Positions 1-64,000 of a stretch of DNA of 64,000 nt are shown one piece after another (position 1 is the first letter of the stretch; every line of letters starts with the position of its first letter). The DNA is taken from IMG/VR virus record IMGVR_UViG_3300028840_003497, positions 1-64,000 of that record; one strand, given 5' to 3'. Made by a program: the position numbers and the translations under genes. The stretch is from a virus. The notes beneath the pieces are model-generated. The model made no database searches, had not been told where the DNA came from, and was given only the letters and a program-made list of their open reading frames with translations.

Positions 1-1031
1 ACCTGCGGCGTCTTGTCTCCGCCCATCTTAGAAAATATGTTATTGATCTTTTGAACCCCGCCAACAACATCCTTGGACCCATCCATAATAATGTCTTTGG
101 CCTCGTCGCTCGTAACGCCGAGTTGAGTCAGGAATTTAAACAGCGGGGAATCGGCCAGCGCGCCCTCTCCACCATACGCGTACAATTTCTCGATCCTTAC
201 CGCCTGCTCAGCAAACATTTTGGCAGTATCCTGGCCGAGAGCCGTCGCTTGTTCCTCCGTCTCTCCCATCTCTTTGAAGGCACCCGCGAGTTTATAGGTC
301 GACTCCATGAGACTCTGAACCTCACCAGACGTTCTGGCCATCGACGGCGGAAGTTGCTCGAAAATCGCATCCAAAGCATCCAGTTGAGTCTTGGCACCCT
401 TGATTGCCGATGTCCCAACCTTTGCAGCCTTGCCAATGGCCATTATATTATTGACCATATCCCCGGCCTGCTTGTCGGAGGCACCCCACGAGGCAACCAT
501 GTCACCCATGATCCCGGCGTAGTCCTGCATGGTCACGCCGGTTGTCTGCGTAACCTTGACCCAATCCTTTTCCGACAGACCCATCGCATCGATCGCCGCC
601 TTCGCAGGAGCGCCAGCGTCGTGAATGGCCTTGAACGTCTCAGCCACAGCATCCGCGCTAGTGTTGAGACCGATCGCCATCCCAACGGCCCTGCTGGTCA
701 TTTTCTTGGCTTCCTTGCCAGTCAGACTCATTGACGCGATGATCGGTTTGGCCGACTGCGCATAGCTCACAGCCATCGATTCAAGCCCGTTAGAAAGATT
801 GCCTGTCTCACCCGTCAACTCGCGAACATTACTAGCTATCGAAGCAACATTAAACTGCTTGACTTTCTCCCCTATTTTCCCCCAAACCTTGCCAGATTTG
901 CCACCTTTTTTGTTCTGCTCATCAAGGAGATTGTTTACCTTGTCCAGGTTCTTCGTGGCGGAACTCATCGCAGCACTGAGACCCACGTCTCTCGCGCCAA
1001 ACCCGAAAGCTGCTCCTAGAAAATTAGCCAT
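1..1031 (-). CDS. Tail tape measure protein, N-terminal part (runs off window start)
   Basis: Not in the ORF track because it has no stop in the window. Manual translation from ATG 1031 gives MANFLGAAFGFGARDVGLSAAMSSATKNLDKVNNLL..., open to base 1, Ala/Gly/Met-rich and helical. It follows the tail chaperone. Confidence 0.85.
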   Translation of the reverse strand, partial: MANFLGAAFGFGARDVGLSAAMSSATKNLDKVNNLLDEQNKKGGKSGKVWGKIGEKVKQFNVASIASNVRELTGETGNLSNGLESMAVSYAQSAKPIIASMSLTGKEAKKMTSRAVGMAIGLNTSADAVAETFKAIHDAGAPAKAAIDAMGLSEKDWVKVTQTTGVTMQDYAGIMGDMVASWGASDKQAGDMVNNIMAIGKAAKVGTSAIKGAKTQLDALDAIFEQLPPSMARTSGEVQSLMESTYKLAGAFKEMGETEEQATALGQDTAKMFAEQAVRIEKLYAYGGEGALADSPLFKFLTQLGVTSDEAKDIIMDGSKDVVGGVQKINNIFSKMGGDKTPQ

Positions 1032-1042
1032 CGATCATCTCT

Positions 1043-1058
1043 GCGAACTTGAGTTCGT
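1043..1058. repeat. 16-bp palindrome copy 1 (GCGAACTTGAGTTCGT)
   Basis: Between the stop of the chaperone -1 frame and the tape measure start. Confidence 0.85.
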
Positions 1059-1261
1059 CACCGAACCCGACGATGCCGACTACGATTAGCCTGCTGCTTC
1101 GCATGCTCAGCCTTACGCTGTTCCAACTGCTGTTTTTTCTCGACAAACCGCTTCCTCCTACTCCACGGGAGAGACATCGTGCTGTCGTAATCGCCGCCCT
1201 GCAGCTCTTCGAGATAAAACACCTCGGATTCCAGGACTCCTACGTGTCCGAGGGGAAGAAA
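1058..1261 (-). CDS. -1 frame C-terminal extension of the tail chaperone (T4 gp51-like segment)
   Basis: Open frame overlapping the chaperone end, entered at G GGT TTT. EVFYL...MSLPWSRRKRFV resembles the gp51 PWER motif. No well-spaced RBS/start of its own. Confidence 0.7.
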   Translation of the reverse strand, partial: FLPLGHVGVLESEVFYLEELQGGDYDSTMSLPWSRRKRFVEKKQQLEQRKAEHAKQQANRSRHRRVR

Positions 1262-2121
1262 AAACCCGCCTGCCCCACGTCCATGTCGGCCTTCCACTCG
1301 TGGCTACATGCGGGACATTCGAACTCAACCTCGGTGTCCACGGAACCCTCGTGAATCTCGAAAAGTTTTCTAATGTCGTTACGATCACGGATCGGCAACG
1401 ACTTCAGAAGGGCCAGGGCTCTTTTATAGCCCTTCCCATCGCGCTGAACCTCAACGAGAGTCAGCACATCATCGACCATCACTTCGACGGCGTCAACGCG
1501 AGCCAGCATGGCAAGCGTCAAGACGTCCTCCTTGCGTTTTGTTTTCTTCGATAACCATTCCTCGTCGGCAGCACTCATGATGTGCCACTTGACCAACCTG
1601 TCCGCACCAATGCGATCCTCTCGATTGCGAGTCCTCTGATCACCCATCTTGACGATGTCTATGTCGGCAAGGTTTAACGAAAACCTACTCTGCTCCTTAC
1701 ACCCCGGAAAAGGACACTCGATCTTTACGTCATAAAAATCACCGAGTGACACACGACGAATAGCGATAAGCGCTGCCAATCGATCTGGAGCCAGCATCTG
1801 ATTCACCGCGTGGTTGATCTCCCGCTTCCCAGTCATCGATCCGAACCGCTTTGTACAGTTTGCTATAATCTGATTCAGGCGTGGAACGATCGGCCCTTTC
1901 CCTGCGAGAATATCCTCCTCGTATCCTGTCATCTCGCCAACTGTCATCGTGTCATGAAGACTTTCCTCTCCGTCAATGTGGCCGCACGGAAGATCCACTG
2001 TAAGTACACCTGGACCCTCGTCCATAAAATGCGCCTTTGTAGGCTCCGACTCGATCTTCTCGCCACCAGCTACGAAGGCCAATGCATCGCCTCCCTCAAC
2101 CTGCTCGTTCTTCTCGCTCAT
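1240..2121 (-). CDS. Tail assembly chaperone / baseplate hub assembly protein (T4 gp26-like)
   Basis: MTGYEEDIL, DRLAALIAIRRVSLG, two CxxC-type motifs and a C-terminal GFFFP; directly upstream of tape measure. Confidence 0.8.
   Translation of the reverse strand: MSEKNEQVEGGDALAFVAGGEKIESEPTKAHFMDEGPGVLTVDLPCGHIDGEESLHDTMTVGEMTGYEEDILAGKGPIVPRLNQIIANCTKRFGSMTGKREINHAVNQMLAPDRLAALIAIRRVSLGDFYDVKIECPFPGCKEQSRFSLNLADIDIVKMGDQRTRNREDRIGADRLVKWHIMSAADEEWLSKKTKRKEDVLTLAMLARVDAVEVMVDDVLTLVEVQRDGKGYKRALALLKSLPIRDRNDIRKLFEIHEGSVDTEVEFECPACSHEWKADMDVGQAGFFFPSDT
1258..1267 (-). other. Candidate -1 programmed frameshift slippery site GGGTTTTTTC
   Basis: X XXY YYZ heptamers G GGT TTT and T TTT TTC, in frame, a few codons before the stop. 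Confidence 0.75.
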
Positions 2122-2296
2122 CTTTCACCTCTTCTGCCTCCTGCATCCGGAGAATTTCTATCATCTCTCGGCGCTTCTTGGCATTGCAATCTGTCACCAG
2201 TCCACGGATCACCTCGCTCATTGACTTGCCCTCTCGGGCGCAGTGCTGGGCGAACTCATCATATACATTTTTCCTTATATCAACATTCAGTCTCAT
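2096..2296 (-). CDS. Ribbon-helix-helix (CopG/Arc-like) DNA-binding protein
   Basis: MRLNVDIRKNVYDEFAQHCAREGKSMSEVIRGLV is an RHH pattern; start revised to ATG 2296. Confidence 0.75.
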   Translation of the reverse strand: MRLNVDIRKNVYDEFAQHCAREGKSMSEVIRGLVTDCNAKKRREMIEILRMQEAEEVKDEREERAG

Positions 2297-2304
2297 TTGA
2301 GTAA

Positions 2305-2335
2305 ATCCTACTTGAAAAAGAATTCTTGCACAAGT
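2305..2335 (-). promoter_or_regulatory. Sigma70-like promoter of the RHH gene with an overlapping palindromic operator
   Basis: TTGTGC-17-TAGGAT, 8 nt before the ATG; 26-bp inverted repeat ACTTG-aaa-AAGAATTCTT-gca-CAAGT at 2310-2335. Confidence 0.5.
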
Positions 2336-2355
2336 CAAAAAAAACAGCATAAAAG

Positions 2356-2384
2356 TTGACTAACGCAGGCACAGGGCTTAATGA
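2356..2384 (+). promoter_or_regulatory. Divergent sigma70-like promoter
   Basis: TTGACT-17-TAATGA preceded by an A-tract; similar to the TTGACA-17-TAATAT promoter at 5452-5480. Confidence 0.5.
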
Positions 2385-2405
2385 TACCAGCAGGCAACGA
2401 GATAC

Positions 2406-2420
2406 CAGGCAAGATGCCTG
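2406..2420 (+). repeat. Hairpin/operator CAGGC-AAGAT-GCCTG before RBS
   Basis: Second copy at 2663-2677 carries a compensatory base-pair change. Confidence 0.6.
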
Positions 2421-2435
2421 AGAGGAGACAGTCAG

Positions 2436-2600
2436 ATGAAACGAACATTCCCAAAAATACAAATCGTCCTCGACAACCCCGACGACACCTACATCGACTC
2501 GGATCTGGAATCGATAATTTTGGACGAAGAAGAAGTCCTCTACTACCCGGCCCCAAACGAGCCTGGATCTGTTTTCGATCCAATATGGGATGAAGGATAG
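2436..2600 (+). CDS. Small acidic protein (54 aa)
   Basis: Below the ORF-track cutoff; GAGGAGA RBS; MKRTFPKIQIVLDNPDDTYIDSDLESIILDEEEVLYYPAPNEPGSVFDPIWDEG, 14 D/E versus 3 K/R. Confidence 0.65.
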   Translation: MKRTFPKIQIVLDNPDDTYIDSDLESIILDEEEVLYYPAPNEPGSVFDPIWDEG

Positions 2601-2662
2601 TATTTTACAGACCCCAGTTGACAAACACTCTAACAGGGGTTGTCAGTAGAGATGCAAGATGC

Positions 2663-2677
2663 CGGGCAAGATGCCCG
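2663..2677 (+). repeat. Hairpin/operator CGGGC-AAGAT-GCCCG before RBS
   Basis: Matches 2406-2420; an extra GCAAGATGCC lies at 2654-2663. Confidence 0.6.
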
Positions 2678-2692
2678 AGAAGGAGAAACACG

Positions 2693-3130
2693 ATGAAAAT
2701 GATCGCTAGAGATCAGGAGTATTTTACAAAAAAATTCGGTGCTGCAATGGACTTCATCTCAGATGCTGAATTGAGGATGAAATGTTGCGTCCTCGCAACG
2801 AAGGATCGAGACAAATTTGAAAACAGACGGCTCGGAGAACTCCTCCACACTCCTGCATGTTCCGAAAAATGGTTCCGCAATCAAATAGCATCCAACATGA
2901 GTATCCCCCCTGGAGAACTGGACGCTCTAGCCGCCGACCTCGCCCCTCCCGAGATTGGAGAATTTATCCATATTTTTAACGGGGACATCGACGGATGCGT
3001 ATACGCCATCGAGAAACTAAAGGATGGCCCCATCGGTTCTATCCGCGTCACCCTGGAGACAGAACCCGATCAGCCCTGCGAAGACATGAAAACCTACTCT
3101 GTTTTACACGATCAGTACTGTATAGTCTAA
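2693..3130 (+). CDS. Hypothetical protein (145 aa)
   Basis: AAGGAGA RBS before ATG 2693; TTGACA at 2618. Confidence 0.7.
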   Translation: MKMIARDQEYFTKKFGAAMDFISDAELRMKCCVLATKDRDKFENRRLGELLHTPACSEKWFRNQIASNMSIPPGELDALAADLAPPEIGEFIHIFNGDIDGCVYAIEKLKDGPIGSIRVTLETEPDQPCEDMKTYSVLHDQYCIV

Positions 3131-3255
3131 ACAACCCCACACAACATCGAAATGCCCTCTCCGTCGCCCGACAGCACCCACGCACGAGTGATCCATCCCA
3201 GCAAAAAACAGCGCCTCCTGTGGCCTCTGTGGAGATGTTTCCAAAATAGAAATAG

Positions 3256-3332
3256 CTGGCCTGCCCGGACTTGAACCGGGGCATCTCACGATGTAGGAAA
3301 CCGTGGCTCTAATCCATCTGAGCTACAGGCCA
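3256..3332 (-). tRNA. tRNA-Arg(CCT)-like, irregular anticodon arm
   Basis: Manual fold: TGGCCTG/CAGGCCA acceptor, T-loop TTCAAGT, ambiguous loop TTCCTAC. Confidence 0.55.
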
Positions 3333-3336
3333 ATAG

Positions 3337-3411
3337 TTGCAGGAATGGGACTCGAACCCACGACAGACCAAGGTTATGAGCCTTGCGTTCTTCCAACTGA
3401 ACTACCCTGCA
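3337..3411 (-). tRNA. tRNA-Met(CAT)
   Basis: Anticodon arm CAAGG-CTCATAA-CCTTG; canonical cloverleaf. Confidence 0.85.
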
Positions 3412-3412
3412 A

Positions 3413-3496
3413 TGGCCGAGGCGGAGGGAATCGAACCCACGTTTGCAGCTCCTAGCTACGCTTGCCCGGTTAGAAGCCGGGTGCGGCTACGCCCCG
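3413..3496 (-). tRNA. D-armless tRNA-like RNA, anticodon TCT (Arg), long variable arm, encoded CCA
   Basis: CGGGGCG/CGCCTCG acceptor, 8-nt linker TAGCCGCA, CCCGG-CTTCTAA-CCGGG, variable hairpin, T arm. Confidence 0.65.
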
Positions 3497-3497
3497 T

Positions 3498-3574
3498 TGG
3501 TCTAGGTGGAGGGATTCGAACCCCCGATCTCTGCGACCCAAACGCAGCGCCATACCAGACTTGGCAACACCTAG
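3498..3574 (-). tRNA. tRNA-Pro(TGG)
   Basis: CTGCG-TTTGGGT-CGCAG; C1-G72, A73, CCA encoded. Confidence 0.9.
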
Positions 3575-3581
3575 ATGTTTG

Positions 3582-3654
3582 TCGAGGAGACTGGAATCGA
3601 ACCAGCTTGGTCTCGGTCCCGAACCGAGCGGGTCATCCAATGCCCTACTCCTCG
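3582..3654 (-). tRNA. tRNA-Pro(CGG)
   Basis: CTCGG-TTCGGGA-CCGAG. Confidence 0.85.
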
Positions 3655-3661
3655 TTTTTAA

Positions 3662-3733
3662 TAGGGGCAGAGGGATTTGAACCCCCGCGCTCGGGGTGTA
3701 GGCCCGAAGCTCTTCCATCTGAGCTATGCCCCC
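3662..3733 (-). tRNA. tRNA-Val(TAC), with C33
   Basis: TCGGG-CCTACAC-CCCGA. Confidence 0.8.
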
Positions 3734-3736
3734 GTG

Positions 3737-3808
3737 TTGGCCCGCTCGGGTTCGAACCGAGTCCGCCCCGTTATGAGCGGGGTGCGCTTCCAGTTGCGCC
3801 ACAGGCCA
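3737..3808 (-). tRNA. tRNA with CAT anticodon (Met or Ile2)
   Basis: CCCCG-CTCATAA-CGGGG. Confidence 0.8.
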
Positions 3809-3813
3809 GTCAG

Positions 3814-3887
3814 CGAGGGCAGTAGGATTCGAACCTACAATCTCCGAGTTCGTAGCCCGGTGCCTTGATCCATTTGGCCATGCCCTC
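3814..3887 (-). tRNA. tRNA-Arg(ACG)
   Basis: CCGGG-CTACGAA-CTCGG. Confidence 0.9.
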
Positions 3888-3892
3888 ATCTG

Positions 3893-3964
3893 CTGATCCG
3901 GCAGGAATCGAACCTGCACTTCACCGTCCGGAGCGGCGCGTCGTGTCCATTTGACTACGGATCA
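3893..3964 (-). tRNA. tRNA-Arg(CCG)
   Basis: CGCCG-CTCCGGA-CGGTG. Confidence 0.85.
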
Positions 3965-3969
3965 TCTCG

Positions 3970-4040
3970 TGGATCCACGGGGAGTCGAACCCCGATTTCT
4001 GCCTTGCAAGGGCAGAGTCTTCCCATTGGACGATGGACCC
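3970..4040 (-). tRNA. tRNA-Ala(TGC)
   Basis: CTGCC-CTTGCAA-GGCAG; G3:U70 identity pair present. Confidence 0.9.
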
Positions 4041-4048
4041 ATCTTCAA

Positions 4049-4123
4049 AAGAGGCGACGGGACTTGAACCCGCAATCTTCAGATCCAAAATCTGACGGCT
4101 TGATCCGATTTGCCTACGCCTCT
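4049..4123 (-). tRNA. tRNA-Gln(TTG)
   Basis: TCAGA-TTTTGGA-TCTGA. Confidence 0.85.
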
Positions 4124-4197
4124 GGAGCCTCCGACCGGGATCGAACCGGTGTCTCCGCGTTGGTAACGCAGCGCACTGGCCGCTGTGCTACGGAGGC
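4123..4197 (-). tRNA. tRNA-Gly(ACC)
   Basis: CTGCG-TTACCAA-CGCGG; G1-C72, C2-G71, U73, CCA encoded. Confidence 0.8.
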
Positions 4198-4199
4198 AA

Positions 4200-4271
4200 A
4201 GGATCGGGAGAGAATTGAACTCTCGACAACAGAATTAAAAGTTCTGCGTTCTACCACTGAACTACCGATCC
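4200..4271 (-). tRNA. tRNA-Lys(TTT)
   Basis: CAGAA-CTTTTAA-TTCTG. Confidence 0.9.
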
Positions 4272-4275
4272 AGAT

Positions 4276-4348
4276 AGCCTACGGAGGGAATCGAACCCCC
4301 GACATCCAGATTACAAATCTGGCGTTCTTCCATCTGAACTACGTAGGC
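4276..4348 (-). tRNA. tRNA-Thr(TGT)
   Basis: CCAGA-TTTGTAA-TCTGG. Confidence 0.9.
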
Positions 4349-4353
4349 ATCAG

Positions 4354-4425
4354 AGCCCCTGGCGAGGCTCGAACTCGCTTCTCCGTGTTGGAAGCCCGAT
4401 ACATCACCACTTATGCTTCAGGGGC
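4354..4425 (-). tRNA. tRNA-Gly(TCC)
   Basis: TCGGG-CTTCCAA-CACGG (one mismatch); U73. Confidence 0.8.
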
Positions 4426-4430
4426 ATTCG

Positions 4431-4514
4431 AGGGCCGGGTGAGATTCGAACTCACGAGTGGATTTCTCCGGCGGGTTAACAGCCCGCTGCCTTCGACCAC
4501 TAGGCTACCGACCC
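4431..4514 (-). tRNA. tRNA with GTT (Asn) anticodon on a long-variable-arm, Tyr-like body
   Basis: GCGGG-CTGTTAA-CCCGC followed by the 15-nt variable region CGGAGAAATCCACTC. Confidence 0.8.
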
Positions 4515-4517
4515 ATT

Positions 4518-4590
4518 TGACCCGACCGGGGCTCGAACCCGGACTCTCCAAATTGAAAGTCTGGTGGCTTGCCAATTCGCCTACCGGGCC
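4518..4590 (-). tRNA. tRNA-Glu(TTC)
   Basis: CCAGA-CTTTCAA-TTTGG. Confidence 0.85.
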
Positions 4591-4691
4591 ATCCGAAGGA
4601 AACGACACCTTTTGGGGTTATGTTGGAAAATTACGCGAAAGAAGGAATCCGCAAAGGAGCCGTCCCCGGATCTAGAAATGGGGAATTCAAA

Positions 4692-4704
4692 TTGTCAAAG
4701 AGCG
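4692..4704 (-). promoter_or_regulatory. rrn/nut boxA-like antitermination element CGCTCTTTGACAA
   Basis: Close to the rrn boxA consensus (GCTCTTTAACA); ~100 nt upstream of the first tRNA of the 17-tRNA run and preceded by two hairpins. Confidence 0.55.
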
Positions 4705-4778
4705 AAGTCGATCCTTGGGGTTTTTGCCCCTGGGACGCCTGTTTGTTCTTTGCAATTTGGTTCAGACGTCCCATGGTC

Positions 4779-4883
4779 TTATGGCCTCCCCGCTTCCACG
4801 GCGACCGGGCGTGGATTAGCCCGACGACCACCAGCAGGCTGGCGCGTCTTTATCGCTGTGGTTGTAGTTCTTGCCGTTTCCAT
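4779..4883 (-). CDS. Putative 34-aa leader peptide METARTTTTAIKTR...
   Basis: Strong GAGGAGAGG RBS, just downstream of a promoter and upstream of the hairpins and boxA. Confidence 0.45.
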   Translation of the reverse strand: METARTTTTAIKTRQPAGGRRANPRPVAVEAGRP

Positions 4884-4919
4884 GTTCGCCTCTCCTCGTC
4901 GGAGTGTTAATATGCGGGG

Positions 4920-4948
4920 ATCATAACTCTCCCCGATCCCAATTGCAA
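4920..4948 (-). promoter_or_regulatory. Sigma70-like promoter for the main tRNA run
   Basis: TTGCAA-17-TATGAT inside the last codons of the HNH gene. Confidence 0.6.
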
Positions 4949-5364
4949 GCTTTTCTACATTCATTACAATTAGTTCTTTTCCCAGTCCTAGTACGGCCAT
5001 CTTTTCTCGCCCCAAAAAGATCCAATGGACGGAATCTTTGACAGACATAACACCACGACATTCCCTCTGGAATATCACGCTTCAAATATCCATTCATTCT
5101 TCTTCCTGCTTTATTGCACTTTCGATGCGAAAAAGAAATATTACCCAAATCCCAGAACAAGCCAACATCAACATCGAGCCAATCCCTTTTATGATCAACA
5201 CTAAGGTCCTGATAAGTTTCAATCTTCTCCCCACAGCGATAACAAACATCTTCACCAAGACGCTGAAGAAGCCGAAGCATCAACATCTTCTTCAGTCGAC
5301 CAGATGCCGTACCCATCGGCATTCCGAGCTGATCTGCCTTCTTTTGATTGGAATACCCACTCAT
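4921..5364 (-). CDS. Free-standing HNH endonuclease with C-terminal Zn finger
   Basis: CYRC...SVDH...NISFSHRKCN, then CYVC/CNEC; inserted between tRNA genes. Confidence 0.85.
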   Translation of the reverse strand: MSGYSNQKKADQLGMPMGTASGRLKKMLMLRLLQRLGEDVCYRCGEKIETYQDLSVDHKRDWLDVDVGLFWDLGNISFSHRKCNKAGRRMNGYLKRDIPEGMSWCYVCQRFRPLDLFGARKDGRTRTGKRTNCNECRKACNWDRGEL

Positions 5365-5368
5365 ACAA

Positions 5369-5440
5369 CGGGACCGAAGAGAATCGAACTCTCACCAGCT
5401 GGCTCGACAGGCCAGTGTCATACCATTAGACCACAATCCC
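5369..5440 (-). tRNA. tRNA-Asp(GTC)
   Basis: CTGGC-CTGTCGA-GCCAG; G73. Confidence 0.9.
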
Positions 5441-5451
5441 AAACGACAACC

Positions 5452-5480
5452 ATATTAATCACCGCATCACAGTTTGTCAA
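5452..5480 (-). promoter_or_regulatory. Sigma70-like promoter of the tRNA array
   Basis: TTGACA-17-TAATAT, 11 nt before tRNA-Asp. Confidence 0.7.
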
Positions 5481-5489
5481 CTACTTTCT

Positions 5490-5505
5490 GCGAACTCAAG
5501 TTCGC
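5490..5505. repeat. 16-bp palindrome copy 2 (GCGAACTCAAGTTCGC)
   Basis: Overlaps a stop codon; 9 nt upstream of the tRNA promoter -35 box. Confidence 0.9.
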
Positions 5506-6464
5506 TCGCAGATCTCCAGCAGTCGATCGGCGAGCACCACGAGGCGTGCATCCTCGGTGAATCTTTTCGATCGCGTCTTGGCCACGATCTTAAACTTCCC
5601 GGACGGGATCTTCTTGGAGGAGACATGGACGATCAGCTCATCACCGGAACCCTGGACGTCCCGCGCCAGCGGCATCAGGATCTGAGGGTCGAGCCCATAC
5701 CCAGGAAGTGGCACCGGAGCAAGCGCCACATCCCTCGGACTGAAAACCTTGGACACGATCACCCATGCGGAGTCCCCGGCGCGTCCACCGATGCCAGATC
5801 TGAATGCCTTCGCCAGCTCGTAGTCGCTGGTCCACGAACTGTACTTCCGCACATCAAGGGCACCCCCCCGGATCAAGTCCCGAGCCTGGTCCCCGTGTAT
5901 TCCGCGATAGAGCTTGATGCGCGTCCCGTATTTTTTCTTGACCGCCTGCTGGACCTTCTCAGAGAACGACTCCCAGTCCCTGTGCTTCGAGGCATTGATC
6001 CCGCTGCTGGATCCCTTCCAGTTTTTCACCTGAAAATCGAGCAGCTTGTGAAACTGCTGAGAGGACCTGGACGAGATGTCGTCGGCTGCATCCCGAACGT
6101 CTCCGCCCCAGTCGAGACCGAATATCGGGTGGTCGAACACAGCGAGGTGCTTCTTCGCTACTGCGTCCACCTTGGTCGTGGCGACCCCGACGGTCCCGGG
6201 AGACCCAGCATGCGTCCCTGTTCCAACTCCGGTCTGGTTCACAGCGTTCTCCATCGCCAACTCGAACTCAGCCTCGACCGACGATCGACTCTTGCCCCTC
6301 ACGATGATGTCGAGACTGATCCCGCTGGATACCGAGAAGTAGAGCGCGTAGTACATGGATCCCCGCTTGACCAGGAAAAACTCCTGCTTGTCGAATCCGT
6401 CGAGCCTCACGAAGCGGAGTATCTTGGGCGTCTCGGCACTCGACTTCTCGATCAGGTTTCTCAT
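5496..6464 (-). CDS. Leader-tagged protein with C-terminal ADP-ribosyltransferase-like domain
   Basis: Starts MRNLIEKSSAE (TGATG overlap). KLYRG, YSSWTSDYELAKAF and DELIV match the R-S-E ART motifs. Confidence 0.65.
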   Translation of the reverse strand: MRNLIEKSSAETPKILRFVRLDGFDKQEFFLVKRGSMYYALYFSVSSGISLDIIVRGKSRSSVEAEFELAMENAVNQTGVGTGTHAGSPGTVGVATTKVDAVAKKHLAVFDHPIFGLDWGGDVRDAADDISSRSSQQFHKLLDFQVKNWKGSSSGINASKHRDWESFSEKVQQAVKKKYGTRIKLYRGIHGDQARDLIRGGALDVRKYSSWTSDYELAKAFRSGIGGRAGDSAWVIVSKVFSPRDVALAPVPLPGYGLDPQILMPLARDVQGSGDELIVHVSSKKIPSGKFKIVAKTRSKRFTEDARLVVLADRLLEICERT

Positions 6465-6781
6465 CACCAGCACTCACAGTTGGTCGCGGTGCAGTCACAA
6501 GCCGACGTGGTCGATGTGTACTGGATATTCGAATAGCATCCGCAGGTTCGCGAGATACATCCGCAGGTCCTCGCAGTTGTCGTCTGCTGTATAATCTGTG
6601 GTGGTTTCGGGGGCTCGATCGGAAGTGGTTTTTTCGCACCATAGGGTCGATCACGAGAGATAACTTTCGTCCTGACTTTTTGATTCGTCCGTTTTTTTAA
6701 CGTGTTCGACTTCTTAAGCGGAGACTGATCCAGGGACTGCACATTACGGAGATCATCCAGGACTTTGTAACGAGGACGCAA
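6464..6781 (-). CDS. Basic protein with Cys/Thr/Ser-rich tail
   Basis: C-terminus RTCGCISRTCGCYSNIQYTSTTSACDCTATNCECW; fills the gap between neighbours exactly. Confidence 0.55.
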   Translation of the reverse strand: MRPRYKVLDDLRNVQSLDQSPLKKSNTLKKRTNQKVRTKVISRDRPYGAKKPLPIEPPKPPQIIQQTTTARTCGCISRTCGCYSNIQYTSTTSACDCTATNCECW

Positions 6782-6791
6782 TCTTTTACCC

Positions 6792-7058
6792 TTAAGGCAG
6801 GACGTAGATGGTCTTGAATCCCCACTTCTTGGCGTGGGTCTTCGCTTTCTTTACAGCCTCTTTCCACGTGCCGGAAAAATTCACCATCTGATCCACAGGA
6901 GGATCCTTTTGGTCCATACCAAAAAACCAACCAGACGGATCCTTTGTCGGATTCCATTTGCCATGGGATCTCTCCCACTCTTTTGTGTTTACCTTCACAG
7001 CCTCATCCAGCTGCTCGCGCCCTCGCTCCTTCATTCTCTCAACCAAATTCCTCATCAC
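6792..7058 (-). CDS. Leader-tagged small protein
   Basis: MRNLVERMK...QLDE|A; mature part is homologous to the C-terminus of 35298-36380. Confidence 0.75.
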   Translation of the reverse strand: MMRNLVERMKERGREQLDEAVKVNTKEWERSHGKWNPTKDPSGWFFGMDQKDPPVDQMVNFSGTWKEAVKKAKTHAKKWGFKTIYVLP

Positions 7059-7104
7059 TTATACTCCTCGTATTGACCAACACATTATTTGATCGTCCCA
7101 TCCT

Positions 7105-7218
7105 TCATTGATAAATGGTAGACTGAGAGACACAACAAGATGCAGCTATTTCCTCCTGAGACCAGCCAGAATCATACTTAGACTGGAGCCAATCCTTGTC
7201 GTGATAAAGCCTGCCCAT
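7105..7218 (-). pseudogene. Truncated helix-turn-helix fragment (37 aa)
   Basis: MGRLYHDKDWLQSKYDSGWSQEEIAASCCVSQSTIYQ* stops within the recognition helix. Confidence 0.5.
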
Positions 7219-7238
7219 AACTACCCGATTCCGCCTCC

Positions 7239-7925
7239 TCAGACCGTTGCAATAGCCTTCTTAGTATCTCTTTTTGCCTGACCAGGAAGGGATCCGGCGA
7301 GGGATGCGTCATGCTGCGCCAGTGTCATCACCAGGGCATTCTTGACCGCGTTCGCCAGGTCGTCCTCAATGAACGCCCTCTTGGCGACGTACTTCTCGGA
7401 ACCCTTCATCAATTTCTGAAACTGCGGAGCCTGGACCATCGCCTTCACCATGCGGTTAATCAGGGATTCTCCAATCGCCTCGGCCAACGCCTCCATGTCT
7501 ACAGCCTCGTCCGCCGGACCTGCTGCACCACCACTCTTAAGGCTCTTGAGAACAGCTGTCAACATCTGCTTGGCGGAGATGAGCGACGCGTGGTCGACAG
7601 TACCACCCTGGCCAATGATGAACGCAGTGATAATCGGCGTAATGAAAGAATAAAGAACCCCTTCGCTCCAATTGTTGGGATCGAGGCCGAGCTTCATCAA
7701 CTCCTTGTTCCACTTCGCCTCGTTCGTCACCATCTTGGCAGCCTTTAAAATCTTATTTATTCCTACTGCCTTCGCCCCCTCCTCGATATCCTCGGGCTCC
7801 GGATTGGATTCCTCCGCCTTCTTGGATTCTTCAAGTTGAGCCTTCTCATCCACGCTCAAACAATCCTCTTTTACGAACGCTTCGATCCCTTCTATTAGCC
7901 CCTTAAAATTTCTCATAACACTCAC
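7239..7925 (-). CDS. Leader-tagged hypothetical protein
   Basis: MRNFKGLIEGIEAFVKE; internal IEE|G and IGE|S junctions. Confidence 0.75.
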   Translation of the reverse strand: MSVMRNFKGLIEGIEAFVKEDCLSVDEKAQLEESKKAEESNPEPEDIEEGAKAVGINKILKAAKMVTNEAKWNKELMKLGLDPNNWSEGVLYSFITPIITAFIIGQGGTVDHASLISAKQMLTAVLKSLKSGGAAGPADEAVDMEALAEAIGESLINRMVKAMVQAPQFQKLMKGSEKYVAKRAFIEDDLANAVKNALVMTLAQHDASLAGSLPGQAKRDTKKAIATV

Positions 7926-7935
7926 CTTTCGTCGC

Positions 7936-8718
7936 TCAGCTTAGTCGTTCAATACTCTTGATTGGGACCTTGCCCTGACCCACAATCTGATAATCTCGCA
8001 CGCGCCCAGCCTTGAGCGTCTGAACGAGGTACTTACTATCTACCACAATCTTCCAGAGATCGCGACCTTCTGTGCTGCCTAAATCACTGCCGAACCCCTG
8101 TGCCCGATCTGCATTGTTCGTCACGAAAATACCAGACGGAACATTTTTTGTTCCATCGTAAATACCACGATCCTTCTTTGGCCTCGCCGTGAACACCTTC
8201 GTCGGCTTCCCAGACTTGTTCGCGCTCCCCGGGTTCCTGATCTCGTTCACCAGCTTGAAGTAGGCGATCTCCAGTTCTTCATCGTGGAAAAAATCTGCGT
8301 CTCCAGCTTCCAGCACGTCATCGACCTCGCGTGGGCCGAAGTAGCTAAACCCAGGAGCACCGCGCCCAGGCTTGCTGCCCTTGAACAGCTTCACATATGC
8401 ATGCTTCACAGGCTCGAACATGTTGTCTTTGCTGTAGTCCGGATAGATCTGAATCCCAACGTCGAGATCTAGCTTGGAGAGGATGCGCCCGAGACCACTC
8501 CCGAGCTTGTGCATGTTCTTCATAGATTTCGGAAACAGCGTCCTGGCCTCCTTGTCAGGATCGAAATCGGCCTTCCCGTTCCGACGCACCGCCCAGTCGT
8601 ATAAATCCTGCATCTCGTCCTTCAGTGCTTCCTCGTACTTGTCCATATCGATGATGACACGACCAGAAGATTCCAACAGAACGAACCCAAGTTCGTCAGT
8701 GAGCCTACGTAATATCAT
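7936..8718 (-). CDS. Leader-tagged protein, possible divergent ART-fold C-terminal domain
   Basis: MILRRLTDELGFVLLE|S; C-domain KVFTAR...GIFVTNNADRAQGF...LWKIVV...DYQI. Confidence 0.6.
   Translation of the reverse strand: MILRRLTDELGFVLLESSGRVIIDMDKYEEALKDEMQDLYDWAVRRNGKADFDPDKEARTLFPKSMKNMHKLGSGLGRILSKLDLDVGIQIYPDYSKDNMFEPVKHAYVKLFKGSKPGRGAPGFSYFGPREVDDVLEAGDADFFHDEELEIAYFKLVNEIRNPGSANKSGKPTKVFTARPKKDRGIYDGTKNVPSGIFVTNNADRAQGFGSDLGSTEGRDLWKIVVDSKYLVQTLKAGRVRDYQIVGQGKVPIKSIERLS
8681..8696. repeat. 16-bp palindrome, degenerate copy 3 (ACGAACCCAAGTTCGT)
   Basis: Inside the 5' end of a CDS. Confidence 0.5.
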
Positions 8719-8870
8719 TTCACCCTATATCCAGCCTTCTTCAGTGTGTGAATTGCTTTGAAAATATCCTCATCAGACTTCATCTGGCCTCTTTTGAGAA
8801 TAACCATGTCATATGAAGAAAATGGAGATTCTGAGACAAAACCACCCAATCTTTCCATCAACTCTCGCAT
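8715..8870 (-). CDS. Leader-tagged small protein (51 aa)
   Basis: Below the track cutoff; MRELMERLGGFVSE|SPFSSYDMVILKRGQMKSDEDIFKAIHTLKKAGYRVK. Confidence 0.7.
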   Translation of the reverse strand: MRELMERLGGFVSESPFSSYDMVILKRGQMKSDEDIFKAIHTLKKAGYRVK

Positions 8871-8872
8871 GA

Positions 8873-9637
8873 TCATCCACCCCTCTTCTTTGCCAACTTG
8901 GCCGTGGCCATCGCCAGAGACTGCTCGGCGGCCTTGAACGCCTTCGGGTCGTCGTCCTTGAGCGCCTTCTGCATCTTCTTCAGCGCGCCACCCAGCTTCC
9001 GACCACCTTTGTTCCGGCTGGCCTTCAGCATCATTGCCTCGACACTGTCCAGTGTTTTTTTGTTATCCGGGATCTTGGTCTTGCCAGTCTTCTTGTTTTT
9101 TTTTGTGCCCCCAGAACCACCAGACGCCCTTCCAGTGCCTTTTTTGGCTTTCTTGGGCTTGACATCCCTGGCCGACGCCTTAGCGCCACCACCGCCTCCT
9201 AGTGCCCCGGAAATCTTGCTCATGATCGCGCCAAGGATGCCCTTCTTCTTTTTCTTGGGAGTTGCCGATCCACCACTTTTATTGGTTGACTTCGACTCTT
9301 TCTTCTTGCCACCGGGAATCTTGGGAGTCGAGCCCGAACCGTCGCTCGGGAAGAAATACCGCTTCCCGCGAATAGTCCTCCACACGCCGATCTTACCAGT
9401 GGAATTAATCTTCCAGAAACCATCACCAACTGCGGTTGTGTAAGCCTCACCAAGCTGCCCTACGTAGAGCATTCCGACCTGACCGTAGTTGTCGTTATCA
9501 ACCTTTTTCTTCTTGCGGGGCCTGATCTCGTCGACCTTGTACATTCGCGCCTTGCCGTATGGCCACGGACGAGTTCCACCTCCAGTCACCGCAAACGGCT
9601 GAGGAGTTCCAGCAATATTGCCAGACGTAGTCGTCAT
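8873..9637 (-). CDS. Lys/Gly-rich basic protein, probably head-internal
   Basis: QLGE|A junction, GVWRTIRGKRYF motif and long K/G/S low-complexity tracts. Confidence 0.7.
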   Translation of the reverse strand: MTTTSGNIAGTPQPFAVTGGGTRPWPYGKARMYKVDEIRPRKKKKVDNDNYGQVGMLYVGQLGEAYTTAVGDGFWKINSTGKIGVWRTIRGKRYFFPSDGSGSTPKIPGGKKKESKSTNKSGGSATPKKKKKGILGAIMSKISGALGGGGGAKASARDVKPKKAKKGTGRASGGSGGTKKNKKTGKTKIPDNKKTLDSVEAMMLKASRNKGGRKLGGALKKMQKALKDDDPKAFKAAEQSLAMATAKLAKKRGG

Positions 9638-9638
9638 G

Positions 9639-9911
9639 TTACCTCCCAGCTCTCACGCCCATCCCGACTGCAAGATTTGTGGCGTCCCGCTTGATCTGAT
9701 TGAGCTTAACCATGAGATCATCGATCTCACTAGCTTCACCTTTGTTGGCCTTGCCCCACTTCGAAGTCGGAATCGCCTTGAGTGCCTTAACTGCCGATCC
9801 AGTGCCCGAAATAACTGTCTTCAACGCACTGTAGACTTTCTTGTCGTCGAAACTGGCCTCTTCCAAATTATCACCTTTTACGTACTTCATCTTTTCGAGC
9901 AAATCACGCAT
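9639..9911 (-). CDS. Leader-tagged small protein
   Basis: MRDLLEKMK...NLEE|A. Confidence 0.75.
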   Translation of the reverse strand: MRDLLEKMKYVKGDNLEEASFDDKKVYSALKTVISGTGSAVKALKAIPTSKWGKANKGEASEIDDLMVKLNQIKRDATNLAVGMGVRAGR

Positions 9912-9922
9912 ATCATCTCCTG

Positions 9923-10207
9923 CTATGGTTTCGTCGGGGCAGGGCCAATGCCCCGCTTGATTTCCCTGAATCCGTTTTCATTATTGTCACAAAAATAATC
10001 GATCAGAGACTTTGAACCATGAATTCTCATCACAGCCCACCCCTTCTGCCAGTGTTTACCTGCGTCCGATTTCTTTACATTCCTAACGTGCAGACCAGCA
10101 CCCTGGGCAAAACGCTGGGTGTTCACGTAATTAGCCGTCTTACCAAATGCCCAAGCGAGACCAGCATATTCTTCCTCTATGCGCTCGATAATCCTACGCA
10201 TCCGCAA
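9923..10207 (-). CDS. Leader-tagged small protein
   Basis: MRRIIERIEEE. Confidence 0.7.
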   Translation of the reverse strand: MRMRRIIERIEEEYAGLAWAFGKTANYVNTQRFAQGAGLHVRNVKKSDAGKHWQKGWAVMRIHGSKSLIDYFCDNNENGFREIKRGIGPAPTKP

Positions 10208-10535
10208 CTACCTCCGGACGCAAAACAACACAGGCTCCATTTCTCGTCTTCACCGTCTCGACAGACTCTACACCTCTGGCACCATCAAATCGACGCGCAA
10301 CTTGACCTCCGACCGACATGGCATGGCGTCCCTCCATGATCATCAACAAGGAAACACCAGACTTTGTCTTGGCCTCAAACACGGTCTTGGAAACTTCACG
10401 ACCTTTGATCGCCCGCTCCCCAGCCGTTTTCATCGACCGGAACAGGCGCTCTTCGGCAACAGTCAAGTCGTTCTGACGATGCTTTTGTGGTACGCCAGAA
10501 ATGAAATCGTGGAGTTTGGTCGTAAGTTTTTCCAT
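10194..10535 (-). CDS. Hypothetical protein with leader-like N-terminus
   Basis: MEKLTTKLHDFISG...VAEE; TGATG overlap with the upstream gene. Confidence 0.65.
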   Translation of the reverse strand: MEKLTTKLHDFISGVPQKHRQNDLTVAEERLFRSMKTAGERAIKGREVSKTVFEAKTKSGVSLLMIMEGRHAMSVGGQVARRFDGARGVESVETVKTRNGACVVLRPEVVADA

Positions 10536-11227
10536 CAACCTTCCTTCCATTTCCAATACGCTGATTCGCTTCCAAAGAAACGCTCTGTGTCGCTACCGCC
10601 AAATTCGGGATCAAATTCCTCATAATCCGGCATCTGTTTCTTTAACTCCTTCATCACTGTCTTGATAAGGGGCCACAAGTTCTTGCTCGGATCAAACGGC
10701 TTCTTTTTACGCTCCCATTGAGCCTCGATGTTGATTCCATCCTTTGGAGGCTCCGGAGACATCATCACACCGTCATCCCTGGCCTCTGGATCGAAACGGT
10801 CAACCATCACACTGCAAACCACACCCTCACCATCCCCATATGGGTAGCACGAGATAGCGAAGTCCGCGCTGGCAAGATCGACCGTCGTGTTCATCGGCTT
10901 GCCTCGTTGACCAGCCTCGTAGTCAGGCTCGATCATGCCGTCCCCGATGCCAATCGGATACCCATACTTGGCCTCCAACTGACTCTCCATTATCGCCTCG
11001 CCAAACTTGTCAAGAACCTGCTTGTCTAACGCCAGTGCTTCTGTGATATCCCACGGCCTCGGAAGCATGCGAGGAATCTCAGAAACTCTCGCCCTCATGG
11101 CAGCGCCGATCTGCTTGGCCAACATTTTGTCAGCATCGCTCGCGCGCTTGCGAGTACGACGTTTCCGAACCTTCTTCGCCCTGCCCTCCGAGATAAATCG
11201 GCCCAAATTATCAATAAGATGTTTCAT
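10535..11227 (-). CDS. Leader-tagged modular protein
   Basis: MKHLIDNLGRFISE|G, a basic segment, then QLE|A; start revised. Confidence 0.7.
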   Translation of the reverse strand: MKHLIDNLGRFISEGRAKKVRKRRTRKRASDADKMLAKQIGAAMRARVSEIPRMLPRPWDITEALALDKQVLDKFGEAIMESQLEAKYGYPIGIGDGMIEPDYEAGQRGKPMNTTVDLASADFAISCYPYGDGEGVVCSVMVDRFDPEARDDGVMMSPEPPKDGINIEAQWERKKKPFDPSKNLWPLIKTVMKELKKQMPDYEEFDPEFGGSDTERFFGSESAYWKWKEG

Positions 11228-11278
11228 TGTTTCACGCCAACTTCCATGGGTTTTGTCCGCACACATAAAATGCTCATC

Positions 11279-11788
11279 TTATTTTTCCAAATGACGAGCG
11301 TCTTCGTTTTTCTCGACCAGACCACCGTAGAGCGCATTGATGCCCATTGCAATGTGTTCCGGATGGATATCGAACACTTTAGACTTGTCCTCGATCTCCA
11401 CCGGTTTGCTAATACCCACCGACATCGATCCGCGCTTCCAGAACTCCCACTTGTCACCCTTGCGAGAAACAACAATATCAATCTGCCAATTATCCCCGGC
11501 CAGCCGAACTCCACCGATCGACCCTCCACCACCCATTGGCGGCATATGGGTGATCTCCACCTTGAGACCCTTCTGATTCTGTCGCAGGTACTTTTTAGTC
11601 ACCACAGCTACGTTGCCCAGAAAGGCCTTCTCCGCAGCCTTGATCTTGTCGTTAATAGAGACGGTAGCTTCGGCAAGCGCCTGAGCCTCCTCGTCCAACT
11701 GCTGATCGTCCTGAGAGTACGACTCCACCAAAGGTGTCATCCCGGCTAGATAGCGCATCTCACTCATGAATTTATCTTTTGACATCAC
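11279..11788 (-). CDS. Leader-tagged protein (second leader class)
   Basis: MSKDKFMSEMRYLAGMTPLVE...LAE|A. Confidence 0.7.
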   Translation of the reverse strand: MMSKDKFMSEMRYLAGMTPLVESYSQDDQQLDEEAQALAEATVSINDKIKAAEKAFLGNVAVVTKKYLRQNQKGLKVEITHMPPMGGGGSIGGVRLAGDNWQIDIVVSRKGDKWEFWKRGSMSVGISKPVEIEDKSKVFDIHPEHIAMGINALYGGLVEKNEDARHLEK

Positions 11789-11812
11789 ACACTCTCCCAG
11801 GGCATACCCTTG

Positions 11813-12328
11813 CTATACTGTCGGGATCATCTCTCCGAATAGGTAGACGTTTGCCAGCGAACCAGCGGTTCCTGTCGTGTCAGCTTTTGTCACTTTGACG
11901 AAAACTTCAGCATTGCCACCCATCGCCGCCTTCTTGACCGCGCTCAGATCGACAACCAACTTGTCGTTCAAGGTCGTCACCGCGATGACAGTCGCCGCCA
12001 GGATCTCGGTTCCGCCAGTGGTAATCCCGATAGTGATCTCGCCGTCGCCAGCCAATGTTCCGCCAACGCCAGTGCAGTGAACAACAGCTGTAACTGGGAC
12101 AAACTGCTTCGTCGCCACACCACCGATTTCCTTCGACTGCTCGTCGTTCAGCGTCACGATGTCTAAGTCCTCGACCAACACGCGAACTTTCTCGCCGCCG
12201 TTATCCAACACGTCGGCAAGGGAGTCTCCCTCGGAAACGGTGTCGTTCGGGATCTGTGATGCGAAAGGGATCGCCCCTTTGCTACGAATGTCATTTCCGG
12301 ACGGTGCATTTGTTCTGTTTCTGGACAT
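11813..12328 (-). CDS. Putative virion structural (head decoration-like) protein
   Basis: Gly/Thr/Val-rich beta-strand composition. Confidence 0.5.
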   Translation of the reverse strand: MSRNRTNAPSGNDIRSKGAIPFASQIPNDTVSEGDSLADVLDNGGEKVRVLVEDLDIVTLNDEQSKEIGGVATKQFVPVTAVVHCTGVGGTLAGDGEITIGITTGGTEILAATVIAVTTLNDKLVVDLSAVKKAAMGGNAEVFVKVTKADTTGTAGSLANVYLFGEMIPTV

Positions 12329-12348
12329 CTTTTCCTCCTTTGCGGGTA

Positions 12349-13308
12349 TTATACCCGATTTATAAAATCATTTAAAACATATCGCCCGTCACTGTGAGAG
12401 GCGAAGTCTCGATGCGCCACAATGCCCGGCCCAGGACGGCCTTTAGGTTTCATTGTGAGACCCTCGATCTGTCTCTTCTTCTTGTTCAAACCCTTAGTCG
12501 GAAACCGGAACGGAATACCAGTGAGTTTGCATATCCATGGCACCAGCAACCGAATCGCTGCCATCTGACGATCAGTAGGCAACACGTACCTGCGATCCTT
12601 CTTGTCCGGACACCACGTCCACCAGAGCGCTTTAATAAACTTCGACCAGATAGACTCGTCACGCACATACTTAGGAGCATATGGATTCACAATCTCCACA
12701 CCGATACTCGTGTCGTTAATCTGGTTGGCATGAACCATCCGATCCAAAACCAAATCTCCGTGGCAACTCAAGTGGCCATCAGGATCCAGGATCAACTGAA
12801 CTCCGTAGCCCTTCTTGAGCAGCGTACGTTTACACCCCTTGGCCGTATTCCCGCACGTCTCGTGCAAAACAAAGTGGATCAAATCCGCAGATCTCTGCCG
12901 ATGCTTAAAATGTGGCTCGCCATCATCCTCATAATTGGAAGCTGTCAACCCAGCATCAATAAACCCTTTTGGAAGCGTAACCCGCTCTCCATTCACAATA
13001 ATAGCATTCGAATACCCATGCTCGTTTGGCTTTCCATACGGAGGTGGATCTAAATCTGGACTCGGCTTTTTCGGTGTCTCCACCGATGTATCATCCTCGC
13101 TCTTTTTAATTGCCTTCAGCGTCACAGGCCCGAGCTTTCCGTCCACCTCAAGATTCTTCGACATTTGAAAACAAGCCGTCGCCCAGATAAATGTTTTAGA
13201 ATCAGAGAGACACCACGGCCACGGGAGATCCTTTAGTTCGTAGAGGCTTCCTAATTTTCCTGCATTGTGATGTATCGCAGATGTGACCTGTTTCTTCGTA
13301 AGCATCAT
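12349..13308 (-). CDS. Endolysin: peptidoglycan-binding domain plus N-acetylmuramoyl-L-alanine amidase (Amidase_2 type)
   Basis: FQ..KNLEVDGKLGPVT binding motif; FVLHET, HA..NDTSIGVE and IVAHRD..HSDG zinc-amidase motifs. Confidence 0.9.
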   Translation of the reverse strand: MMLTKKQVTSAIHHNAGKLGSLYELKDLPWPWCLSDSKTFIWATACFQMSKNLEVDGKLGPVTLKAIKKSEDDTSVETPKKPSPDLDPPPYGKPNEHGYSNAIIVNGERVTLPKGFIDAGLTASNYEDDGEPHFKHRQRSADLIHFVLHETCGNTAKGCKRTLLKKGYGVQLILDPDGHLSCHGDLVLDRMVHANQINDTSIGVEIVNPYAPKYVRDESIWSKFIKALWWTWCPDKKDRRYVLPTDRQMAAIRLLVPWICKLTGIPFRFPTKGLNKKKRQIEGLTMKPKGRPGPGIVAHRDFASHSDGRYVLNDFINRV

Positions 13309-13802
13309 CCCACCATCAATCCGGCACGAGACGCACGATCTCGCACACGGCTCTTTTTGATTTTCTTAAACATCCTGTTCATCGATTTCACTTTGCTCGT
13401 GCCATCAGCCGTCCATCCAATCGGGTCAAGCGCCGTCCTGAGCCTGTTTACATTCGCATGCTCTGGATCGTCCACGGCACCTCGAAGGGTTACCTCCTGT
13501 CGGTACCAGAACCCGAATGAATGCCGAGTCCACTCGATCGTGAATTTGATATTCTCTCCGTTTGCCGGAACCGTTACATAGACCCGAATAAGACCCACAT
13601 TACGCCTCCTGCGACTCAGCAAATCACCCACCAACATCATCGTGTACTCAGACTGCCCACGAGGACGTGGAGATACCAGCTCCCTCTTGATCCGCCCCAT
13701 TCTCAGGAGTAGATCGCGCACCATGTCCAACCCCGCCTCGGCGGCTTGCGCCTGGGGTGACTCGGCTGCCGTCTCCGGCTTATTAGGAACTGCACCTGTC
13801 AT
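13305..13802 (-). CDS. Hypothetical protein
   Basis: ORF packed against the endolysin start. Confidence 0.6.
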   Translation of the reverse strand: MTGAVPNKPETAAESPQAQAAEAGLDMVRDLLLRMGRIKRELVSPRPRGQSEYTMMLVGDLLSRRRRNVGLIRVYVTVPANGENIKFTIEWTRHSFGFWYRQEVTLRGAVDDPEHANVNRLRTALDPIGWTADGTSKVKSMNRMFKKIKKSRVRDRASRAGLMVG

Positions 13803-13820
13803 CTTTAGCCTTCAAATTTT

Positions 13821-14480
13821 TCATTTCTTACCTCCAAGAAGTTCTCCTAGATCTGGCAACCTATCCCTCACAGGGACCTCTTGCTGCTGCTGAATCAGGT
13901 CATCCAGTGATTTCTTCTTGCCCTCACGCGGGAGCGCGTGCGCCACAGGTGGTTTCGTAGCGACCGATCCTTCGCCGTCAGACGCACCCACAGGCTCCAT
14001 AGCGCCCTCTCCGTCCGTGTCGGCGTCTCCGTCGGCAGCTGCAGGAAACAGCTCCTCCGGGGGCAACAGGCCCGCGCTGGAGCCATCCACTCCAACACCA
14101 GAGCTTCCACCACCGCCAAACCCCCGCATGGCCTCCATCACGTCCAGGGCTTCGTCCTCGATAGAACCATCCAAGGCGTAGGCTGTGCTTCCGCCGCCAA
14201 TCATATCCAGCTTCGTCTGGAGCCGGGTCAGCTCGATCAACATCTTCTGATTGATCTCAGCCTGTCGCTTCCGAGCCTCGGTGTTGTCCTCCGCATCCTT
14301 CGCAAGAAGGGGATACGCACTCTCGATCGCCGTCAGGGCCTTCTCGTCAGTATCGTCGATAAATCGCTCCCACAGACCAGGCGTACTGGCGAGGGTGATC
14401 AGCAAGATCATAACCGGGTGAAACCCAGCCTTCTTCATAGCAGTCACCTTGTCCATAACGCTTGTCCTGTCGTCGCCCAT
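13821..14480 (-). CDS. Membrane-anchored coiled-coil protein (possible lysis accessory)
   Basis: N-terminal hydrophobic segment, coiled coil and acidic low-complexity tail. Confidence 0.55.
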   Translation of the reverse strand: MGDDRTSVMDKVTAMKKAGFHPVMILLITLASTPGLWERFIDDTDEKALTAIESAYPLLAKDAEDNTEARKRQAEINQKMLIELTRLQTKLDMIGGGSTAYALDGSIEDEALDVMEAMRGFGGGGSSGVGVDGSSAGLLPPEELFPAAADGDADTDGEGAMEPVGASDGEGSVATKPPVAHALPREGKKKSLDDLIQQQQEVPVRDRLPDLGELLGGKK

Positions 14481-14489
14481 CGATTCCTC

Positions 14490-14774
14490 CTACGGCATAT
14501 GAATCGTCCAGACCTTGCCGCTGGACTCATGGCCCACATTTGCTTCCGGATACTTCTTCTGAACCTCGTCCGCGAATCGATCGAACAGCTTCAAGCCGTC
14601 CATCTCTGCATCCACGTCGGTGTGAATCGTGATGGACTTGCCCTTCTTCACGACCTTGCCGAACTGATCCCTGCCGATAATCTTGCTGAGCACCCTGGTC
14701 AACCAGCTTATCTTGACACCACCACCGAGGACCCCATCGGCAATCTTGATCTTCTTCTCTATCAACTGTCTCAT
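14490..14774 (-). CDS. Leader-tagged small protein
   Basis: MRQLIE|KK. Confidence 0.75.
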   Translation of the reverse strand: MRQLIEKKIKIADGVLGGGVKISWLTRVLSKIIGRDQFGKVVKKGKSITIHTDVDAEMDGLKLFDRFADEVQKKYPEANVGHESSGKVWTIHMP

Positions 14775-14807
14775 TCGTTTAACTCCTCGTGCCTCACCAG
14801 TCGTTCA

Positions 14808-15119
14808 CTATACTTCTGTGGCCTGTTTTCGCGCCCAATTCCTGTCAGAAGAAAACTCCTTAACTACTGGTTTGATTTTCTTGTAAATGTCTTTGCCTGC
14901 CATGTCAGAAAGCCAGTTAGACACACCTATGATGCTACCACTGACCGTCTGTTTTCCCGGACTGCCATTTTCAAATTCTACCTCGACATCAACAACCACG
15001 TAGGTGTTGCGGCTCTTCTCCAGTTTTCTAATCTGGTTTCTAAGACCCTTATCGAAGTCTTTTGCCGAAAACACCTCAGCCAGACATCTTGATTTTAAAC
15101 GCTCTATTAAAAGTCTCAT
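14808..15119 (-). CDS. Leader-tagged small protein
   Basis: MRLLIERLKSRCLAE|V. Confidence 0.75.
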   Translation of the reverse strand: MRLLIERLKSRCLAEVFSAKDFDKGLRNQIRKLEKSRNTYVVVDVEVEFENGSPGKQTVSGSIIGVSNWLSDMAGKDIYKKIKPVVKEFSSDRNWARKQATEV

Positions 15120-15481
15120 CCGTTTAGCTCCTTTGGCTTGTCATCGTCATCCATCTCAGACGTGTCATCCCAGTCAGGACCATCGTCATCGTCGTCGTCA
15201 TGCACATGAGACTGCCCGTTGCCGTTTCTAGCCCCAAGAGCGCCACTCACAGCCGCTGCAACGTCCGCGCCCCTACCCACAGCCCTCTCGGCTGCCTTAG
15301 CGGCACCCTGAGCCCCGTGATCACTGATGCCTTGACCAAGAATATACGTCGCCAGAATACCAAGCGCAGAGTACATAGCCTGATCACTCACAATCTTACC
15401 CAGCACATCGTTTACGATCATTCCAATCGCAGCCAATACACCCACTATCAATTTCTTCGATTTCAGACTATTAAAATCCAT
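15116..15481 (-). CDS. Putative holin
   Basis: LKSKKL followed by two TM helices ending YILGQGISD; charged C-terminal tail; near the endolysin. Confidence 0.65.
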   Translation of the reverse strand: MDFNSLKSKKLIVGVLAAIGMIVNDVLGKIVSDQAMYSALGILATYILGQGISDHGAQGAAKAAERAVGRGADVAAAVSGALGARNGNGQSHVHDDDDDDGPDWDDTSEMDDDDKPKELNG

Positions 15482-15490
15482 GTCAATCTC

Positions 15491-15811
15491 CTACTTTTTA
15501 AAGTGTTTTATAATCCTCGACGCCGCACTCTTTGCACTCAAGCCAGTAGAGTATCGAGGAGCACCTTTACCAGCCAAAGAAACCACCCACCCATCATCGT
15601 CTATCCCGACCCTGATCACGGGCTTGTCTCTCCATCCCTCATACGTCAACATCCAGGCTGGATCATCCTGGCCAGGTCGATCTATCCGCTTGAATACAAT
15701 CTCGTAATCAGGGAGTTTATTGTCAACCATACTCTTGATTGTATTAATTTCACGGACATGTTTGGGCACATCCACCAGGCGACGCATCTTTTGTTCAATT
15801 AGTTTCCTCAT
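15491..15811 (-). CDS. Leader-tagged small protein
   Basis: MRKLIE|QK. Confidence 0.75.
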   Translation of the reverse strand: MRKLIEQKMRRLVDVPKHVREINTIKSMVDNKLPDYEIVFKRIDRPGQDDPAWMLTYEGWRDKPVIRVGIDDDGWVVSLAGKGAPRYSTGLSAKSAASRIIKHFKK

Positions 15812-15836
15812 AACACAACTCCTTCTCCAGCACTCA

Positions 15837-16253
15837 TCACGACACCACAGCCCACTGAAGCCCGCGCTGCTTCGCTATTCGTTCTGCCGATTCAATCGCA
15901 TCTTCCTTGTCATCAAAAGACGCCAACTTTTCCCAGTTTCCACTTGCGAGAGGACCAATAATGACATCCCAAACCCCATCGATCAACTCGACTTCAATAC
16001 GCTGCACTATCGCAGCATCGCTCAAAACAGCTCGCAATTTTCGAATTGCTGAACTCTCAATATTTTTGATAATTGCTTCGGATCGCCGGAGAAGCTTCGG
16101 ATCTGCCGTTTTTTTAAACCTCTCGATGTTGCCAACAAGCGTATCAAGAGAATCTTTGATGTCACGAATCTCGTTCCTCACTTGCCTCAGAATCGAATTT
16201 CCAAGCCCTGTCTTTTCCAACTTGCGTTTCTTTGATTCTATGATATCACGCAC
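15837..16253 (-). CDS. Leader-tagged protein
   Basis: GTG start after GGAGG, giving MRDIIE|SK; helical domain paralogous to 16806-17441. Confidence 0.7.
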   Translation of the reverse strand: MRDIIESKKRKLEKTGLGNSILRQVRNEIRDIKDSLDTLVGNIERFKKTADPKLLRRSEAIIKNIESSAIRKLRAVLSDAAIVQRIEVELIDGVWDVIIGPLASGNWEKLASFDDKEDAIESAERIAKQRGLQWAVVS

Positions 16254-16266
16254 AATAAATCCTCCC

Positions 16267-16282
16267 GCGAACTTGAGTTCGC
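16267..16282. repeat. 16-bp palindrome copy 4 (GCGAACTTGAGTTCGC)
   Basis: Exactly between a stop codon and the next RBS. Confidence 0.9.
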
Positions 16283-16804
16283 TCAGTCGTAAACACCAAG
16301 ACGATCTCCCCATGAAGGAGTCCCTCTGAACAATATCTCATTCGCTACATCCTGTGGGGAATCGCTGAATATCTTCATTCCGCTTAGACCACTCGGAGCC
16401 TTGACAGCTCCTGACTTCTTGTCGTCTCCACGATTAGCCTTCACCGTCAGCGACGGGCTGAGTTTATGTTCCATATTGATATAGATAGCAAATTCACCAC
16501 CCGCGTACGGGAGCGATGTGTCACCCTCGAACTTGACCCACAGTGATGCTCCTTGAACCTTCGCGCCGTACGTGGAGTACCCGCGCTCAGTGAGATGCTC
16601 GACCAGGATGAACCCGACCATCTGCAGAAATTCAGAAACGACCCCCTGCCATCCCTGTTGAAACTTTGCGCGCCTGTTGGTCGAGAAATCCGATCCCTCA
16701 TCAATATTTTTCCTAAAGGCATCCTCACCCAGCACCTTCTCCGGCCTCACACCAGCGTACTCCAAGACCTCCGTCAGAATTTGATTCTTGCTCTTTATCC
16801 GCAT
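16283..16804 (-). CDS. Leader-tagged protein (second class)
   Basis: MRIKSKNQILTEVLEYAGVRPEKVLGED...IDE|G. Confidence 0.75.
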   Translation of the reverse strand: MRIKSKNQILTEVLEYAGVRPEKVLGEDAFRKNIDEGSDFSTNRRAKFQQGWQGVVSEFLQMVGFILVEHLTERGYSTYGAKVQGASLWVKFEGDTSLPYAGGEFAIYINMEHKLSPSLTVKANRGDDKKSGAVKAPSGLSGMKIFSDSPQDVANEILFRGTPSWGDRLGVYD

Positions 16805-16805
16805 A

Positions 16806-17441
16806 TCAAACTCCTTTCTTGACGTCCTGCTCGTACCCCTTCACCAGCGAGCGCATTCCACCCTCGCCATACTCTCCGTCAACCAGAAACTGCATCTTCT
16901 CCTGGAAGTGCGGAATGTCGCCCATAAAATCTACCGGCGGGATCTTTGCAAGCTCCTTGAGTGCCGAATCAATAAAATCTACGGCCTTCTTGAACGCAAC
17001 AGCGCGCTTCTTTAAGTTCGCCTTGGTCTTCGGAGCTAGTTCCTTCCTAGTCCGAGGATACTTGTAAGCAGCAGCCTCTTCAATATCACTCTTCTCTCCG
17101 AGCGATTCACCCTTGTGTGCGCTACGCACCCGCAAAGAAAGCCCCCCTTTGTAATCGTCGAGCATGCCACGCAACTTGCGAAAACCTGCTTTCTCAATTG
17201 AGTCAAGCGCCATGCCAGCTCTAGTAATCGTCGTCTTGTCAATCTTGGAATCGAGTTTCTTAACATATCCGACGAACATATCGAGAAAAGACTTGATATC
17301 CTTTACCTCATCCTTGGCAGCCATGTACACACCACGAGGCTCCCCCTCGGCAATATCATCCTCTCCGAGCACCTTCTTTGGATCGATTCCCGCGTTCCCA
17401 ATCATCTCGGACAGTAATTGTTTTTTCGTTTTCGTGATCAT
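16806..17441 (-). CDS. Leader-tagged modular protein (second class)
   Basis: MITKTKKQLLSEMIGNAGIDPKKVLGED..IAE|G...IEE|A; start revised. Confidence 0.75.
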   Translation of the reverse strand: MITKTKKQLLSEMIGNAGIDPKKVLGEDDIAEGEPRGVYMAAKDEVKDIKSFLDMFVGYVKKLDSKIDKTTITRAGMALDSIEKAGFRKLRGMLDDYKGGLSLRVRSAHKGESLGEKSDIEEAAAYKYPRTRKELAPKTKANLKKRAVAFKKAVDFIDSALKELAKIPPVDFMGDIPHFQEKMQFLVDGEYGEGGMRSLVKGYEQDVKKGV

Positions 17442-17445
17442 GATC

Positions 17446-17988
17446 CTACTCCCAACCGTAGTCGTCTTTGCAGACCTTGAATGCCTTCTCAAACGCCTTC
17501 TTAGCGGTTGGCCCAGAACCGTGCGCGACAACCCTGTTGGCATGTTTGTCAGAGCTTTCTCTGACGCCGAACTCGTATTTCTCCGGCTGTCCGTATCCGC
17601 CCATGTGGAAGATACGAATCTCCCCCTGGCTCTTGCGTTTCTCTTCGTCTAGACCATCCGCGTCCTCATCCTCGTCCTCTCCAAGCACACTCTTGGCCGC
17701 CGTGGTCAAAGCATCAGACACCGCCGACAGATACTTCTTAGCCGTGTCGTCGTCCTTCGCGGCGACGGCAAGACCCTTAAGAAGCTGGACCATCTTGAAC
17801 TGCGCGTCGGCGTCTTTGTAGTCCGTGTCACGCAGGGCCTTGATGATACCCTCCGTCTTGTTTTCCTCGTCGAGCAACTGACAAAGCATCTCCAAGGATG
17901 CCGCCGCATCTGTCACAACAGCCTCAGACTCGTCCAGATGTTTACCATCGATAATATTACCCAGATCTTCGATTATTTTCTTTTTCAT
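17446..17988 (-). CDS. Leader-tagged modular protein
   Basis: MKKKIIEDLGNIIDGKHLDE|S; three LDE junctions. Confidence 0.75.
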   Translation of the reverse strand: MKKKIIEDLGNIIDGKHLDESEAVVTDAAASLEMLCQLLDEENKTEGIIKALRDTDYKDADAQFKMVQLLKGLAVAAKDDDTAKKYLSAVSDALTTAAKSVLGEDEDEDADGLDEEKRKSQGEIRIFHMGGYGQPEKYEFGVRESSDKHANRVVAHGSGPTAKKAFEKAFKVCKDDYGWE

Positions 17989-17997
17989 GATAATCTC

Positions 17998-18537
17998 CTA
18001 AAGGGGCGACAAGAGAGTCAACTCCGTCACTGCCCATGGTTGAATTTCCAGTTCCGCAATACTAACTTCTCCGCCGCGAGCATCAAAATCCGTACCGGCC
18101 TTATAGCGCGTCGGAATGCAATCCCATAACAACCACGCCTTGCCTGGCCAGAATGCCGCAGCTTCCCAAGCACCAACGCCAATTTCATCGTCCGTATGAC
18201 CAATGCTTGTGAAATGGATCAGCAGAAGATTCCGGTTCGTCATGTCGAACCCACGAATCGCTCGCAACATCCACTGCCACATCGTATCGTCGTATCCGAG
18301 AACTCCTCGGGAGAGAGTAATCGGTGCAACAGCGCCACCAGAATACGCATGGCGCTTGTACATTGAATTGAGTTGCTTGATCTCGTCTACGTCTGCTGTG
18401 TACTCAGGCGTAGTAATCGCGCTGAACCCGAGGATGGGCGCTCCGAGAACGAGGTAAGGAAACGTCGCACTCGGAACCACGTCCAGAAGCCAAAAACGAT
18501 GGTTCTGCATGAAGTCTGCAAGACGATTCCGAGCCAT
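17998..18537 (-). CDS. Tail tube protein paralogue 2 (T4 gp19 family)
   Basis: GFSAIT.PE, ITLSRGV, W.W, C.PTRYKAG.DFDA...EVSIAELEI. Confidence 0.9.
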   Translation of the reverse strand: MARNRLADFMQNHRFWLLDVVPSATFPYLVLGAPILGFSAITTPEYTADVDEIKQLNSMYKRHAYSGGAVAPITLSRGVLGYDDTMWQWMLRAIRGFDMTNRNLLLIHFTSIGHTDDEIGVGAWEAAAFWPGKAWLLWDCIPTRYKAGTDFDARGGEVSIAELEIQPWAVTELTLLSPL

Positions 18538-18558
18538 TCAACGCTCTCCTCCCTCAGA

Positions 18559-19092
18559 CTAAGCGGGCTTCGGGAGCACGTCAAACGACTCCATTGCGAA
18601 ATCAACCTCTGCCAGCGACACCTCTCCAGACATCGAATCAAAATCCCCTGCTGGCTTCGCACGGGTCGGGACACAGTTGCTACACTCGATCCGTCGGAAC
18701 GAATCTGACGGATCGCCCTGCGTTGCGGCTCCCATCTCTGTCCGCTGGTAATGGTAGATTGTTACATCACACCGGTACTCGTCCCCATCGACCGAATCTC
18801 GGACCCAGTCGTAAAACGTAGTGTCAGACTTAGCCACGCCTCGCATCAGCGTGCAGTCTGAAACGGTCGGCGGTCCTGGGTACTTCTGCGTCCACTGGAA
18901 AGTACCCTCTCGGTACTCAACCGGCTCGACGCTAAGCTCTGGGATCGTCACACTCTGAAACCCAGCCTGACCGCCACCACTGAACTCGCCGGGACGGTTA
19001 AACTCCAGGGGATTGGCAGGTGCGCCTGCGCGATTCGCAACCACATGGAACCGGAATCCCTGCATCAGATCATCGACTGCTGCTCGTGCCAT
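18559..19092 (-). CDS. Tail tube protein (T4 gp19 family)
   Basis: GFQSVTIPELSVEPVEYREG...KYPG...TLMRGV...FYDW. Confidence 0.92.
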   Translation of the reverse strand: MARAAVDDLMQGFRFHVVANRAGAPANPLEFNRPGEFSGGGQAGFQSVTIPELSVEPVEYREGTFQWTQKYPGPPTVSDCTLMRGVAKSDTTFYDWVRDSVDGDEYRCDVTIYHYQRTEMGAATQGDPSDSFRRIECSNCVPTRAKPAGDFDSMSGEVSLAEVDFAMESFDVLPKPA

Positions 19093-19110
19093 TTTTTCTC
19101 TCCTTCAGCC

Positions 19111-19875
19111 CTACGACCGCTGCATGGTCGGAGGGAGATTTTCTCTTCCAATTATTCCTGTCTGGCTCGCTGTGGGTTGACCCCATCCTTGGCGAAGACA
19201 GAACATAACTCGTCCAACGGAACCCCAGTCATAAGTCGCCAGGGCATTCACCGCATTAAAATCTGCTGGAGTAGTCAACGTAATACTGACCGCCCCAGTC
19301 GCATAATCAATCGTCCCCGATCCACCACCACCACCAGCACCGACAAGAACACCGTCGGATGCCGGATCGGTAAACGTAACAGACCCTGCAACGATTGACA
19401 CCGTTCCAGGAACCACATTGCCGTTAACCAACTGAAGAGCATATGTCGGAGTAACCCCGTCTCCTGTTACTCCGGTATTCTCTCCAGAAACTGCTGTATC
19501 GTCCATCGCCTGGCTGGCCTTCACACGGACTTTAAAGGACGGAGGAACCAGGAAGCCACCATTTGTCTGCATGTAGCTTCCACTCGCCGCCCCTGTCTCC
19601 GTGTGAATAAGATACTCGATCCCATCGTCGTCTACGATGTAGATCGAGACGTCAGGTGCCGACGCACAAACCATGTCCCAGAATACCTGCTCAACGCGCA
19701 TCCCAACAACATCCGGAGAATCCAATTCACCGCCCACTGTTCCAAGAAGCCTCTTTTGGACACGACCACGGAATAAAGCCTCTTCCGTCGGGGTGCCATC
19801 AGGAGCAATCCCAGTGAACTGCCCAGGACCTAAAACCTCCTGAATAACCATTGTCGGTATGACTTGCGTTGTCAT
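19111..19875 (-). CDS. Virion protein sharing a beta-domain with the sheath insertions
   Basis: VVPGTVSI...TD...GTIDYATGAVSITL. Confidence 0.65.
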   Translation of the reverse strand: MTTQVIPTMVIQEVLGPGQFTGIAPDGTPTEEALFRGRVQKRLLGTVGGELDSPDVVGMRVEQVFWDMVCASAPDVSIYIVDDDGIEYLIHTETGAASGSYMQTNGGFLVPPSFKVRVKASQAMDDTAVSGENTGVTGDGVTPTYALQLVNGNVVPGTVSIVAGSVTFTDPASDGVLVGAGGGGGSGTIDYATGAVSITLTTPADFNAVNALATYDWGSVGRVMFCLRQGWGQPTASQTGIIGRENLPPTMQRS

Positions 19876-19918
19876 TAATTCACCTGCTTCTCAAGTTCCT
19901 CTTGAAGCCTAGCAACCG

Positions 19919-22720
19919 TTAACTGAGCGCTTTTTGTTGAAACCGAAACACAATAAACTCAGCGGGCTTATTGGGTGCGATTCCAATATCGCAGAAGACA
20001 AGCCCCTGATCCACAGTGTTCTGTGGGTTGTTGGTGCGGTCGCAAATGATAAAGAATGCGTCCTCCGGGCTAGTTCCAGCAAAATAACCAGCCTGGTACA
20101 AACCAAGCAAGAAACTCGTCAATTGAGTCCGGATAGCAGCCCACAGTGGAGGACCATTGTTTTTGAAAACGTGGCTATGCGTCGCGTTGAAGACAGACTT
20201 CTCGACGAACATAAACAGTCTTCGCATTTGGATGTAAGGCCACTCGCCACCAGCAATATCCAAAGAACGAGCACCCCATACACAACGTCCAGTGTGTGGC
20301 CATTGAACCAGTGCGTTAATCTTCTCTGGGTAGATCGTCCCGACCTGTGTCGGTGTAAGATCCAACTCCAGGCCAACGCTCCAGTCGATTCGTCCGTCCT
20401 CAGTACCAGCCGGGGCTTTACCCACGTTTTTGCTAACGTCAGTCCGGGCGTAAACACCCGCAACGTGCCCACCACATGGAATATCAGTCGCCACCTCCGT
20501 CACCGGATCGATGATCTTGATGTGCGGATAGTAAAGAGCAGCATAAGATGTGTATTTCTGAAGTTGGAATTTCTTCCAATTGACCGCCTCCTGCGGAGTC
20601 AGACCAGAAGGAACAGTCAGAATCACAAACTTGTCTTTTGTCAGTTCGGCGTAGGTGATCAGCGCATCGGCAACCACTGTATCAGTCTGGAAGTCGGATG
20701 CAACCAACTGCATCAGTTCATCCACCTTGCCAAATGCCCACAGACCCCGCTGGTCGGCAGCCAGAGAGGCTCCAATCACATCACCCGAGGTAATGGACGA
20801 TCCATCGGATCCGCCCGTCATCTGACCCAGCACGCCGTCGTTAGGGGGCACCAAGGCAGTAGCCTGTGTGTAATAAGTTGCAGTCTGAGCAGTCGCACCA
20901 CCAGGGCCAGACGCCGGGGCTCCGTCAATTGCCCAGGTCAGCGTAAACTCGCCTGTGTCGTAGTCCACTTCATTGGTGCCATTTGCGTCCAGACTGAACT
21001 TCTGCGGATATCCAGTAGCCTGCGTACTGTTCAGTGAGAGATTTCCGTCGCCGTCATCCACGATCGATACTGCCTCTGCATAATCAAACGCCATATAGAT
21101 GACCGCTCCTGCCACGAAATCAGGAGTCCCTGTACAGGCTGCGAGATTCAAAACGTCATCGGTCGGACCCACGAGGTCAGCTATCTGGCCAGTGGTATAA
21201 TCGATAGTTCCGATTTGAACAGCCGGACCAGCCCCGTCTGGGTGCATCAGCTTGCCAGTTCCATCGTCTGTAACAACCTGCAGGCCGTTCACCGAGTCAA
21301 TAAGGTAAATACTGACGCTGCTCGGAGTAATAGCCGCCGGAGTCGTCGTGCTACCAGGAGACACTATCGGAGCAATGGCAGCCGCCGGATTCGGACCTGT
21401 TCCAATCTGGAGAGCTGGCCGAATTTCATACGTGTCCGCCGCAGTCCAGGTGTTCGCTGTGCCACCGAGCAACGTTCCCACGACTGTCGTCGCAGTATTG
21501 TCGGTAATCAATGCCCGGCTGCCGTCTGTGGTGTTGTAGATGACCATTCCGATCAGAGCGTCTTCAACAAAACCAGCCCCAGTGTCGGTCATGAATGCAG
21601 CACCAGCCGAGGTAGTGTCCGCGCCACTCGCGTACAGTGTCCCCTCAGCGAAAGTGAAACTTGCCGCGAATGTCGTTGGGAAGCACGAATTTGCCAACTC
21701 GTAACTCCACCCCTTCCAGAGACCATCGTAGGCGTCTGGCGTGGCTACAGAAGATCCATCCGAATGAACCATTGTTGCCGAGAAGTCCTCAGCAGAAACC
21801 GAAGTCCCGGCCAGGGCTGGAGGGTCCATCTCATTGCCGTACTCGACGACTTCTATGAAATCAGATCCTCCAAAGTCCGCGTTCATGACCGTTGCCACGT
21901 AGCTCTTATGACTTGAATCATTGAAAACGAGGTCGGTAAATTGCTCAATTCCTACCCAGGACGGAACGCCGGTCTCACCAGCGTCCGTGTCTTCCTCGAT
22001 CAAAACCGTGAACCGTGTGTACCTGGCCTCTGCGTCCACGAGATAGTCGCTCGCGCCGGGAGTAATCCGAACTCGGTAGTAATTACCCGAGTCGCCAGGC
22101 CATTTCATCCGAAACTGGAAAATAGAATAATCGTAGATCGACTCGATGTCGTCGGCCCCGCCAGCATAGTCAGCTGGGTTCGCCAGCGTGATCGTGACCT
22201 CGCCAGTGTTGTAGTCGACAAATCCCGTTCCACCAGCTCCCGTTCCACCTGTTGCCGAGAGCACTCCGTCACCAGCTGCATCAGTGAAAATGTTATTGGT
22301 AGCTCCAGTAAACTCAAGGCTTACGGTTCCAGGAATCACCGGTGGGTTCGTTAACTGCAGGGCATACATGCCGCTGGCTTCCACCGTGTTTCCAAGGTCG
22401 TCCGGGCTGCTACTCGGGATCGAGTAAGCATAGTTCCAGAGGCCATCCTCTGCGTCTGACGCTGCAACTCGTACAACATACAAACGCTGCCCCCCGTTCT
22501 GAAAGAATGCAAACGCCATAGTCGGCGTCAGACCCTTTGAAGTGAACGTTCCGAATTTAGATGCGAACTCTGGATAGCTCGTCACCAGGATCGGATCATC
22601 GACAGGTCCCTTTTCAGTGAATCCGATCAGCCCAAGATTGGACGTCGAAACGCCAGCGATCGGGCCAGGGCCACCAGGAATCTCTTTAATGTACACACCG
22701 GGATACGTGTATTCTGACAT
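19919..22720 (-). CDS. Tail sheath protein (933 aa, with large insertions)
   Basis: YPGVYIKE N-terminus; YAALYYP, GHVAGVYARTD, KAPAG, VWGARSL, RRLFMFVE and PAEFIVFRF. Confidence 0.97.
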   Translation of the reverse strand: MSEYTYPGVYIKEIPGGPGPIAGVSTSNLGLIGFTEKGPVDDPILVTSYPEFASKFGTFTSKGLTPTMAFAFFQNGGQRLYVVRVAASDAEDGLWNYAYSIPSSSPDDLGNTVEASGMYALQLTNPPVIPGTVSLEFTGATNNIFTDAAGDGVLSATGGTGAGGTGFVDYNTGEVTITLANPADYAGGADDIESIYDYSIFQFRMKWPGDSGNYYRVRITPGASDYLVDAEARYTRFTVLIEEDTDAGETGVPSWVGIEQFTDLVFNDSSHKSYVATVMNADFGGSDFIEVVEYGNEMDPPALAGTSVSAEDFSATMVHSDGSSVATPDAYDGLWKGWSYELANSCFPTTFAASFTFAEGTLYASGADTTSAGAAFMTDTGAGFVEDALIGMVIYNTTDGSRALITDNTATTVVGTLLGGTANTWTAADTYEIRPALQIGTGPNPAAAIAPIVSPGSTTTPAAITPSSVSIYLIDSVNGLQVVTDDGTGKLMHPDGAGPAVQIGTIDYTTGQIADLVGPTDDVLNLAACTGTPDFVAGAVIYMAFDYAEAVSIVDDGDGNLSLNSTQATGYPQKFSLDANGTNEVDYDTGEFTLTWAIDGAPASGPGGATAQTATYYTQATALVPPNDGVLGQMTGGSDGSSITSGDVIGASLAADQRGLWAFGKVDELMQLVASDFQTDTVVADALITYAELTKDKFVILTVPSGLTPQEAVNWKKFQLQKYTSYAALYYPHIKIIDPVTEVATDIPCGGHVAGVYARTDVSKNVGKAPAGTEDGRIDWSVGLELDLTPTQVGTIYPEKINALVQWPHTGRCVWGARSLDIAGGEWPYIQMRRLFMFVEKSVFNATHSHVFKNNGPPLWAAIRTQLTSFLLGLYQAGYFAGTSPEDAFFIICDRTNNPQNTVDQGLVFCDIGIAPNKPAEFIVFRFQQKALS

Positions 22721-22747
22721 TGTTCGTCTCCGTGTTGTCGAGCCGCC

Positions 22748-23308
22748 TTACTTTTTCTTGCGGCGTTTTTTCTTGTTTGATTTAAACGCACCATCGCCCT
22801 TGCTATTATCATCAGGGCTTCCGTCAACAATCGGCAACACGTCAACAACGTCAGCACTAGAACTTAGATCACTGGACTCGTCAACCGAGCCCTGTGCTGA
22901 AACCTTATCGGACTTATCGGGAGTCTCTTCGGCAGTATTCTGCTCATCTATCTGATCTTTATTGGCAGCAACCACCTCACCATCTGTCATCTCTGGCTGG
23001 CCCTTCGGCTTTCTCGGAGCCTGCGTCTTGTCAGTCGTCACACCCTTCTCTGCAATCTTTTGAGCCATCGCAGACTTGGGAGTCACAGCCTTTATATCCT
23101 CGGGCGTAACAGGCTTGAGAGTCGCAACCATCGATGCGCCAGGTTGCTTACCAGTACGTCGAAGAAGCCCCTTATTCTTGAGCGCCTGAACTTCACGGAG
23201 GTTTGGCTCTAAAATTTCGACCCGAGAATGGGGACGGACCGCAATGGAAACCCCCTTCTTCACCGGCACTGTTTTAGCGACATTTCCTGAGTAATAAAAC
23301 CACGGCAT
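22748..23308 (-). CDS. Hypothetical protein upstream of the sheath
   Basis: Small N-domain plus low-complexity tail; GGAGG RBS. Confidence 0.65.
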   Translation of the reverse strand: MPWFYYSGNVAKTVPVKKGVSIAVRPHSRVEILEPNLREVQALKNKGLLRRTGKQPGASMVATLKPVTPEDIKAVTPKSAMAQKIAEKGVTTDKTQAPRKPKGQPEMTDGEVVAANKDQIDEQNTAEETPDKSDKVSAQGSVDESSDLSSSADVVDVLPIVDGSPDDNSKGDGAFKSNKKKRRKKK

Positions 23309-23317
23309 AATGCCTCC

Positions 23318-24043
23318 TCACCTCACAACGAGGCCATCATTGACCTCTTGGATTTGACTTGGGGTATATCGAGCATAGGTCACATGCGGTTCAATCATTG
23401 CAGGGAAAACACGATCATCGTGAAGGTCAATCTCTGCTCTCACTGTGAATGACACTGTATATCCCACTGTTCTCTCCGCAATATCTGCCAGCTCCGAGGT
23501 ATTGGAAATCGAAACCTCTCCTGCATCATATTCTCGCACATCACCCTTGCTGTCAACCACTTTGAAAATGAACCATGGCGGAATAAATCTTCGAAGGACG
23601 TAGTGCAGCATCAAAATGGCTTCCTGCTTGCGCCGCGCCATCACCATGCAATCATACGTTATGTCAAATTGCGTGGCCCTCCACTGATTATCATATTTTG
23701 TGTATCCAACAGTACCGTCCGGCAACTCCACCTTCTGGGCATCCTTGGATGGAGCCCTCGCCACCCAGGTATACCAGGGATGACGATCGAAAGCCGGAGT
23801 CAGATCGTTCTGACGAAACTGAAAACACGGGAGCATGAACGGTTGGTACACGTCCTCTGGATCCTGAAACTGACAAGGAACTTTATTGTTAATATCCGAG
23901 AATCCAGAATTTAAATGCGGAACATCGCAAGCGTAAATAGAACGAGTCTCACCATCCACATCGTAATGTTCAATATCGGCTTCGAGGGTCTTCATACAAC
24001 CCTCGTCCCAATCGCGCAGATTAAGTGTTCCAATTACGGACAT
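23318..24043 (-). CDS. Putative tail terminator / sheath stabiliser (gp15-like)
   Basis: Position, plus LP.F.F...D..R, FDITY..ARR.QEA...LRRF.P and YTVSFTVRA patterns. Confidence 0.6.
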   Translation of the reverse strand: MSVIGTLNLRDWDEGCMKTLEADIEHYDVDGETRSIYACDVPHLNSGFSDINNKVPCQFQDPEDVYQPFMLPCFQFRQNDLTPAFDRHPWYTWVARAPSKDAQKVELPDGTVGYTKYDNQWRATQFDITYDCMVMARRKQEAILMLHYVLRRFIPPWFIFKVVDSKGDVREYDAGEVSISNTSELADIAERTVGYTVSFTVRAEIDLHDDRVFPAMIEPHVTYARYTPSQIQEVNDGLVVR

Positions 24044-24055
24044 TAACCACCATCT

Positions 24056-24071
24056 GCGAACTCAAGTTCGT
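24056..24071. repeat. 16-bp palindrome copy 5 (GCGAACTCAAGTTCGT)
   Basis: Intergenic, between a stop and the next RBS. Confidence 0.9.
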
Positions 24072-24073
24072 AG

Positions 24074-24328
24074 CTACTCTTCGTCGTCAGTGGAAACGTC
24101 ACTATCTCCACTTTCTTCACCCTCGCCACCTTGAGTTTCGCTCTCGCCCTCTCCATCATCACAGCCTTCGCATCCGCCGATCTCAATATCGCCGTCTTCC
24201 GCAGCCTTGTTAATAACGTCAAGCGCGTCATCAATTGTTGCATCCCTTCGATCAAGAGCGCGTTTCATCAACTCGTTCTCGACCCCCTGTAGCGTTCCCT
24301 TTAAATCTACTAGTTTTTCATCTGGCAT
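24074..24328 (-). CDS. Small acidic protein
   Basis: AGGTGG RBS; fits the gene packing. Confidence 0.6.
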   Translation of the reverse strand: MPDEKLVDLKGTLQGVENELMKRALDRRDATIDDALDVINKAAEDGDIEIGGCEGCDDGEGESETQGGEGEESGDSDVSTDDEE

Positions 24329-24344
24329 CGTAATCCACCTTCAA

Positions 24345-25211
24345 CTACCCCTTTGGGGAAAATGGAGCGAGAGTTTCTGCAAACCGCGCCCCTTTGTTCA
24401 ACTCAGTTGCTGTAACACTCTCAACATTGTTTGGCAAATCAAACACACTCTCGCGCCCAGTTATCATGTATTTCAAATATCGCTTCATTAAATCTGGCAT
24501 CGCACTTTTGATCTCCCGCAGAGCCGGTCTCCAATGAGCCACGGATTGTTCTCCGTCATAACCAAACTCTGAACGAAGAATATTGTACCCCACATCTTCA
24601 TGAACTACAACACCCACTGCACCAGGAGTCTTGTCAATGCTCACCCCGCTCACACCAGAACGACGCAAGTCGCTCTCAATCTGTCCACGGTTTACATAAA
24701 TTCGATCGGAGAGAGCCTTTAGCTCGTCCTCACGGGCGTTTCGTGAAATAACCCGAGCATGGATGCGCTCCACAGGAACAGGGACCATGTGAGCGGGCCA
24801 GGGGCCGTACAACATCAGCGTGTTTACCCACTTCGGCGATTGATCCGTTGCCTGAAAATAAAGAGCCTTCCCGTCCATGTCGCCTTTTTCAAGGACGACA
24901 GTCTTGTTGTCGAAGAAGATCGCCACGGCGTCCATGTCGCCCTCGGTTCCAGAAAGAAGCCCGATCCGAAGATGCTCAGCATATGGAAACTGCTTGCTAC
25001 CCATTTTTATATCAGGTGCTCTCCGTGCCACCACATTGCGTACAAATGACGCCATAGACAGCAAAAACAAAATGCGTCCGCGTTCGATCCTTTTTGGAAC
25101 TTTTCGGGTGAGAGTGTTCATCGTATCGACAAACTCGTGCATCCCATAGATCCCCGGGACCGTAGATTCAACTGCCATCTTAGGCTTCTTGTACCGGTAC
25201 CGCTTCGGCAA
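24345..25211 (-). CDS. Putative neck/tail completion protein
   Basis: EFG...HWRPAL motif; position in the head-tail module. Confidence 0.5.
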   Translation of the reverse strand: MPKRYRYKKPKMAVESTVPGIYGMHEFVDTMNTLTRKVPKRIERGRILFLLSMASFVRNVVARRAPDIKMGSKQFPYAEHLRIGLLSGTEGDMDAVAIFFDNKTVVLEKGDMDGKALYFQATDQSPKWVNTLMLYGPWPAHMVPVPVERIHARVISRNAREDELKALSDRIYVNRGQIESDLRRSGVSGVSIDKTPGAVGVVVHEDVGYNILRSEFGYDGEQSVAHWRPALREIKSAMPDLMKRYLKYMITGRESVFDLPNNVESVTATELNKGARFAETLAPFSPKG

Positions 25212-25220
25212 ACTTGCCTC

Positions 25221-25529
25221 CTACTGAAAAAGCTGTGTCACTTTGAAAGTCGTTGTATTCCCATGTCCGGCCCAACCAGGAATCTCTATATACGCCTGCA
25301 ACCGGTATTCGCCCACTTGGTCAAAGTCGTTAATATCCACATAGTATCGAATCTTCGTTGTGTCATACACACTGCCGATCCATCGAACCTGCGTCCCGTC
25401 CGGCTTCGTAACATCAAGCGCCACGAGCGTGGCCTGCGTAATGTCGCTACAGACATCCACAATAATCGCGGTCCCCACATCTCCGACGTAGTAAATATCA
25501 GGCCCACTGCACGAATTATTACAAGTCAT
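25221..25529 (-). CDS. Ig-like virion protein (BppU N-terminal-like)
   Basis: VGDVGT...DIT.AT...KPDGT...DFDQVGEYRLQAY. Confidence 0.6.
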   Translation of the reverse strand: MTCNNSCSGPDIYYVGDVGTAIIVDVCSDITQATLVALDVTKPDGTQVRWIGSVYDTTKIRYYVDINDFDQVGEYRLQAYIEIPGWAGHGNTTTFKVTQLFQ

Positions 25530-25711
25530 TGCATCACCTCCAAATCGATCTTCGAGACGACTGTTGCCGCCATGGAAATCTTAGACACAACGGAAACCTC
25601 ATCATCAAACATAGACGTCATTACAAGATCCATATCCACCCGGGAGGTCCTTTCAATATCGCTGGTCAAAGCCGATATCTTCGATATTAAACACAGTCTG
25701 TCTTCTTCCAT
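25526..25711 (-). CDS. Small hypothetical protein
   Basis: Overlapping packing; repeated V/ISKI. Confidence 0.5.
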   Translation of the reverse strand: MEEDRLCLISKISALTSDIERTSRVDMDLVMTSMFDDEVSVVSKISMAATVVSKIDLEVMQ

Positions 25712-25854
25712 TTCGACACCCTCAATAAGTTCTTTGTGACCCTCGAAACGAGCCGCATCACCTCGCGAAACTGCTCTACCAATTTACTAACGCCGTACCC
25801 TCGCGTAATAATCAGATGATCCTTCCCAAACCCCCTGGTAACAATCCTATGCAT
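25687..25854 (-). CDS. Small hypothetical virion-module protein
   Basis: Repeated IVTRGFG / IITRGYG. Confidence 0.55.
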   Translation of the reverse strand: MHRIVTRGFGKDHLIITRGYGVSKLVEQFREVMRLVSRVTKNLLRVSKWKKTDCV

Positions 25855-25855
25855 G

Positions 25856-26359
25856 CTACGGCTCCCTCCGCTCAAACACGTTCTCATCGGACGGAAGCCC
25901 AGACTGATCGTACAAATTAAAGACCAGCAGCGGTGTCACGCCATCATCGTCGTAAAAGGTCATCTGATTACTCTCTATCTTCCAACGCCCCGTCTCAACT
26001 TTCTTGACTATCTCCAGGTCAGACTGCACCAGCAACAACGTCGACTGCTTGGCGATATCTGTCAATTCACGCACGATTACATCTTCAGGAAGTCTTGCTG
26101 TCACACCATCAACATCTACTACGGCGTACTCCGCGACGTAATTCTCCACTGGAAGCGATGCAGGAGCCCAATCGTATCGCCACTTATTTCCTCCCACATT
26201 GACCAGCGCGACAGGTGCAAGAACCTCCGTCTCAGATCCTCCGTCTATATAGTAGACCCTCACGGTTCCGCTGGTCATATCCAGCTTCTCAGAACCATCT
26301 GGATTTACCGCGTAAAGAATCAGCGGAACTTCGGTCGAATCTGGTTCGAAAAGAATCAT
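25856..26359 (-). CDS. Virion-module protein
   Basis: Beta-rich, with GRWKI..NQMTFYDDDGVTPL. Confidence 0.65.
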   Translation of the reverse strand: MILFEPDSTEVPLILYAVNPDGSEKLDMTSGTVRVYYIDGGSETEVLAPVALVNVGGNKWRYDWAPASLPVENYVAEYAVVDVDGVTARLPEDVIVRELTDIAKQSTLLLVQSDLEIVKKVETGRWKIESNQMTFYDDDGVTPLLVFNLYDQSGLPSDENVFERREP

Positions 26360-26385
26360 GCCAGTTCTAAGCCTTCATGGTGTTA

Positions 26386-26943
26386 TTATTCAACATCAGG
26401 ATCGTCGTAGATTTCCGCAAAATATCTGCCTCTAGCCAGCTTGCCGGGATTCCCGTCTTCATCTTTGTAAGGTACATTGTTCGCTATTCTTACAACCATT
26501 TTGTTCAACTTTGGATTACCTAACAAGTCCACTCCAGCACTGGTCCAAAGAGCAGGAGGATCTGCGAATGCAATATTGTACTGCATATATGGACCCACTG
26601 ATGCCGCCTTGTAATCGATCCGTTGCTTTGCGTGTGATCTGGAAATCCAATCACTCATCGTCACGTAAGACCTAGACACCACCGGGTTGGGGTTTCCAGT
26701 CATGAAAAACTCAATAACGAGTTCCCCTCCATCGTGTATTTTTATCAACTCAGCAAAGTCCAGTTGGATTTCGTTCAATCGCACTACTTTATCGTGATAA
26801 GGACTGCTCTCATTCGTGGGATCTAATGTCCACCTACTGTCGTCTGTGGCTGGCCAACCCTCCGTGTTTGAAAAATCGTGCATACCTATCGTGTCGAATT
26901 TGCATTCCACTGGCAACCCATTCTCTTGTGTTCCTATTCCCAT
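26386..26943 (-). CDS. Hypothetical protein in fibre cluster
   Basis: ORF packing. Confidence 0.65.
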   Translation of the reverse strand: MGIGTQENGLPVECKFDTIGMHDFSNTEGWPATDDSRWTLDPTNESSPYHDKVVRLNEIQLDFAELIKIHDGGELVIEFFMTGNPNPVVSRSYVTMSDWISRSHAKQRIDYKAASVGPYMQYNIAFADPPALWTSAGVDLLGNPKLNKMVVRIANNVPYKDEDGNPGKLARGRYFAEIYDDPDVE

Positions 26944-27440
26944 GACTTAGCCTCCCAATCAAACTCGATTGTAGTTAATCCATTTATCAATGACGCATTC
27001 TTCGAATTGCTCGAAGTTCCTACGGCAGTGACCCTGAAGTCGAAATTTCGTTCTGTTACTTGTACCAGTTCAAACTTTGCCACACCGTCGAACCGGACAT
27101 TTGAAACTGAGATTTTAGGTTCTCCCTTGAACCTAACATCAAACCTTACACGACGCCTGTGTTTCTCCCACCTAGAACCTCTCCTGCCAATCAGTTCAAA
27201 AAATTCACTGCCTGTATCTAGTTGGAAATCGACTACGCCCAAACATTGCGAAACTAAAGCGTCTAATATCGTCTTGTCGTCGTCGCTCAAAGGATCTTCA
27301 AACCAGACCTTAAGCCAATGCTCTTCAGAATGATACGAAATATCCGATACTTCAGTCTGTTCCATCTTAGATATTGATATCGAATGTAACAACATCTCCT
27401 GATTGGGAGCAGACTCTAAATCCTCATATGAGTATTCCAA
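26934..27440 (-). CDS. Fibre-associated protein
   Basis: N-domain paralogous to 29905-30348; C-domain VRF...F...PKI...FDWEA looks like a lectin/fibre tip. Confidence 0.6.
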   Translation of the reverse strand: MEYSYEDLESAPNQEMLLHSISISKMEQTEVSDISYHSEEHWLKVWFEDPLSDDDKTILDALVSQCLGVVDFQLDTGSEFFELIGRRGSRWEKHRRRVRFDVRFKGEPKISVSNVRFDGVAKFELVQVTERNFDFRVTAVGTSSNSKNASLINGLTTIEFDWEAKSWE

Positions 27441-27448
27441 AATGCCTC

Positions 27449-29899
27449 CTAATAGCTATTCGTACAGACCAAAGTTGCGGAATAAATATTTCCAGTCAGA
27501 CTAACATGCTTAACCATCAACTCCATGTAATCCCCAACCTCCAGATCAATACCTGACAGCGGTAAGGTAATAGCTTGATCCTCATTACCGTAATTGCCCG
27601 TCCGTATTCGAGTGCCTGGAATCTCTGTAGTGCCGTTTTTCCTCCACCATGCCTCCACATTCCACGTATACCCGCCTGTGGAATCAATGTTTATCATCCC
27701 TACAAAATGGTAATGATCCTTGTACTCAACTTCCACTCTGCTTGGATTGGGAGTGACAGCCCAACTCACAATATCTGGATTGTCGTCATAGTCTTGGTTG
27801 TCCCAAGGAATTGCAGCACCAGCTCCACTGAAATTAGTAGCTGCCCACGTTGCCGCTCTCCTCAATTGGAAATGGTTCTCCAGCGTTGATATACGTACCC
27901 ATACAGACCCTAACGACCCGTTGGCACACCCGAGCATGATGGACCCACCAGTATTCTTTATCGTTGCATTCGCCAACCCATCCAGACTCTTGCCATCGAA
28001 ATCAACATGAACATGGTACCCGTCTCCACCAAAATTGCCGATATACAAACGCCTTAACAACCCATCTGCATAGGGCAATCCAGCGGGATCTGGAAGTGTA
28101 ATGGTCACGTCCTCCGTTGTGAATGTGCCTGTAAGGGAATCCCCCTCAAACCACAACACCTTCCCATCGTCGGTCCCGTCTGTGTATGGGGAAATCAAAG
28201 CAGTCGTAGTAGACAGCCGACACCGAACTCCTCTGAATGGATAACCAGCAACTCCTGGAGTTACCAGTGCCCACACTGACCCGTTGTAAACGACCAATGC
28301 TCCAGCCGTCACAGCAACAGACCCAGATGTGATAGTGCCTGAGTCAGTGACGACATACGAATCGTTTGCAGTTGGTGTCAGTCCGTTGATCGTAGCGACC
28401 GTCGCGTTCCCAACTAATCCTGTGAGCGAGATACTGGTATTGCAAAAAATACACGAACCATGAGCAAACAAATCTGCCCATGACGGTTCCCAGTCTTCGC
28501 ATATCAGTTCGTTGTACCTAAGAATCGGAAGTGGCTCATCCTCCCACTCGCTCGTATTGTCATTGAAAAACAGCTTCGCACCACCAGCAGGAGCATTCGC
28601 ATCGACGTCTCCAACGTCCTTCAGATTGTCTACCGTACTTCCACCAGTTCCACTACGGTCAATGTACTCAATGAGAAGCCGCTGGGTATACGCAAGCGTT
28701 TCCTCGTCTGGCTCGGTAGGTACTGTATCGTAAACAGTAAGACGTATTTTGTCTCCTTCACTGAATTGGAACAATCCAACGCCCGTAATCGACGTAGACA
28801 ACTCGTTCGACGTATCCTCTCGAACATACCCACCCATTTTATCCGGCTGGGCTACAAAGCCGCTGCCCGTGTCTATCTGGATATTAAGAACTGGATTTCC
28901 CCTGATTCCACCACTAGCACTCTGACAACCAACGGTCATCATCGCTGTGATCTTGTACCAGCCATCTTCTTGAATCTCTACTTCGCCTGGATTTACTGTT
29001 GTGCTGTGAACATAATAGTCGTCTTTTATCGACTCGTAATTCAGAGGGATGGCCTGTGCTACATTAGTGACAGTCAATCCTCCTTCGGTATCCACACCCT
29101 GAAAAAGCTTGGAAATATTACCTCCAGAGCTTGGAGTCTCCATTGTCAGACCACCAGCCCCGTCTGACGTAGGAACCTGTCCAGACGTTCCATCTGTCCC
29201 AAAATCCTCTACTAAATTTTCGTCAGAACCATCTTTCTCGTGTAGCTCATGATGTGTCCCCTCAACCATGCCTCCATAGTCGTTAAAAACAGGAACACGA
29301 CCGGCAGTTGCACCTTCTACATAGTTGTCAAAATTGAACGTAGTGTTAGGAGTATCCCAATCATCTGCCCAAACCCCACCACCATGAACCACAACCCAGG
29401 TGTTATCTCCAACGAACATAATAGAGATTCTAGACATACCCTGTTCTGTTTCCAACTCAGTCACACCATCAGAGTTGGGAAGGACTAACCCGTCTGATTC
29501 GTTATCAAACTCTATCCTCACCCTTTGGATCGGAGTATCCGGTGTTGACGCTACGGAACAAAACCACCCTATCTCTGGAGTGTCTGGCATCGTAAATACA
29601 ACAGGATCATCAACCCCTCCTCCAGTCCCTACAAAGAAATATCCAATCTGATCCTCTGTCACTAATATGGAGGCATCAGACGGGTACGGAACTTTAGGAG
29701 ATTCGATACCACCTCCAACCTGTATCCATGTCGGAGTAGTTGCTGTTAGCATCCATATGGAATTGTCGTCTAGTTGCCGTGCGAACTTCCCCACATCTCC
29801 AGCAACAAAACCAGAAGCACCCGTCCTAGCAGCTGCATTTGCATAGCTCCAATTGTACGGAATATGGATTGCGCCTACTGTTGATTCACTATGTTTCAT
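27449..29899 (-). CDS. Fibre protein (816 aa) with two C1q/TNF-like beta-sandwich domains
   Basis: Gly/Thr-rich; GWYKITA...FSEGDKIRL and HYHFVG...LEVGDYMEL. Confidence 0.75.
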   Translation of the reverse strand: MKHSESTVGAIHIPYNWSYANAAARTGASGFVAGDVGKFARQLDDNSIWMLTATTPTWIQVGGGIESPKVPYPSDASILVTEDQIGYFFVGTGGGVDDPVVFTMPDTPEIGWFCSVASTPDTPIQRVRIEFDNESDGLVLPNSDGVTELETEQGMSRISIMFVGDNTWVVVHGGGVWADDWDTPNTTFNFDNYVEGATAGRVPVFNDYGGMVEGTHHELHEKDGSDENLVEDFGTDGTSGQVPTSDGAGGLTMETPSSGGNISKLFQGVDTEGGLTVTNVAQAIPLNYESIKDDYYVHSTTVNPGEVEIQEDGWYKITAMMTVGCQSASGGIRGNPVLNIQIDTGSGFVAQPDKMGGYVREDTSNELSTSITGVGLFQFSEGDKIRLTVYDTVPTEPDEETLAYTQRLLIEYIDRSGTGGSTVDNLKDVGDVDANAPAGGAKLFFNDNTSEWEDEPLPILRYNELICEDWEPSWADLFAHGSCIFCNTSISLTGLVGNATVATINGLTPTANDSYVVTDSGTITSGSVAVTAGALVVYNGSVWALVTPGVAGYPFRGVRCRLSTTTALISPYTDGTDDGKVLWFEGDSLTGTFTTEDVTITLPDPAGLPYADGLLRRLYIGNFGGDGYHVHVDFDGKSLDGLANATIKNTGGSIMLGCANGSLGSVWVRISTLENHFQLRRAATWAATNFSGAGAAIPWDNQDYDDNPDIVSWAVTPNPSRVEVEYKDHYHFVGMINIDSTGGYTWNVEAWWRKNGTTEIPGTRIRTGNYGNEDQAITLPLSGIDLEVGDYMELMVKHVSLTGNIYSATLVCTNSY

Positions 29900-29904
29900 T
29901 TACC

Positions 29905-30348
29905 TCACCCATTCACCAAAACATTGCCTTGGTTATCGTCGGACAACATTGCTCCAGTATTGTCGTCTACTAGAATACTATCGGCATTTAAACCAACACC
30001 ATACCCTATCGGTGAAAATTTAAGTCCTGTAATGTTTACAGCCGGTCCCCCGCATTCGGGACACACTGTCGGACAAACAGCTGCAATGACGTCATACCAC
30101 GTATCGCAATTGTCACACCAAATCCGGTAGTCGTGCATTGTCAGCGCAACATGATCAGAAATGACCGTAGCCAGAGTAGTCTGCTCAGAAGGACTCAAGT
30201 CGTTAAAGAAAGTTACTGTGAGATTGTCTACAGGCTTATCGTAATAAGTAATCCCATCCAACTCAGGAACAATATCCGAAGACTGGATCTCCGTCACCAA
30301 CTGAGGGATAGCAACAGGTGTTTTCGAATATGGCCCGTAACTGCTCAT
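29905..30348 (-). CDS. Fibre-associated protein with Zn ribbon
   Basis: CDNC...CPTVCPEC. Confidence 0.65.
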   Translation of the reverse strand: MSSYGPYSKTPVAIPQLVTEIQSSDIVPELDGITYYDKPVDNLTVTFFNDLSPSEQTTLATVISDHVALTMHDYRIWCDNCDTWYDVIAAVCPTVCPECGGPAVNITGLKFSPIGYGVGLNADSILVDDNTGAMLSDDNQGNVLVNG

Positions 30349-31952
30349 CCAACTCTCCAGAATTCAATACGTGTGTTTCTCAACTTAGATGTCTCAGTGT
30401 TCTTTTCGGACTTCCAATCTATATCAATAAAATGATCTCCCTCGCTCAACGTTACAAAATAAAAACCTGTTACCGTATTCCAGTCTGCGGGATCTTTAGG
30501 CTCTATGCTCAACTCCACCACTGTCGTAGTGTCGTCTGCCTCCAGCCTGATACTAATAGACCTAGCTGTAGAACTGTATTGCCATTCGGTCTGAAAACCA
30601 ACACGGTAAGTCCCCTCTGGAAGACCTCCTAGGTCAAGTCGTAATTTCTGTTGGTATGTTGTCGAAGTCGTTGACGACGTAGTGGCATCTGAATCGTATG
30701 CCAACTGCGTGCCGAAAGGTTTGACCCCTTCTGCTGCTATTCCTATTGACGCTCTCTGAACGCCTCTCCAATCAACATAATCCTTTCCAGCAATACTCAC
30801 TATCCTTGCATTCACGCTATTTGTATAAGAATCGTCACACTCGAACAGAACAGACCCAAGAGGCGTCGTTTCTGCAAACGGAAACCCGTCTCCGATAATT
30901 TCGTCCAACTCCGAAGCAGCTCCAAACTGGGCGCTAAAATAAGCGATGTAGCTATTTCGGCCTTGTATTGCTATCACCGGGTAATCGATATCATTGGTAG
31001 CAAACAAGTGCATCAACATGTAGTTCTCGTCTGGAACTTCAGTTTGTTGCCAGGTACTTCCTGTCCACTCGTTGAACGCTGGTCTGTTTCCCCCTCCACC
31101 TCCATAAATACGTAGAGGGAAATTCGTCGGGGTATACCGCAACCAGTCTGCACCGCTTCCACTGAAATAAAAAACGGGTATTTGAGCAGGAGCAGCGTCA
31201 ACCGCTATGGAATGTCTTAAATCCTCATCCCGAATGACGCCTGTCGCATAACCCAACTGAGCATGAGTATCAGAACTCCCATCTTCATCTGCAAGTATTC
31301 CAGTAAGATCTAACCCACTGATCCAAGACGTACCCATAGATAGATGAAAATGTATGTGTGTCTCGCCATCCATCGTGATACCATGCCGCTCGTCACCAAT
31401 GTATATGGCTTCAGCCATCGACACCGACCAGTAAATAACCGCAACATAAGCATAAGAATAGATGATAGCAGGATCGAATATCGTGGTTTCTACCAAAACG
31501 TCCCCATCGAAATAGATGTAATGAAAACCCTCGACGTTCGAAATCACCACCGTCTTCGCAGACGTTATTTCATACATCACACCGGACAAAAAATAGATAA
31601 AATCAGAGCTTACAGGTTCAATAGTGAAAGTACGTGACGCATCTACAAAAGAGATCGTGGATAAAGTGCGATCTGGAAAACCTGTTGGCTCTCCGGTGGA
31701 TTGACTATATGCCCTCTTCAGTCTCTCAAGAGAAACTTCATCCTCGATCACTTTGTCAATGAAAGTCAGATTGTCGGAGGCGTCACGACTAACAATAACA
31801 TCTTCATCATTTGATGAATCATTCTGAAACGTGACGCCCCTGACATCTGGATAATCTTCGTTGGGATCGGCCTCGGTTGGAAAGGCATCGTCCTGTGTCC
31901 CACCTGTTGCGGGACTTTCTAGCTTCATTGGACGAATACGATCAACGGCCAT
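30345..31952 (-). CDS. Fibre protein (535 aa)
   Basis: Beta-rich; C-terminal STTSTTYQQKL...GTYRV...LSEGDHFIDIDW sandwich. Confidence 0.7.
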   Translation of the reverse strand: MAVDRIRPMKLESPATGGTQDDAFPTEADPNEDYPDVRGVTFQNDSSNDEDVIVSRDASDNLTFIDKVIEDEVSLERLKRAYSQSTGEPTGFPDRTLSTISFVDASRTFTIEPVSSDFIYFLSGVMYEITSAKTVVISNVEGFHYIYFDGDVLVETTIFDPAIIYSYAYVAVIYWSVSMAEAIYIGDERHGITMDGETHIHFHLSMGTSWISGLDLTGILADEDGSSDTHAQLGYATGVIRDEDLRHSIAVDAAPAQIPVFYFSGSGADWLRYTPTNFPLRIYGGGGGNRPAFNEWTGSTWQQTEVPDENYMLMHLFATNDIDYPVIAIQGRNSYIAYFSAQFGAASELDEIIGDGFPFAETTPLGSVLFECDDSYTNSVNARIVSIAGKDYVDWRGVQRASIGIAAEGVKPFGTQLAYDSDATTSSTTSTTYQQKLRLDLGGLPEGTYRVGFQTEWQYSSTARSISIRLEADDTTTVVELSIEPKDPADWNTVTGFYFVTLSEGDHFIDIDWKSEKNTETSKLRNTRIEFWRVG

Positions 31953-31975
31953 TTCCTATCCCAATCCACCTCGGC

Positions 31976-33430
31976 CTAGCTTGCGCGACGACCAAAGTCC
32001 ATGATGTTGACATCGAGTTCTGTAGCTGAAGCTGCGAAACCTACACGGATAAATCGACCCGGCCTCGGTACGGAGCCGTGAACCACCAGAGCACCTGCCG
32101 CACCCAGGTAATACGCTGTCCTCTGCGTCAGCCCTGTCAGGCCAGAACAGAGTCCGCACTTGACAACCTCTGCATCGGAACCGGCACCGGCACCCACTCT
32201 GGCAACACCAATAATCTGCGAGGTGTAGTCCGCACTATTGTCTCCGTGCTCGATCTCGTCAGCCGTGTCACTCCAGCAAACTGCCCTGCTAGTCGTGACA
32301 GCCGTCTTGCAAGTGTGCGTGTCCTCTACCTTCGGAGCCTCAGTTGAAGGCTGCGAAGCATGTGTATGCAGAGAGTCAGCGTTGGATGCCGAACCAGCAG
32401 TTAATGTGTCCAGATTAGGAGCCGTGACCTGCCCCGTGCCAGCGTCATCGTAGTGAGTTGCGACATCATTGATCTTGAAGTCTTCGGGCAGACCCACAAC
32501 CTTCAGACCGTCCGCATCAACATCCAACGTGTCTGGAGTATCGTCGATCTCGATCTCGATACCAGAAGCACCCAGCACAAGACCGTGAGCGCCGTCCACC
32601 TTCGCTTGGAGCGTCTTATCTGGAGTAGTCCCCGCCAATTCCAGTCCCGGATTGGACGCCGACAACTCTACAGCCACGTAATCCGACGCCTCGGTAATAC
32701 CATCACCGAAGTTAACTCCGATGGTATTGCCAGCCTTGTACAGACCGGGGCCAGCCGTAATGTTTCCAGCTCCCGTGAACTGGACCCACACACCGGAGGG
32801 AACGGTTCCGTCAAATACGAATCCGTCGTTCTCCCAGTACGCGCCCTCTCCATTTACCAGAACACCGTTGCCGTCCACTGCATCGCCAGTATCAGCACCT
32901 GTCAAGGTCGTACCGTCGAAGTCCATGATCTTGCCGTCGTCAGTAGCATCTGTATATGGAGAAACCAGAGCCGTTGCTGTTGACAAGATGACTCGGGTCG
33001 TGTCAGGAGGAAAGCCTCCAACTGCGTCTACGACCAGCACCCAATTGGTTCCATCGAACTCTACGATGTCACCAACTGTGACTGCAACCGAACCGGCAGT
33101 AAGAGTACCCGAGTCAGTCACAACATAAGCATCTGCCGCTGCGGGTGTCAGCGCGTTAATCGCCGCAACCGCGAGGTTTCCAACCAGACCATTGACTGCC
33201 ACAGGCTCCTTCCATCGGATTCCAGCCGCAATGTTGTCAACGTAGTTCTTGTTGACAGCATCCGTGCCAGCACTCGGTATATCTGGAACACCAGTGATCT
33301 TGTTGCTCCCCATTGCCAAGTTGCCAGCGCCGATGGTGACTCCGTACATCGTGAAGGTGTCAGACGTTAAATCCTGCTCCTCTGGATAGGAATAGTTGTC
33401 GTCCATGTAAAGTGCTCTGCGTTCAGTCAT
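31976..33430 (-). CDS. Fibre protein (484 aa), probably head/neck fibre
   Basis: KITGV..P...TDAVNKNYVD, W.QFTGAG..TAG.GL shaft repeats, ADSLHTH and a capsid-cement-like C-domain. Confidence 0.75.
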   Translation of the reverse strand: MTERRALYMDDNYSYPEEQDLTSDTFTMYGVTIGAGNLAMGSNKITGVPDIPSAGTDAVNKNYVDNIAAGIRWKEPVAVNGLVGNLAVAAINALTPAAADAYVVTDSGTLTAGSVAVTVGDIVEFDGTNWVLVVDAVGGFPPDTTRVILSTATALVSPYTDATDDGKIMDFDGTTLTGADTGDAVDGNGVLVNGEGAYWENDGFVFDGTVPSGVWVQFTGAGNITAGPGLYKAGNTIGVNFGDGITEASDYVAVELSASNPGLELAGTTPDKTLQAKVDGAHGLVLGASGIEIEIDDTPDTLDVDADGLKVVGLPEDFKINDVATHYDDAGTGQVTAPNLDTLTAGSASNADSLHTHASQPSTEAPKVEDTHTCKTAVTTSRAVCWSDTADEIEHGDNSADYTSQIIGVARVGAGAGSDAEVVKCGLCSGLTGLTQRTAYYLGAAGALVVHGSVPRPGRFIRVGFAASATELDVNIMDFGRRAS

Positions 33431-33453
33431 TGTTCTCTCCTCTTCTCAGGATG

Positions 33454-33867
33454 CTACTCTTCGGGCGTAGGCTCGTCGGGCAGCGGGTTATACACCAGAT
33501 ATCCATCTGGCTCGATAGAATAGTCCTTCAGGGCAATACCAAGCCCACTCTCCAAATCTGAAATGAACTGATTGTGCTCCTGTTTTATTTTCTGCAAACT
33601 GTCATTCGTAGACCGTATACGTGCCTTGATCGCAGCCATCTGATTCCTGTACTCAGCGGTTATAGCATCACCCTTCAGCCGAAGGTTCTCTGCAACCACC
33701 TGCTGCATCTGACCACGCGCCTCAAACAGATCCAGACTCTTCATCTGAACCTCTGTCAGAGAGATCTCTTTTGGAGCCACGCTCTCTTTTGGACCCGCAC
33801 TCTCTTTCAAGGCTTTCACAATCTTTTTCTTCGTTGTCTTTTTCGTCTTCGCTTTCGACATAATCAT
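33454..33867 (-). CDS. Coiled-coil hypothetical protein
   Basis: AAGGAG RBS; heptad pattern. Confidence 0.65.
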   Translation of the reverse strand: MIMSKAKTKKTTKKKIVKALKESAGPKESVAPKEISLTEVQMKSLDLFEARGQMQQVVAENLRLKGDAITAEYRNQMAAIKARIRSTNDSLQKIKQEHNQFISDLESGLGIALKDYSIEPDGYLVYNPLPDEPTPEE

Positions 33868-33880
33868 CTCCTTTTTCAGC

Positions 33881-34300
33881 TTACAGCTTTCTCAACACCA
33901 TCCACGATTCCCCTGTCAAGCGTAACACGTTAGACGCCGTTGGGAATCCCATTTTTTGAACCCATACATTAGAACCAACCGACGGGACAGGAGCCGGATT
34001 AACCAGCCCCCCATCATCGCCAACATAATAATCATCATCCACTTGTAACCCGCTAAATATATCAGAAACATCTCCAACTACTCTCATTATACCAGTAGTA
34101 GGTGTCTGCTTACTAATCAAAATTCCAATCCCAGGCATAAAAATCCTGTCGGTTGGCTGCGCCTTTGTCACCCTCCACCGTCCAGCTAACGTCTGCACAT
34201 CTCTGATGCACATTATATTGCCAACAGCATCCGTCACCAAGCACGCGACACGAACGTCGGAACTGAATGGGCTGGTGCCGAATTTCCCGATGAGCGACAT
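33881..34300 (-). CDS. Capsid-cement-like protein
   Basis: GL...YYVG..GGLV...MGF, similar to the C-terminus of 31976-33430. Confidence 0.55.
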   Translation of the reverse strand: MSLIGKFGTSPFSSDVRVACLVTDAVGNIMCIRDVQTLAGRWRVTKAQPTDRIFMPGIGILISKQTPTTGIMRVVGDVSDIFSGLQVDDDYYVGDDGGLVNPAPVPSVGSNVWVQKMGFPTASNVLRLTGESWMVLRKL

Positions 34301-34312
34301 CAGTCAACTCCA

Positions 34313-34714
34313 TCAGTTCTGTTCGCCGAACAGCGGGATTCGTTTCTCCTCGAATGTCCTCACCACCCGGGGGTTACTCAACTGGTCACGCAAGATATCC
34401 ATGCAAGTCTTGTCTGCATGCTTACGATTTTTGCACACGCCTACCATCCCCTTACCGTGGATCGCGACGCAGGCATCCGGCTCACCTCCACAGATGTAAC
34501 AAAAACTATCAAGATGCCCCTTCATTGGCCCCTCATACTCAGGGAATGCCATCCCCTGCATCGGTCCACCGCATGGCCTCGCGGACTGGCATCTATACGA
34601 ACTTGAGTTCGCATCGTCATGTCCTCTTGCATTCCAGTACTTCAGACACCACGCACAAACTGCACTTATTCCGTTTTTTTTGATCTCCAACTCAACCTTC
34701 ATCTTATCCAGCAT
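34313..34714 (-). CDS. Cys-rich putative Zn-binding protein
   Basis: CAWC, C....CGGP and CYIC; start revised to MLDKMK. Confidence 0.65.
   Translation of the reverse strand: MLDKMKVELEIKKNGISAVCAWCLKYWNARGHDDANSSSYRCQSARPCGGPMQGMAFPEYEGPMKGHLDSFCYICGGEPDACVAIHGKGMVGVCKNRKHADKTCMDILRDQLSNPRVVRTFEEKRIPLFGEQN
34597..34612. repeat. 16-bp palindrome copy 6 (ACGAACTTGAGTTCGC)
   Basis: Intragenic. Confidence 0.8.
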
Positions 34715-34715
34715 A

Positions 34716-35264
34716 TCACACCTTCCTGTCCGGGGTATACTGGGTACGCTTCCGCAATTCGAGCCGGTACCCAACAAACTCTGGTGAATCAAGAATGTAC
34801 CCACTTCGACCAGCTTTTACAACATCCCACCACTCACCGAACAAATAGAGCACATCACCCTCCTTCGGTTCGCGGCCTGCACACATTAAATCCTCCCAGG
34901 CACATTCCCAGTGATTTCTGGAAATCGCAATAATCGAATCATACTCGTAAACGAACCCCTCAGTCCTTACCGATGGAGTCCGGTTGTCGGATTCCTGATA
35001 TTCAATCGAGCAAGGGAACACAACGGGCTCCTCACCGGCGTCAACGTCTGGGCAGAAGTTCCATGCCTCGTCGGACACGGACGGCGCTCCACGGGCCGAG
35101 GAGCCCCCGTACAGAGGATCATTCGTGGGCTCGCCATACAGCGCATCCACATTCTTACCTCTGTTTAGAGAATAATACTCGCAGGGGGGTCCGACCAGCT
35201 CGATTCTTTCCTCTTCGAGTGATCTCAGATATGTTGCATCTTCATCAAAATATACCCGGGCCAT
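34716..35264 (-). CDS. Neck / head-closure protein (T4 gp14-like)
   Basis: E.IELVG...YY...DALYGE and PKEGDVL. Confidence 0.75.
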   Translation of the reverse strand: MARVYFDEDATYLRSLEEERIELVGPPCEYYSLNRGKNVDALYGEPTNDPLYGGSSARGAPSVSDEAWNFCPDVDAGEEPVVFPCSIEYQESDNRTPSVRTEGFVYEYDSIIAISRNHWECAWEDLMCAGREPKEGDVLYLFGEWWDVVKAGRSGYILDSPEFVGYRLELRKRTQYTPDRKV

Positions 35265-35297
35265 TGACTCTCCGCTCTCTTGCCAAATATCAGCCTA

Positions 35298-36380
35298 TTA
35301 CGGAAGCAAATATACTACGCCCGCCCCTGCCTTCTTTCCCGCTTTAAGAGCGGCTTTCTTGGCGTCCTTAAGCGAACCATTGAACTTGAAAATCTCGTCG
35401 TTTGTCGGATACTTCTCATCGAATCCGAACATCCACATGGCAGATCCACCACCGCGAGGCTTCGCTCCGTGGTTATTTACATACGGGGAGATATCCACCT
35501 TAGCCTCGGTCATGTTTTCATCGTCCTTCGGATCTCCCATAGGACCTTTGCCATCCCCGCGAGCAAACCCCTTACCCTTTCCTTTGGATTTCTTCTTTTT
35601 ACCAGGAGTCTTGCAAGCCTCGCCAAACTCATCCTCTACGATCTTCGCCATCTCATTGATGTGTTTGACAGCCTCCAGCATCGCATTCAACTCGTCATCG
35701 GTGATGCGCTCATTATTGATGCGCCTGCTCATCACATTCGCCAGCTTGAGACCAATTTCCTTCTTGCCCTCCCAGCAGCGAATGCCCTTGCCATTGTGTC
35801 TGGTAGATCGCGCGCCTGGTTTTTTTGTCGAATAAAACCGGACAACGGTGTCTTCAGATTTGACCTTTACTTTGGGAACCCCAGACATATTGACGATAAC
35901 GTCAGCAATATTTTCGGCCAGCGCATGAAAAGCCTCTTTGCTACTCTCTTCAACGCTGTCGTAATAGGCCAGCATCGCAGCCTGAAGAACCTCTGGCTTC
36001 ATCACCAGGACATGGGACGCGAAGTGAACGGACGCCTGATTCTCGATCATCTTGATCTTGATTTCGCCAGGCTCCAATAACCCCAAGTTCACCACGAAAT
36101 CGTACAACTGCTGCGCGTCCATGATGCTCTCAAAATTAAAAGCTATCTCTGAGTCCGATTCCTTGCCCTGCCAAGGGTAGAGCGTGCGCTTGTCGACCAT
36201 TCGAACCAGTGGTTCCAGGGTAACAGACTGACCCAGGTTACCCTCGACAAGCCCTCTGACCCTAGATTCAAGCTTTGCGGGGTCGTTCCTTGGATCAAAC
36301 CCCATGGCCTTCCGATCCTCTGGAGTGAGGATCCCATCGACCTTAAGGGACAATTTCTTGAGTTCTTCCAAATCTAACAT
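35298..36380 (-). CDS. Modular probable head-internal protein
   Basis: FGE|A and MTE|A junctions; last domain homologous to 6792-7058. Confidence 0.7.
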   Translation of the reverse strand: MLDLEELKKLSLKVDGILTPEDRKAMGFDPRNDPAKLESRVRGLVEGNLGQSVTLEPLVRMVDKRTLYPWQGKESDSEIAFNFESIMDAQQLYDFVVNLGLLEPGEIKIKMIENQASVHFASHVLVMKPEVLQAAMLAYYDSVEESSKEAFHALAENIADVIVNMSGVPKVKVKSEDTVVRFYSTKKPGARSTRHNGKGIRCWEGKKEIGLKLANVMSRRINNERITDDELNAMLEAVKHINEMAKIVEDEFGEACKTPGKKKKSKGKGKGFARGDGKGPMGDPKDDENMTEAKVDISPYVNNHGAKPRGGGSAMWMFGFDEKYPTNDEIFKFNGSLKDAKKAALKAGKKAGAGVVYLLP

Positions 36381-36394
36381 TACTATTTCTCCTT

Positions 36395-36410
36395 GCGAAC
36401 TCGTGTTCGC
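36395..36410. repeat. 16-bp palindrome copy 7 (GCGAACTCGTGTTCGC)
   Basis: Between a stop and the next RBS. Confidence 0.75.
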
Positions 36411-37132
36411 TACTCCGCAAAGAACCCCACCGGGGCCTGTAATTGACGAGCCTTCTCTTCCATGTCAGCTTCGAGGGCTTCGGCATTCGCCCAGAGGGTG
36501 TCGCCATCCATCGAAAACTCACCAGTCGCCCCCGGCTTCCCGGCGTACTTCATCCGAATCATTCCAAGGGTCTTCATCGCTTGCGAAAGCGCATAATTAC
36601 GGAAGACTCGCATTTCGTAGTTCGTGATGTATTCCATCTGTACCGTCGTTGATATGTACGTTATCAACACCTTCGCCCCGGCGTCTGGCTTCGGTGATAT
36701 AATAACAGACCGTTTCGCCCGGTCCCAGTCCCAGTCTTTATCCGACGATGATATCTGCTTCGACATCTCTCGATACTGCATATACTGCACCAGCGTAGAG
36801 TACCCCGAATTCTCGTTACCACCATAGATCCATGTATACGGATTGATCTCCACACCTGCCCAACTGAACAGGTTCGAAAAACTCTGCGATGACAACTCAA
36901 AAACGACGTCCACAACAGAATCAATATCTGAAGCAATCAAAGTCTCGTGATACTCGGTGGTTCCTGTAAGCGTGAACAATACGGATTTGCACTGCCCCAC
37001 CCACATTTGCCACCATTCCTTGGAGTCTCGGACCGCGTCGTCCAACTGCTCATCTGTCAATTCAACATTCACCACCCCTTTGCCGAGGCGACGACATATC
37101 CATTCCTTGACCTGGGCCTCAGTGAATCTCAA
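36410..37132 (-). CDS. Neck / head-tail adaptor (T4 gp13-like)
   Basis: RRLG..VVNVELTDEQLDD...Y.L...MKTLG.IR.KY...PG....MDGDTL. Confidence 0.9.
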   Translation of the reverse strand: MRFTEAQVKEWICRRLGKGVVNVELTDEQLDDAVRDSKEWWQMWVGQCKSVLFTLTGTTEYHETLIASDIDSVVDVVFELSSQSFSNLFSWAGVEINPYTWIYGGNENSGYSTLVQYMQYREMSKQISSSDKDWDWDRAKRSVIISPKPDAGAKVLITYISTTVQMEYITNYEMRVFRNYALSQAMKTLGMIRMKYAGKPGATGEFSMDGDTLWANAEALEADMEEKARQLQAPVGFFAE

Positions 37133-37135
37133 CGC

Positions 37136-37852
37136 CTACTCCTTCTTTTCTGATGGCTTCTTGCCCGTTAGAACCTCAAAGGCTGCGTCATTTATCTTCT
37201 GCACGATCGAAAAGACCTCCCGCTCAGAAACACCATTCCTTTTCAACCCCTTTAGCGTCACATCAGAAATATCACTGAGGACACCATTGAGCTGCGTCTC
37301 GTCCATGTCCTTGGTCGAGATGATAGCTTTCTTGATGTCGTCTGGAAGGTTGTCAGTTTCAATCGAGGACTCTGGATCGGCAACGGCCTTCTTCTTGCCT
37401 TTGTCGTCGTCCTTCTTTTTTTCGGGATCGTCCTTGTCCTTGTCGTCGTCACCACCGTCCTTATCCTTCTCGCCGTCCTTATCCTTATAGTCAGCGTCGG
37501 ATGCGTTGGGATCGAGTGGCTTCGCGCCTGTGTCCGCAGGGGTAGGATCCCCTGCCTCCCCCATCGCGATCAGTTTCTGCTGCACACGAGCATCCAAAGA
37601 TGTGTCGTGCAACTGATCCTGGACCACAGTGGGTGGATCCACTTCCAATGAAGCAAACAGGTAAAGATCCGATTTGTAGAACTTGGTATCGCCTGTAGAC
37701 TCGCGCACAATTAAACCGAACGGCGTAACCGAAAACACAGTCCCACGAGCATGGGCCACTCCCATTTTCGTGCGAATTTCGACCGCCTCTCCGTCTCCAA
37801 ACTTCCCAGCCGGAATCGTATCATCCAGCCGTCTTTCGTGATCCAGACCCAT
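37136..37852 (-). CDS. Hypothetical protein
   Basis: AGGAG RBS; D/K low-complexity linker. Confidence 0.7.
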   Translation of the reverse strand: MGLDHERRLDDTIPAGKFGDGEAVEIRTKMGVAHARGTVFSVTPFGLIVRESTGDTKFYKSDLYLFASLEVDPPTVVQDQLHDTSLDARVQQKLIAMGEAGDPTPADTGAKPLDPNASDADYKDKDGEKDKDGGDDDKDKDDPEKKKDDDKGKKKAVADPESSIETDNLPDDIKKAIISTKDMDETQLNGVLSDISDVTLKGLKRNGVSEREVFSIVQKINDAAFEVLTGKKPSEKKE

Positions 37853-37861
37853 TGACTCCTC

Positions 37862-38410
37862 CTAGCGGTGCTTGTCCTCGATGTGATCAATAATCCCCTT
37901 CTCGGTTTTGAGGATCTTCTCTTCACCTTCGCGTTTACACACGAGACATTCGAAGCGACCGTCGTCCGTCTCTTCGTAATCGAAATCGCCGTTCCCATTG
38001 GGAGAGATAGTTACCTCGTCATCCTCAGTCCCAAGCTCTCCGTCTTCACCTGGATCGATCTCCGCCGTCATCGCCCCTACGTCAACCGTGATGGGCTTGT
38101 CGTCCCCTTTGGGCTCGTCATCGACATCCATCTCGGGCTCGTCGACTGGATCCTCAGACTTCGGCGCTACAAGGGCCTCCTCTTTGATCTCACGGAATTT
38201 GTCAGTATTGACCTCTACGATAAAACCGGCATCGACCGCTGCGCTCATATCCACATTGACATCAACATCGGAAATCTTGCCAGGAATGAACGGAACATAT
38301 CGTTGCATCATCACGTCCGGCTGATTGCCAGGCTTCGGAATGACTTCGATCCCGAGATGAGTACATGGTTTTTTCTGCTGCCGGGTCAACATGAATTGCT
38401 TATTCGGCAT
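37862..38410 (-). CDS. Acidic protein with C-terminal C2H2-like finger
   Basis: Start MPNKQF after AAGGAG; CLVC...HIEDKH. Confidence 0.7.
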   Translation of the reverse strand: MPNKQFMLTRQQKKPCTHLGIEVIPKPGNQPDVMMQRYVPFIPGKISDVDVNVDMSAAVDAGFIVEVNTDKFREIKEEALVAPKSEDPVDEPEMDVDDEPKGDDKPITVDVGAMTAEIDPGEDGELGTEDDEVTISPNGNGDFDYEETDDGRFECLVCKREGEEKILKTEKGIIDHIEDKHR

Positions 38411-38425
38411 GATAATTTCTCCTTC

Positions 38426-38468
38426 AAAAAAAAGGGGCCGCGCCGGTTGAGTTACCGACCCGGCCCCT
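38426..38468 (-). terminator. Rho-independent terminator after the major capsid gene
   Basis: GGGGCCG...CGGCCCC stem followed by a run of Ts. Confidence 0.85.
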
Positions 38469-38505
38469 GGATTCACACGTCTATCTGACGTCCTACCTCA
38501 ACCCC

Positions 38506-40131
38506 CTACAGAGTTGTGGTTACAACCGGCAGACCAGATACTGTGATCGTGCCATAGTACTCTGGACGTAGCATCCGAGTTGCATACCGAGTCCTCACGC
38601 CCTTGCGGAACGTGAAATCATTTGGATCGAGGAAGGTCGGGGTGACCTGCAGCGGCACGTAGGGTGCGTAAACGTACCCAGCGTCGATGAAGGAATTACC
38701 CTTGAGACCGACCAGGATCTGGTTGGCAGGCATGTACGGATCTTGGTAAACTGCATACTTGCGCAGCAGCGTTCCGATCCGGGCAATACCGTAGTTGGCA
38801 GTAACAGGACCGTAGCTCGCAGCCTGTACATTCTGCTCGATGCTGGCAAAGTCTCCATGCGTCGAGAGCTGATCAAGCAACCCACCAATGCCCGGGGGTA
38901 CAACAATAAAGTTGGCCGGGGCACGTCCTGATGTCCTGTGGATCTCTGCCGAGAGCGCACTGATCTGCGTGATCAACTGACGGATGCTCTCAATCTCACC
39001 CGGGATACCTGGAGCATAAGTGTACGGAATCGAATGCGCCGCCCCATTGACGAGGTCAGTAATGATCTCGCGGTCCACTTCCAGCATAACCTCATTGGAG
39101 AATGTGCTTACCAACTCAGCCTCTGCGTCCATCCCGTGCAATGCACGAAGATCATCCACAGCCTCTACTGTCCAGCGAGCCTTCAGTTTGCGACTCTCAG
39201 CCTGCACAGTGTGAAGAGCGATATCCAAGCTGATGCTGGGAATCTCCGCTCCATCGGTGTAGCCAACCAATTCCCAATTCACAAAGTACTGGAAATAGAT
39301 GACTGTGTTGTTGGTGAAGTTGGAAGCCGATCCACCGGATCCGAGAGGAGTAACCGCCCACTGACCGTTGGTCACATCAAACGTACCACAGACCTGAGTT
39401 CCCGATGGGTTCAGATCGTCGATGAGGTTACCAGCATCGTTCATCGTTGCTTCGACCTCTGTCGGAGCATTTGCATTGTCCGCATCGTTGCAGCGGAAGA
39501 ATGCCTTCACGTAGAACGTGCGCTGTCCAGCAGTTCCGTTTGCACGGATTGGCGACCAGTCGGTCACTGCACAATTGGTCGAACCCTGGTTCAGGGTCGC
39601 CGTGGCAGTTCCAGTGTCTGTACAGACAGCATCGTAGTCGTTGAACTCAGAGCTGTAGTACTTCGCAAAGTTCTGGTTAAGATTGTCCCCAGCTTCCAAC
39701 TCGCCACCATAAGCCATGTCGGTCGGGTTGTTGGCGATCGCAGCCTGTGGCAGTTTGGTGCCTTTGCGTCCGTCATACTTTTTCTCGTAGTAGAAAACGC
39801 CTCCAATGGGGGACGTCATCGGCTGAACCGATACCAGCTGGTTGGCGATCAAGTTCGGGAAAACCCGACGCAGGATCGGGAACACATATTTCGTGAACGC
39901 GCCAGCGTTTGTGCTCAGGGTGTCCTCATGGAAAGACTTGATGTGCTCCATCTCGTTTTCCAGAAGAATCGCCGTCGCTTTTTTGGTGTATCCGTTGTCG
40001 TGTTGAACCGGAATACCCTCCAGAAGATCGCCCCATTTGCCAACGCATGCGCCAGCGTAGCTGTTATCGTGGATGGTTTTCGGTCCGGCTTGCTCCAGGA
40101 TTGCCCTGGCTTCTGTGCTTTCGATGCCCAT
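38506..40131 (-). CDS. Major capsid protein (T4 gp23 family)
   Basis: RRVFPNLIA..LVSVQPM, SRKLKARWTVE..DL.A.HG.DAE.EL, GYVYAPYVPL and KGVRTRY. Confidence 0.97.
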   Translation of the reverse strand: MGIESTEARAILEQAGPKTIHDNSYAGACVGKWGDLLEGIPVQHDNGYTKKATAILLENEMEHIKSFHEDTLSTNAGAFTKYVFPILRRVFPNLIANQLVSVQPMTSPIGGVFYYEKKYDGRKGTKLPQAAIANNPTDMAYGGELEAGDNLNQNFAKYYSSEFNDYDAVCTDTGTATATLNQGSTNCAVTDWSPIRANGTAGQRTFYVKAFFRCNDADNANAPTEVEATMNDAGNLIDDLNPSGTQVCGTFDVTNGQWAVTPLGSGGSASNFTNNTVIYFQYFVNWELVGYTDGAEIPSISLDIALHTVQAESRKLKARWTVEAVDDLRALHGMDAEAELVSTFSNEVMLEVDREIITDLVNGAAHSIPYTYAPGIPGEIESIRQLITQISALSAEIHRTSGRAPANFIVVPPGIGGLLDQLSTHGDFASIEQNVQAASYGPVTANYGIARIGTLLRKYAVYQDPYMPANQILVGLKGNSFIDAGYVYAPYVPLQVTPTFLDPNDFTFRKGVRTRYATRMLRPEYYGTITVSGLPVVTTTL

Positions 40132-40162
40132 TTCTTTTCTCCTCGTTCGTGGTTGTGACAGC

Positions 40163-41788
40163 CTAATCCAGATTTCCTAGACCGGCCAAGCGCTTCATGT
40201 AGGACATATCGTTCCCTAGATCATCGCTCCTACGACGCATGGAAACTTTACTTTCGTCCTCATTCAGCTGTTCCTGCTCCTGCCGCTCACCCATGCCACG
40301 CTGTAGTTTTCTGCGCGCATCCATGAGTTGCTGCTCAGAGACATCTCGGACTCCCTTCTCCGTCACCAACTTGTCAACCACGGCCTCCGAGGATACATCC
40401 TCTAATAGACCAAGCAACTGTCTACCATTTGCCAACCCAACAACCTTGTCGTGCTTATAGACCTCAATCTTGAGCGTGCGCTTTGCCTCTTCGGCTTCCT
40501 CCAGCGCCTTTGCCCGAGACTCCTCAGCCTCTTGCACGCGGCTCTCAGCATCTGAACGCTGAGCATCTGCCTCCATACCTACTTCTACAGCTTTCTTCAG
40601 TTTCGCATTCAACGATTCTACCCTCTCCGTGAGGAGGGACAATTTCTCTATCATTACTGCGTTTTCTGCCAGCAGTTCGGCATCTTCTTTTGTAACCATT
40701 CCCTCGTCGGTCCTCTCGGGCAGGTCCGCGAGGATCGTAGCGAGTTTCTCTTTGGCATCGTCCAGGTCTACAAATTTATGCTTCGCGACCAATTTACGAA
40801 TAGACTCTGCCATCGGATGCCCACCAATTTCGCGCTCTATGTACTCCATGCACTCAGCACGGACAGCACGCTCTTCATTCTTCTCTGCCGACTCCATAGC
40901 CTCGGCAACTTCGATATCTTTGGCTTTCGCTGCATCCGCCAATGCTCGCTCGTCCTCAGTCGCCTGGAACGGAGCTACCATCTCCCAAATAGCCGAGAGA
41001 ATCGCTTTCGATCCTCCAATGTCCGGATCGGATGCATACTCCTCGCGCAACTCGCTAGAGATGTCTTCCTTGGCCTCCAAGAGCCCCTCAGCGAGCTGTT
41101 TCTGGAACGCCTCGGACATCTCATCTCGCACACGCTGTTCGGCCTCAGCAACCGCCTCGTCGACGCCCTTGTTGACCTTGATCTTCGCCTTGGAAATCGC
41201 ATCCTCTTGCAGGGATGAAGCTACCTCGGGAAACTCGTCAAGAAACATCTGCGCGATGTCAGGCTGGTTCTCGTCAACATCCTCAGTAAAAATACCAGGA
41301 ACCGCCGACTTTACCGCTGGATCGGCCACGAAGTCCCAGGTCTTTAGAACGAAATCATCCTGAACAACCTCTCCCTCTGTCTTGGGATCATGGGACGGCT
41401 TGGTAGATCCAAAGCCACGAGATGAAATGCCTATCTGCACGTTTGCTTCGATCAACGCCTTCAGAGTCTTTCCCTCTGGAGTGTTCAGGATCTCAGCCTC
41501 TCCGACAACGACACCATCCTTTATCTTAAGACCAGTAATAACGTGTGACACACGCTTCAGACTCGTCTTGCCATCTGTTGGATGATCCAATTCACCCAAG
41601 ACCCTCCGTGAAGATATATCCTCGGACAGGCGTTTAATCTCGCGAAGCATCAGTGTCTCTGGATAAATACGGCCATTCTGTGTGGGAACACCAACACGAC
41701 CAAATTCACCGCGAGCTATTACTTTGCCGCCAGCCGCCTCGGTAAGGGTAAGCTGTACTGGACTCGATTCGATTAAAAGATTCGGCAT
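40163..41788 (-). CDS. Prohead protease (T4 gp21 family) fused to an acidic coiled-coil scaffold
   Basis: NGRIYP, LGELDHP, VSHVI, GISSRGFGS and DFVADP, then a long E-rich helical tail; start revised to MPNLLIE. Confidence 0.92.
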   Translation of the reverse strand: MPNLLIESSPVQLTLTEAAGGKVIARGEFGRVGVPTQNGRIYPETLMLREIKRLSEDISSRRVLGELDHPTDGKTSLKRVSHVITGLKIKDGVVVGEAEILNTPEGKTLKALIEANVQIGISSRGFGSTKPSHDPKTEGEVVQDDFVLKTWDFVADPAVKSAVPGIFTEDVDENQPDIAQMFLDEFPEVASSLQEDAISKAKIKVNKGVDEAVAEAEQRVRDEMSEAFQKQLAEGLLEAKEDISSELREEYASDPDIGGSKAILSAIWEMVAPFQATEDERALADAAKAKDIEVAEAMESAEKNEERAVRAECMEYIEREIGGHPMAESIRKLVAKHKFVDLDDAKEKLATILADLPERTDEGMVTKEDAELLAENAVMIEKLSLLTERVESLNAKLKKAVEVGMEADAQRSDAESRVQEAEESRAKALEEAEEAKRTLKIEVYKHDKVVGLANGRQLLGLLEDVSSEAVVDKLVTEKGVRDVSEQQLMDARRKLQRGMGERQEQEQLNEDESKVSMRRRSDDLGNDMSYMKRLAGLGNLD

Positions 41789-41792
41789 TGTA

Positions 41793-42014
41793 TCATCCTT
41801 TTTTGCCAGTCTTGCTTCTCCAACGCCGGATGCGTGTTCTAGCAAGCGGGTTCCTGTCGAGCTTACGCTTGGCTTCCGGGGAGACTCGTCGATCTGTCTT
41901 TTTCCCATCACCGCGAGCAGCTTTCTTGAGCGACTCAAACCCTACCAGCTCCTTTCGCCCCGACGGAGTTCCCGTGCGACGTCGCCACACGGCTTCACCG
42001 AGACGGCTTGTCAG
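41793..42014 (-). CDS. -1 frame extension (73 aa, very basic) of the upstream prohead-core gene
   Basis: Open from G GGA AAC to a stop overlapping the protease RBS; LGE|AVWRRR... Confidence 0.6.
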   Translation of the reverse strand: MTSRLGEAVWRRRTGTPSGRKELVGFESLKKAARGDGKKTDRRVSPEAKRKLDRNPLARTRIRRWRSKTGKKG

Positions 42015-43003
42015 TTTCCCAACGTGTCCTCACCACCGATTCGATCCAAAGATTTATGGATCAGAGTGAGCACAGGTTTGATCTCCGATATGAACTCGTC
42101 CACTTCCATCACATCTTCGTCGATCCTACCGGCATCCCAGGACGCCAAGACAGGCTCGTAAGCCTCTGTGAAAACGCGGGTCACGGCCTCGTCGTTGAAC
42201 TCCTCGGAAAGGAGATCGAACACATTGCCGATCATCTCAATCAACTCATCGCGCAGAGTCTCGGATGCTTCCTGGCTGTCCTCCATGAGACCCATCAGCT
42301 CGGCTGCGAACGGAGACTCGACTCCCTCTCGCCTGGCCGCCACACGAGCAGATTTGCGCTCAGATTTCTTGCCAGCGCCACCCTTCGCCCACTTTTTCTT
42401 TTTGCGACTTTCCTTGGCCACTTTACCTGCTCCGCCCATCGCCTTCACGGTGGGCTCACATCCTGGTTTCCCCTTCTTGGCGCGAGTACCCTCGGGACAC
42501 TGCCTGGATTTCTTTTTCGTAGTCTTGCCAGCCACGTGACGCCTGACAACCTTGGCGGCCCTCTCGGCAATCAGGAAGTCGACGACCTCCTCGGCCCGCT
42601 CCTTCAGCTCATCAGAAGCATCCTCTGGGAGTTCCTTGGACTTTAGTGCCTCCAGGATCTCATCGATGTCCTCAGACTTGAGACCCTCAAAAGGAATCTC
42701 CATAATAGCATCGAAAAGCTCGATGTTGACCCCGACAGCCTCCAAGGGATCGATGCTTTCATCCTGATCGTCGCCCTCTTGGTCATCGTCCTCGGCCTTC
42801 TTGTACCCACACTTTGTACACTTGCCGTCCTTCATGTCGGCCTTGCACTTCGGGCACATCTTGTCCTCTTCCTCAACAGAATCATTGGTGCCCTCGGTCA
42901 GCGGGATGCCGCCGAGTAGTGCTTGCTCCTGCATGTTGAATCCTGGAATACCAAGGCCCTGCAGATCCTCATCGAGAGAGGTGTTGATGGTACGCTTTCC
43001 CAT
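42011..43003 (-). CDS. Putative prohead core protein (gp67/gp68-like position)
   Basis: Between portal and protease; acidic helices, Zn ribbon CPKC..CTKC, and a K/R-rich segment after IAE|. Confidence 0.65.
   Translation of the reverse strand: MGKRTINTSLDEDLQGLGIPGFNMQEQALLGGIPLTEGTNDSVEEEDKMCPKCKADMKDGKCTKCGYKKAEDDDQEGDDQDESIDPLEAVGVNIELFDAIMEIPFEGLKSEDIDEILEALKSKELPEDASDELKERAEEVVDFLIAERAAKVVRRHVAGKTTKKKSRQCPEGTRAKKGKPGCEPTVKAMGGAGKVAKESRKKKKWAKGGAGKKSERKSARVAARREGVESPFAAELMGLMEDSQEASETLRDELIEMIGNVFDLLSEEFNDEAVTRVFTEAYEPVLASWDAGRIDEDVMEVDEFISEIKPVLTLIHKSLDRIGGEDTLGN
42014..42020 (-). other. Candidate -1 slippery heptamer G GGA AAC directly before the stop
   Basis: In-frame X XXY YYZ, with a stem-loop starting 6 nt downstream. 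Confidence 0.65.
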
Positions 43004-43007
43004 TGTT

Positions 43008-43871
43008 CTACTCCTCATTGTTGGTGGGCTGTGACCTTATTTTCATGTAGGTGGTCACGACAGCCATTGTTTTTGCTCGCTCAGCAAGCCTGTCATGTGC
43101 TTCTGCCATGCGCCCGACATCTTCGGTTCGCATCAACTTTTCGGCCTTGCCGAGCAAGCCACCAATGACCTGCGCTTCAACTTTCAACGATCCACAGATA
43201 GCACTAAAAAACTCATCTTGATCCTGATCAAACACCATCTTGGCACATTCGTCAACCATCTCCGTTACCAAGTTAGCAACGAGAGTTAACCCTTCGCGCA
43301 ACTCCCCTTCAAATTCCGGGAGCTTAGATGATGCTATTTTTTTAAATTTTGTAGACGGGAATGGAGCCTCGATCTCGCGAATTTTTCCATACAAGGTCGT
43401 GCGAATTTGCTCCGCGTTAGCCTCGTACATTCCAAACCAATCCGCATTGACAATAGCCTCGTCAATCTGATCCAGCACTTCTGATACCCAGTAATGTTCG
43501 TCTTTGGTCAGAAGCTGAGACACTTCGCGAACTTGAGTTCGCGACAATCCTTTTCCCTTTGCAACCCCTTCAGACAATACTCGCAACCGATCAGCAACGA
43601 AACGCGGGATGTCCTCATCCTCGATGACTGGAATATCCTTCGTAGGCTTCGCCTTGATGCCCTTCACGTCGTCACCCTCGATTTCATAAGTAACCTTTAA
43701 AATCTGACCATCGGAATCCATTGCATAGGCATGCTTGGCGTGGGATGCGATAACACGCACTGGGGAATCCCCGAAATGCTCGGTGATAGAATTCTGAATA
43801 ATCAGAGATCGGTGCTCCAGGCTGTTTTTGAACTTTTTATCGATCGCTGAACCCTGAATATACGGCATCAT
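43008..43871 (-). CDS. Hypothetical head-assembly protein
   Basis: Directly after the portal. Confidence 0.7.
   Translation of the reverse strand: MMPYIQGSAIDKKFKNSLEHRSLIIQNSITEHFGDSPVRVIASHAKHAYAMDSDGQILKVTYEIEGDDVKGIKAKPTKDIPVIEDEDIPRFVADRLRVLSEGVAKGKGLSRTQVREVSQLLTKDEHYWVSEVLDQIDEAIVNADWFGMYEANAEQIRTTLYGKIREIEAPFPSTKFKKIASSKLPEFEGELREGLTLVANLVTEMVDECAKMVFDQDQDEFFSAICGSLKVEAQVIGGLLGKAEKLMRTEDVGRMAEAHDRLAERAKTMAVVTTYMKIRSQPTNNEE
43525..43544. repeat. Palindrome copy 8, extended to 20 bp (TCGCGAACTTGAGTTCGCGA)
   Basis: Intragenic. Confidence 0.85.
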
Positions 43872-43877
43872 TAACCC

Positions 43878-46800
43878 CTATCCCGAGATTGCCCTTTTCC
43901 GAATAGTCTTCTCAATTTCGACCATCCTTCGATCGAGCTTCTCAAATCTTTTTAACACTTCTGGAAACGTTTGACCAGCCTCTTGTAATACCTTCTTCAG
44001 GCCAATCAACTCACTACCCATCTTTGATTCTTGTGATAAACCAGCAGCACCTTTCCCCTCGGGCATGTCCTGAAGCTGCGGATACATACGCATTATATCT
44101 GCCTGCGTCGACGCTTCCTTCTTCATTTCACCGTCGACCTCATCCTCTTTGTCCTTAGAAATAAGACTCGCGTCATCATCTGTGAAGTGGAAGACATGCT
44201 GCAGGATCCATGGTTTGCTCGCCCACTCTGCCATCGAGGACGCGAGGGCCGCCTGTGCATTCATCACTTCAATTTGCTGCATTTCGAAGATCGCACTCGG
44301 AACGGTCATTTTAAGCTTCCACTCAATGGAGTCCGGATCAATGTTCAACGCCGCCATGTGGATCCGCAGAACCTTCCGCATCCCCATTATAAACTCACGC
44401 TGAACCCTCATGCACGCTCTCGCGAACCGTACATCCGCAGCCGACAGAGTCTTATCCGTCTCGCCACGATCATCACCAATCCCCAGATATCCCCTGGGAA
44501 CTTTGACTGCCGTGACGAGTTTACCCTGGAAGTACTCGACGTCATCCATCATCTGAACATCTGGCCCAGCAATGGTCTCGATCCTCGTAGATTCCTTGCC
44601 ACCCCGCGTAGGGATCCAGAAATCCTCATGTGGGCTGTTGCATACGACGACGCCAGCAGCAACACCGAAGTTATGACACCCATCAACAGTCAACGTGTAG
44701 GTATCTTCACGCTCCTTCAAGCGCTCGACAGAGACAACCTTGTGGTTAAAGGAACAAACACTCTCCTTAAATTCTGAAAAATCCTTGTAACCATGCGACC
44801 GATATGCCTTCAGAAGTAAATGGCGATGCGCTTTTTCAATCTTTCGAGGACTACCATCATTCAGCAATCTAAGTGCTTCCTTGTCCGAGCTTACAAACCC
44901 AGCAACAGCGTCCGCACTCGAACCCGGATTCTGACGCACAAATCTCTCTATTACATCTATGAATTCGCGAGAATACGATATTGTCCTAAATTCAGAATAC
45001 GCTTCTCTCGCATCATCAGTCCAGTACGCCTTCATCGCATCACTGCGAATCGCATTGTCCTGGGCGTGTTTCGGAGATCTGTTGTACTCCCGGATATGCC
45101 TCGCGCTATCCCTCCTCCGGTTCGTCTCGCTAATCATAGCAGACTTGCGATCCCTGTACCCAGGATCTTCGTGTAGCTTTTTCAAAGTTCGTGAAGCCGC
45201 GTCCTTGAGTCGCTGATCAAGGGCAGGATCATGTTTACGAGCCTCCGCAAGAGCCGCTCCTCCCATCTGACCAAGACGACAATGGTGCTCTGAATGCTCC
45301 TTGCGGGTCATGCTCTTCAGGAACCGAGGATCGTTGTTCAACTTACCCTGGTCGTGATGGATCAGTTTCCCCTTCTCGTAGATGCCACATGCACGAGCCA
45401 CCATGCGGTGCGTGTAAACATACTTCTTGGTCGCCGGATCGTAGACCTTTTCATACCCATCCAGACTGTCACCCTTGTCGAAAGAGGAAGCCGTTCGACG
45501 AAGCGGCATCAGCGAATCACCACATGCCAGATCCTCAGCATCCCGAACCTCGCCGCTCCTAAGAACGCATTTATGATCGGGCGTAACACGGAAAGATTCA
45601 CCATTATCCAATGTAACCCGGACCAACTCTGCATTTTTTCTGGTCTTGCCAGCCCAGACAACCTTGCCCGGAACAATCTTGTTACCATTCTTTCGGTCAA
45701 CACCATAGACCCACTGATCATCGCCAGATTTAAACGCTTCGGCCATCTCCACAACGGTCTTCTGCGTTCCATCCAGCATCGGAATCTCAGTATCCGCCGC
45801 GACGCAAAGAGGATTGTATCGAAAGTCCAATTTGCCAGTCGATGGATCGACCAGCTTAACCTTCTTGTATCCTCTCTTGACTTTCTTGACGAGCGCCATC
45901 GCTTCCTTCGGTGGGAGGTCTCCAGTGTCTACATAGAATGCAAACCGGCCAGGTGCCCTAGTCAACTTCTGGACGAGCGCAGTGTCCTCCATCAGCATGA
46001 GCCGCTTCCAGATCCAACGCGCCGAATCGAGTACGCTGTACCCATACTGCGCTCTCATCATCTTGGATCGGAGACGCCAATGAACAACCTGCCACGGATG
46101 AAAGAACGTAACTTTGGCCTTGCCTGGCTCGTCTTCCTTTTCCGTCGGAAGCTGCCCCTTCTTCATATGTTCAACGACAACGCCATACTCGAAATTAAAA
46201 GCCCCGCTCGCGTCCTGCACGAAACCAACGAGAGATCCCTTCTCGTCAACAATGCGTCGCATCGTCGGAACCGGCAACCAGTTCAAACCTACGACACCCT
46301 TCTCGTTGACTAATATCTCGGCGAAACAATTGCCGTACTTACTCAACGTCCGAACAGCAACCCAGATGTCTTCCTCGATGCGACACCTCCGATGCATACA
46401 GTCGTCAACAATATCACGGATCACTCTGTCGCGGGATATCCCCCAGATGGTCTTGCCATGAACACTGTCAGGAATCGTGGAGTCGTCGGAGTAGTAGTCC
46501 AGGGCCGCCGAATTGTGAACCACAACACCGTTGCAGACAAAGTTCGCATACCCCGGAACCGTCAAGTCGTACACCGGTTCGCCTCCTTCGATAGGCTCCA
46601 CCGACATCACACGATGATTTGCAGAGGCGCTCAGAAGATCATGTTCAACAGCTGCACGCTTTGCCTTGCTCCAGGAAACACCAAGAATCCTGGCCGCCCC
46701 AGCAATGTTTCCACCAGACTCAAGAGCAGCCTCAACATCTTCTCGGCCTAGATCGATACGATTCGGCTGTGCAAGACCGATCTTCTTCCGCCACTCCTCA

Positions 46801-47747
46801 TCCTTGGGTTTCCCTCTATTGGAATCTGATATCTTGCGACGAGCCTCATCGCTCATCACAGATCCTCTCCGATATGTGTTTCCACGCATTCGGAGGGCCA
46901 TAGCTGCCCGACGTCCCTCGGTCCACTCTGGGAAATATTCACTATTATCCAGGTCTGCGATATGACGATGAGCGTGTTCCGACAAACTCACACCCTCCAG
47001 ATTCTCCGGAGCATTATTGAGTTGATTCCCGTCCTTGTGATGGACGTGAGGAGCACCAACATCCCCATTGATCAACTCCGCCACCAGACGATGAACCCAC
47101 GTCCACCTCTGCTGCCTATCCTTGCGACCACCCTCGATCTTGGAATCGGCATGAGGCTGATGCACCTGCCAGTACGGTTGACTCTCAGCCGAGTTCAAAC
47201 TCCGCATCCTGACAGCCCCTGGCATCAACCGATCCCCACGCGACAGATTCCCAGCCTCAACCCAGAATCCATCTTTCCCCATGAAAAGATGATCGGCTGT
47301 GCAACGAATCGCCCTCCCATCATCAAGAATCACACGAACCATTGGCTTGTTGTGCCCAGGCTTCCCCGTCATCCTCGCGTCGCACGCCTTTGCAGGAACC
47401 AGAGACTTCAGATCCTGATCATAGGCCAAGACATGGAAGTTTTCCTGCGTCTCAACCAATTCATGAATCTGCACCCACCCTCGTTCGACAGTAAAAATGA
47501 GCGAATCCCCAGCGAGACATGTCTCCACATAGTCATCCATGTTCTCGTAGTCGGCGTAGCGCCGCATAAGGTCAGAGTCAACAGCGAGTTCTTGATGGAG
47601 CGCGGTGTATCCCTCATTGCCCGACACACCCCACGAGGATCCTGCTTCCGAAGGTGCCGCCCCTATCGACACACCACGCGCCTCATCAGCAATCTGCTGA
47701 TCCTTGTCGCGTTTAGCGAATATGCTTATCCAGTCACGCCATCCCAT
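43878..47747 (-). CDS. Portal protein (T4 gp20 family) with two inteins; ~563 aa after splicing
   Basis: YG.SVLD.AR..WKRL.LMED..LV.KLTRAP.R..FYVDTGDLP, EDFWIP.RGG and DDVEYF. Confidence 0.95.
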   Translation of the reverse strand: MGWRDWISIFAKRDKDQQIADEARGVSIGAAPSEAGSSWGVSGNEGYTALHQELAVDSDLMRRYADYENMDDYVETCLAGDSLIFTVERGWVQIHELVETQENFHVLAYDQDLKSLVPAKACDARMTGKPGHNKPMVRVILDDGRAIRCTADHLFMGKDGFWVEAGNLSRGDRLMPGAVRMRSLNSAESQPYWQVHQPHADSKIEGGRKDRQQRWTWVHRLVAELINGDVGAPHVHHKDGNQLNNAPENLEGVSLSEHAHRHIADLDNSEYFPEWTEGRRAAMALRMRGNTYRRGSVMSDEARRKISDSNRGKPKDEEWRKKIGLAQPNRIDLGREDVEAALESGGNIAGAARILGVSWSKAKRAAVEHDLLSASANHRVMSVEPIEGGEPVYDLTVPGYANFVCNGVVVHNSAALDYYSDDSTIPDSVHGKTIWGISRDRVIRDIVDDCMHRRCRIEEDIWVAVRTLSKYGNCFAEILVNEKGVVGLNWLPVPTMRRIVDEKGSLVGFVQDASGAFNFEYGVVVEHMKKGQLPTEKEDEPGKAKVTFFHPWQVVHWRLRSKMMRAQYGYSVLDSARWIWKRLMLMEDTALVQKLTRAPGRFAFYVDTGDLPPKEAMALVKKVKRGYKKVKLVDPSTGKLDFRYNPLCVAADTEIPMLDGTQKTVVEMAEAFKSGDDQWVYGVDRKNGNKIVPGKVVWAGKTRKNAELVRVTLDNGESFRVTPDHKCVLRSGEVRDAEDLACGDSLMPLRRTASSFDKGDSLDGYEKVYDPATKKYVYTHRMVARACGIYEKGKLIHHDQGKLNNDPRFLKSMTRKEHSEHHCRLGQMGGAALAEARKHDPALDQRLKDAASRTLKKLHEDPGYRDRKSAMISETNRRRDSARHIREYNRSPKHAQDNAIRSDAMKAYWTDDAREAYSEFRTISYSREFIDVIERFVRQNPGSSADAVAGFVSSDKEALRLLNDGSPRKIEKAHRHLLLKAYRSHGYKDFSEFKESVCSFNHKVVSVERLKEREDTYTLTVDGCHNFGVAAGVVVCNSPHEDFWIPTRGGKESTRIETIAGPDVQMMDDVEYFQGKLVTAVKVPRGYLGIGDDRGETDKTLSAADVRFARACMRVQREFIMGMRKVLRIHMAALNIDPDSIEWKLKMTVPSAIFEMQQIEVMNAQAALASSMAEWASKPWILQHVFHFTDDDASLISKDKEDEVDGEMKKEASTQADIMRMYPQLQDMPEGKGAAGLSQESKMGSELIGLKKVLQEAGQTFPEVLKRFEKLDRRMVEIEKTIRKRAISG
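44637..45806 (-). mobile_element. Intein 2 in portal (390 aa, HNH-type)
   Basis: L|CVAADTEI...VTPDH...YTLTVDGCHNF...VVVCN|S; internal THRMVA..IHH...NN. Confidence 0.92.
46512..47519 (-). mobile_element. Intein 1 in portal (336 aa, HNH-type with NUMOD3-like repeats and HTH)
   Basis: T|CLAGDS...CTADH...VYDLTV...VVHN|S; internal VHRLVAE..VHHKDGNQLNNAPENL. Confidence 0.95.
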
Positions 47748-47750
47748 GCA

Positions 47751-50700
47751 TTAATCTCCAAACAGGATAGGCAAAAAATCCGAATCATCCACCGCTTCTT
47801 CTGCCATTGCTTTCGCATCTTCAAGGCCAACTTGAGAAACTGGAATCATTGGACTCACCCATGCATGCTCATGCCTACCCTTCTTATGACTATCAGTTCC
47901 GAGACCGATTGGCAAGCGCGCTGTTCCCTGAGACAAACCGTAAACAACTCCAGCCACAGCATCACTAACATCTTTGGATCCAGCCTGCGGGTGATCGATT
48001 TTCCCCCTCAACCTGTCATATTCTAGGGCCTTCATCTCATCAATAAATGGCTCATACCTGTGATATCGAATGCGATCCTCGTAAATAGCGCTCTTCAGTT
48101 CATCGTAGGGATCTGTCTTCTCATCCATGGAAATAAGCTCGCAATGAATCCCTCGCCGCTTAACTTGTTGGTGCATCTCCACATACTGATATTTATCTGT
48201 GCTGAACCCCATAAAAGAATACCCATGGGCCTGCAATTCATATACGAGCCTTCGCAAATCTGGCATATAGATCTGTTCGCCAGGTGGAGGGTTAATTCTC
48301 AAGAGCACATCAATGTGATAAAACGGTTCGTAATCGGTGAAACGAACCCCATCACCATCCCGACGAACAACCTCCACCCACCGATCAATATGCCCCACCG
48401 AGAAACCGGTACAGTCTCCGGAGAGAGATGTATCAATATGACACCATCTAAGCTTGTTTGGATTAATCCGTGGAATGTGCCCCGTCTCAATAAACCCCCC
48501 TGGAATACGCCGCTCGAACTCCTTGCACATCTCTCCCCATTTGAACTTGCCAGGGCCACCGGCTGTCCACTCACCCATTGAAAACGCATGTCTCACACGA
48601 TCATCAGCACAACTATCCACAGCTTCCACTCGCTGAATGTATGCCGAGATCGCCTGCGTCGAAATGCCACCAATATCACGAAGAGCGTTCTCGATGTCCG
48701 TCTCGAAGTCATTGAGATATTCAATCGGGATATCAATCAGCCACGCATCATTGTCCCTTAGATAGTCATCAGTAACATCATCATATTCGTCCTCCTCCAG
48801 TATCCGAGCCTTCATCGAGGACGAAGAACAGACGACCCAGAACTTCTCTCCGCAGAAATCCGTCTCAGGTTTGGCCGTCCATGGGGTGTGGTCGCGCACG
48901 AAAACATTCGGATCATTCACGCTCTCTTTTATCTTGCGCTCAGTAAAGCTCTCCAACGTGGCCGCAGACGAAGCGAGAATAACCATTCCAGGAAAGTCCC
49001 CACCGGCCTTCTGGAATCTGGATTTGATCCGGCGCAGAAGATTCCGGTAAACTTTTTCAACAGGATCGAAGTGGGCCGCCGTCTTGCGCTGACCAATCGT
49101 CGTGGTGATCTGCTGAGAACGACGTACAGGTGGAAAGTTGGTCTCGTCCAGCCCAACTGCGAACACGTTAGACCCGAGTATTCTTTCCGATCCGTATGAC
49201 CCAATGATCACCTTTATATTATTGGGGAAAACAGTGCTCTCTTTGGATATCTTAGGAGCGAACTTCTCCATAAAATAGATCGACTCGCGGACCTTGTCAT
49301 CTACGGCAGTCTTCATCACCTCCCGGGCCAGAATCAAGTTCTTGGAGATAAGAGGAATCACCATATCGGTACCGGACGACAGACCGAATGTCTTCTGTGG
49401 ATTCACGAGGCACGATAACTCGTACAGCACCCTACACAGAGCAATAGACAGCACGAAGGTGTTGTGAACAATGATTCCGTGAGCTGCAAAGTTTTGTGTC
49501 CCTGGCACCTCGATATCGTACACCGGCTCTAGAACTTCACTTTGGTCATAGCGCTCAACGCGATCCCAGAACACATTTCCCCACCACGAACACCAATCAG
49601 GGAGATCATATTTCTCGGCAAACCGCACAAAAACACCGTGCCCCATCTGCGATTTCATGGCAGGACGTGGCCACCATGCTGCACGGGGGAACGGCCCTAT
49701 TTCATTCCTTAGTCGCTTCATCACTGTTCTGTTCATCGGTGTGATGTCCACATTGGAATTCGGCTTCACGAACTCAAGTTCACGAACGGCATCCCTGCAC
49801 GCATCCTCCTTCCCTAATACCTCTCCGATCGATTCCACGAACCTCAGCACGTTATCACTTCCCAGGATCGACAAAGACCATGCCTCTGATGTCCGACTCT
49901 CACCGTCGTGCGAGTACGTCATCATCCGAGGCCGCACCCTTGAATGAATACCAAATCGCAACATCAACTGCTGAATGTCGAAGATGAATTTTTCGCTGGC
50001 AAGGGCAATCCCCACCTCCCAGTCACCGCCCTCCCTGCGACAAACCCAGCCATCACACGCCCATACCCTATTAAAAAACAACGCAAGTTGCCGATCATCA
50101 AGTCCATAAAATCCAGCAGGCACCCTCTTTTCAGTCGCCTTCTTGTGCAAACCATACTTCTCACGCATCCAAAGCGTAGAGAGCGGTCTAACCGTCCACG
50201 CACTTCCGGCGTTCTCAACGAAAGAACACCCTCTCCGCCCAGATCCACCGAACGCCAACCTCGCCGTCACGCTTTCAAACTCACAATGAATTTCAAAATT
50301 CTCGTTAGTGAAAGCCATACTATTTGTCGTGGTTCCTCCATCGGTCAGCATGTACGCAACCCACATCACCTCATCGTCTGACACGACAGGAGGCGATGAT
50401 GGTGCTGGCATCTCACGCGCAGTGGCAACCAGATCGCCGGGACGCAGATCGCCAACAGCGACGTACCCATCCGGCGTCAACACAGGATGATCAGGAGAGA
50501 GGCCCAGCCTCTTTCCGCTCGCCAATGTCAGATCACCACACTTCTTTAATCCGCTCTGCACCACGACACATCCGCGCTCACCCGTTACTCGACCATCAAA
50601 TGAAGCACAAGCGGACCCTCCAGTGGCCAGTGTCGCATCTTTTACATTGACCCTACTGCCTCTCACGGGATCGTAGATCTCCGTATCCCCACGGAGACAC

Positions 50701-51041
50701 TTACCAACTCCGATCCCGCCTGTCAGCACCACCTCTCGGTACGGGAAGTCAAAAAGATCGATCAAATCCTTCCTCAACTCCGGATACAGCGTCGAGCACG
50801 ACTCGCCCAGATAATAAGGATCTTCCAGGAACTGTTCCATGGATACCGGTCGCGTATGGTACCGGTGTTCGATCATTGTCTCGGTGACCAATATCTGCTC
50901 TTCTGGGTCGTCGTCGAGCATCCCAAACAGCAAGTCTTGTTCTTGATGAGTCAATGTAGAGATGATATCACCAGCCCGATTTTCGATTTCATCTGGGGTA
51001 AGCACAGACTTCTTGCGCCCGTGTTTGTTGGTGATAATCAC
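47751..51041 (-). CDS. terL: Terminase large subunit with one intein; ~683 aa after splicing
   Basis: Walker A GGIGVGK|T, Walker B VGLDE, nuclease HIDTS...D and KIDHP..GSKDVSDA. Confidence 0.95.
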   Translation of the reverse strand: MIITNKHGRKKSVLTPDEIENRAGDIISTLTHQEQDLLFGMLDDDPEEQILVTETMIEHRYHTRPVSMEQFLEDPYYLGESCSTLYPELRKDLIDLFDFPYREVVLTGGIGVGKCLRGDTEIYDPVRGSRVNVKDATLATGGSACASFDGRVTGERGCVVVQSGLKKCGDLTLASGKRLGLSPDHPVLTPDGYVAVGDLRPGDLVATAREMPAPSSPPVVSDDEVMWVAYMLTDGGTTTNSMAFTNENFEIHCEFESVTARLAFGGSGRRGCSFVENAGSAWTVRPLSTLWMREKYGLHKKATEKRVPAGFYGLDDRQLALFFNRVWACDGWVCRREGGDWEVGIALASEKFIFDIQQLMLRFGIHSRVRPRMMTYSHDGESRTSEAWSLSILGSDNVLRFVESIGEVLGKEDACRDAVRELEFVKPNSNVDITPMNRTVMKRLRNEIGPFPRAAWWPRPAMKSQMGHGVFVRFAEKYDLPDWCSWWGNVFWDRVERYDQSEVLEPVYDIEVPGTQNFAAHGIIVHNTFVLSIALCRVLYELSCLVNPQKTFGLSSGTDMVIPLISKNLILAREVMKTAVDDKVRESIYFMEKFAPKISKESTVFPNNIKVIIGSYGSERILGSNVFAVGLDETNFPPVRRSQQITTTIGQRKTAAHFDPVEKVYRNLLRRIKSRFQKAGGDFPGMVILASSAATLESFTERKIKESVNDPNVFVRDHTPWTAKPETDFCGEKFWVVCSSSSMKARILEEDEYDDVTDDYLRDNDAWLIDIPIEYLNDFETDIENALRDIGGISTQAISAYIQRVEAVDSCADDRVRHAFSMGEWTAGGPGKFKWGEMCKEFERRIPGGFIETGHIPRINPNKLRWCHIDTSLSGDCTGFSVGHIDRWVEVVRRDGDGVRFTDYEPFYHIDVLLRINPPPGEQIYMPDLRRLVYELQAHGYSFMGFSTDKYQYVEMHQQVKRRGIHCELISMDEKTDPYDELKSAIYEDRIRYHRYEPFIDEMKALEYDRLRGKIDHPQAGSKDVSDAVAGVVYGLSQGTARLPIGLGTDSHKKGRHEHAWVSPMIPVSQVGLEDAKAMAEEAVDDSDFLPILFGD
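49461..50699 (-). mobile_element. Intein in the terminase P-loop (413 aa, LAGLIDADG-type)
   Basis: K|CLRGDT...SPDHP...YMLTDG...WACDG...VYDIEV...IVHN|T. Confidence 0.95.
49768..49783. repeat. Palindrome, degenerate copy 9 (ACGAACTCAAGTTCAC)
   Basis: Inside the terminase intein. Confidence 0.5.
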
Positions 51042-51042
51042 C

Positions 51043-52122
51043 CTATTTCTTCTTTCTGGTGTTGTTGCTCGTTAGGCGACTCTTCACATTTCCTCGAACA
51101 CTCGGCTTCCTTGGTCCAGGTGGAAGATTTGGCTTCGGAGCCCTGCGAATCGGCTCCATCTCCACCTCTTTCTCCTTTGGTGGAGGTGCTGGAGCTTCAG
51201 CCTCTTCCAGATCGTCATCTTCTTCTTTTCCGTCATCGTCATCGTCGTCCGTATCCAAAGCCTCCACGCGCTCGTCCATCCCCTCATCAGGCTTGCTAAA
51301 GTCCTCGCGTACATCACTCCAGTCCGGATCCTGTGGGGCTTCCTCCTCATGGTCTGCCCCGTTGTCACCGTCAAACTCGTCGGGCACGTCGTCGGCGTCT
51401 GTGGCCTCGTACTCAACGTCCACGATTTGTGACTCATCATCTTCAAGATTCATGTGATCCCCTAACTGCATTGGAGTTCCGTCTTGATTGCGAAGATTCC
51501 CGGCCCGTTTGATAGCCCCAAGAGCAGCCAGTACGCGCCCGCGAGACACGGGATCCTTGAACGCATCCGACGCCCCAGCCCCGTATTTGTTTTTGATGTA
51601 TTCGACACGCTCCGCCGAAACCGTGATCGTGCCCAAGTCCCGCGATCCCACCAATCCCAGGTCCATCTTGATGCTGTGGATCCTGGTAATGATCGACTCC
51701 ATCCGTTTGTCAATTTTGTCGACCTGCGGGTTGATATTTCCGGTCATCCGCTCCTCGGCATGGAGCACGTCGAATCGATACTGCTGGGCGTTATACTGAT
51801 CCTCCAGCCGCTCCAACTCCTTCATCTTATTGGCGAACTTCTTCTCTGCGGTGGCGAACACACGAGGGAGCGTGGAATGGATCATTCCACCCTCTCGCAT
51901 AGACTGCCTGAATCTCTTTAACATTTCGATCAGAGATGAACGTTTGACGTCGCGGTACTCGTTCATCCTGCTCTGGATAAAATTCGCTACCGCAGATGGA
52001 GGATACCCTGCATACAGCATCTCTTCGACCTGAACATAGCATTTTAGACTACGTATTCTCTTGAATTTGTCGATCGATCTGCTCGCTGTCTCAGCCTTTA
52101 CGCAGCTTCCCATCAAACACAC
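51043..52122 (-). CDS. Putative terminase small subunit
   Basis: Directly upstream of terL; HTH-like N-terminus, coiled coil, acidic tail; start uncertain. Confidence 0.5.
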   Translation of the reverse strand: MCLMGSCVKAETASRSIDKFKRIRSLKCYVQVEEMLYAGYPPSAVANFIQSRMNEYRDVKRSSLIEMLKRFRQSMREGGMIHSTLPRVFATAEKKFANKMKELERLEDQYNAQQYRFDVLHAEERMTGNINPQVDKIDKRMESIITRIHSIKMDLGLVGSRDLGTITVSAERVEYIKNKYGAGASDAFKDPVSRGRVLAALGAIKRAGNLRNQDGTPMQLGDHMNLEDDESQIVDVEYEATDADDVPDEFDGDNGADHEEEAPQDPDWSDVREDFSKPDEGMDERVEALDTDDDDDDGKEEDDDLEEAEAPAPPPKEKEVEMEPIRRAPKPNLPPGPRKPSVRGNVKSRLTSNNTRKKK

Positions 52123-55006
52123 CTAGCAACTTCCTGCGATTGCCTTTCCCAGGCAACGCCTTCAACCGTGTACCGTTTATCCTATCCGCTTTCGGAGTTT
52201 TTTTCCACCTCCCATTTTTTTCCACCTTTAATTTGTCCACCAGGATGTTGATCCGGTTTGCAGCACGCTCCTCCGCTTCCTTCTGATCCTCTAGACTCTC
52301 AGGTTCATCACCCATAAGCCCAACGAACTGCCCTGTCTTTACCCCAAGCACATCCAACATCAACTCGTCGTACCCAACGCTGGCCACGCAGTAGTAGCTC
52401 GGAACATCCTGAAGAGCATCGTCCACTCCGATCCGAGAAATCCGTGTCTCACATTGAGAATTTCCAGTGACTGACACCTTGCCGTTCCTCCTCATCACCA
52501 GCGTTCCAAGTTCATTATTCAGACACCACACTCGCTTGCCGGGACTAACAGACTCATCCCGCCTAAATGAATTCTCCCGCATCGGACTGTCCTGAAGATA
52601 TGCATCCTGCCTATCGCTAATGTAAATATCATAGACAATATTGCCAGCAGACGTCCTATCCTTTCTTGTTGAAATGTTTGCACAAAAACCTCTCCGAACA
52701 CAAAGAGACTGCAGTCTCTCAAACATCACGATATTCGTGTTCGTTATTCTCCTGACAGACGAATCCCATTTCTTCTTTGCTCCGTCTCCAAGCCAAAGAC
52801 CATGAATAAAACACTCCAACTGTTCTCTGGTGCAACCTTCAAGAAGCGGACTCATATTCTTGTCGAGATAACGACGCAGGTCGCACCAACCCTTCAAAGG
52901 CTTATCGCGATCCAACCTGCTACGCCTCGACCCAGTCGGGATTCCATACCAAAGCATCCCTCGGATACGATTAACCCACCACTGAACCCCTGCCCCGTTG
53001 AGAATTTCAACGATATCCTTATTCCATGGTTGATGCTCAGCCTGGTAAATCGTGACCTGCCTACCGTTGAAGTTCCCATCGCTCACAAAAAGACCTATCA
53101 GTCTCAACTCATCATCTGACAGGTCAACACCAGGGGCATCCTGTATACCGCACACTGGAACATACCGCCTCTTCACACCTGATAATTTTTCAGCCGTCCC
53201 AACACCCCACTCAGATCTCACCGTTCCTTCCGTCGTCCTTCTGTTGCTTCTGTACACCATTCTGTGGTCACCAGTAACAAGCAGGTCGAGAGTTACAGAA
53301 TTTATCCGGTACATTTCCTCGTCGTCACCAAGTGAGCGATCCACCTTACCCAAAGCAGGAATCCATCTTATTCTCCCACTATCAACCTCAAACCCAGCCA
53401 CCAGATCACCAACGGCGACATCATCAACGCCTCTGAACCCGTCTTTTGTCAAAACCTCTGTTTTCTCATCAAAGCAATGAATAGCAGGTGACCAGTCCAG
53501 TTCCCCAAACACGCACATTGTTGCTCTATGCTGAAGGCCATCCAGCCCAGCCGCAGATCTCAAGCTCAGCAGCCCGAGGTCTGTTTTCCCATCCATGAAC
53601 CGACGTAGATTCACATCCTTCTGCGCCGTCGTCTGCCTGCCAGTAAAAATGGCAGGTTTGAATTCCTTCAGTCTCTCCTGAAAAATATCGTGAACATCAT
53701 GATGCCAAGCATACACCAAAGGACGCTCTCCACCCTCAATTAGGCTCGCCACAAACTCAGCAACGTACTTGGCCTTCGCCACACCAGTCGCCTTGCGAGA
53801 CTCGCGCTCAATCATACGAGCCATCTGCCCTTTCACATGAAACCGCGCTGTGTCGTATCCTTTTGCCTGCTGCTTAGCCGCACCAATCAGCTTGTCATAC
53901 ATGGCCTCGTCATGATGCAAATCCTCGATCTTCCTCGCTATCTTGGGCAGATCAATCGCCACCTCATCATCAGAAGCTCGGCGACGCAAAAGTAGTCCCT
54001 CGCGAGACAAGTGACCGTTCAATGCCTTCGGGTCAGATACTATCTTCTCGCCGTACCCCGTACACCACTCTCTCGTGAATGCCTCGTGGGATCCCAGAGA
54101 GTGAAAATCGATCGCGTTCATGACAGACCATATCTCTTGCCCATACCCGTACACAGGTGTACCAGATAGCCCCCACACATTCTCTGCTGCCTGGGATGCA
54201 AGCGATGCAGCCGAATACTTCGCTGTCCCAGTGTGCCTTAATTCCTGGACCTCATCAAAGATCACCGTTTTAAACCCACGCGCCAGGATTGTCTTTCTCC
54301 ACCAAGAGATTAACCCGTAATGAATGATCGCAAACGGGGCGTCCGGGATCTTGTACGGCGTCTGCGTCTTGAGGATCGGGGCCAGCTTCTCGCCGCGCTT
54401 CGTCGCCAACTCAAACGGACCCATGTCGCGCTGCCCCTTCAGCCCAGGGAGATCGAACAGCGTGCCCACCATCCGCTGCCACTGCTTCTGGACGTGGGTT
54501 TGGCAGACGATCAGGACAGGATACTTGTTTGCCGTCGCTGCCGAGGCCAACCCGCTCCACGTCTTACCAAGCCCCATCCCATCCCCGAGAACACAGCGAC
54601 GATTGGACGTCAAAAAAGTAACAGCCGACTCCTGAAATGGATACAAATCTCCAAGAAAGTCCGCTGGAGGAGTTGTTCGACGACGATCCGCCCCTGACAC
54701 CCTTTTGTTAATCTGGTCTATCGCGCTCTGCCGAGCATCGTCCAGAACGGATCGACACTGGTCAATATTCACAGGGAAACGCATCAGGAGCCAGTTAAGA
54801 TCGGCAATCTCCCGGCGCGTAGAATGAAATTCCAAATACCCGCCGCCGCCCCTCGTTACCCGCGCGCCTGGGAATATCCTCTTCGCATACTCCAGCAGAA
54901 GAGCCTCTCCGCTCAGCCGGAACATGTTCAGTTTATCAATAAACACCAGCTTGCCGTAGATGTGCCCATCCATGCTCGGCTCTTTGAGGTAATCAGGGAC
55001 CATCAT
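52091..55006 (-). CDS. SNF2-like (SF2) helicase with one intein
   Basis: LYPFQ, GDGMGLGKT, IFDEVQ, LSGTP, GLDGLQ and DWSP..H|SQ.E.R..R.G. Confidence 0.93.
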   Translation of the reverse strand: MMVPDYLKEPSMDGHIYGKLVFIDKLNMFRLSGEALLLEYAKRIFPGARVTRGGGGYLEFHSTRREIADLNWLLMRFPVNIDQCRSVLDDARQSAIDQINKRVSGADRRRTTPPADFLGDLYPFQESAVTFLTSNRRCVLGDGMGLGKTWSGLASAATANKYPVLIVCQTHVQKQWQRMVGTLFDLPGLKGQRDMGPFELATKRGEKLAPILKTQTPYKIPDAPFAIIHYGLISWWRKTILARGFKTVIFDEVQELRHTGTAKYSAASLASQAAENVWGLSGTPVYGYGQEIWSVMNAIDFHSLGSHEAFTREWCTGYGEKIVSDPKALNGHLSREGLLLRRRASDDEVAIDLPKIARKIEDLHHDEAMYDKLIGAAKQQAKGYDTARFHVKGQMARMIERESRKATGVAKAKYVAEFVASLIEGGERPLVYAWHHDVHDIFQERLKEFKPAIFTGRQTTAQKDVNLRRFMDGKTDLGLLSLRSAAGLDGLQHRATMCVFGELDWSPAIHCFDEKTEVLTKDGFRGVDDVAVGDLVAGFEVDSGRIRWIPALGKVDRSLGDDEEMYRINSVTLDLLVTGDHRMVYRSNRRTTEGTVRSEWGVGTAEKLSGVKRRYVPVCGIQDAPGVDLSDDELRLIGLFVSDGNFNGRQVTIYQAEHQPWNKDIVEILNGAGVQWWVNRIRGMLWYGIPTGSRRSRLDRDKPLKGWCDLRRYLDKNMSPLLEGCTREQLECFIHGLWLGDGAKKKWDSSVRRITNTNIVMFERLQSLCVRRGFCANISTRKDRTSAGNIVYDIYISDRQDAYLQDSPMRENSFRRDESVSPGKRVWCLNNELGTLVMRRNGKVSVTGNSQCETRISRIGVDDALQDVPSYYCVASVGYDELMLDVLGVKTGQFVGLMGDEPESLEDQKEAEERAANRINILVDKLKVEKNGRWKKTPKADRINGTRLKALPGKGNRRKLLGVFDGKLRKG
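52460..53476 (-). mobile_element. Intein in helicase (339 aa, LAGLIDADG-type)
   Basis: H|CFDEKTEVLT...VTGDH...LIGLFVSDG...LWLGDG...VWCL...VTGN|S. Confidence 0.93.
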
Positions 55007-55334
55007 ATCCGGAACCTCCGATACAGATGACAGGATAATAACATGAATTAATCTCCGGCATTTTCGGCCTCTCGATTTTTAAATCAAGGGGTAGCAAAAA
55101 CGAAGTCCTGTCAAACGAATCCACCCCAAACACCTCGGCCATCCCACCGTACATCTTGATAATCAAGGGGCAAAGCCTGAGAGTATTCACGTACGCCCTC
55201 ACCTTCGAAACGTACTCGGCCCTGCTCTTTGCCGCTTTTTCTGCCATTTCCATCAGATCCTCAAGATTCAAAACACTCTCATCCCAGGATCGCACATCGG
55301 AATACGTATTCCTTTCACCCGTTTTGTTGTTCAT
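54993..55334 (-). CDS. Hypothetical protein
   Basis: ORF packing. Confidence 0.55.
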   Translation of the reverse strand: MNNKTGERNTYSDVRSWDESVLNLEDLMEMAEKAAKSRAEYVSKVRAYVNTLRLCPLIIKMYGGMAEVFGVDSFDRTSFLLPLDLKIERPKMPEINSCYYPVICIGGSGYDGP

Positions 55335-55720
55335 ATCGTCAGTCCCCAATTCTTCGCCAGCGCCACGTATTTAATAGGCTTCCCGTGCGCCTCTTCTATA
55401 TGGTAATGCAGCCCCCGCTCGCTCACCAGGACAACCGTCTCAACCATCTCACTAGATGCGTAACGGGCCACCTGAGAAGCCACAGACTTCGCATTAGGCT
55501 TCCCTTTCTTCACCTCGACGGCCACAGCGCCCTCCACGAGCAAGTCCACCCTGCAACGCGGGGCAATGGTCACCTCGCGTTCATAGGCCAACCCTGCGCC
55601 CTCCAGGGCCTTTATAATCGCCACCACAACCTCAGACTCCAACCGGACCACTGGGATACGGATGCTTCGAGTGGCAACCAAGACTCGATCAACGAGAGAG
55701 AGTTCGGGTTCGTGGGTCAT
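55331..55720 (-). CDS. PD-(D/E)XK-fold nuclease-like protein
   Basis: E...YEREV...RVDLLV..VAVEVK...Q..RY. Confidence 0.7.
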   Translation of the reverse strand: MTHEPELSLVDRVLVATRSIRIPVVRLESEVVVAIIKALEGAGLAYEREVTIAPRCRVDLLVEGAVAVEVKKGKPNAKSVASQVARYASSEMVETVVLVSERGLHYHIEEAHGKPIKYVALAKNWGLTI

Positions 55721-55733
55721 CAGCCCTCCTGGA

Positions 55734-55749
55734 ACGAACTTGAGTTCGC
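55734..55749. repeat. 16-bp palindrome copy 10 (ACGAACTTGAGTTCGC)
   Basis: Between a stop and an AGGAGG RBS. Confidence 0.9.
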
Positions 55750-55750
55750 G

Positions 55751-56212
55751 CTATTTCTTCAACGATGACAATTTACTATGATCGACCGCCACGAAATTAC
55801 GCATCGGTCCAAGCCTTAGATTCATTCCACAATGAGGACACGGATCCCCAACTGCACCAATGTCCTTCTGGGGATCCAGTTTGCAGTTCGCGCACACCAC
55901 CTCAAACACCGCAGCAATGGCACCAAACCCTGTCCTCTCATCTATCCCGAAGAGACCATTCAGCACCCCGAGAAAGCCAACTTTGTAAACTTTCCTGCCG
56001 CCAACTTCTACCGGCTCGTCATCCTCCCACACGTCGTGGACGGCCCCTGGGATTTGATCCATACTAACCTGGATCTCCTCATCTTTGGCCAATTCATCAT
56101 TACAAGGAACCTTTGCTGCTCGCAACGCAGCCATCGCCTCCGGATCAGCCTTGACCGCCCGATTGAGAACATTCAATGCGTCAGCGATACTGATGTTCTT
56201 TCTAATAGTCAC
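55751..56212 (-). CDS. Hypothetical protein with Zn ribbon
   Basis: VGFLGVLNGLFG; CANC...CPHC. Confidence 0.7.
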   Translation of the reverse strand: MTIRKNISIADALNVLNRAVKADPEAMAALRAAKVPCNDELAKDEEIQVSMDQIPGAVHDVWEDDEPVEVGGRKVYKVGFLGVLNGLFGIDERTGFGAIAAVFEVVCANCKLDPQKDIGAVGDPCPHCGMNLRLGPMRNFVAVDHSKLSSLKK

Positions 56213-56810
56213 TCCGCCACCTTACAGAAGATTTGCACCCAGTCATGACCATTGGAGCATTCGGAAGATTAACATGGTCTTCATCTTGCTTCACCAAGGG
56301 CCTGTCCAAGATTTCATCGATCCACCCCATCATCTCGTCGGACATACCTGTGCCGATCTGTTTCATCAGCGCCGCCTTGAGATTGTCACGCTGGTAGATC
56401 ACCTCGGCGAGCTTGATACCTGTCGACTCTTGGATCGCCATTTTGTGTGTCACAAATTGAGACCGAACCAGCCGCAATTCCTCCCGGACCTCATCCAGTT
56501 TTTCGCGAAGCAATTTATTGTCTTCGTTTTTAGACGACGCCTCTGTTGCCAATCTAACAAACTCGTCACGATTGATATGAACGCGCTCCCCCCCATCAAA
56601 ACGGGCATCCATCAACACGGCAACCAACGTGGACATCCCTATCTGCTTGCGCTTGAAATCATGCCGCTCATCAGACAACTGTGTCTCCAGTTCTCTGATA
56701 TGCAACCCGAGCTTATCATTTTCGTTCTGCAAATCTCTCTTCTCCAGCAATACACGCCGAACATCCTGTCCCACCACGTCCTCTTTTGACTTTTTTTCTT
56801 CGTCTGACAT
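56202..56810 (-). CDS. Coiled-coil hypothetical protein
   Basis: AAGGAG RBS before MSDEEKK. Confidence 0.7.
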   Translation of the reverse strand: MSDEEKKSKEDVVGQDVRRVLLEKRDLQNENDKLGLHIRELETQLSDERHDFKRKQIGMSTLVAVLMDARFDGGERVHINRDEFVRLATEASSKNEDNKLLREKLDEVREELRLVRSQFVTHKMAIQESTGIKLAEVIYQRDNLKAALMKQIGTGMSDEMMGWIDEILDRPLVKQDEDHVNLPNAPMVMTGCKSSVRWRSDY

Positions 56811-57337
56811 CACAATCTCCTTTGTTCCTTTATTTTCTGCAGGCACTCCCACGCATGCTTATTCCATCTTGCATCGATCAACGCATTGTGCGCGCCATCT
56901 GGATCCTTGGGCAACTCAGAACGCTCCACATTCATCCAGAACATCTCCTGTTTAATGTCGAGCGTGTACCAGGGCATCCCTTTGGGCAGATCGATCATCA
57001 TCCCGAAGATCCAGCACAGGAGGACGTGATCGTAGTCGGCGTAATAGCCCCACAGCTCGACCGGATCTTCTTTGCTAGGCTTCAAGAAGTCTAACAAAGC
57101 ACTTCGGATCTCGGGCATGCGCTTCCAGGCTGGATTGTACCCACATGCGATGTCGCCCTTGTCTGGCAATTTGCAAATGACGTTTTTACGCACCCACTCG
57201 TTCGCCCTGCTCATGTCAGCGTCTAGATTGATCGCGTAGAACTCGCTATTATCCTCGCCAACCACACCGATCGATATCATCTCCAGAAAACCGGGCTCCT
57301 CCATAAACTCAAAATCGTAAAAAAACCGTCTACTCAT
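56810..57337 (-). CDS. DEDD 3'-5' exo(ribo)nuclease (Rv2179c/RNase AS-like)
   Basis: FYDFEF, ISIGVV, YADYD and HNALIDARW. Confidence 0.85.
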   Translation of the reverse strand: MSRRFFYDFEFMEEPGFLEMISIGVVGEDNSEFYAINLDADMSRANEWVRKNVICKLPDKGDIACGYNPAWKRMPEIRSALLDFLKPSKEDPVELWGYYADYDHVLLCWIFGMMIDLPKGMPWYTLDIKQEMFWMNVERSELPKDPDGAHNALIDARWNKHAWECLQKIKEQRRL

Positions 57338-57620
57338 CGTACTCCTCCCATTTCGCAATCACGGGCTGAACCTCAATATTCTCCCGCTCTTCTTTATCGG
57401 TCACGCCGCCCCAGAAACTCTCCCCAGATGAGCAATACACGTCGCTGTTGTTCCCCATGGCCCATCTAATCTCCGGCCCAGGAACATTCGTCGAACCAAC
57501 CGCTTCAAACTGTCTATACTCCGTTTTGAAGCACAGACTGTCGCCGTGTAAGAAGAACCCAGGCGGACACTCCCGAATCGAGCAAGGCCAACCATCCGGC
57601 TCAAGAATCAACCGTCTCAT
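57330..57620 (-). CDS. Hypothetical protein
   Basis: ECPPG.F...KTEY...SGE.FWGG. Confidence 0.7.
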   Translation of the reverse strand: MRRLILEPDGWPCSIRECPPGFFLHGDSLCFKTEYRQFEAVGSTNVPGPEIRWAMGNNSDVYCSSGESFWGGVTDKEERENIEVQPVIAKWEEYDE

Positions 57621-58002
57621 CTGTTGCCTTCCGCGAACTTGAGTTCGCAACCTTGAGTTTGCATACCGGACACCTTTCATCCATCCTTGAATACCGATCC
57701 CCGCATGATCGGCACGTCTCTATCGCCTCATCCTGTCGATGCAGCAAATCCAACAATGCCTCTCGCGCTTTGGCTCGCGGAACAACTTCAACATCCCACC
57801 CTGGAGTCAGGAACAGAACCGTCACGTTCTTCCCGGTGGACTTATTGACCTCACGGATCCCCTTTCGGAGCCTATTCCACAGCGCCTTCTGCCACTGGTA
57901 GCTCGGCTCTTCCACCCGGATGACGATCAGATCGCCGTCTCCCAGGTTGTGGGACTCGGAGTTCTCCTCCAGCCATGCCCGGATCTCAGATTCCTGCCCC
58001 AT
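57601..58002 (-). CDS. Hypothetical protein with Zn ribbon
   Basis: CRSC...CPVC. Confidence 0.65.
   Translation of the reverse strand: MGQESEIRAWLEENSESHNLGDGDLIVIRVEEPSYQWQKALWNRLRKGIREVNKSTGKNVTVLFLTPGWDVEVVPRAKAREALLDLLHRQDEAIETCRSCGDRYSRMDERCPVCKLKVANSSSRKATDETVDS
57633..57648. repeat. 16-bp palindrome copy 11 (GCGAACTTGAGTTCGC)
   Basis: Immediately upstream of the next gene's RBS. Confidence 0.9.
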
Positions 58003-58483
58003 GCTCCATCTCCTTGATTTGGTGTGCCGTATTGATGAGTATTTTCATCAGTTGTGGGCTCATCCCAAAACGCACCTTATTCTTCCGGAGGCTTTCGAAA
58101 ATATCCCCGTCGCCACGTTTTACTGCCGCCATCCAGTCGCAAATCATCTCAACTATCGCAAACAAACCCATGTCTTCCAGGTCGTCTCCGTGCTCGGGAT
58201 GATGATCGTTGTTCGCGTAGTGGTGTTCCAGCGCCGGTCCCATGTCCTGCAACACAACCTTGTACTCAGGAGATCCGTACGTCAGTAGCCGCAACAATGG
58301 CGTCACCCTGATAAATGTCTCACGCTCCGGATCCTCCATTTTTGAAGCATCGTGAACCATAGCTCTCCGTAAAAGCTCCTGCGCGAACATCATCATTATC
58401 TTAGACACCTCCTGCTGGTGCTTGCGTGTCTCGGCCTCGAAGAATAGTTCCTCTTTGCTCATATCTTCATTCGATTTCGTCAT
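57986..58483 (-). CDS. HD-like metal-binding protein (DUF5662-like)
   Basis: H...HDASK, HHYANNDHHPEH and EMICDW.AA; start revised. Confidence 0.75.
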   Translation of the reverse strand: MTKSNEDMSKEELFFEAETRKHQQEVSKIMMMFAQELLRRAMVHDASKMEDPERETFIRVTPLLRLLTYGSPEYKVVLQDMGPALEHHYANNDHHPEHGDDLEDMGLFAIVEMICDWMAAVKRGDGDIFESLRKNKVRFGMSPQLMKILINTAHQIKEMEHGAGI

Positions 58484-58916
58484 AAAATTCTCCCACGTTA
58501 ATAGCCTGCGGAACAAAATCGAGAGATCCCTCTTCAATAACATCCACGCAAGTCTCGTTGATTCTAGGACGATATGTCCTGACGAACAGAAATCCATCCT
58601 TCTCCATCGCCCACACGGGAACATTGAATTTGTCCCACTCTGGAAGGAACCCGCTATCCTTCGGCCAGCACAAGATCCACATCTGGTTGTGCTTGTCGGT
58701 CCATTCCTTCGCTAGAGGCATATGACCAGCACGATTAAAACCAGTCGGAAGCCCTATAGCAAAACTGCCAATCTGCGGCGACATAGTACCAACGACATGA
58801 TTCCTACAACCTGCAGCCTCGCCCCATTCAATCGGCTTATAATGCCCACACGTCGTGTCCATTCCTGAAGCACATCCAGGGCACACGAATTTCTTAATCA
58901 TCTCAACATCATTCAT
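58467..58916 (-). CDS. Hypothetical Cys-containing protein
   Basis: GAGGAG RBS; CPGC. Confidence 0.7.
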   Translation of the reverse strand: MNDVEMIKKFVCPGCASGMDTTCGHYKPIEWGEAAGCRNHVVGTMSPQIGSFAIGLPTGFNRAGHMPLAKEWTDKHNQMWILCWPKDSGFLPEWDKFNVPVWAMEKDGFLFVRTYRPRINETCVDVIEEGSLDFVPQAINVGEFYDEIE

Positions 58917-58947
58917 CCGTCAACTCCTCAGCAGCAACAAAAACGAC

Positions 58948-59130
58948 TCAGTCTTCATATCGAATGGTCACAGTTAACACTTTGTCGTCTTTCTTCTTCT
59001 TGACCTTCTCCGCCCAGGCCATAATCGTCCCTGTCCTGGTGTCGGAATCAAACACGCGCACCTTGTCATAACGAACCTCGCGGCAGTTCCATCCGTAGAG
59101 CGCAGTGGCGATGATTTTCTTAGGTTCCAT
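58948..59130 (-). CDS. Small hypothetical protein
   Basis: GGAGG RBS. Confidence 0.6.
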   Translation of the reverse strand: MEPKKIIATALYGWNCREVRYDKVRVFDSDTRTGTIMAWAEKVKKKKDDKVLTVTIRYED

Positions 59131-59131
59131 T

Positions 59132-59560
59132 TCAGCCCTCCACCGGATTTACGTCGAGCACGATGAGGTGCATGTACTGCACGTCGCTGACCTGCCTGGA
59201 GTAACGATGGTACGCCTTTATCTGCTCGCGCTCCCTGCACGTCACATCGACCGTGACGCAGACGTACGGCTTGCCCGTCTCGGGATCCCATTCGATCTCC
59301 GCCTTGGGATCACCAATCACCTCGAATGCCTTCCTAGCAGCCTCTACGTGCGCATCGACAGCATCTTTCCACTTCGAAGCCCCAGCTATCACCCGTCGAT
59401 TGTGCCGCATCTCACGCTTCAACTGCTCGTTCCTGCTCTCCATCGCTTCCCTCAACTCTTCAACACCGATCATATCATCCTCCTTACACACCTCAGTCAG
59501 GTGGTTATTTAGCAATTCTTTTTTTCTTCCTCGTCCAATAACTTCTCTACGTACCGCCAT
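59132..59560 (-). CDS. Hypothetical protein
   Basis: ORF packing; start uncertain. Confidence 0.6.
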   Translation of the reverse strand: MAVRREVIGRGRKKELLNNHLTEVCKEDDMIGVEELREAMESRNEQLKREMRHNRRVIAGASKWKDAVDAHVEAARKAFEVIGDPKAEIEWDPETGKPYVCVTVDVTCREREQIKAYHRYSRQVSDVQYMHLIVLDVNPVEG

Positions 59561-60372
59561 ACTCTCATCATCAAGTCAACAACCGGAGGCTCGATAAACA
59601 TCATCGCAAAACTCTCGTCCTGGGGCCTCAGATCACTGACCGCATCAATGGCAAGCCTCCGCTTCCTCTTCTTCCAACATTTGAGACCCTCGTCCATCTC
59701 CCACCCGTGAGCCTGAAGTGCTCGAAATTTACACTCGAAGAAAACTCGCGATCTGACCATAACAGCATTGAGATCTCCATCACGCCAATGTCCATCTGTA
59801 TAGATACTTAAGGCCATCTTCTTGGCTCGGACAGTGGCCACCTCATCTAACGCAACGGCCTTCTCTCTCCCTTCGAGTTCCACCTCTCCAGGAGTTCCAG
59901 CAGTGTCACTTGTCTCCACCCTGGCCCCTTCGTCCTCGCAGCTTCCAGGATCTGATTCACAGTCGGATTCGCCCCCACTCTGCTCCGAAACTCCGTCACA
60001 CCTTTCCGTGCAAACCCCTCGATCAATGTCATCTGCTCCTGGCCTATAGTCTTCATTCTCAACCTCCGCTTGGTAAAGCAAGTCGTTAATCATCATGATA
60101 AAATTGGACACATCAGCGCATTCCTCGCGAACCGATCTGATATTCTCCAACTGGACATGCGCCAAAATGCGACCCTGACCATCGATCACCTTCGGAAGCA
60201 CAAGAGACAATTCACGAACCTCATCGTAAACCCTCGCCAGGAGCGACCCAGGAAGATCTCTGGCCCACCCGCGCTCTCCGCGCAGTTTGTCGTGTTTTCT
60301 CAGCTTAGCTTCCTGCAACAAAGCCAGCCGAATCACCGGCTCCCGAATATCGCCAACAGTCAACTTCTTCAT
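59509..60372 (-). CDS. Protein with N-terminal MazG-like all-alpha NTP pyrophosphatase motif
   Basis: L..DEVREL...REECADVSNF.MMI. Confidence 0.55.
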   Translation of the reverse strand: MKKLTVGDIREPVIRLALLQEAKLRKHDKLRGERGWARDLPGSLLARVYDEVRELSLVLPKVIDGQGRILAHVQLENIRSVREECADVSNFIMMINDLLYQAEVENEDYRPGADDIDRGVCTERCDGVSEQSGGESDCESDPGSCEDEGARVETSDTAGTPGEVELEGREKAVALDEVATVRAKKMALSIYTDGHWRDGDLNAVMVRSRVFFECKFRALQAHGWEMDEGLKCWKKRKRRLAIDAVSDLRPQDESFAMMFIEPPVVDLMMRVWRYVEKLLDEEEKKNC

Positions 60373-60689
60373 TTACTCACCTTCTTCTCAGCGCGTCGGA
60401 TTCGCGCTTTGATCCGCTTCTCTTCAGCTGCCAAATCCTTCACGCGATGTTGAATATCGTCCAGAGCCTCTCGGCGGTAGCGAAACTGGCGCTCTTTGTT
60501 AGCGTACTGAAGGAGCACCTCGACAGGATCAAGTATTTCCTCGCAGTCCCGGCACTCTACACGCCGCAGCTTTGGATCCACCCGCACCCGGGTATGCCTG
60601 CACTCATTGATCATACGCGGCTTAATGTCGAGTCGCGCCGAGCCGAAGTTGCCAACGACAACCTCCGCCAGCTTATCTTCATCGCTCAT
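60369..60689 (-). CDS. Hypothetical Zn-binding coiled-coil protein
   Basis: CRH...VECRDC...LDP. Confidence 0.7.
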   Translation of the reverse strand: MSDEDKLAEVVVGNFGSARLDIKPRMINECRHTRVRVDPKLRRVECRDCEEILDPVEVLLQYANKERQFRYRREALDDIQHRVKDLAAEEKRIKARIRRAEKKVSK

Positions 60690-61222
60690 GTGTACCCCTC
60701 AAACAAAACGGGCCGTAGAGACTTCTTCAAATAAAGAGGATGCTTTGGATGGCCAGCAGCAGTAATTCCGAAACAATACATCTCCATATCCTTCGCAGCC
60801 AACAACATTGCAACTTGGCGACCACGATCAAGATGGCCACCATGAGATCCCCAGCATAATACAATCAGATCACTCTGCTTTGCAACATCAATGATCGCGT
60901 TGTCATTGTCCGGACCAACCGGATCAGGCTCTGCCTTCATCACCTTCGGGTCAGTAGCCCGGAACGAGAAAATGTTCAGCATCACCATCCTGCCATACCC
61001 CCACGCCTTCGCATAGTTGACACAACGTCTAACAGTGGGGTCGTTCTTCTTTTCGTCAGCGGTCGACGGGTTGAGACCCACAAATACCGCGCAGCCCTTG
61101 GTGCTATCCCACTCGCGCCACAGCCTATAACGGTGCCGACGATCAATGCTGAAATCGGCACCTTCCCCCGCAACGTCGAGCAGGTCTAGCTGTCTATCAA
61201 TGGAGTTTCTTCTCACACTCAT
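60686..61222 (-). CDS. DUF1643-family protein
   Basis: RYRLWREW, FVGLNPSTAD..DPTVRRC, RATDP and PKHPLY. Confidence 0.85.
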   Translation of the reverse strand: MSVRRNSIDRQLDLLDVAGEGADFSIDRRHRYRLWREWDSTKGCAVFVGLNPSTADEKKNDPTVRRCVNYAKAWGYGRMVMLNIFSFRATDPKVMKAEPDPVGPDNDNAIIDVAKQSDLIVLCWGSHGGHLDRGRQVAMLLAAKDMEMYCFGITAAGHPKHPLYLKKSLRPVLFEGYT

Positions 61223-61329
61223 GTCCTGGCCCCGGACCATGGTATCCGTACCGATGACAAGTCCCGATACTGTTCACTGGCAATTCTGCGGCCTCCCACA
61301 CGGGAGCTTTTCCAGATCGAACTCACCCG

Positions 61330-61800
61330 TCATGACACGTACCGGGCAAATCGCCTCGCAGCTGTCTTGGCTTGTCCGAGTTTCTCTATCTTGATCTTGC
61401 CAGCCTTTACGAACGGGGTCTTGTCAGTCTTGAGGTACCGCTCCGCAAACATCATATCACCAATCCCAAACCCACAAGCTGCTCTGTGGCTCCAACCGTA
61501 CCACTTCTGCTCTTCCTCATTAAATCCAATTGAACAACAATTGTTCACTGCCCCTTTTGGGTCGGCTAGTTGTACCTGCCTGATGCCGTGCTTGATGCAC
61601 AGATAGCGAGCCATCTTTGCGTCCCCCATGTATTGCCCATTGAAGTCAGAGTAACAGCAGACCATATCCAGCTTGCCGTCGCCCCCATACGCAGAAGTGT
61701 CGCGCAACTCCCGGCAGTAGAAATACCCCGGATAGTGCCTGCAAAACAACGTCTCTATAACATTCGGCAAATGTTTAATTTCCTCTTTCTTAATCGTCAT
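61330..61800 (-). CDS. Conserved phage hypothetical protein
   Basis: SIGF...QKWYGWSHRA..GFGIGD. Confidence 0.7.
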   Translation of the reverse strand: MTIKKEEIKHLPNVIETLFCRHYPGYFYCRELRDTSAYGGDGKLDMVCCYSDFNGQYMGDAKMARYLCIKHGIRQVQLADPKGAVNNCCSIGFNEEEQKWYGWSHRAACGFGIGDMMFAERYLKTDKTPFVKAGKIKIEKLGQAKTAARRFARYVS

Positions 61801-62140
61801 TTTCTGCCTCCATCGAATCATATGTCGCATCAAAGATATCCGGCTTGCACGGATATCTCTCACCTTGGACCCCGGTAATAATCCAGTCTCCAGGACAAAC
61901 AATGTGTCCACCCTCCAGCGTATCAACCCATCCGTGACGACGCATAATCTCTCCGCACTTCTCACATTTTTTATCACCATCGCATTCCGGCCTACGATAG
62001 CGCCTTACAACCTTCCCCTCGGGTATGAACCCTTCCTTATCGTTCACATAGATAGGCTCAGAATCGTCCTCCGGATGATCTCCGTTCTTGAACCACTGCG
62101 TAGCATCAATTACAACCGGCTTCTTTCTAAACTTTGACAT
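61790..62140 (-). CDS. Conserved phage protein (PGD.II motif family)
   Basis: KFRKKPVVIDA.QW...TLEG..CPGDWII.GV.GE.YPCKPDIF. Confidence 0.8.
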   Translation of the reverse strand: MSKFRKKPVVIDATQWFKNGDHPEDDSEPIYVNDKEGFIPEGKVVRRYRRPECDGDKKCEKCGEIMRRHGWVDTLEGGHIVCPGDWIITGVQGERYPCKPDIFDATYDSMEAENDD

Positions 62141-62480
62141 CTTTCGACACTCCCTTTTCATTAATAATCGACATTACCTGATTGCCCTTCTTCTTGATAC
62201 TAAGCGACACGGCAAACAACTCTTCGGCAATCCACTTGATCGCCTGATCTCGCGTCTCACACAACCAAAGAGCATTGACTACGTGCACATTGCCATCCGA
62301 CTTGAATGCCACTTGAGCCCTCTGGGCATCCCCTTCTTTCGTGGCAATAAAACGAAGGAAAACCACCTCCTTCGGACGATAGTCAGCCTCCCAGATCAGA
62401 GAGGGACTATCTGAACCAACATGCATTACCCACATCCGATCCCCAAACTCCATCGCTTTCAATTTCTCTTCACACATCAT
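62127..62480 (-). CDS. Hypothetical protein
   Basis: ORF packing. Confidence 0.6.
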   Translation of the reverse strand: MMCEEKLKAMEFGDRMWVMHVGSDSPSLIWEADYRPKEVVFLRFIATKEGDAQRAQVAFKSDGNVHVVNALWLCETRDQAIKWIAEELFAVSLSIKKKGNQVMSIINEKGVSKDVKV

Positions 62481-62494
62481 GAGCCTGCCTTTCC

Positions 62495-62510
62495 GCGAAC
62501 TTAAGTTCGC
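62495..62510. repeat. 16-bp palindrome copy 12, perfect (GCGAACTTAAGTTCGC)
   Basis: At a gene junction, before the RBS. Confidence 0.9.
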
Positions 62511-62561
62511 TCTTCATTGCTGATTTCAACAATTTTCTGGACTATCTCGTTCGACCGCCCC

Positions 62562-62774
62562 TCACGCCTCTTGTTCTCCATGACTCCGTGCTCCTCTAAT
62601 CTTGGGCTTAAATAACGACCTACGTAAGAGATTGATACTAGTAACAACTGCATCTTTAGGCCAACCCCTGTCACGGATGATATCCTCAATATCAGGAACA
62701 GGTCCTATTTGGGTATGTATCGAATTCCCTATTTCACTACCATTGCGCCATGCAATAAAATACGTGTACCACAT
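62562..62774 (-). CDS. Small hypothetical protein
   Basis: GGAAGG RBS. Confidence 0.55.
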   Translation of the reverse strand: MWYTYFIAWRNGSEIGNSIHTQIGPVPDIEDIIRDRGWPKDAVVTSINLLRRSLFKPKIRGARSHGEQEA

Positions 62775-62804
62775 CTAAACGCCTTCCTTTCTCATACACA
62801 GTCA

Positions 62805-63119
62805 TCAATCCTCCTTCACAAAATCAGCATCATCTAAGGATCCTGCAAATACGTTACGTCCACGAAGATTCAACGGTGCCCCATTATCCGATGGCATAAA
62901 CCATGATTCGCGTGGAACTGTGCCCTTCTGAACGTAGAAGCCGAACCTGTCCGAAAGCTGCATTCCACATGACTTACATTCCCAATGAACGATACTAGCT
63001 GGCGTAGGCAACAATTTTCCCATACGGTTTCCCGTACAGTTCTCCATGCACGTAATTTCGGAGCCGACCCTATTCATCGAGGCACCGCACTTGCACTTTC
63101 TGGTGTCTATCTCAACCAT
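62805..63119 (-). CDS. Hypothetical Zn-ribbon protein
   Basis: CKCG...CKSCG. Confidence 0.6.
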   Translation of the reverse strand: MVEIDTRKCKCGASMNRVGSEITCMENCTGNRMGKLLPTPASIVHWECKSCGMQLSDRFGFYVQKGTVPRESWFMPSDNGAPLNLRGRNVFAGSLDDADFVKED

Positions 63120-63405
63120 CTTTCGCCATCGGAACCTCGATGCCGCGCTTCACGCACTCACGCCTACTCTCACTATCGAACATAAGCTGCTCCCCTCTCC
63201 GCGTGACAATGATCGGCTCGCCCTCCGGGAACTGGTCGCCTAAGTTGCGGAGGATCTCCCCGACAATCTTCACGCCTCCCAGCCAGTAGACGTCCGTGTC
63301 CGGATCGTAGTTGAGGCCCCCGTCCCGAACCTCCATTATGCGCTCACGCGCAGCCTCATCGACCATCTCCCCGTACAGTGCGTCGAACTTGGTTCTCTTT
63401 GCCAC
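63112..63405 (-). CDS. Hypothetical protein
   Basis: AGGAGG RBS with GTG start. Confidence 0.65.
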   Translation of the reverse strand: MAKRTKFDALYGEMVDEAARERIMEVRDGGLNYDPDTDVYWLGGVKIVGEILRNLGDQFPEGEPIIVTRRGEQLMFDSESRRECVKRGIEVPMAKDG

Positions 63406-63414
63406 AGTGTCCTC

Positions 63415-63735
63415 CTACCTGCGCCACCCGGCGCGATGGGCTGTGACGATTATCTCGCACAGCTCTCTTGCCGCGTCCCCGGTGAGCGCGGTGATGTTCT
63501 CTTCGCTCGAATGAAAGACGTCCTCGTGTGCGCCCTCGTCGGACACCGCGAAAAACCAGTCGCCAATCAGCGTCGCCCCGCACGACTCACACTCTCCATC
63601 GGGACCTTCATTCTCATGGCCGCACTCGTCGCAGGGGTGGTGCCCCATGCTCTCAACGTGAGCCAGGTACTTGTCTTCGGTAGTGAACGAGCAGTCGTCG
63701 TTCAAGTCCCCGTTCCATTTAAAATCAGTCGCCAT
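63415..63735 (-). CDS. Hypothetical Zn-ribbon protein
   Basis: AGGAGG RBS; CDECG...CESCG. Confidence 0.7.
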   Translation of the reverse strand: MATDFKWNGDLNDDCSFTTEDKYLAHVESMGHHPCDECGHENEGPDGECESCGATLIGDWFFAVSDEGAHEDVFHSSEENITALTGDAARELCEIIVTAHRAGWRR

Positions 63736-63744
63736 CCAGCCCTC

Positions 63745-64000
63745 CTAGTCGTCTGCTATTGCCTTATCGACATCCCATCTCAGTAACCAGCATCTGCTCA
63801 TCATGAAATCGGCTGCGTCCACTCGCTCACGACCATAGAGTTCACTAATAGAATCGCCAATGATCTCACAAGCCTCTGCGAGAGTGTCCCTGGTGATATC
63901 TCTATCGCACGTCGGGCGCTCTGGACAAACGGGACACTGGACTTTTTCCGGCACCTGTGAACACTCTGGAAACACCCTATCCCCTCCGACTACCGTCAAC
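63745..64000 (-). CDS. Hypothetical protein, 3' part (starts outside the window)
   Basis: Open to the window edge. Confidence 0.55.
   Translation of the reverse strand, partial: LTVVGGDRVFPECSQVPEKVQCPVCPERPTCDRDITRDTLAEACEIIGDSISELYGRERVDAADFMMSRCWLLRWDVDKAIADD

Follow-up and report, generated by a model that had tools for sequence, protein, structure and literature searches.

The window analysed here is a stretch of 64,000 nucleotides from the 176-kb genome of an uncultivated T4-like phage from marine sediment (sediment and seawater metagenomes). Its block 5496-17988 holds 10 clear members of a set of proteins that begin with the same short peptide, the tag, and about 8 more that are looser matches. 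Untagged genes, among them an amidase and two membrane proteins, are found in the same block. The features of the block and of its downstream side are the following.

3255-5441, minus strand: tRNA array (16 genes), immediately downstream of the block
5496-6464, minus strand: protein a, tagged, 322 aa, MRNLIEK; WGR-like N-terminal domain and predicted C-terminal ADP-ribosyltransferase-fold domain
6792-7055, minus strand: protein b, tagged, 87 aa, MRNLVER
7239-7916, minus strand: protein c, loosely tagged, acidic, 225 aa, MRNFKGLIEGIEAFVKE
7936-8718, minus strand: protein d, tagged, 260 aa, MILRRLTDELGFVLLES; predicted ADP-ribosyltransferase-superfamily fold at residues 168-260
8715-8870, minus strand: protein e, tagged, long-leader type, 51 aa, MRELMERLGGFVSES
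8873-9637, minus strand: protein f, untagged, Lys-rich, 254 aa
9639-9911, minus strand: protein g, tagged, 90 aa, MRDLLEK
9923-10201, minus strand: protein h, tagged, 92 aa, MRRIIER
10194-10535, minus strand: protein i, degenerate long-leader type, 113 aa, MEKLTTKLHDFISG (start of an orthologue: MKHLTNQLQDFIAD)
10535-11227, minus strand: protein j, tagged, 230 aa, MKHLIDNLGRFISEG and then a run of Lys and Arg
12349-13308, minus strand: untagged amidase, probable endolysin (Pfam Amidase_2, 5.9e-9)
14490-14774, minus strand: protein p, tagged, 94 aa, MRQLIEK
14808-15119, minus strand: protein q, tagged, 103 aa, MRLLIER
15491-15811, minus strand: protein s, tagged, 106 aa, MRKLIEQ
15837-16253, minus strand: protein t, tagged, 138 aa, GTG start, MRDIIES
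16283-17441, minus strand: proteins u and v, 173 and 211 aa, with a displaced N-terminal motif in common, ..Q[IL]L[TS]E[VM][LI]..AG[VI].P.K[VI]LGED
17446-17988, minus strand: protein w, loosely tagged, acidic, 180 aa, MKKKIIEDLGNIIDG; adjoins the tail-tube genes, downstream of them

All N-termini quoted in the original prediction were found at their minus-strand starts, including that of the 51-aa ORF at 8870 (MRELME). The consensus of the common N-terminus is M-[RK]-x-[LI]-[IL]-E-[KR]. In its strict form, M-[RK]-x-[LI]-[LIVM]-E, which places [RK]x[LI][LIVM]E at residues 2-6, the tag occurs in 15 of the 257 called proteins of the genome, while 0.12 would be expected from the internal frequency of the pattern (Poisson p = 8e-27). 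With a position matrix the scores are bimodal: 17 members reach at least 13.8 bits and the next best N-terminus has 6.4 bits. A six-frame scan over every start codon with a threshold of 9 bits placed all tag matches on the coding strand, and these are real gene starts with the exception of an out-of-frame ORF (10.5 bits) and a 20-aa mini-ORF (11.8 bits). Of 43 tagged proteins, 40 combine Leu or Ile at position 4 with Glu at position 6, and the other 3 have Asp in place of this Glu. The tag ends in what reads as the L/I-x-E motif of prohead proteases.

About 6 members form a long-leader subset with the pattern M+xLIExLGxF[IV]xE. A hydrophobic-x-E junction ahead of the body had been claimed for most members. 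Such a second junction is present in these long-leader proteins, but as a general feature it is not distinctive, being found at residues 9-35 in 67% of the members and in 44% of the other proteins. From the sequence, Glu6 is the likeliest cut site, in place of or in addition to the later junctions.

The tagged set had been placed in block 5496-17988. This holds for 10 of the 17 clear members, while 7 are encoded beyond the block and outside the window: 6 in a second cluster at genome positions 150,050-152,984 (150-153 kb) and one at 129,072. For the block, which lies behind tail-tube genes, we found no promoter or terminator above chance. The second cluster has a sigma-70-like promoter (GTTGACAAAC...TAAGCT) 50 nt upstream, of a type that is otherwise concentrated in the non-structural region at 74-150 kb, where the 129-kb member is also located. 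Because of this early-type promoter and region, 7 of the 17 members may be early genes. The expectation had been an enrichment in the block and not in early genes; these 7 lie in apparently early transcription units. Expression of the ip genes of T4, too, begins ahead of the late phase of infection.

As had been claimed, the proteins that share the tag are otherwise unrelated: an all-against-all BLASTP comparison of the tagged bodies returned a single weak pair (151146/151412). Their lengths range from 51 to 322 aa, and they were not seen to be arranged as a polyprotein. The bodies are basic, in line with the usually Lys/Arg-rich bodies described originally, with a median pI of 9.5 compared to 5.5 for the other proteins (Mann-Whitney p = 3e-6), and pI is above 8 for 82% of the tagged proteins and for 29% of the others. 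Protein b has a body homologous to the last 74 aa of a head-module protein encoded at 35298-36380, and one further tagged body is a KTSC domain.

Two of the tagged proteins may be enzymes. Structure modelling indicates that residues 168-260 of protein d have the ADP-ribosyltransferase (ART) superfamily fold, a split beta-sheet NAD-binding core. The model has a pLDDT of 83; Foldseek retrieves Tpt1/KptA and TreTu (probability 0.95-0.99), and in a structure comparison with VIA nearly all of the best 50 rows have the ART fold, with Z up to 8.1. In the protein family Arg179 and Gln244 are invariant and Ser195 is near-invariant, and the family alignment has no invariant Glu. The C-terminal domain of protein a is also predicted to have the ART fold, although the case is weaker than that for protein d. 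Its model is of low confidence (pLDDT 50.6 overall, 65-82 in the core), and its fold matches are almost all from the ART superfamily (Z 5-6.6). Arg187 (YRG), Ser209/210 (SSW) and Glu276 are invariant in 5 sequences, consistent with an R-S-E triad. The homologues of protein a retain the tag (MRGILES, MRALIER). A Pfam search with proteins a and d gave no ART match, including the ADPrib_exo_Tox model, and hhalign detected no sequence relationship of either protein to T4 Alt (probability <1%; 0.06% for A1).

The head genes of the phage are also encoded in the window.

38506-40131, minus strand: Gp23-type major capsid protein, adjoins the protease gene (Pfam Gp23, 2.8e-68)
40163-41788, minus strand: gp21-family prohead protease (Pfam Peptidase_S77, 1.8e-13)
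43878-47747, minus strand: T4-type portal protein (gp20), gene interrupted by inteins (Pfam Portal_T4, 1.6e-55)

The gp21-family protease named in the original prediction is present beside the capsid gene, and the portal gene fixes the order of the head genes as T4-like, with two small genes between portal and protease and the capsid gene last. The protease has a long acidic C-terminal extension with many [LI]xE sites, and the capsid protein carries RAILE, DLLE and ILLE sites in its N-terminal region. The true start of the protease is probably the ATG at 41788, which gives the N-terminus MPNLLIES. The tag resembles this N-terminus of the phage's own protease.

When partial loci of about 5 relatives are added to this genome, there are 44 tagged proteins with 35 body families. 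In a complete 195-kb relative, the tag DNA pattern occurs 17 times in forward and 0 times in reverse orientation, the controls giving 3 and 0. Gene content turns over fast between relatives, in agreement with the variable set that had been proposed. The orthologues of protein j have the N-termini MRDLIESLGKFIAES and MKRLLESLGTFLDEA, and one homologue of protein d starts with MRKIIESRRVLLES. The domain of protein d was found at 34 viral loci, where it has lineage-specific N-termini that are common to neighbouring genes and in most cases end in hydrophobic-x-Glu. Among these leaders are the T4-CTS-like MKTFYQFLEN, MISFYKFLEN and MKTFTQWLEN and also MRSLIERLEE; in some lineages of the family the N-terminus is MNWYK... 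and has no Glu site. As the same domain has quite different N-termini elsewhere, tag and body have separate histories. In a related lineage (L022/L023), a homologue of protein f is fused ahead of the d domain. S77 proteases were found in 3 of the 5 d-domain records examined, these being the three less fragmentary ones. The protease N-terminus QLLIE is kept across lineages irrespective of their leader, so there is no covariation that would tie the leader to the protease.

Several explanations of the tag have to be weighed. That it is a nucleotide or translation-initiation feature, such as an RBS/start cassette in common, a start region that is A-rich and free of structure, or a joint left by recombination, is hardly credible. 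The first codons are A-rich and many of the genes are translationally coupled, but the codon data contradict it: within the tags Arg is encoded by AGA, AGG, CGA and CGT, Leu by CTG, TTG, CTA, TTA, CTC and CTT, Ile by ATC, ATA and ATT, and Glu by GAA and GAG, and the 45 nt upstream of the tagged genes have nothing in common except the Shine-Dalgarno sequence. With synonymous codons varying and the upstream DNA unrelated, the conservation is at the level of the peptide. Serial duplication, which would leave a much-diverged paralogous family with the N-terminus as its last conserved remnant and not as a signal, is also improbable. The genes are in tandem clusters, many bodies are small and basic and lend themselves poorly to comparison, and there are the weak BLASTP pair and the pairs u/v and MRNVLDEM (L007). 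However, paralogy is at odds with the range of lengths, the 35 body families and the different N-termini of the d domain in other lineages. The folds differ as well, protein a being WGR-like plus ART, protein d a different ART-fold protein and another member a KTSC domain.

A more serious alternative, which we still regard as unlikely, is that the tag is a docking peptide for a non-capsid partner or process and that the proteins act inside the producing cell. Among the possibilities are a chaperone of the phage or of the host, a modifying enzyme, a signal for degradation and a helix close to the membrane. The early-type sigma-70-like promoters ahead of the second cluster and the 129-kb member would suit such a role, as would a 572-aa protein with an HExxH motif that is encoded just upstream of the second cluster. 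Yet we found no conserved enzyme that could be the partner; the complete relative has a 163-aa counterpart devoid of the HExxH part, and this part has no Pfam match. Moreover, T4 prohead-core proteins and the phage's own protease have N-termini of the same form as the tag, and the same cargo is found behind T4-CTS-like leaders in other lineages.

We consider it probable that the tag is a leader of the T4 type that serves for capsid targeting and for protease cleavage, the cut being after Glu6. As the tag is like the start of T4 head-core proteins, loading into the capsid, trimming and delivery with the DNA are the most likely course of events. The tag would dock each protein onto the scaffolding core during prohead assembly, and the protease would then cut after Glu6, where the sequence is L/I-x-E; the six members with a long leader may be cut a second time, after F-[IV]-x-E (residues 11-14). 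Once matured, the basic proteins would stay inside the head together with the DNA and reach the host at infection. Proteins a and d might act as ART-fold enzymes that modify host targets at once, like T4 Alt, and the small basic members might resemble T4 IPI-III in function, being associated with the DNA or blocking host defence. An anti-defence role would be a candidate function only, by likeness to the T4 internal proteins. The original prediction of packaged, protease-matured and injected effectors appears partly supported, all indirect lines pointing its way.

A tag this short and portable would let cargo genes be gained, lost and exchanged quickly between related phages. More tentatively, we propose that in this distant T4-like lineage about 8% of the genes (20 or more) form a fast-changing, capsid-delivered library. 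Its minimal six-residue tag would copy the N-termini of prohead-core proteins and protease, and its cargo domains would swap lineage-specific tags (MRxLIE, MKTF.Q[FW]LEN, M.xL.RFRLVVEA). In that case, sequence alone would suffice to read the injected proteome of uncultured T4-like phages, and no natural capsid-loading signal shorter than this tag would be known.

[quoted passage not shown] T4 CTS propeptides have 10-19 residues, while Alt loses only 7; Asp at the cut position stops processing and leaves targeting intact; a LIE-9 site in gp21 may direct this protease to the prohead, and T4-like phages may generally use the CTS to load proteins (PMC9026906). As in the T4 internal proteins, a short N-terminal propeptide with a hydrophobic-x-Glu end would precede unrelated, basic, non-essential-looking proteins, and the set varies among related phages. 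A gp21-family protease, a gp23 capsid protein and a gp20 portal are likewise common to T4 and this phage. The tagged genes adjoin an endolysin gene and a tRNA cluster, resembling the T4 order ipII-ipIII-e ... tRNAs ... ipI. In contrast to T4, there are about 20 tagged genes instead of 3, in two tandem clusters, and they are known from sequence alone. The tag has only 6-7 conserved residues and another sequence than the longer T4 CTS; MRxLIE[KR] shows no homology to MKTYQEFIAE, although the end of the long-leader subset, F-I-[SA]-E, resembles the CTS end. Lys or Arg at P1' is also not typical of the T4 cleavage sites compared.

In form the tag matches the T4 head-core N-termini of gp67, gp21 and Alt, to which it is closer. 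In the T4 genome (NC_000866) these are MEGLIEA for gp67, MNEPQLLIET for gp21 and MELITE for Alt, with MLKEQLIAEA for gp22 and MKTYQEFIAE for IPII/III. M-[RK]-x-L-I-E has nearly the same form as gp67 and also resembles the LLIE of gp21. T4 gp67, gp21 and gp22 are degraded scaffold or protease parts, whereas here the motif is on a large, variable accessory set. Proteins a and d are like Alt, the head-packaged ART of T4, in their predicted ART fold and in having a very short leader with I/L-x-E at residues 4-6, in the same register, but they are much smaller (322 and 260 aa compared to 682). The triad of protein a, read from conserved residues, would be of the R-S-E type, and protein d resembles the KptA/TreTu-type ARTs. 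Iyer et al. 2022 (PMC9503650) argued that myovirus ARTs are often head-packaged. With the MuF/portal-fused head effectors and polyvalent proteins described there, the tagged proteins share the idea of enzymes, often ARTs, that come from myovirus heads. The address of those effectors is an entire structural domain to which they are fused, while the candidate address in the present case is a removable tag of six residues.

A short N-terminus of the form M-[RK]-x-[LI]-[IL]-E, referred to here as the tag, is common to a set of proteins of this phage. Of the 257 proteins, 15 have its strict version, [RK]-x-[LI]-[LIVM]-E at residues 2-6, while only 0.12 are expected from the frequency of the pattern within proteins (Poisson p = 8e-27). 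The scores of a position matrix are bimodal, with 17 proteins at 13.8-21 bits and the next N-terminus at 6.4 bits. When every ATG, GTG and TTG was scored in six frames (threshold 9 bits), all matches were on the coding strand and only two were away from real gene starts, an out-of-frame ORF (10.5 bits) and a 20-aa mini-ORF (11.8 bits). The N-termini quoted in the original prediction are present at the starts of the respective genes, but the family is not restricted to the block at 5496-17988: seven members are encoded outside the window, six of them in a tandem cluster at genome 150,050-152,984 (cluster 2) and one at 129,072. The consensus of 43 tagged proteins is M-[R33/K10]-x-[L37/I5]-[I32/L7]-[E40/D3]-[R17/K16]-[K16/L15/M7].

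A second hydrophobic-x-E junction, which had been noted in most of the proteins, had to be rejected as a general mark of the family. Such a site occurs within residues 9-35 in 67% of the members and in 44% of the other proteins, and the density of these sites in the bodies of the members equals the background. The junction is real for about six members with a longer leader, M-[RK]-x-L-[IM]-[ED]-x-L-G-x-F-[IV]-x-E. Among the block proteins, which are lettered by position, these are e (8715-8870) and j (10535-11227), joined by the product of the gene at 151,702 and, more loosely, by c, d, w and i. A third N-terminal flavour, ..L-[TSD]-E-M..-A-G-[IMV], is found in u and v (16283-17441), perhaps in k, and in several genes of the related locus L007.

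The phage is represented by a single contig of 176,267 bp with about 250 of the 257 called genes on the minus strand, and its DNA occurs in sediment and seawater metagenomes. The window codes for a contractile sheath, two gp19-like tube proteins and the following head proteins:

38506-40131, Gp23-type major capsid protein (Pfam, 2.8e-68)
within ORF 40163-41938, Peptidase_S77 (gp21-family) prohead protease (Pfam, 1.8e-13)
43878-47747, T4-type portal protein, interrupted by inteins (Pfam, 1.6e-55)

As the best capsid protein match among GenBank phages is only 31% identical and the DNA occurs in metagenomes, we consider the phage an uncultivated myovirus of a distant T4-like type; no cultured relative for which a virion proteome exists was found. 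A near-identity DNA search with the block, and tblastn with proteins a (5496-6464) and d (7936-8718), gave no match in a phage collection. In the region 43878-55006, the inteins of the portal gene carry an HNH nuclease, the 1096-aa gene beside it contains an intein with a LAGLIDADG domain, and a 971-aa SNF2-like gene has a weak LAGLIDADG-like match below the cutoff.

The block follows the tube genes directly and is itself followed directly by an array of 16 tRNA genes. Some of its genes are untagged; they encode an amidase bearing a peptidoglycan-binding repeat, two membrane proteins and a protein rich in Lys. The T4 gene order, all on one strand, is ipII-ipIII-e (lysozyme), eight tRNA genes further on, and then ipI; here, likewise, tagged genes flank the amidase on both sides and adjoin the tRNA array. 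This placement gives weak support to a T4-type reading.

Several peculiarities were noted in and around the tagged genes. At genome 151,112-151,136, outside the window (L016:4112-4136, minus strand), an in-frame TAG is found exactly at the invariant Glu6 codon (MKKII-stop-KKLEEKRKVGPDAF), while the counterpart in a complete relative reads MKEIIEKKLEEKRKVGPDDY; this may represent a leaderless product from a TTG just downstream, a pseudogene or stop readthrough. A 20-codon mini-ORF at genome 150,760-150,822, also outside the window, has a tag-like start (VKEFIEKKRGDGAMGLGGKV, then stop) and overlaps the start of an untagged 121-aa gene by 4 nt; a broken leader and an upstream ORF are both possible explanations. 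In the 327-nt "gap" between genes a and b, an uncalled and untagged ORF of 105 codons with a TTG start (window 6464-6781, minus strand) codes for a Lys/Arg-rich protein with a Cys-rich C-terminus. Tagged gene t (15837-16253) starts with GTG, and about 15 nt before this codon, at window 16255-16275, there is a copy of a dispersed palindrome, GAACTCAAGTTC.

An all-against-all BLASTP comparison of the tagged proteins, performed after removal of the first eight residues, revealed almost no relationship between their bodies, in agreement with the prediction of otherwise unrelated proteins. That the bodies are usually basic was equally borne out: their median pI is 9.5, compared to 5.5 for the other proteins, and 82% versus 29% are above pI 8 (Mann-Whitney p = 3e-6). 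Searches of Pfam and PHROGs with the block proteins gave no significant match except for the amidase, and protein j had no match in a protein atlas; outside the window, a KTSC domain (1e-14) was recognized in the tagged protein encoded at 129 kb.

Protein d, for which 20 homologues were found, gave a predicted model with a pLDDT of 83. Residues 168-260 of this model match almost exclusively structures of the ADP-ribosyltransferase (ART) superfamily: KptA (Z 8.1, rmsd 2.9 Å, 84 residues aligned), TreTu (Z 7.8, 2.5 Å, 83 residues) and diphtheria toxin (Z 7.7, 3.0 Å, 89 residues), followed by TreX, Arr, PARPs and pertussis-like toxins; Foldseek assigns Tpt1/KptA with a probability of 0.95-0.99. 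For protein a, the four homologues share invariant YRG, SSW and Glu276, which may correspond to an R-S-E-like triad. As a whole, the model of protein a is poor (pLDDT 50.6), with a better C-terminal core (65-82); in this low-confidence model most matches of the core are to ARTs (Z 5-6.6), and the N-terminal part is similar to the PARP WGR domain (Z 5.3-5.8). No sequence similarity of protein a to T4 Alt was detectable, and its profile had no match among PDB sequences. A head-module protein of 360 aa (35298-36380), which starts with MLDLEELKK and has an L-E-E site, possesses a C-terminal domain homologous to the body of tagged protein b (6792-7055; 35% over 74 aa).

The arrangement recurs in relatives. 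In eight IMG/VR loci with a 74-89% identical tube protein, the tube genes likewise precede a series of MRxLIE genes whose bodies differ in part, and in one relative a tagged gene separates the two tube genes. When this genome and the partial loci of relatives are pooled, 44 distinct tagged proteins fall into 35 body families. A degenerate DNA pattern of the tag was also counted in a complete relative, 195 kb long and with terminal repeats: it has 17 matches on the coding strand and none on the opposite one (3 and 0 for a reversed-pattern control), and the matches are clustered as in this genome. The tag is retained in orthologues with 40-60% body identity.

A profile search with the d family identified 34 viral loci, which come from many large phages. 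The C-terminal ART-fold domain is preceded by N-termini that differ between lineages and are often common to neighbouring genes at the same locus.

Leaders preceding the d-type domain in loci of other phages
L025: MRSLIRQLEE (neighbours MTRMRSLIERLEE and MTTMRILIERLEE)
L050: MKTFYQFLEN (with MISFYKFLEN and MLNFYDFLEM)
L037: MKTFTQWLEN
L036: MQTFFEWLSS
L039: MNTLGRFRLVVEA (two similar neighbours)

Most of these leaders end in hydrophobic-x-Glu, and the MKTF.Q[FW]LEN forms are close to the leaders of the T4 internal proteins (IPs). The S77 protease is present in three of five such records, which are the less fragmentary ones; the two without it are 12% and 21% complete. The protease starts with MPQLLIET, ..AQLLIETYE or MNQQQLFID, and since this QLLIE-type start is conserved whatever the leader, a covariation of leader and protease N-terminus was rejected. 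In some large phages (L029, L042 and homologues P0018-P0024), the d-type domain and its neighbours start with M-x-W-Y-[KR]-[KT] (MNWYKKIAAN, MAWYKKASKS, MGWYNTIPSK) and are devoid of the Glu site, possibly a different kind of tag; a search for related loci with P0023 found none. In one related lineage (L022, L023, 7797-8756), a single 319-aa protein combines the counterparts of Lys-rich protein f (window 8873-9637) and of ART-fold protein d, and lacks the d leader.

The tag resembles N-termini of T4 prohead core proteins. IPI-III, gp67, gp21, gp22 and Alt are all components of this core, and each has a short N-terminal segment ending in I/L-x-E.

N-termini of T4 prohead core proteins (NC_000866)
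IPII, IPIII: MKTYQEFIAE
IPI: MKTFKEF...
gp67: MEGLIEA
gp21: MNEPQLLIET
gp22: MLKEQLIAEA
Alt: MELITELFDE

In form, M-R-x-L-I-E is nearly the N-terminus of gp67, and its L-I-E is in the same register as I-T-E of Alt. The T4 IPs are targeted to the core by propeptides of 10-19 residues while Alt loses only 7; gp21 has an N-terminal LIE-9 site which may target it to the prohead, and the capsid targeting sequence (CTS) may be a general loading route for various proteins in T4-like phages (PMC9026906).

The protease of our phage very probably starts at ATG 41788, resulting in MPNLLIES. This ATG and its AAAAAGGRTGAT spacer are conserved in five relatives. The 150 nt upstream show the three-base periodicity of another frame (6, 30 and 14 variable columns at codon positions 1, 2 and 3), which ends in a TGA two bases before the ATG, while downstream variation falls at codon position 3. 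With this start, the accessory proteins would carry a copy of the protease's own kind of N-terminus. The conserved stretch of about 150 nt (within window 41795-41990, minus strand), between gene 42011-43003 and the protease, has a periodicity among six relatives that does not fit the annotated TTG-start protease ORF. The peptide encoded in the fitting frame (...FESLKKAARGDGKKTDRRVSPEAKRKLDRNPLARTRIRRWRSKTGKKG) is very basic; it belongs either to a small basic gene that was not called, possibly with a GTG start, or to the upstream gene, extended by a frameshift. Rfam gave only a sub-threshold chance match to this stretch, which is coding in another frame.

We consider it likely that the tag is a capsid-targeting leader of the T4 kind, cleaved by the S77 protease, with the cargo being injected together with the DNA. 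Indirect support comes from the existence and portability of the tag family, from the basic character of the bodies and the ART folds in two of them, and from the T4-type head genes and the likeness to core N-termini. The tag would dock the proteins onto the scaffolding core; the protease would cleave behind Glu6, with the end of F-[IV]-x-E as a possible additional site in long leaders; once matured, the proteins would remain with the DNA until ejected into the host, where ART-fold enzymes and small basic proteins would act first. An effect at the nucleotide level is highly improbable, since the codons of the tag vary synonymously (AGA, AGG, CGA or CGT for Arg, all six codons for Leu) and the 45 nt upstream of the tagged genes have nothing in common except the Shine-Dalgarno sequence; it is thus the peptide which is conserved, not DNA or RNA. 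We also find it very unlikely that the set is one diverged paralogous family, because bodies such as ART-fold protein d, protein a with its WGR-like and ART parts, and the KTSC member are too different.

Docking to another partner is a rather unlikely alternative, which draws on gene expression. A family of sigma-70-like promoters (GTTGACAAAC, extended -35, 17-nt spacer, TAnnnT -10) has about 15 intergenic sites, mostly in the non-structural region at 74-150 kb, and probably marks early transcription units. Cluster 2 lies between two consecutive sites, one 50 nt before its first gene and the other immediately behind its last, which suggests a separate and probably early transcription unit; the tagged member at 129 kb is also within the 74-150 kb region. 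Against docking elsewhere stands the form of the tag, which resembles the T4 prohead-core N-termini and the phage's own protease start, MPNLLIES. The T4 ip genes, too, are expressed before late times. The block itself probably continues the tail operon: it contains no promoter of this family, and promoter-like and terminator-like sites are at chance level in a generic scan. The promoter right after its last gene (window 5452-5480) would drive the tRNA-Asp/HNH/tRNA array that follows; the 14 further sites of the family are spread over genome 74-153 kb. The T4 late promoter TATAAATA has no copy on the coding strand. An HExxH protein next to cluster 2 was rejected as processing enzyme, as its HExxH part is not conserved in the complete relative and has no Pfam match; a search for loci related to this 572-aa neighbour of cluster 2 found none.

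If the capsid-targeting reading applies, candidate injected effectors of uncultured phages could be read from sequence and catalogued in large numbers: the tag marks about 20 proteins per genome, and a few relatives suffice for about 35 body families, among them two new families with an ART fold. Injected proteins act before phage gene expression and thus are leading candidates for an immediate counter-defence and for takeover of the host. To our knowledge, only three internal proteins and Alt are described for T4, and only IPI has a defined target. The d family behind different leaders represents a natural domain swap which makes the targeting hypothesis testable. The T4 CTS is already in use for packaging foreign proteins into capsids, and a six-residue loading tag could serve the same purpose.

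A removable N-terminal address common to variable internal proteins is established for T4 and T-even phages. The internal proteins of the latter are highly diverse defence proteins with only the CTS in common (PMC3012670). The idea of such a leader is thus known, and the tagged set is an extension of it. New compared to T4 are the minimal tag, which is closer to gp67 and Alt than to the CTS, the large number of tagged genes (about 8% of the total, grouped in two clusters), two cargo families with a predicted ART fold, and the occurrence of one cargo family behind several lineage-specific leaders.
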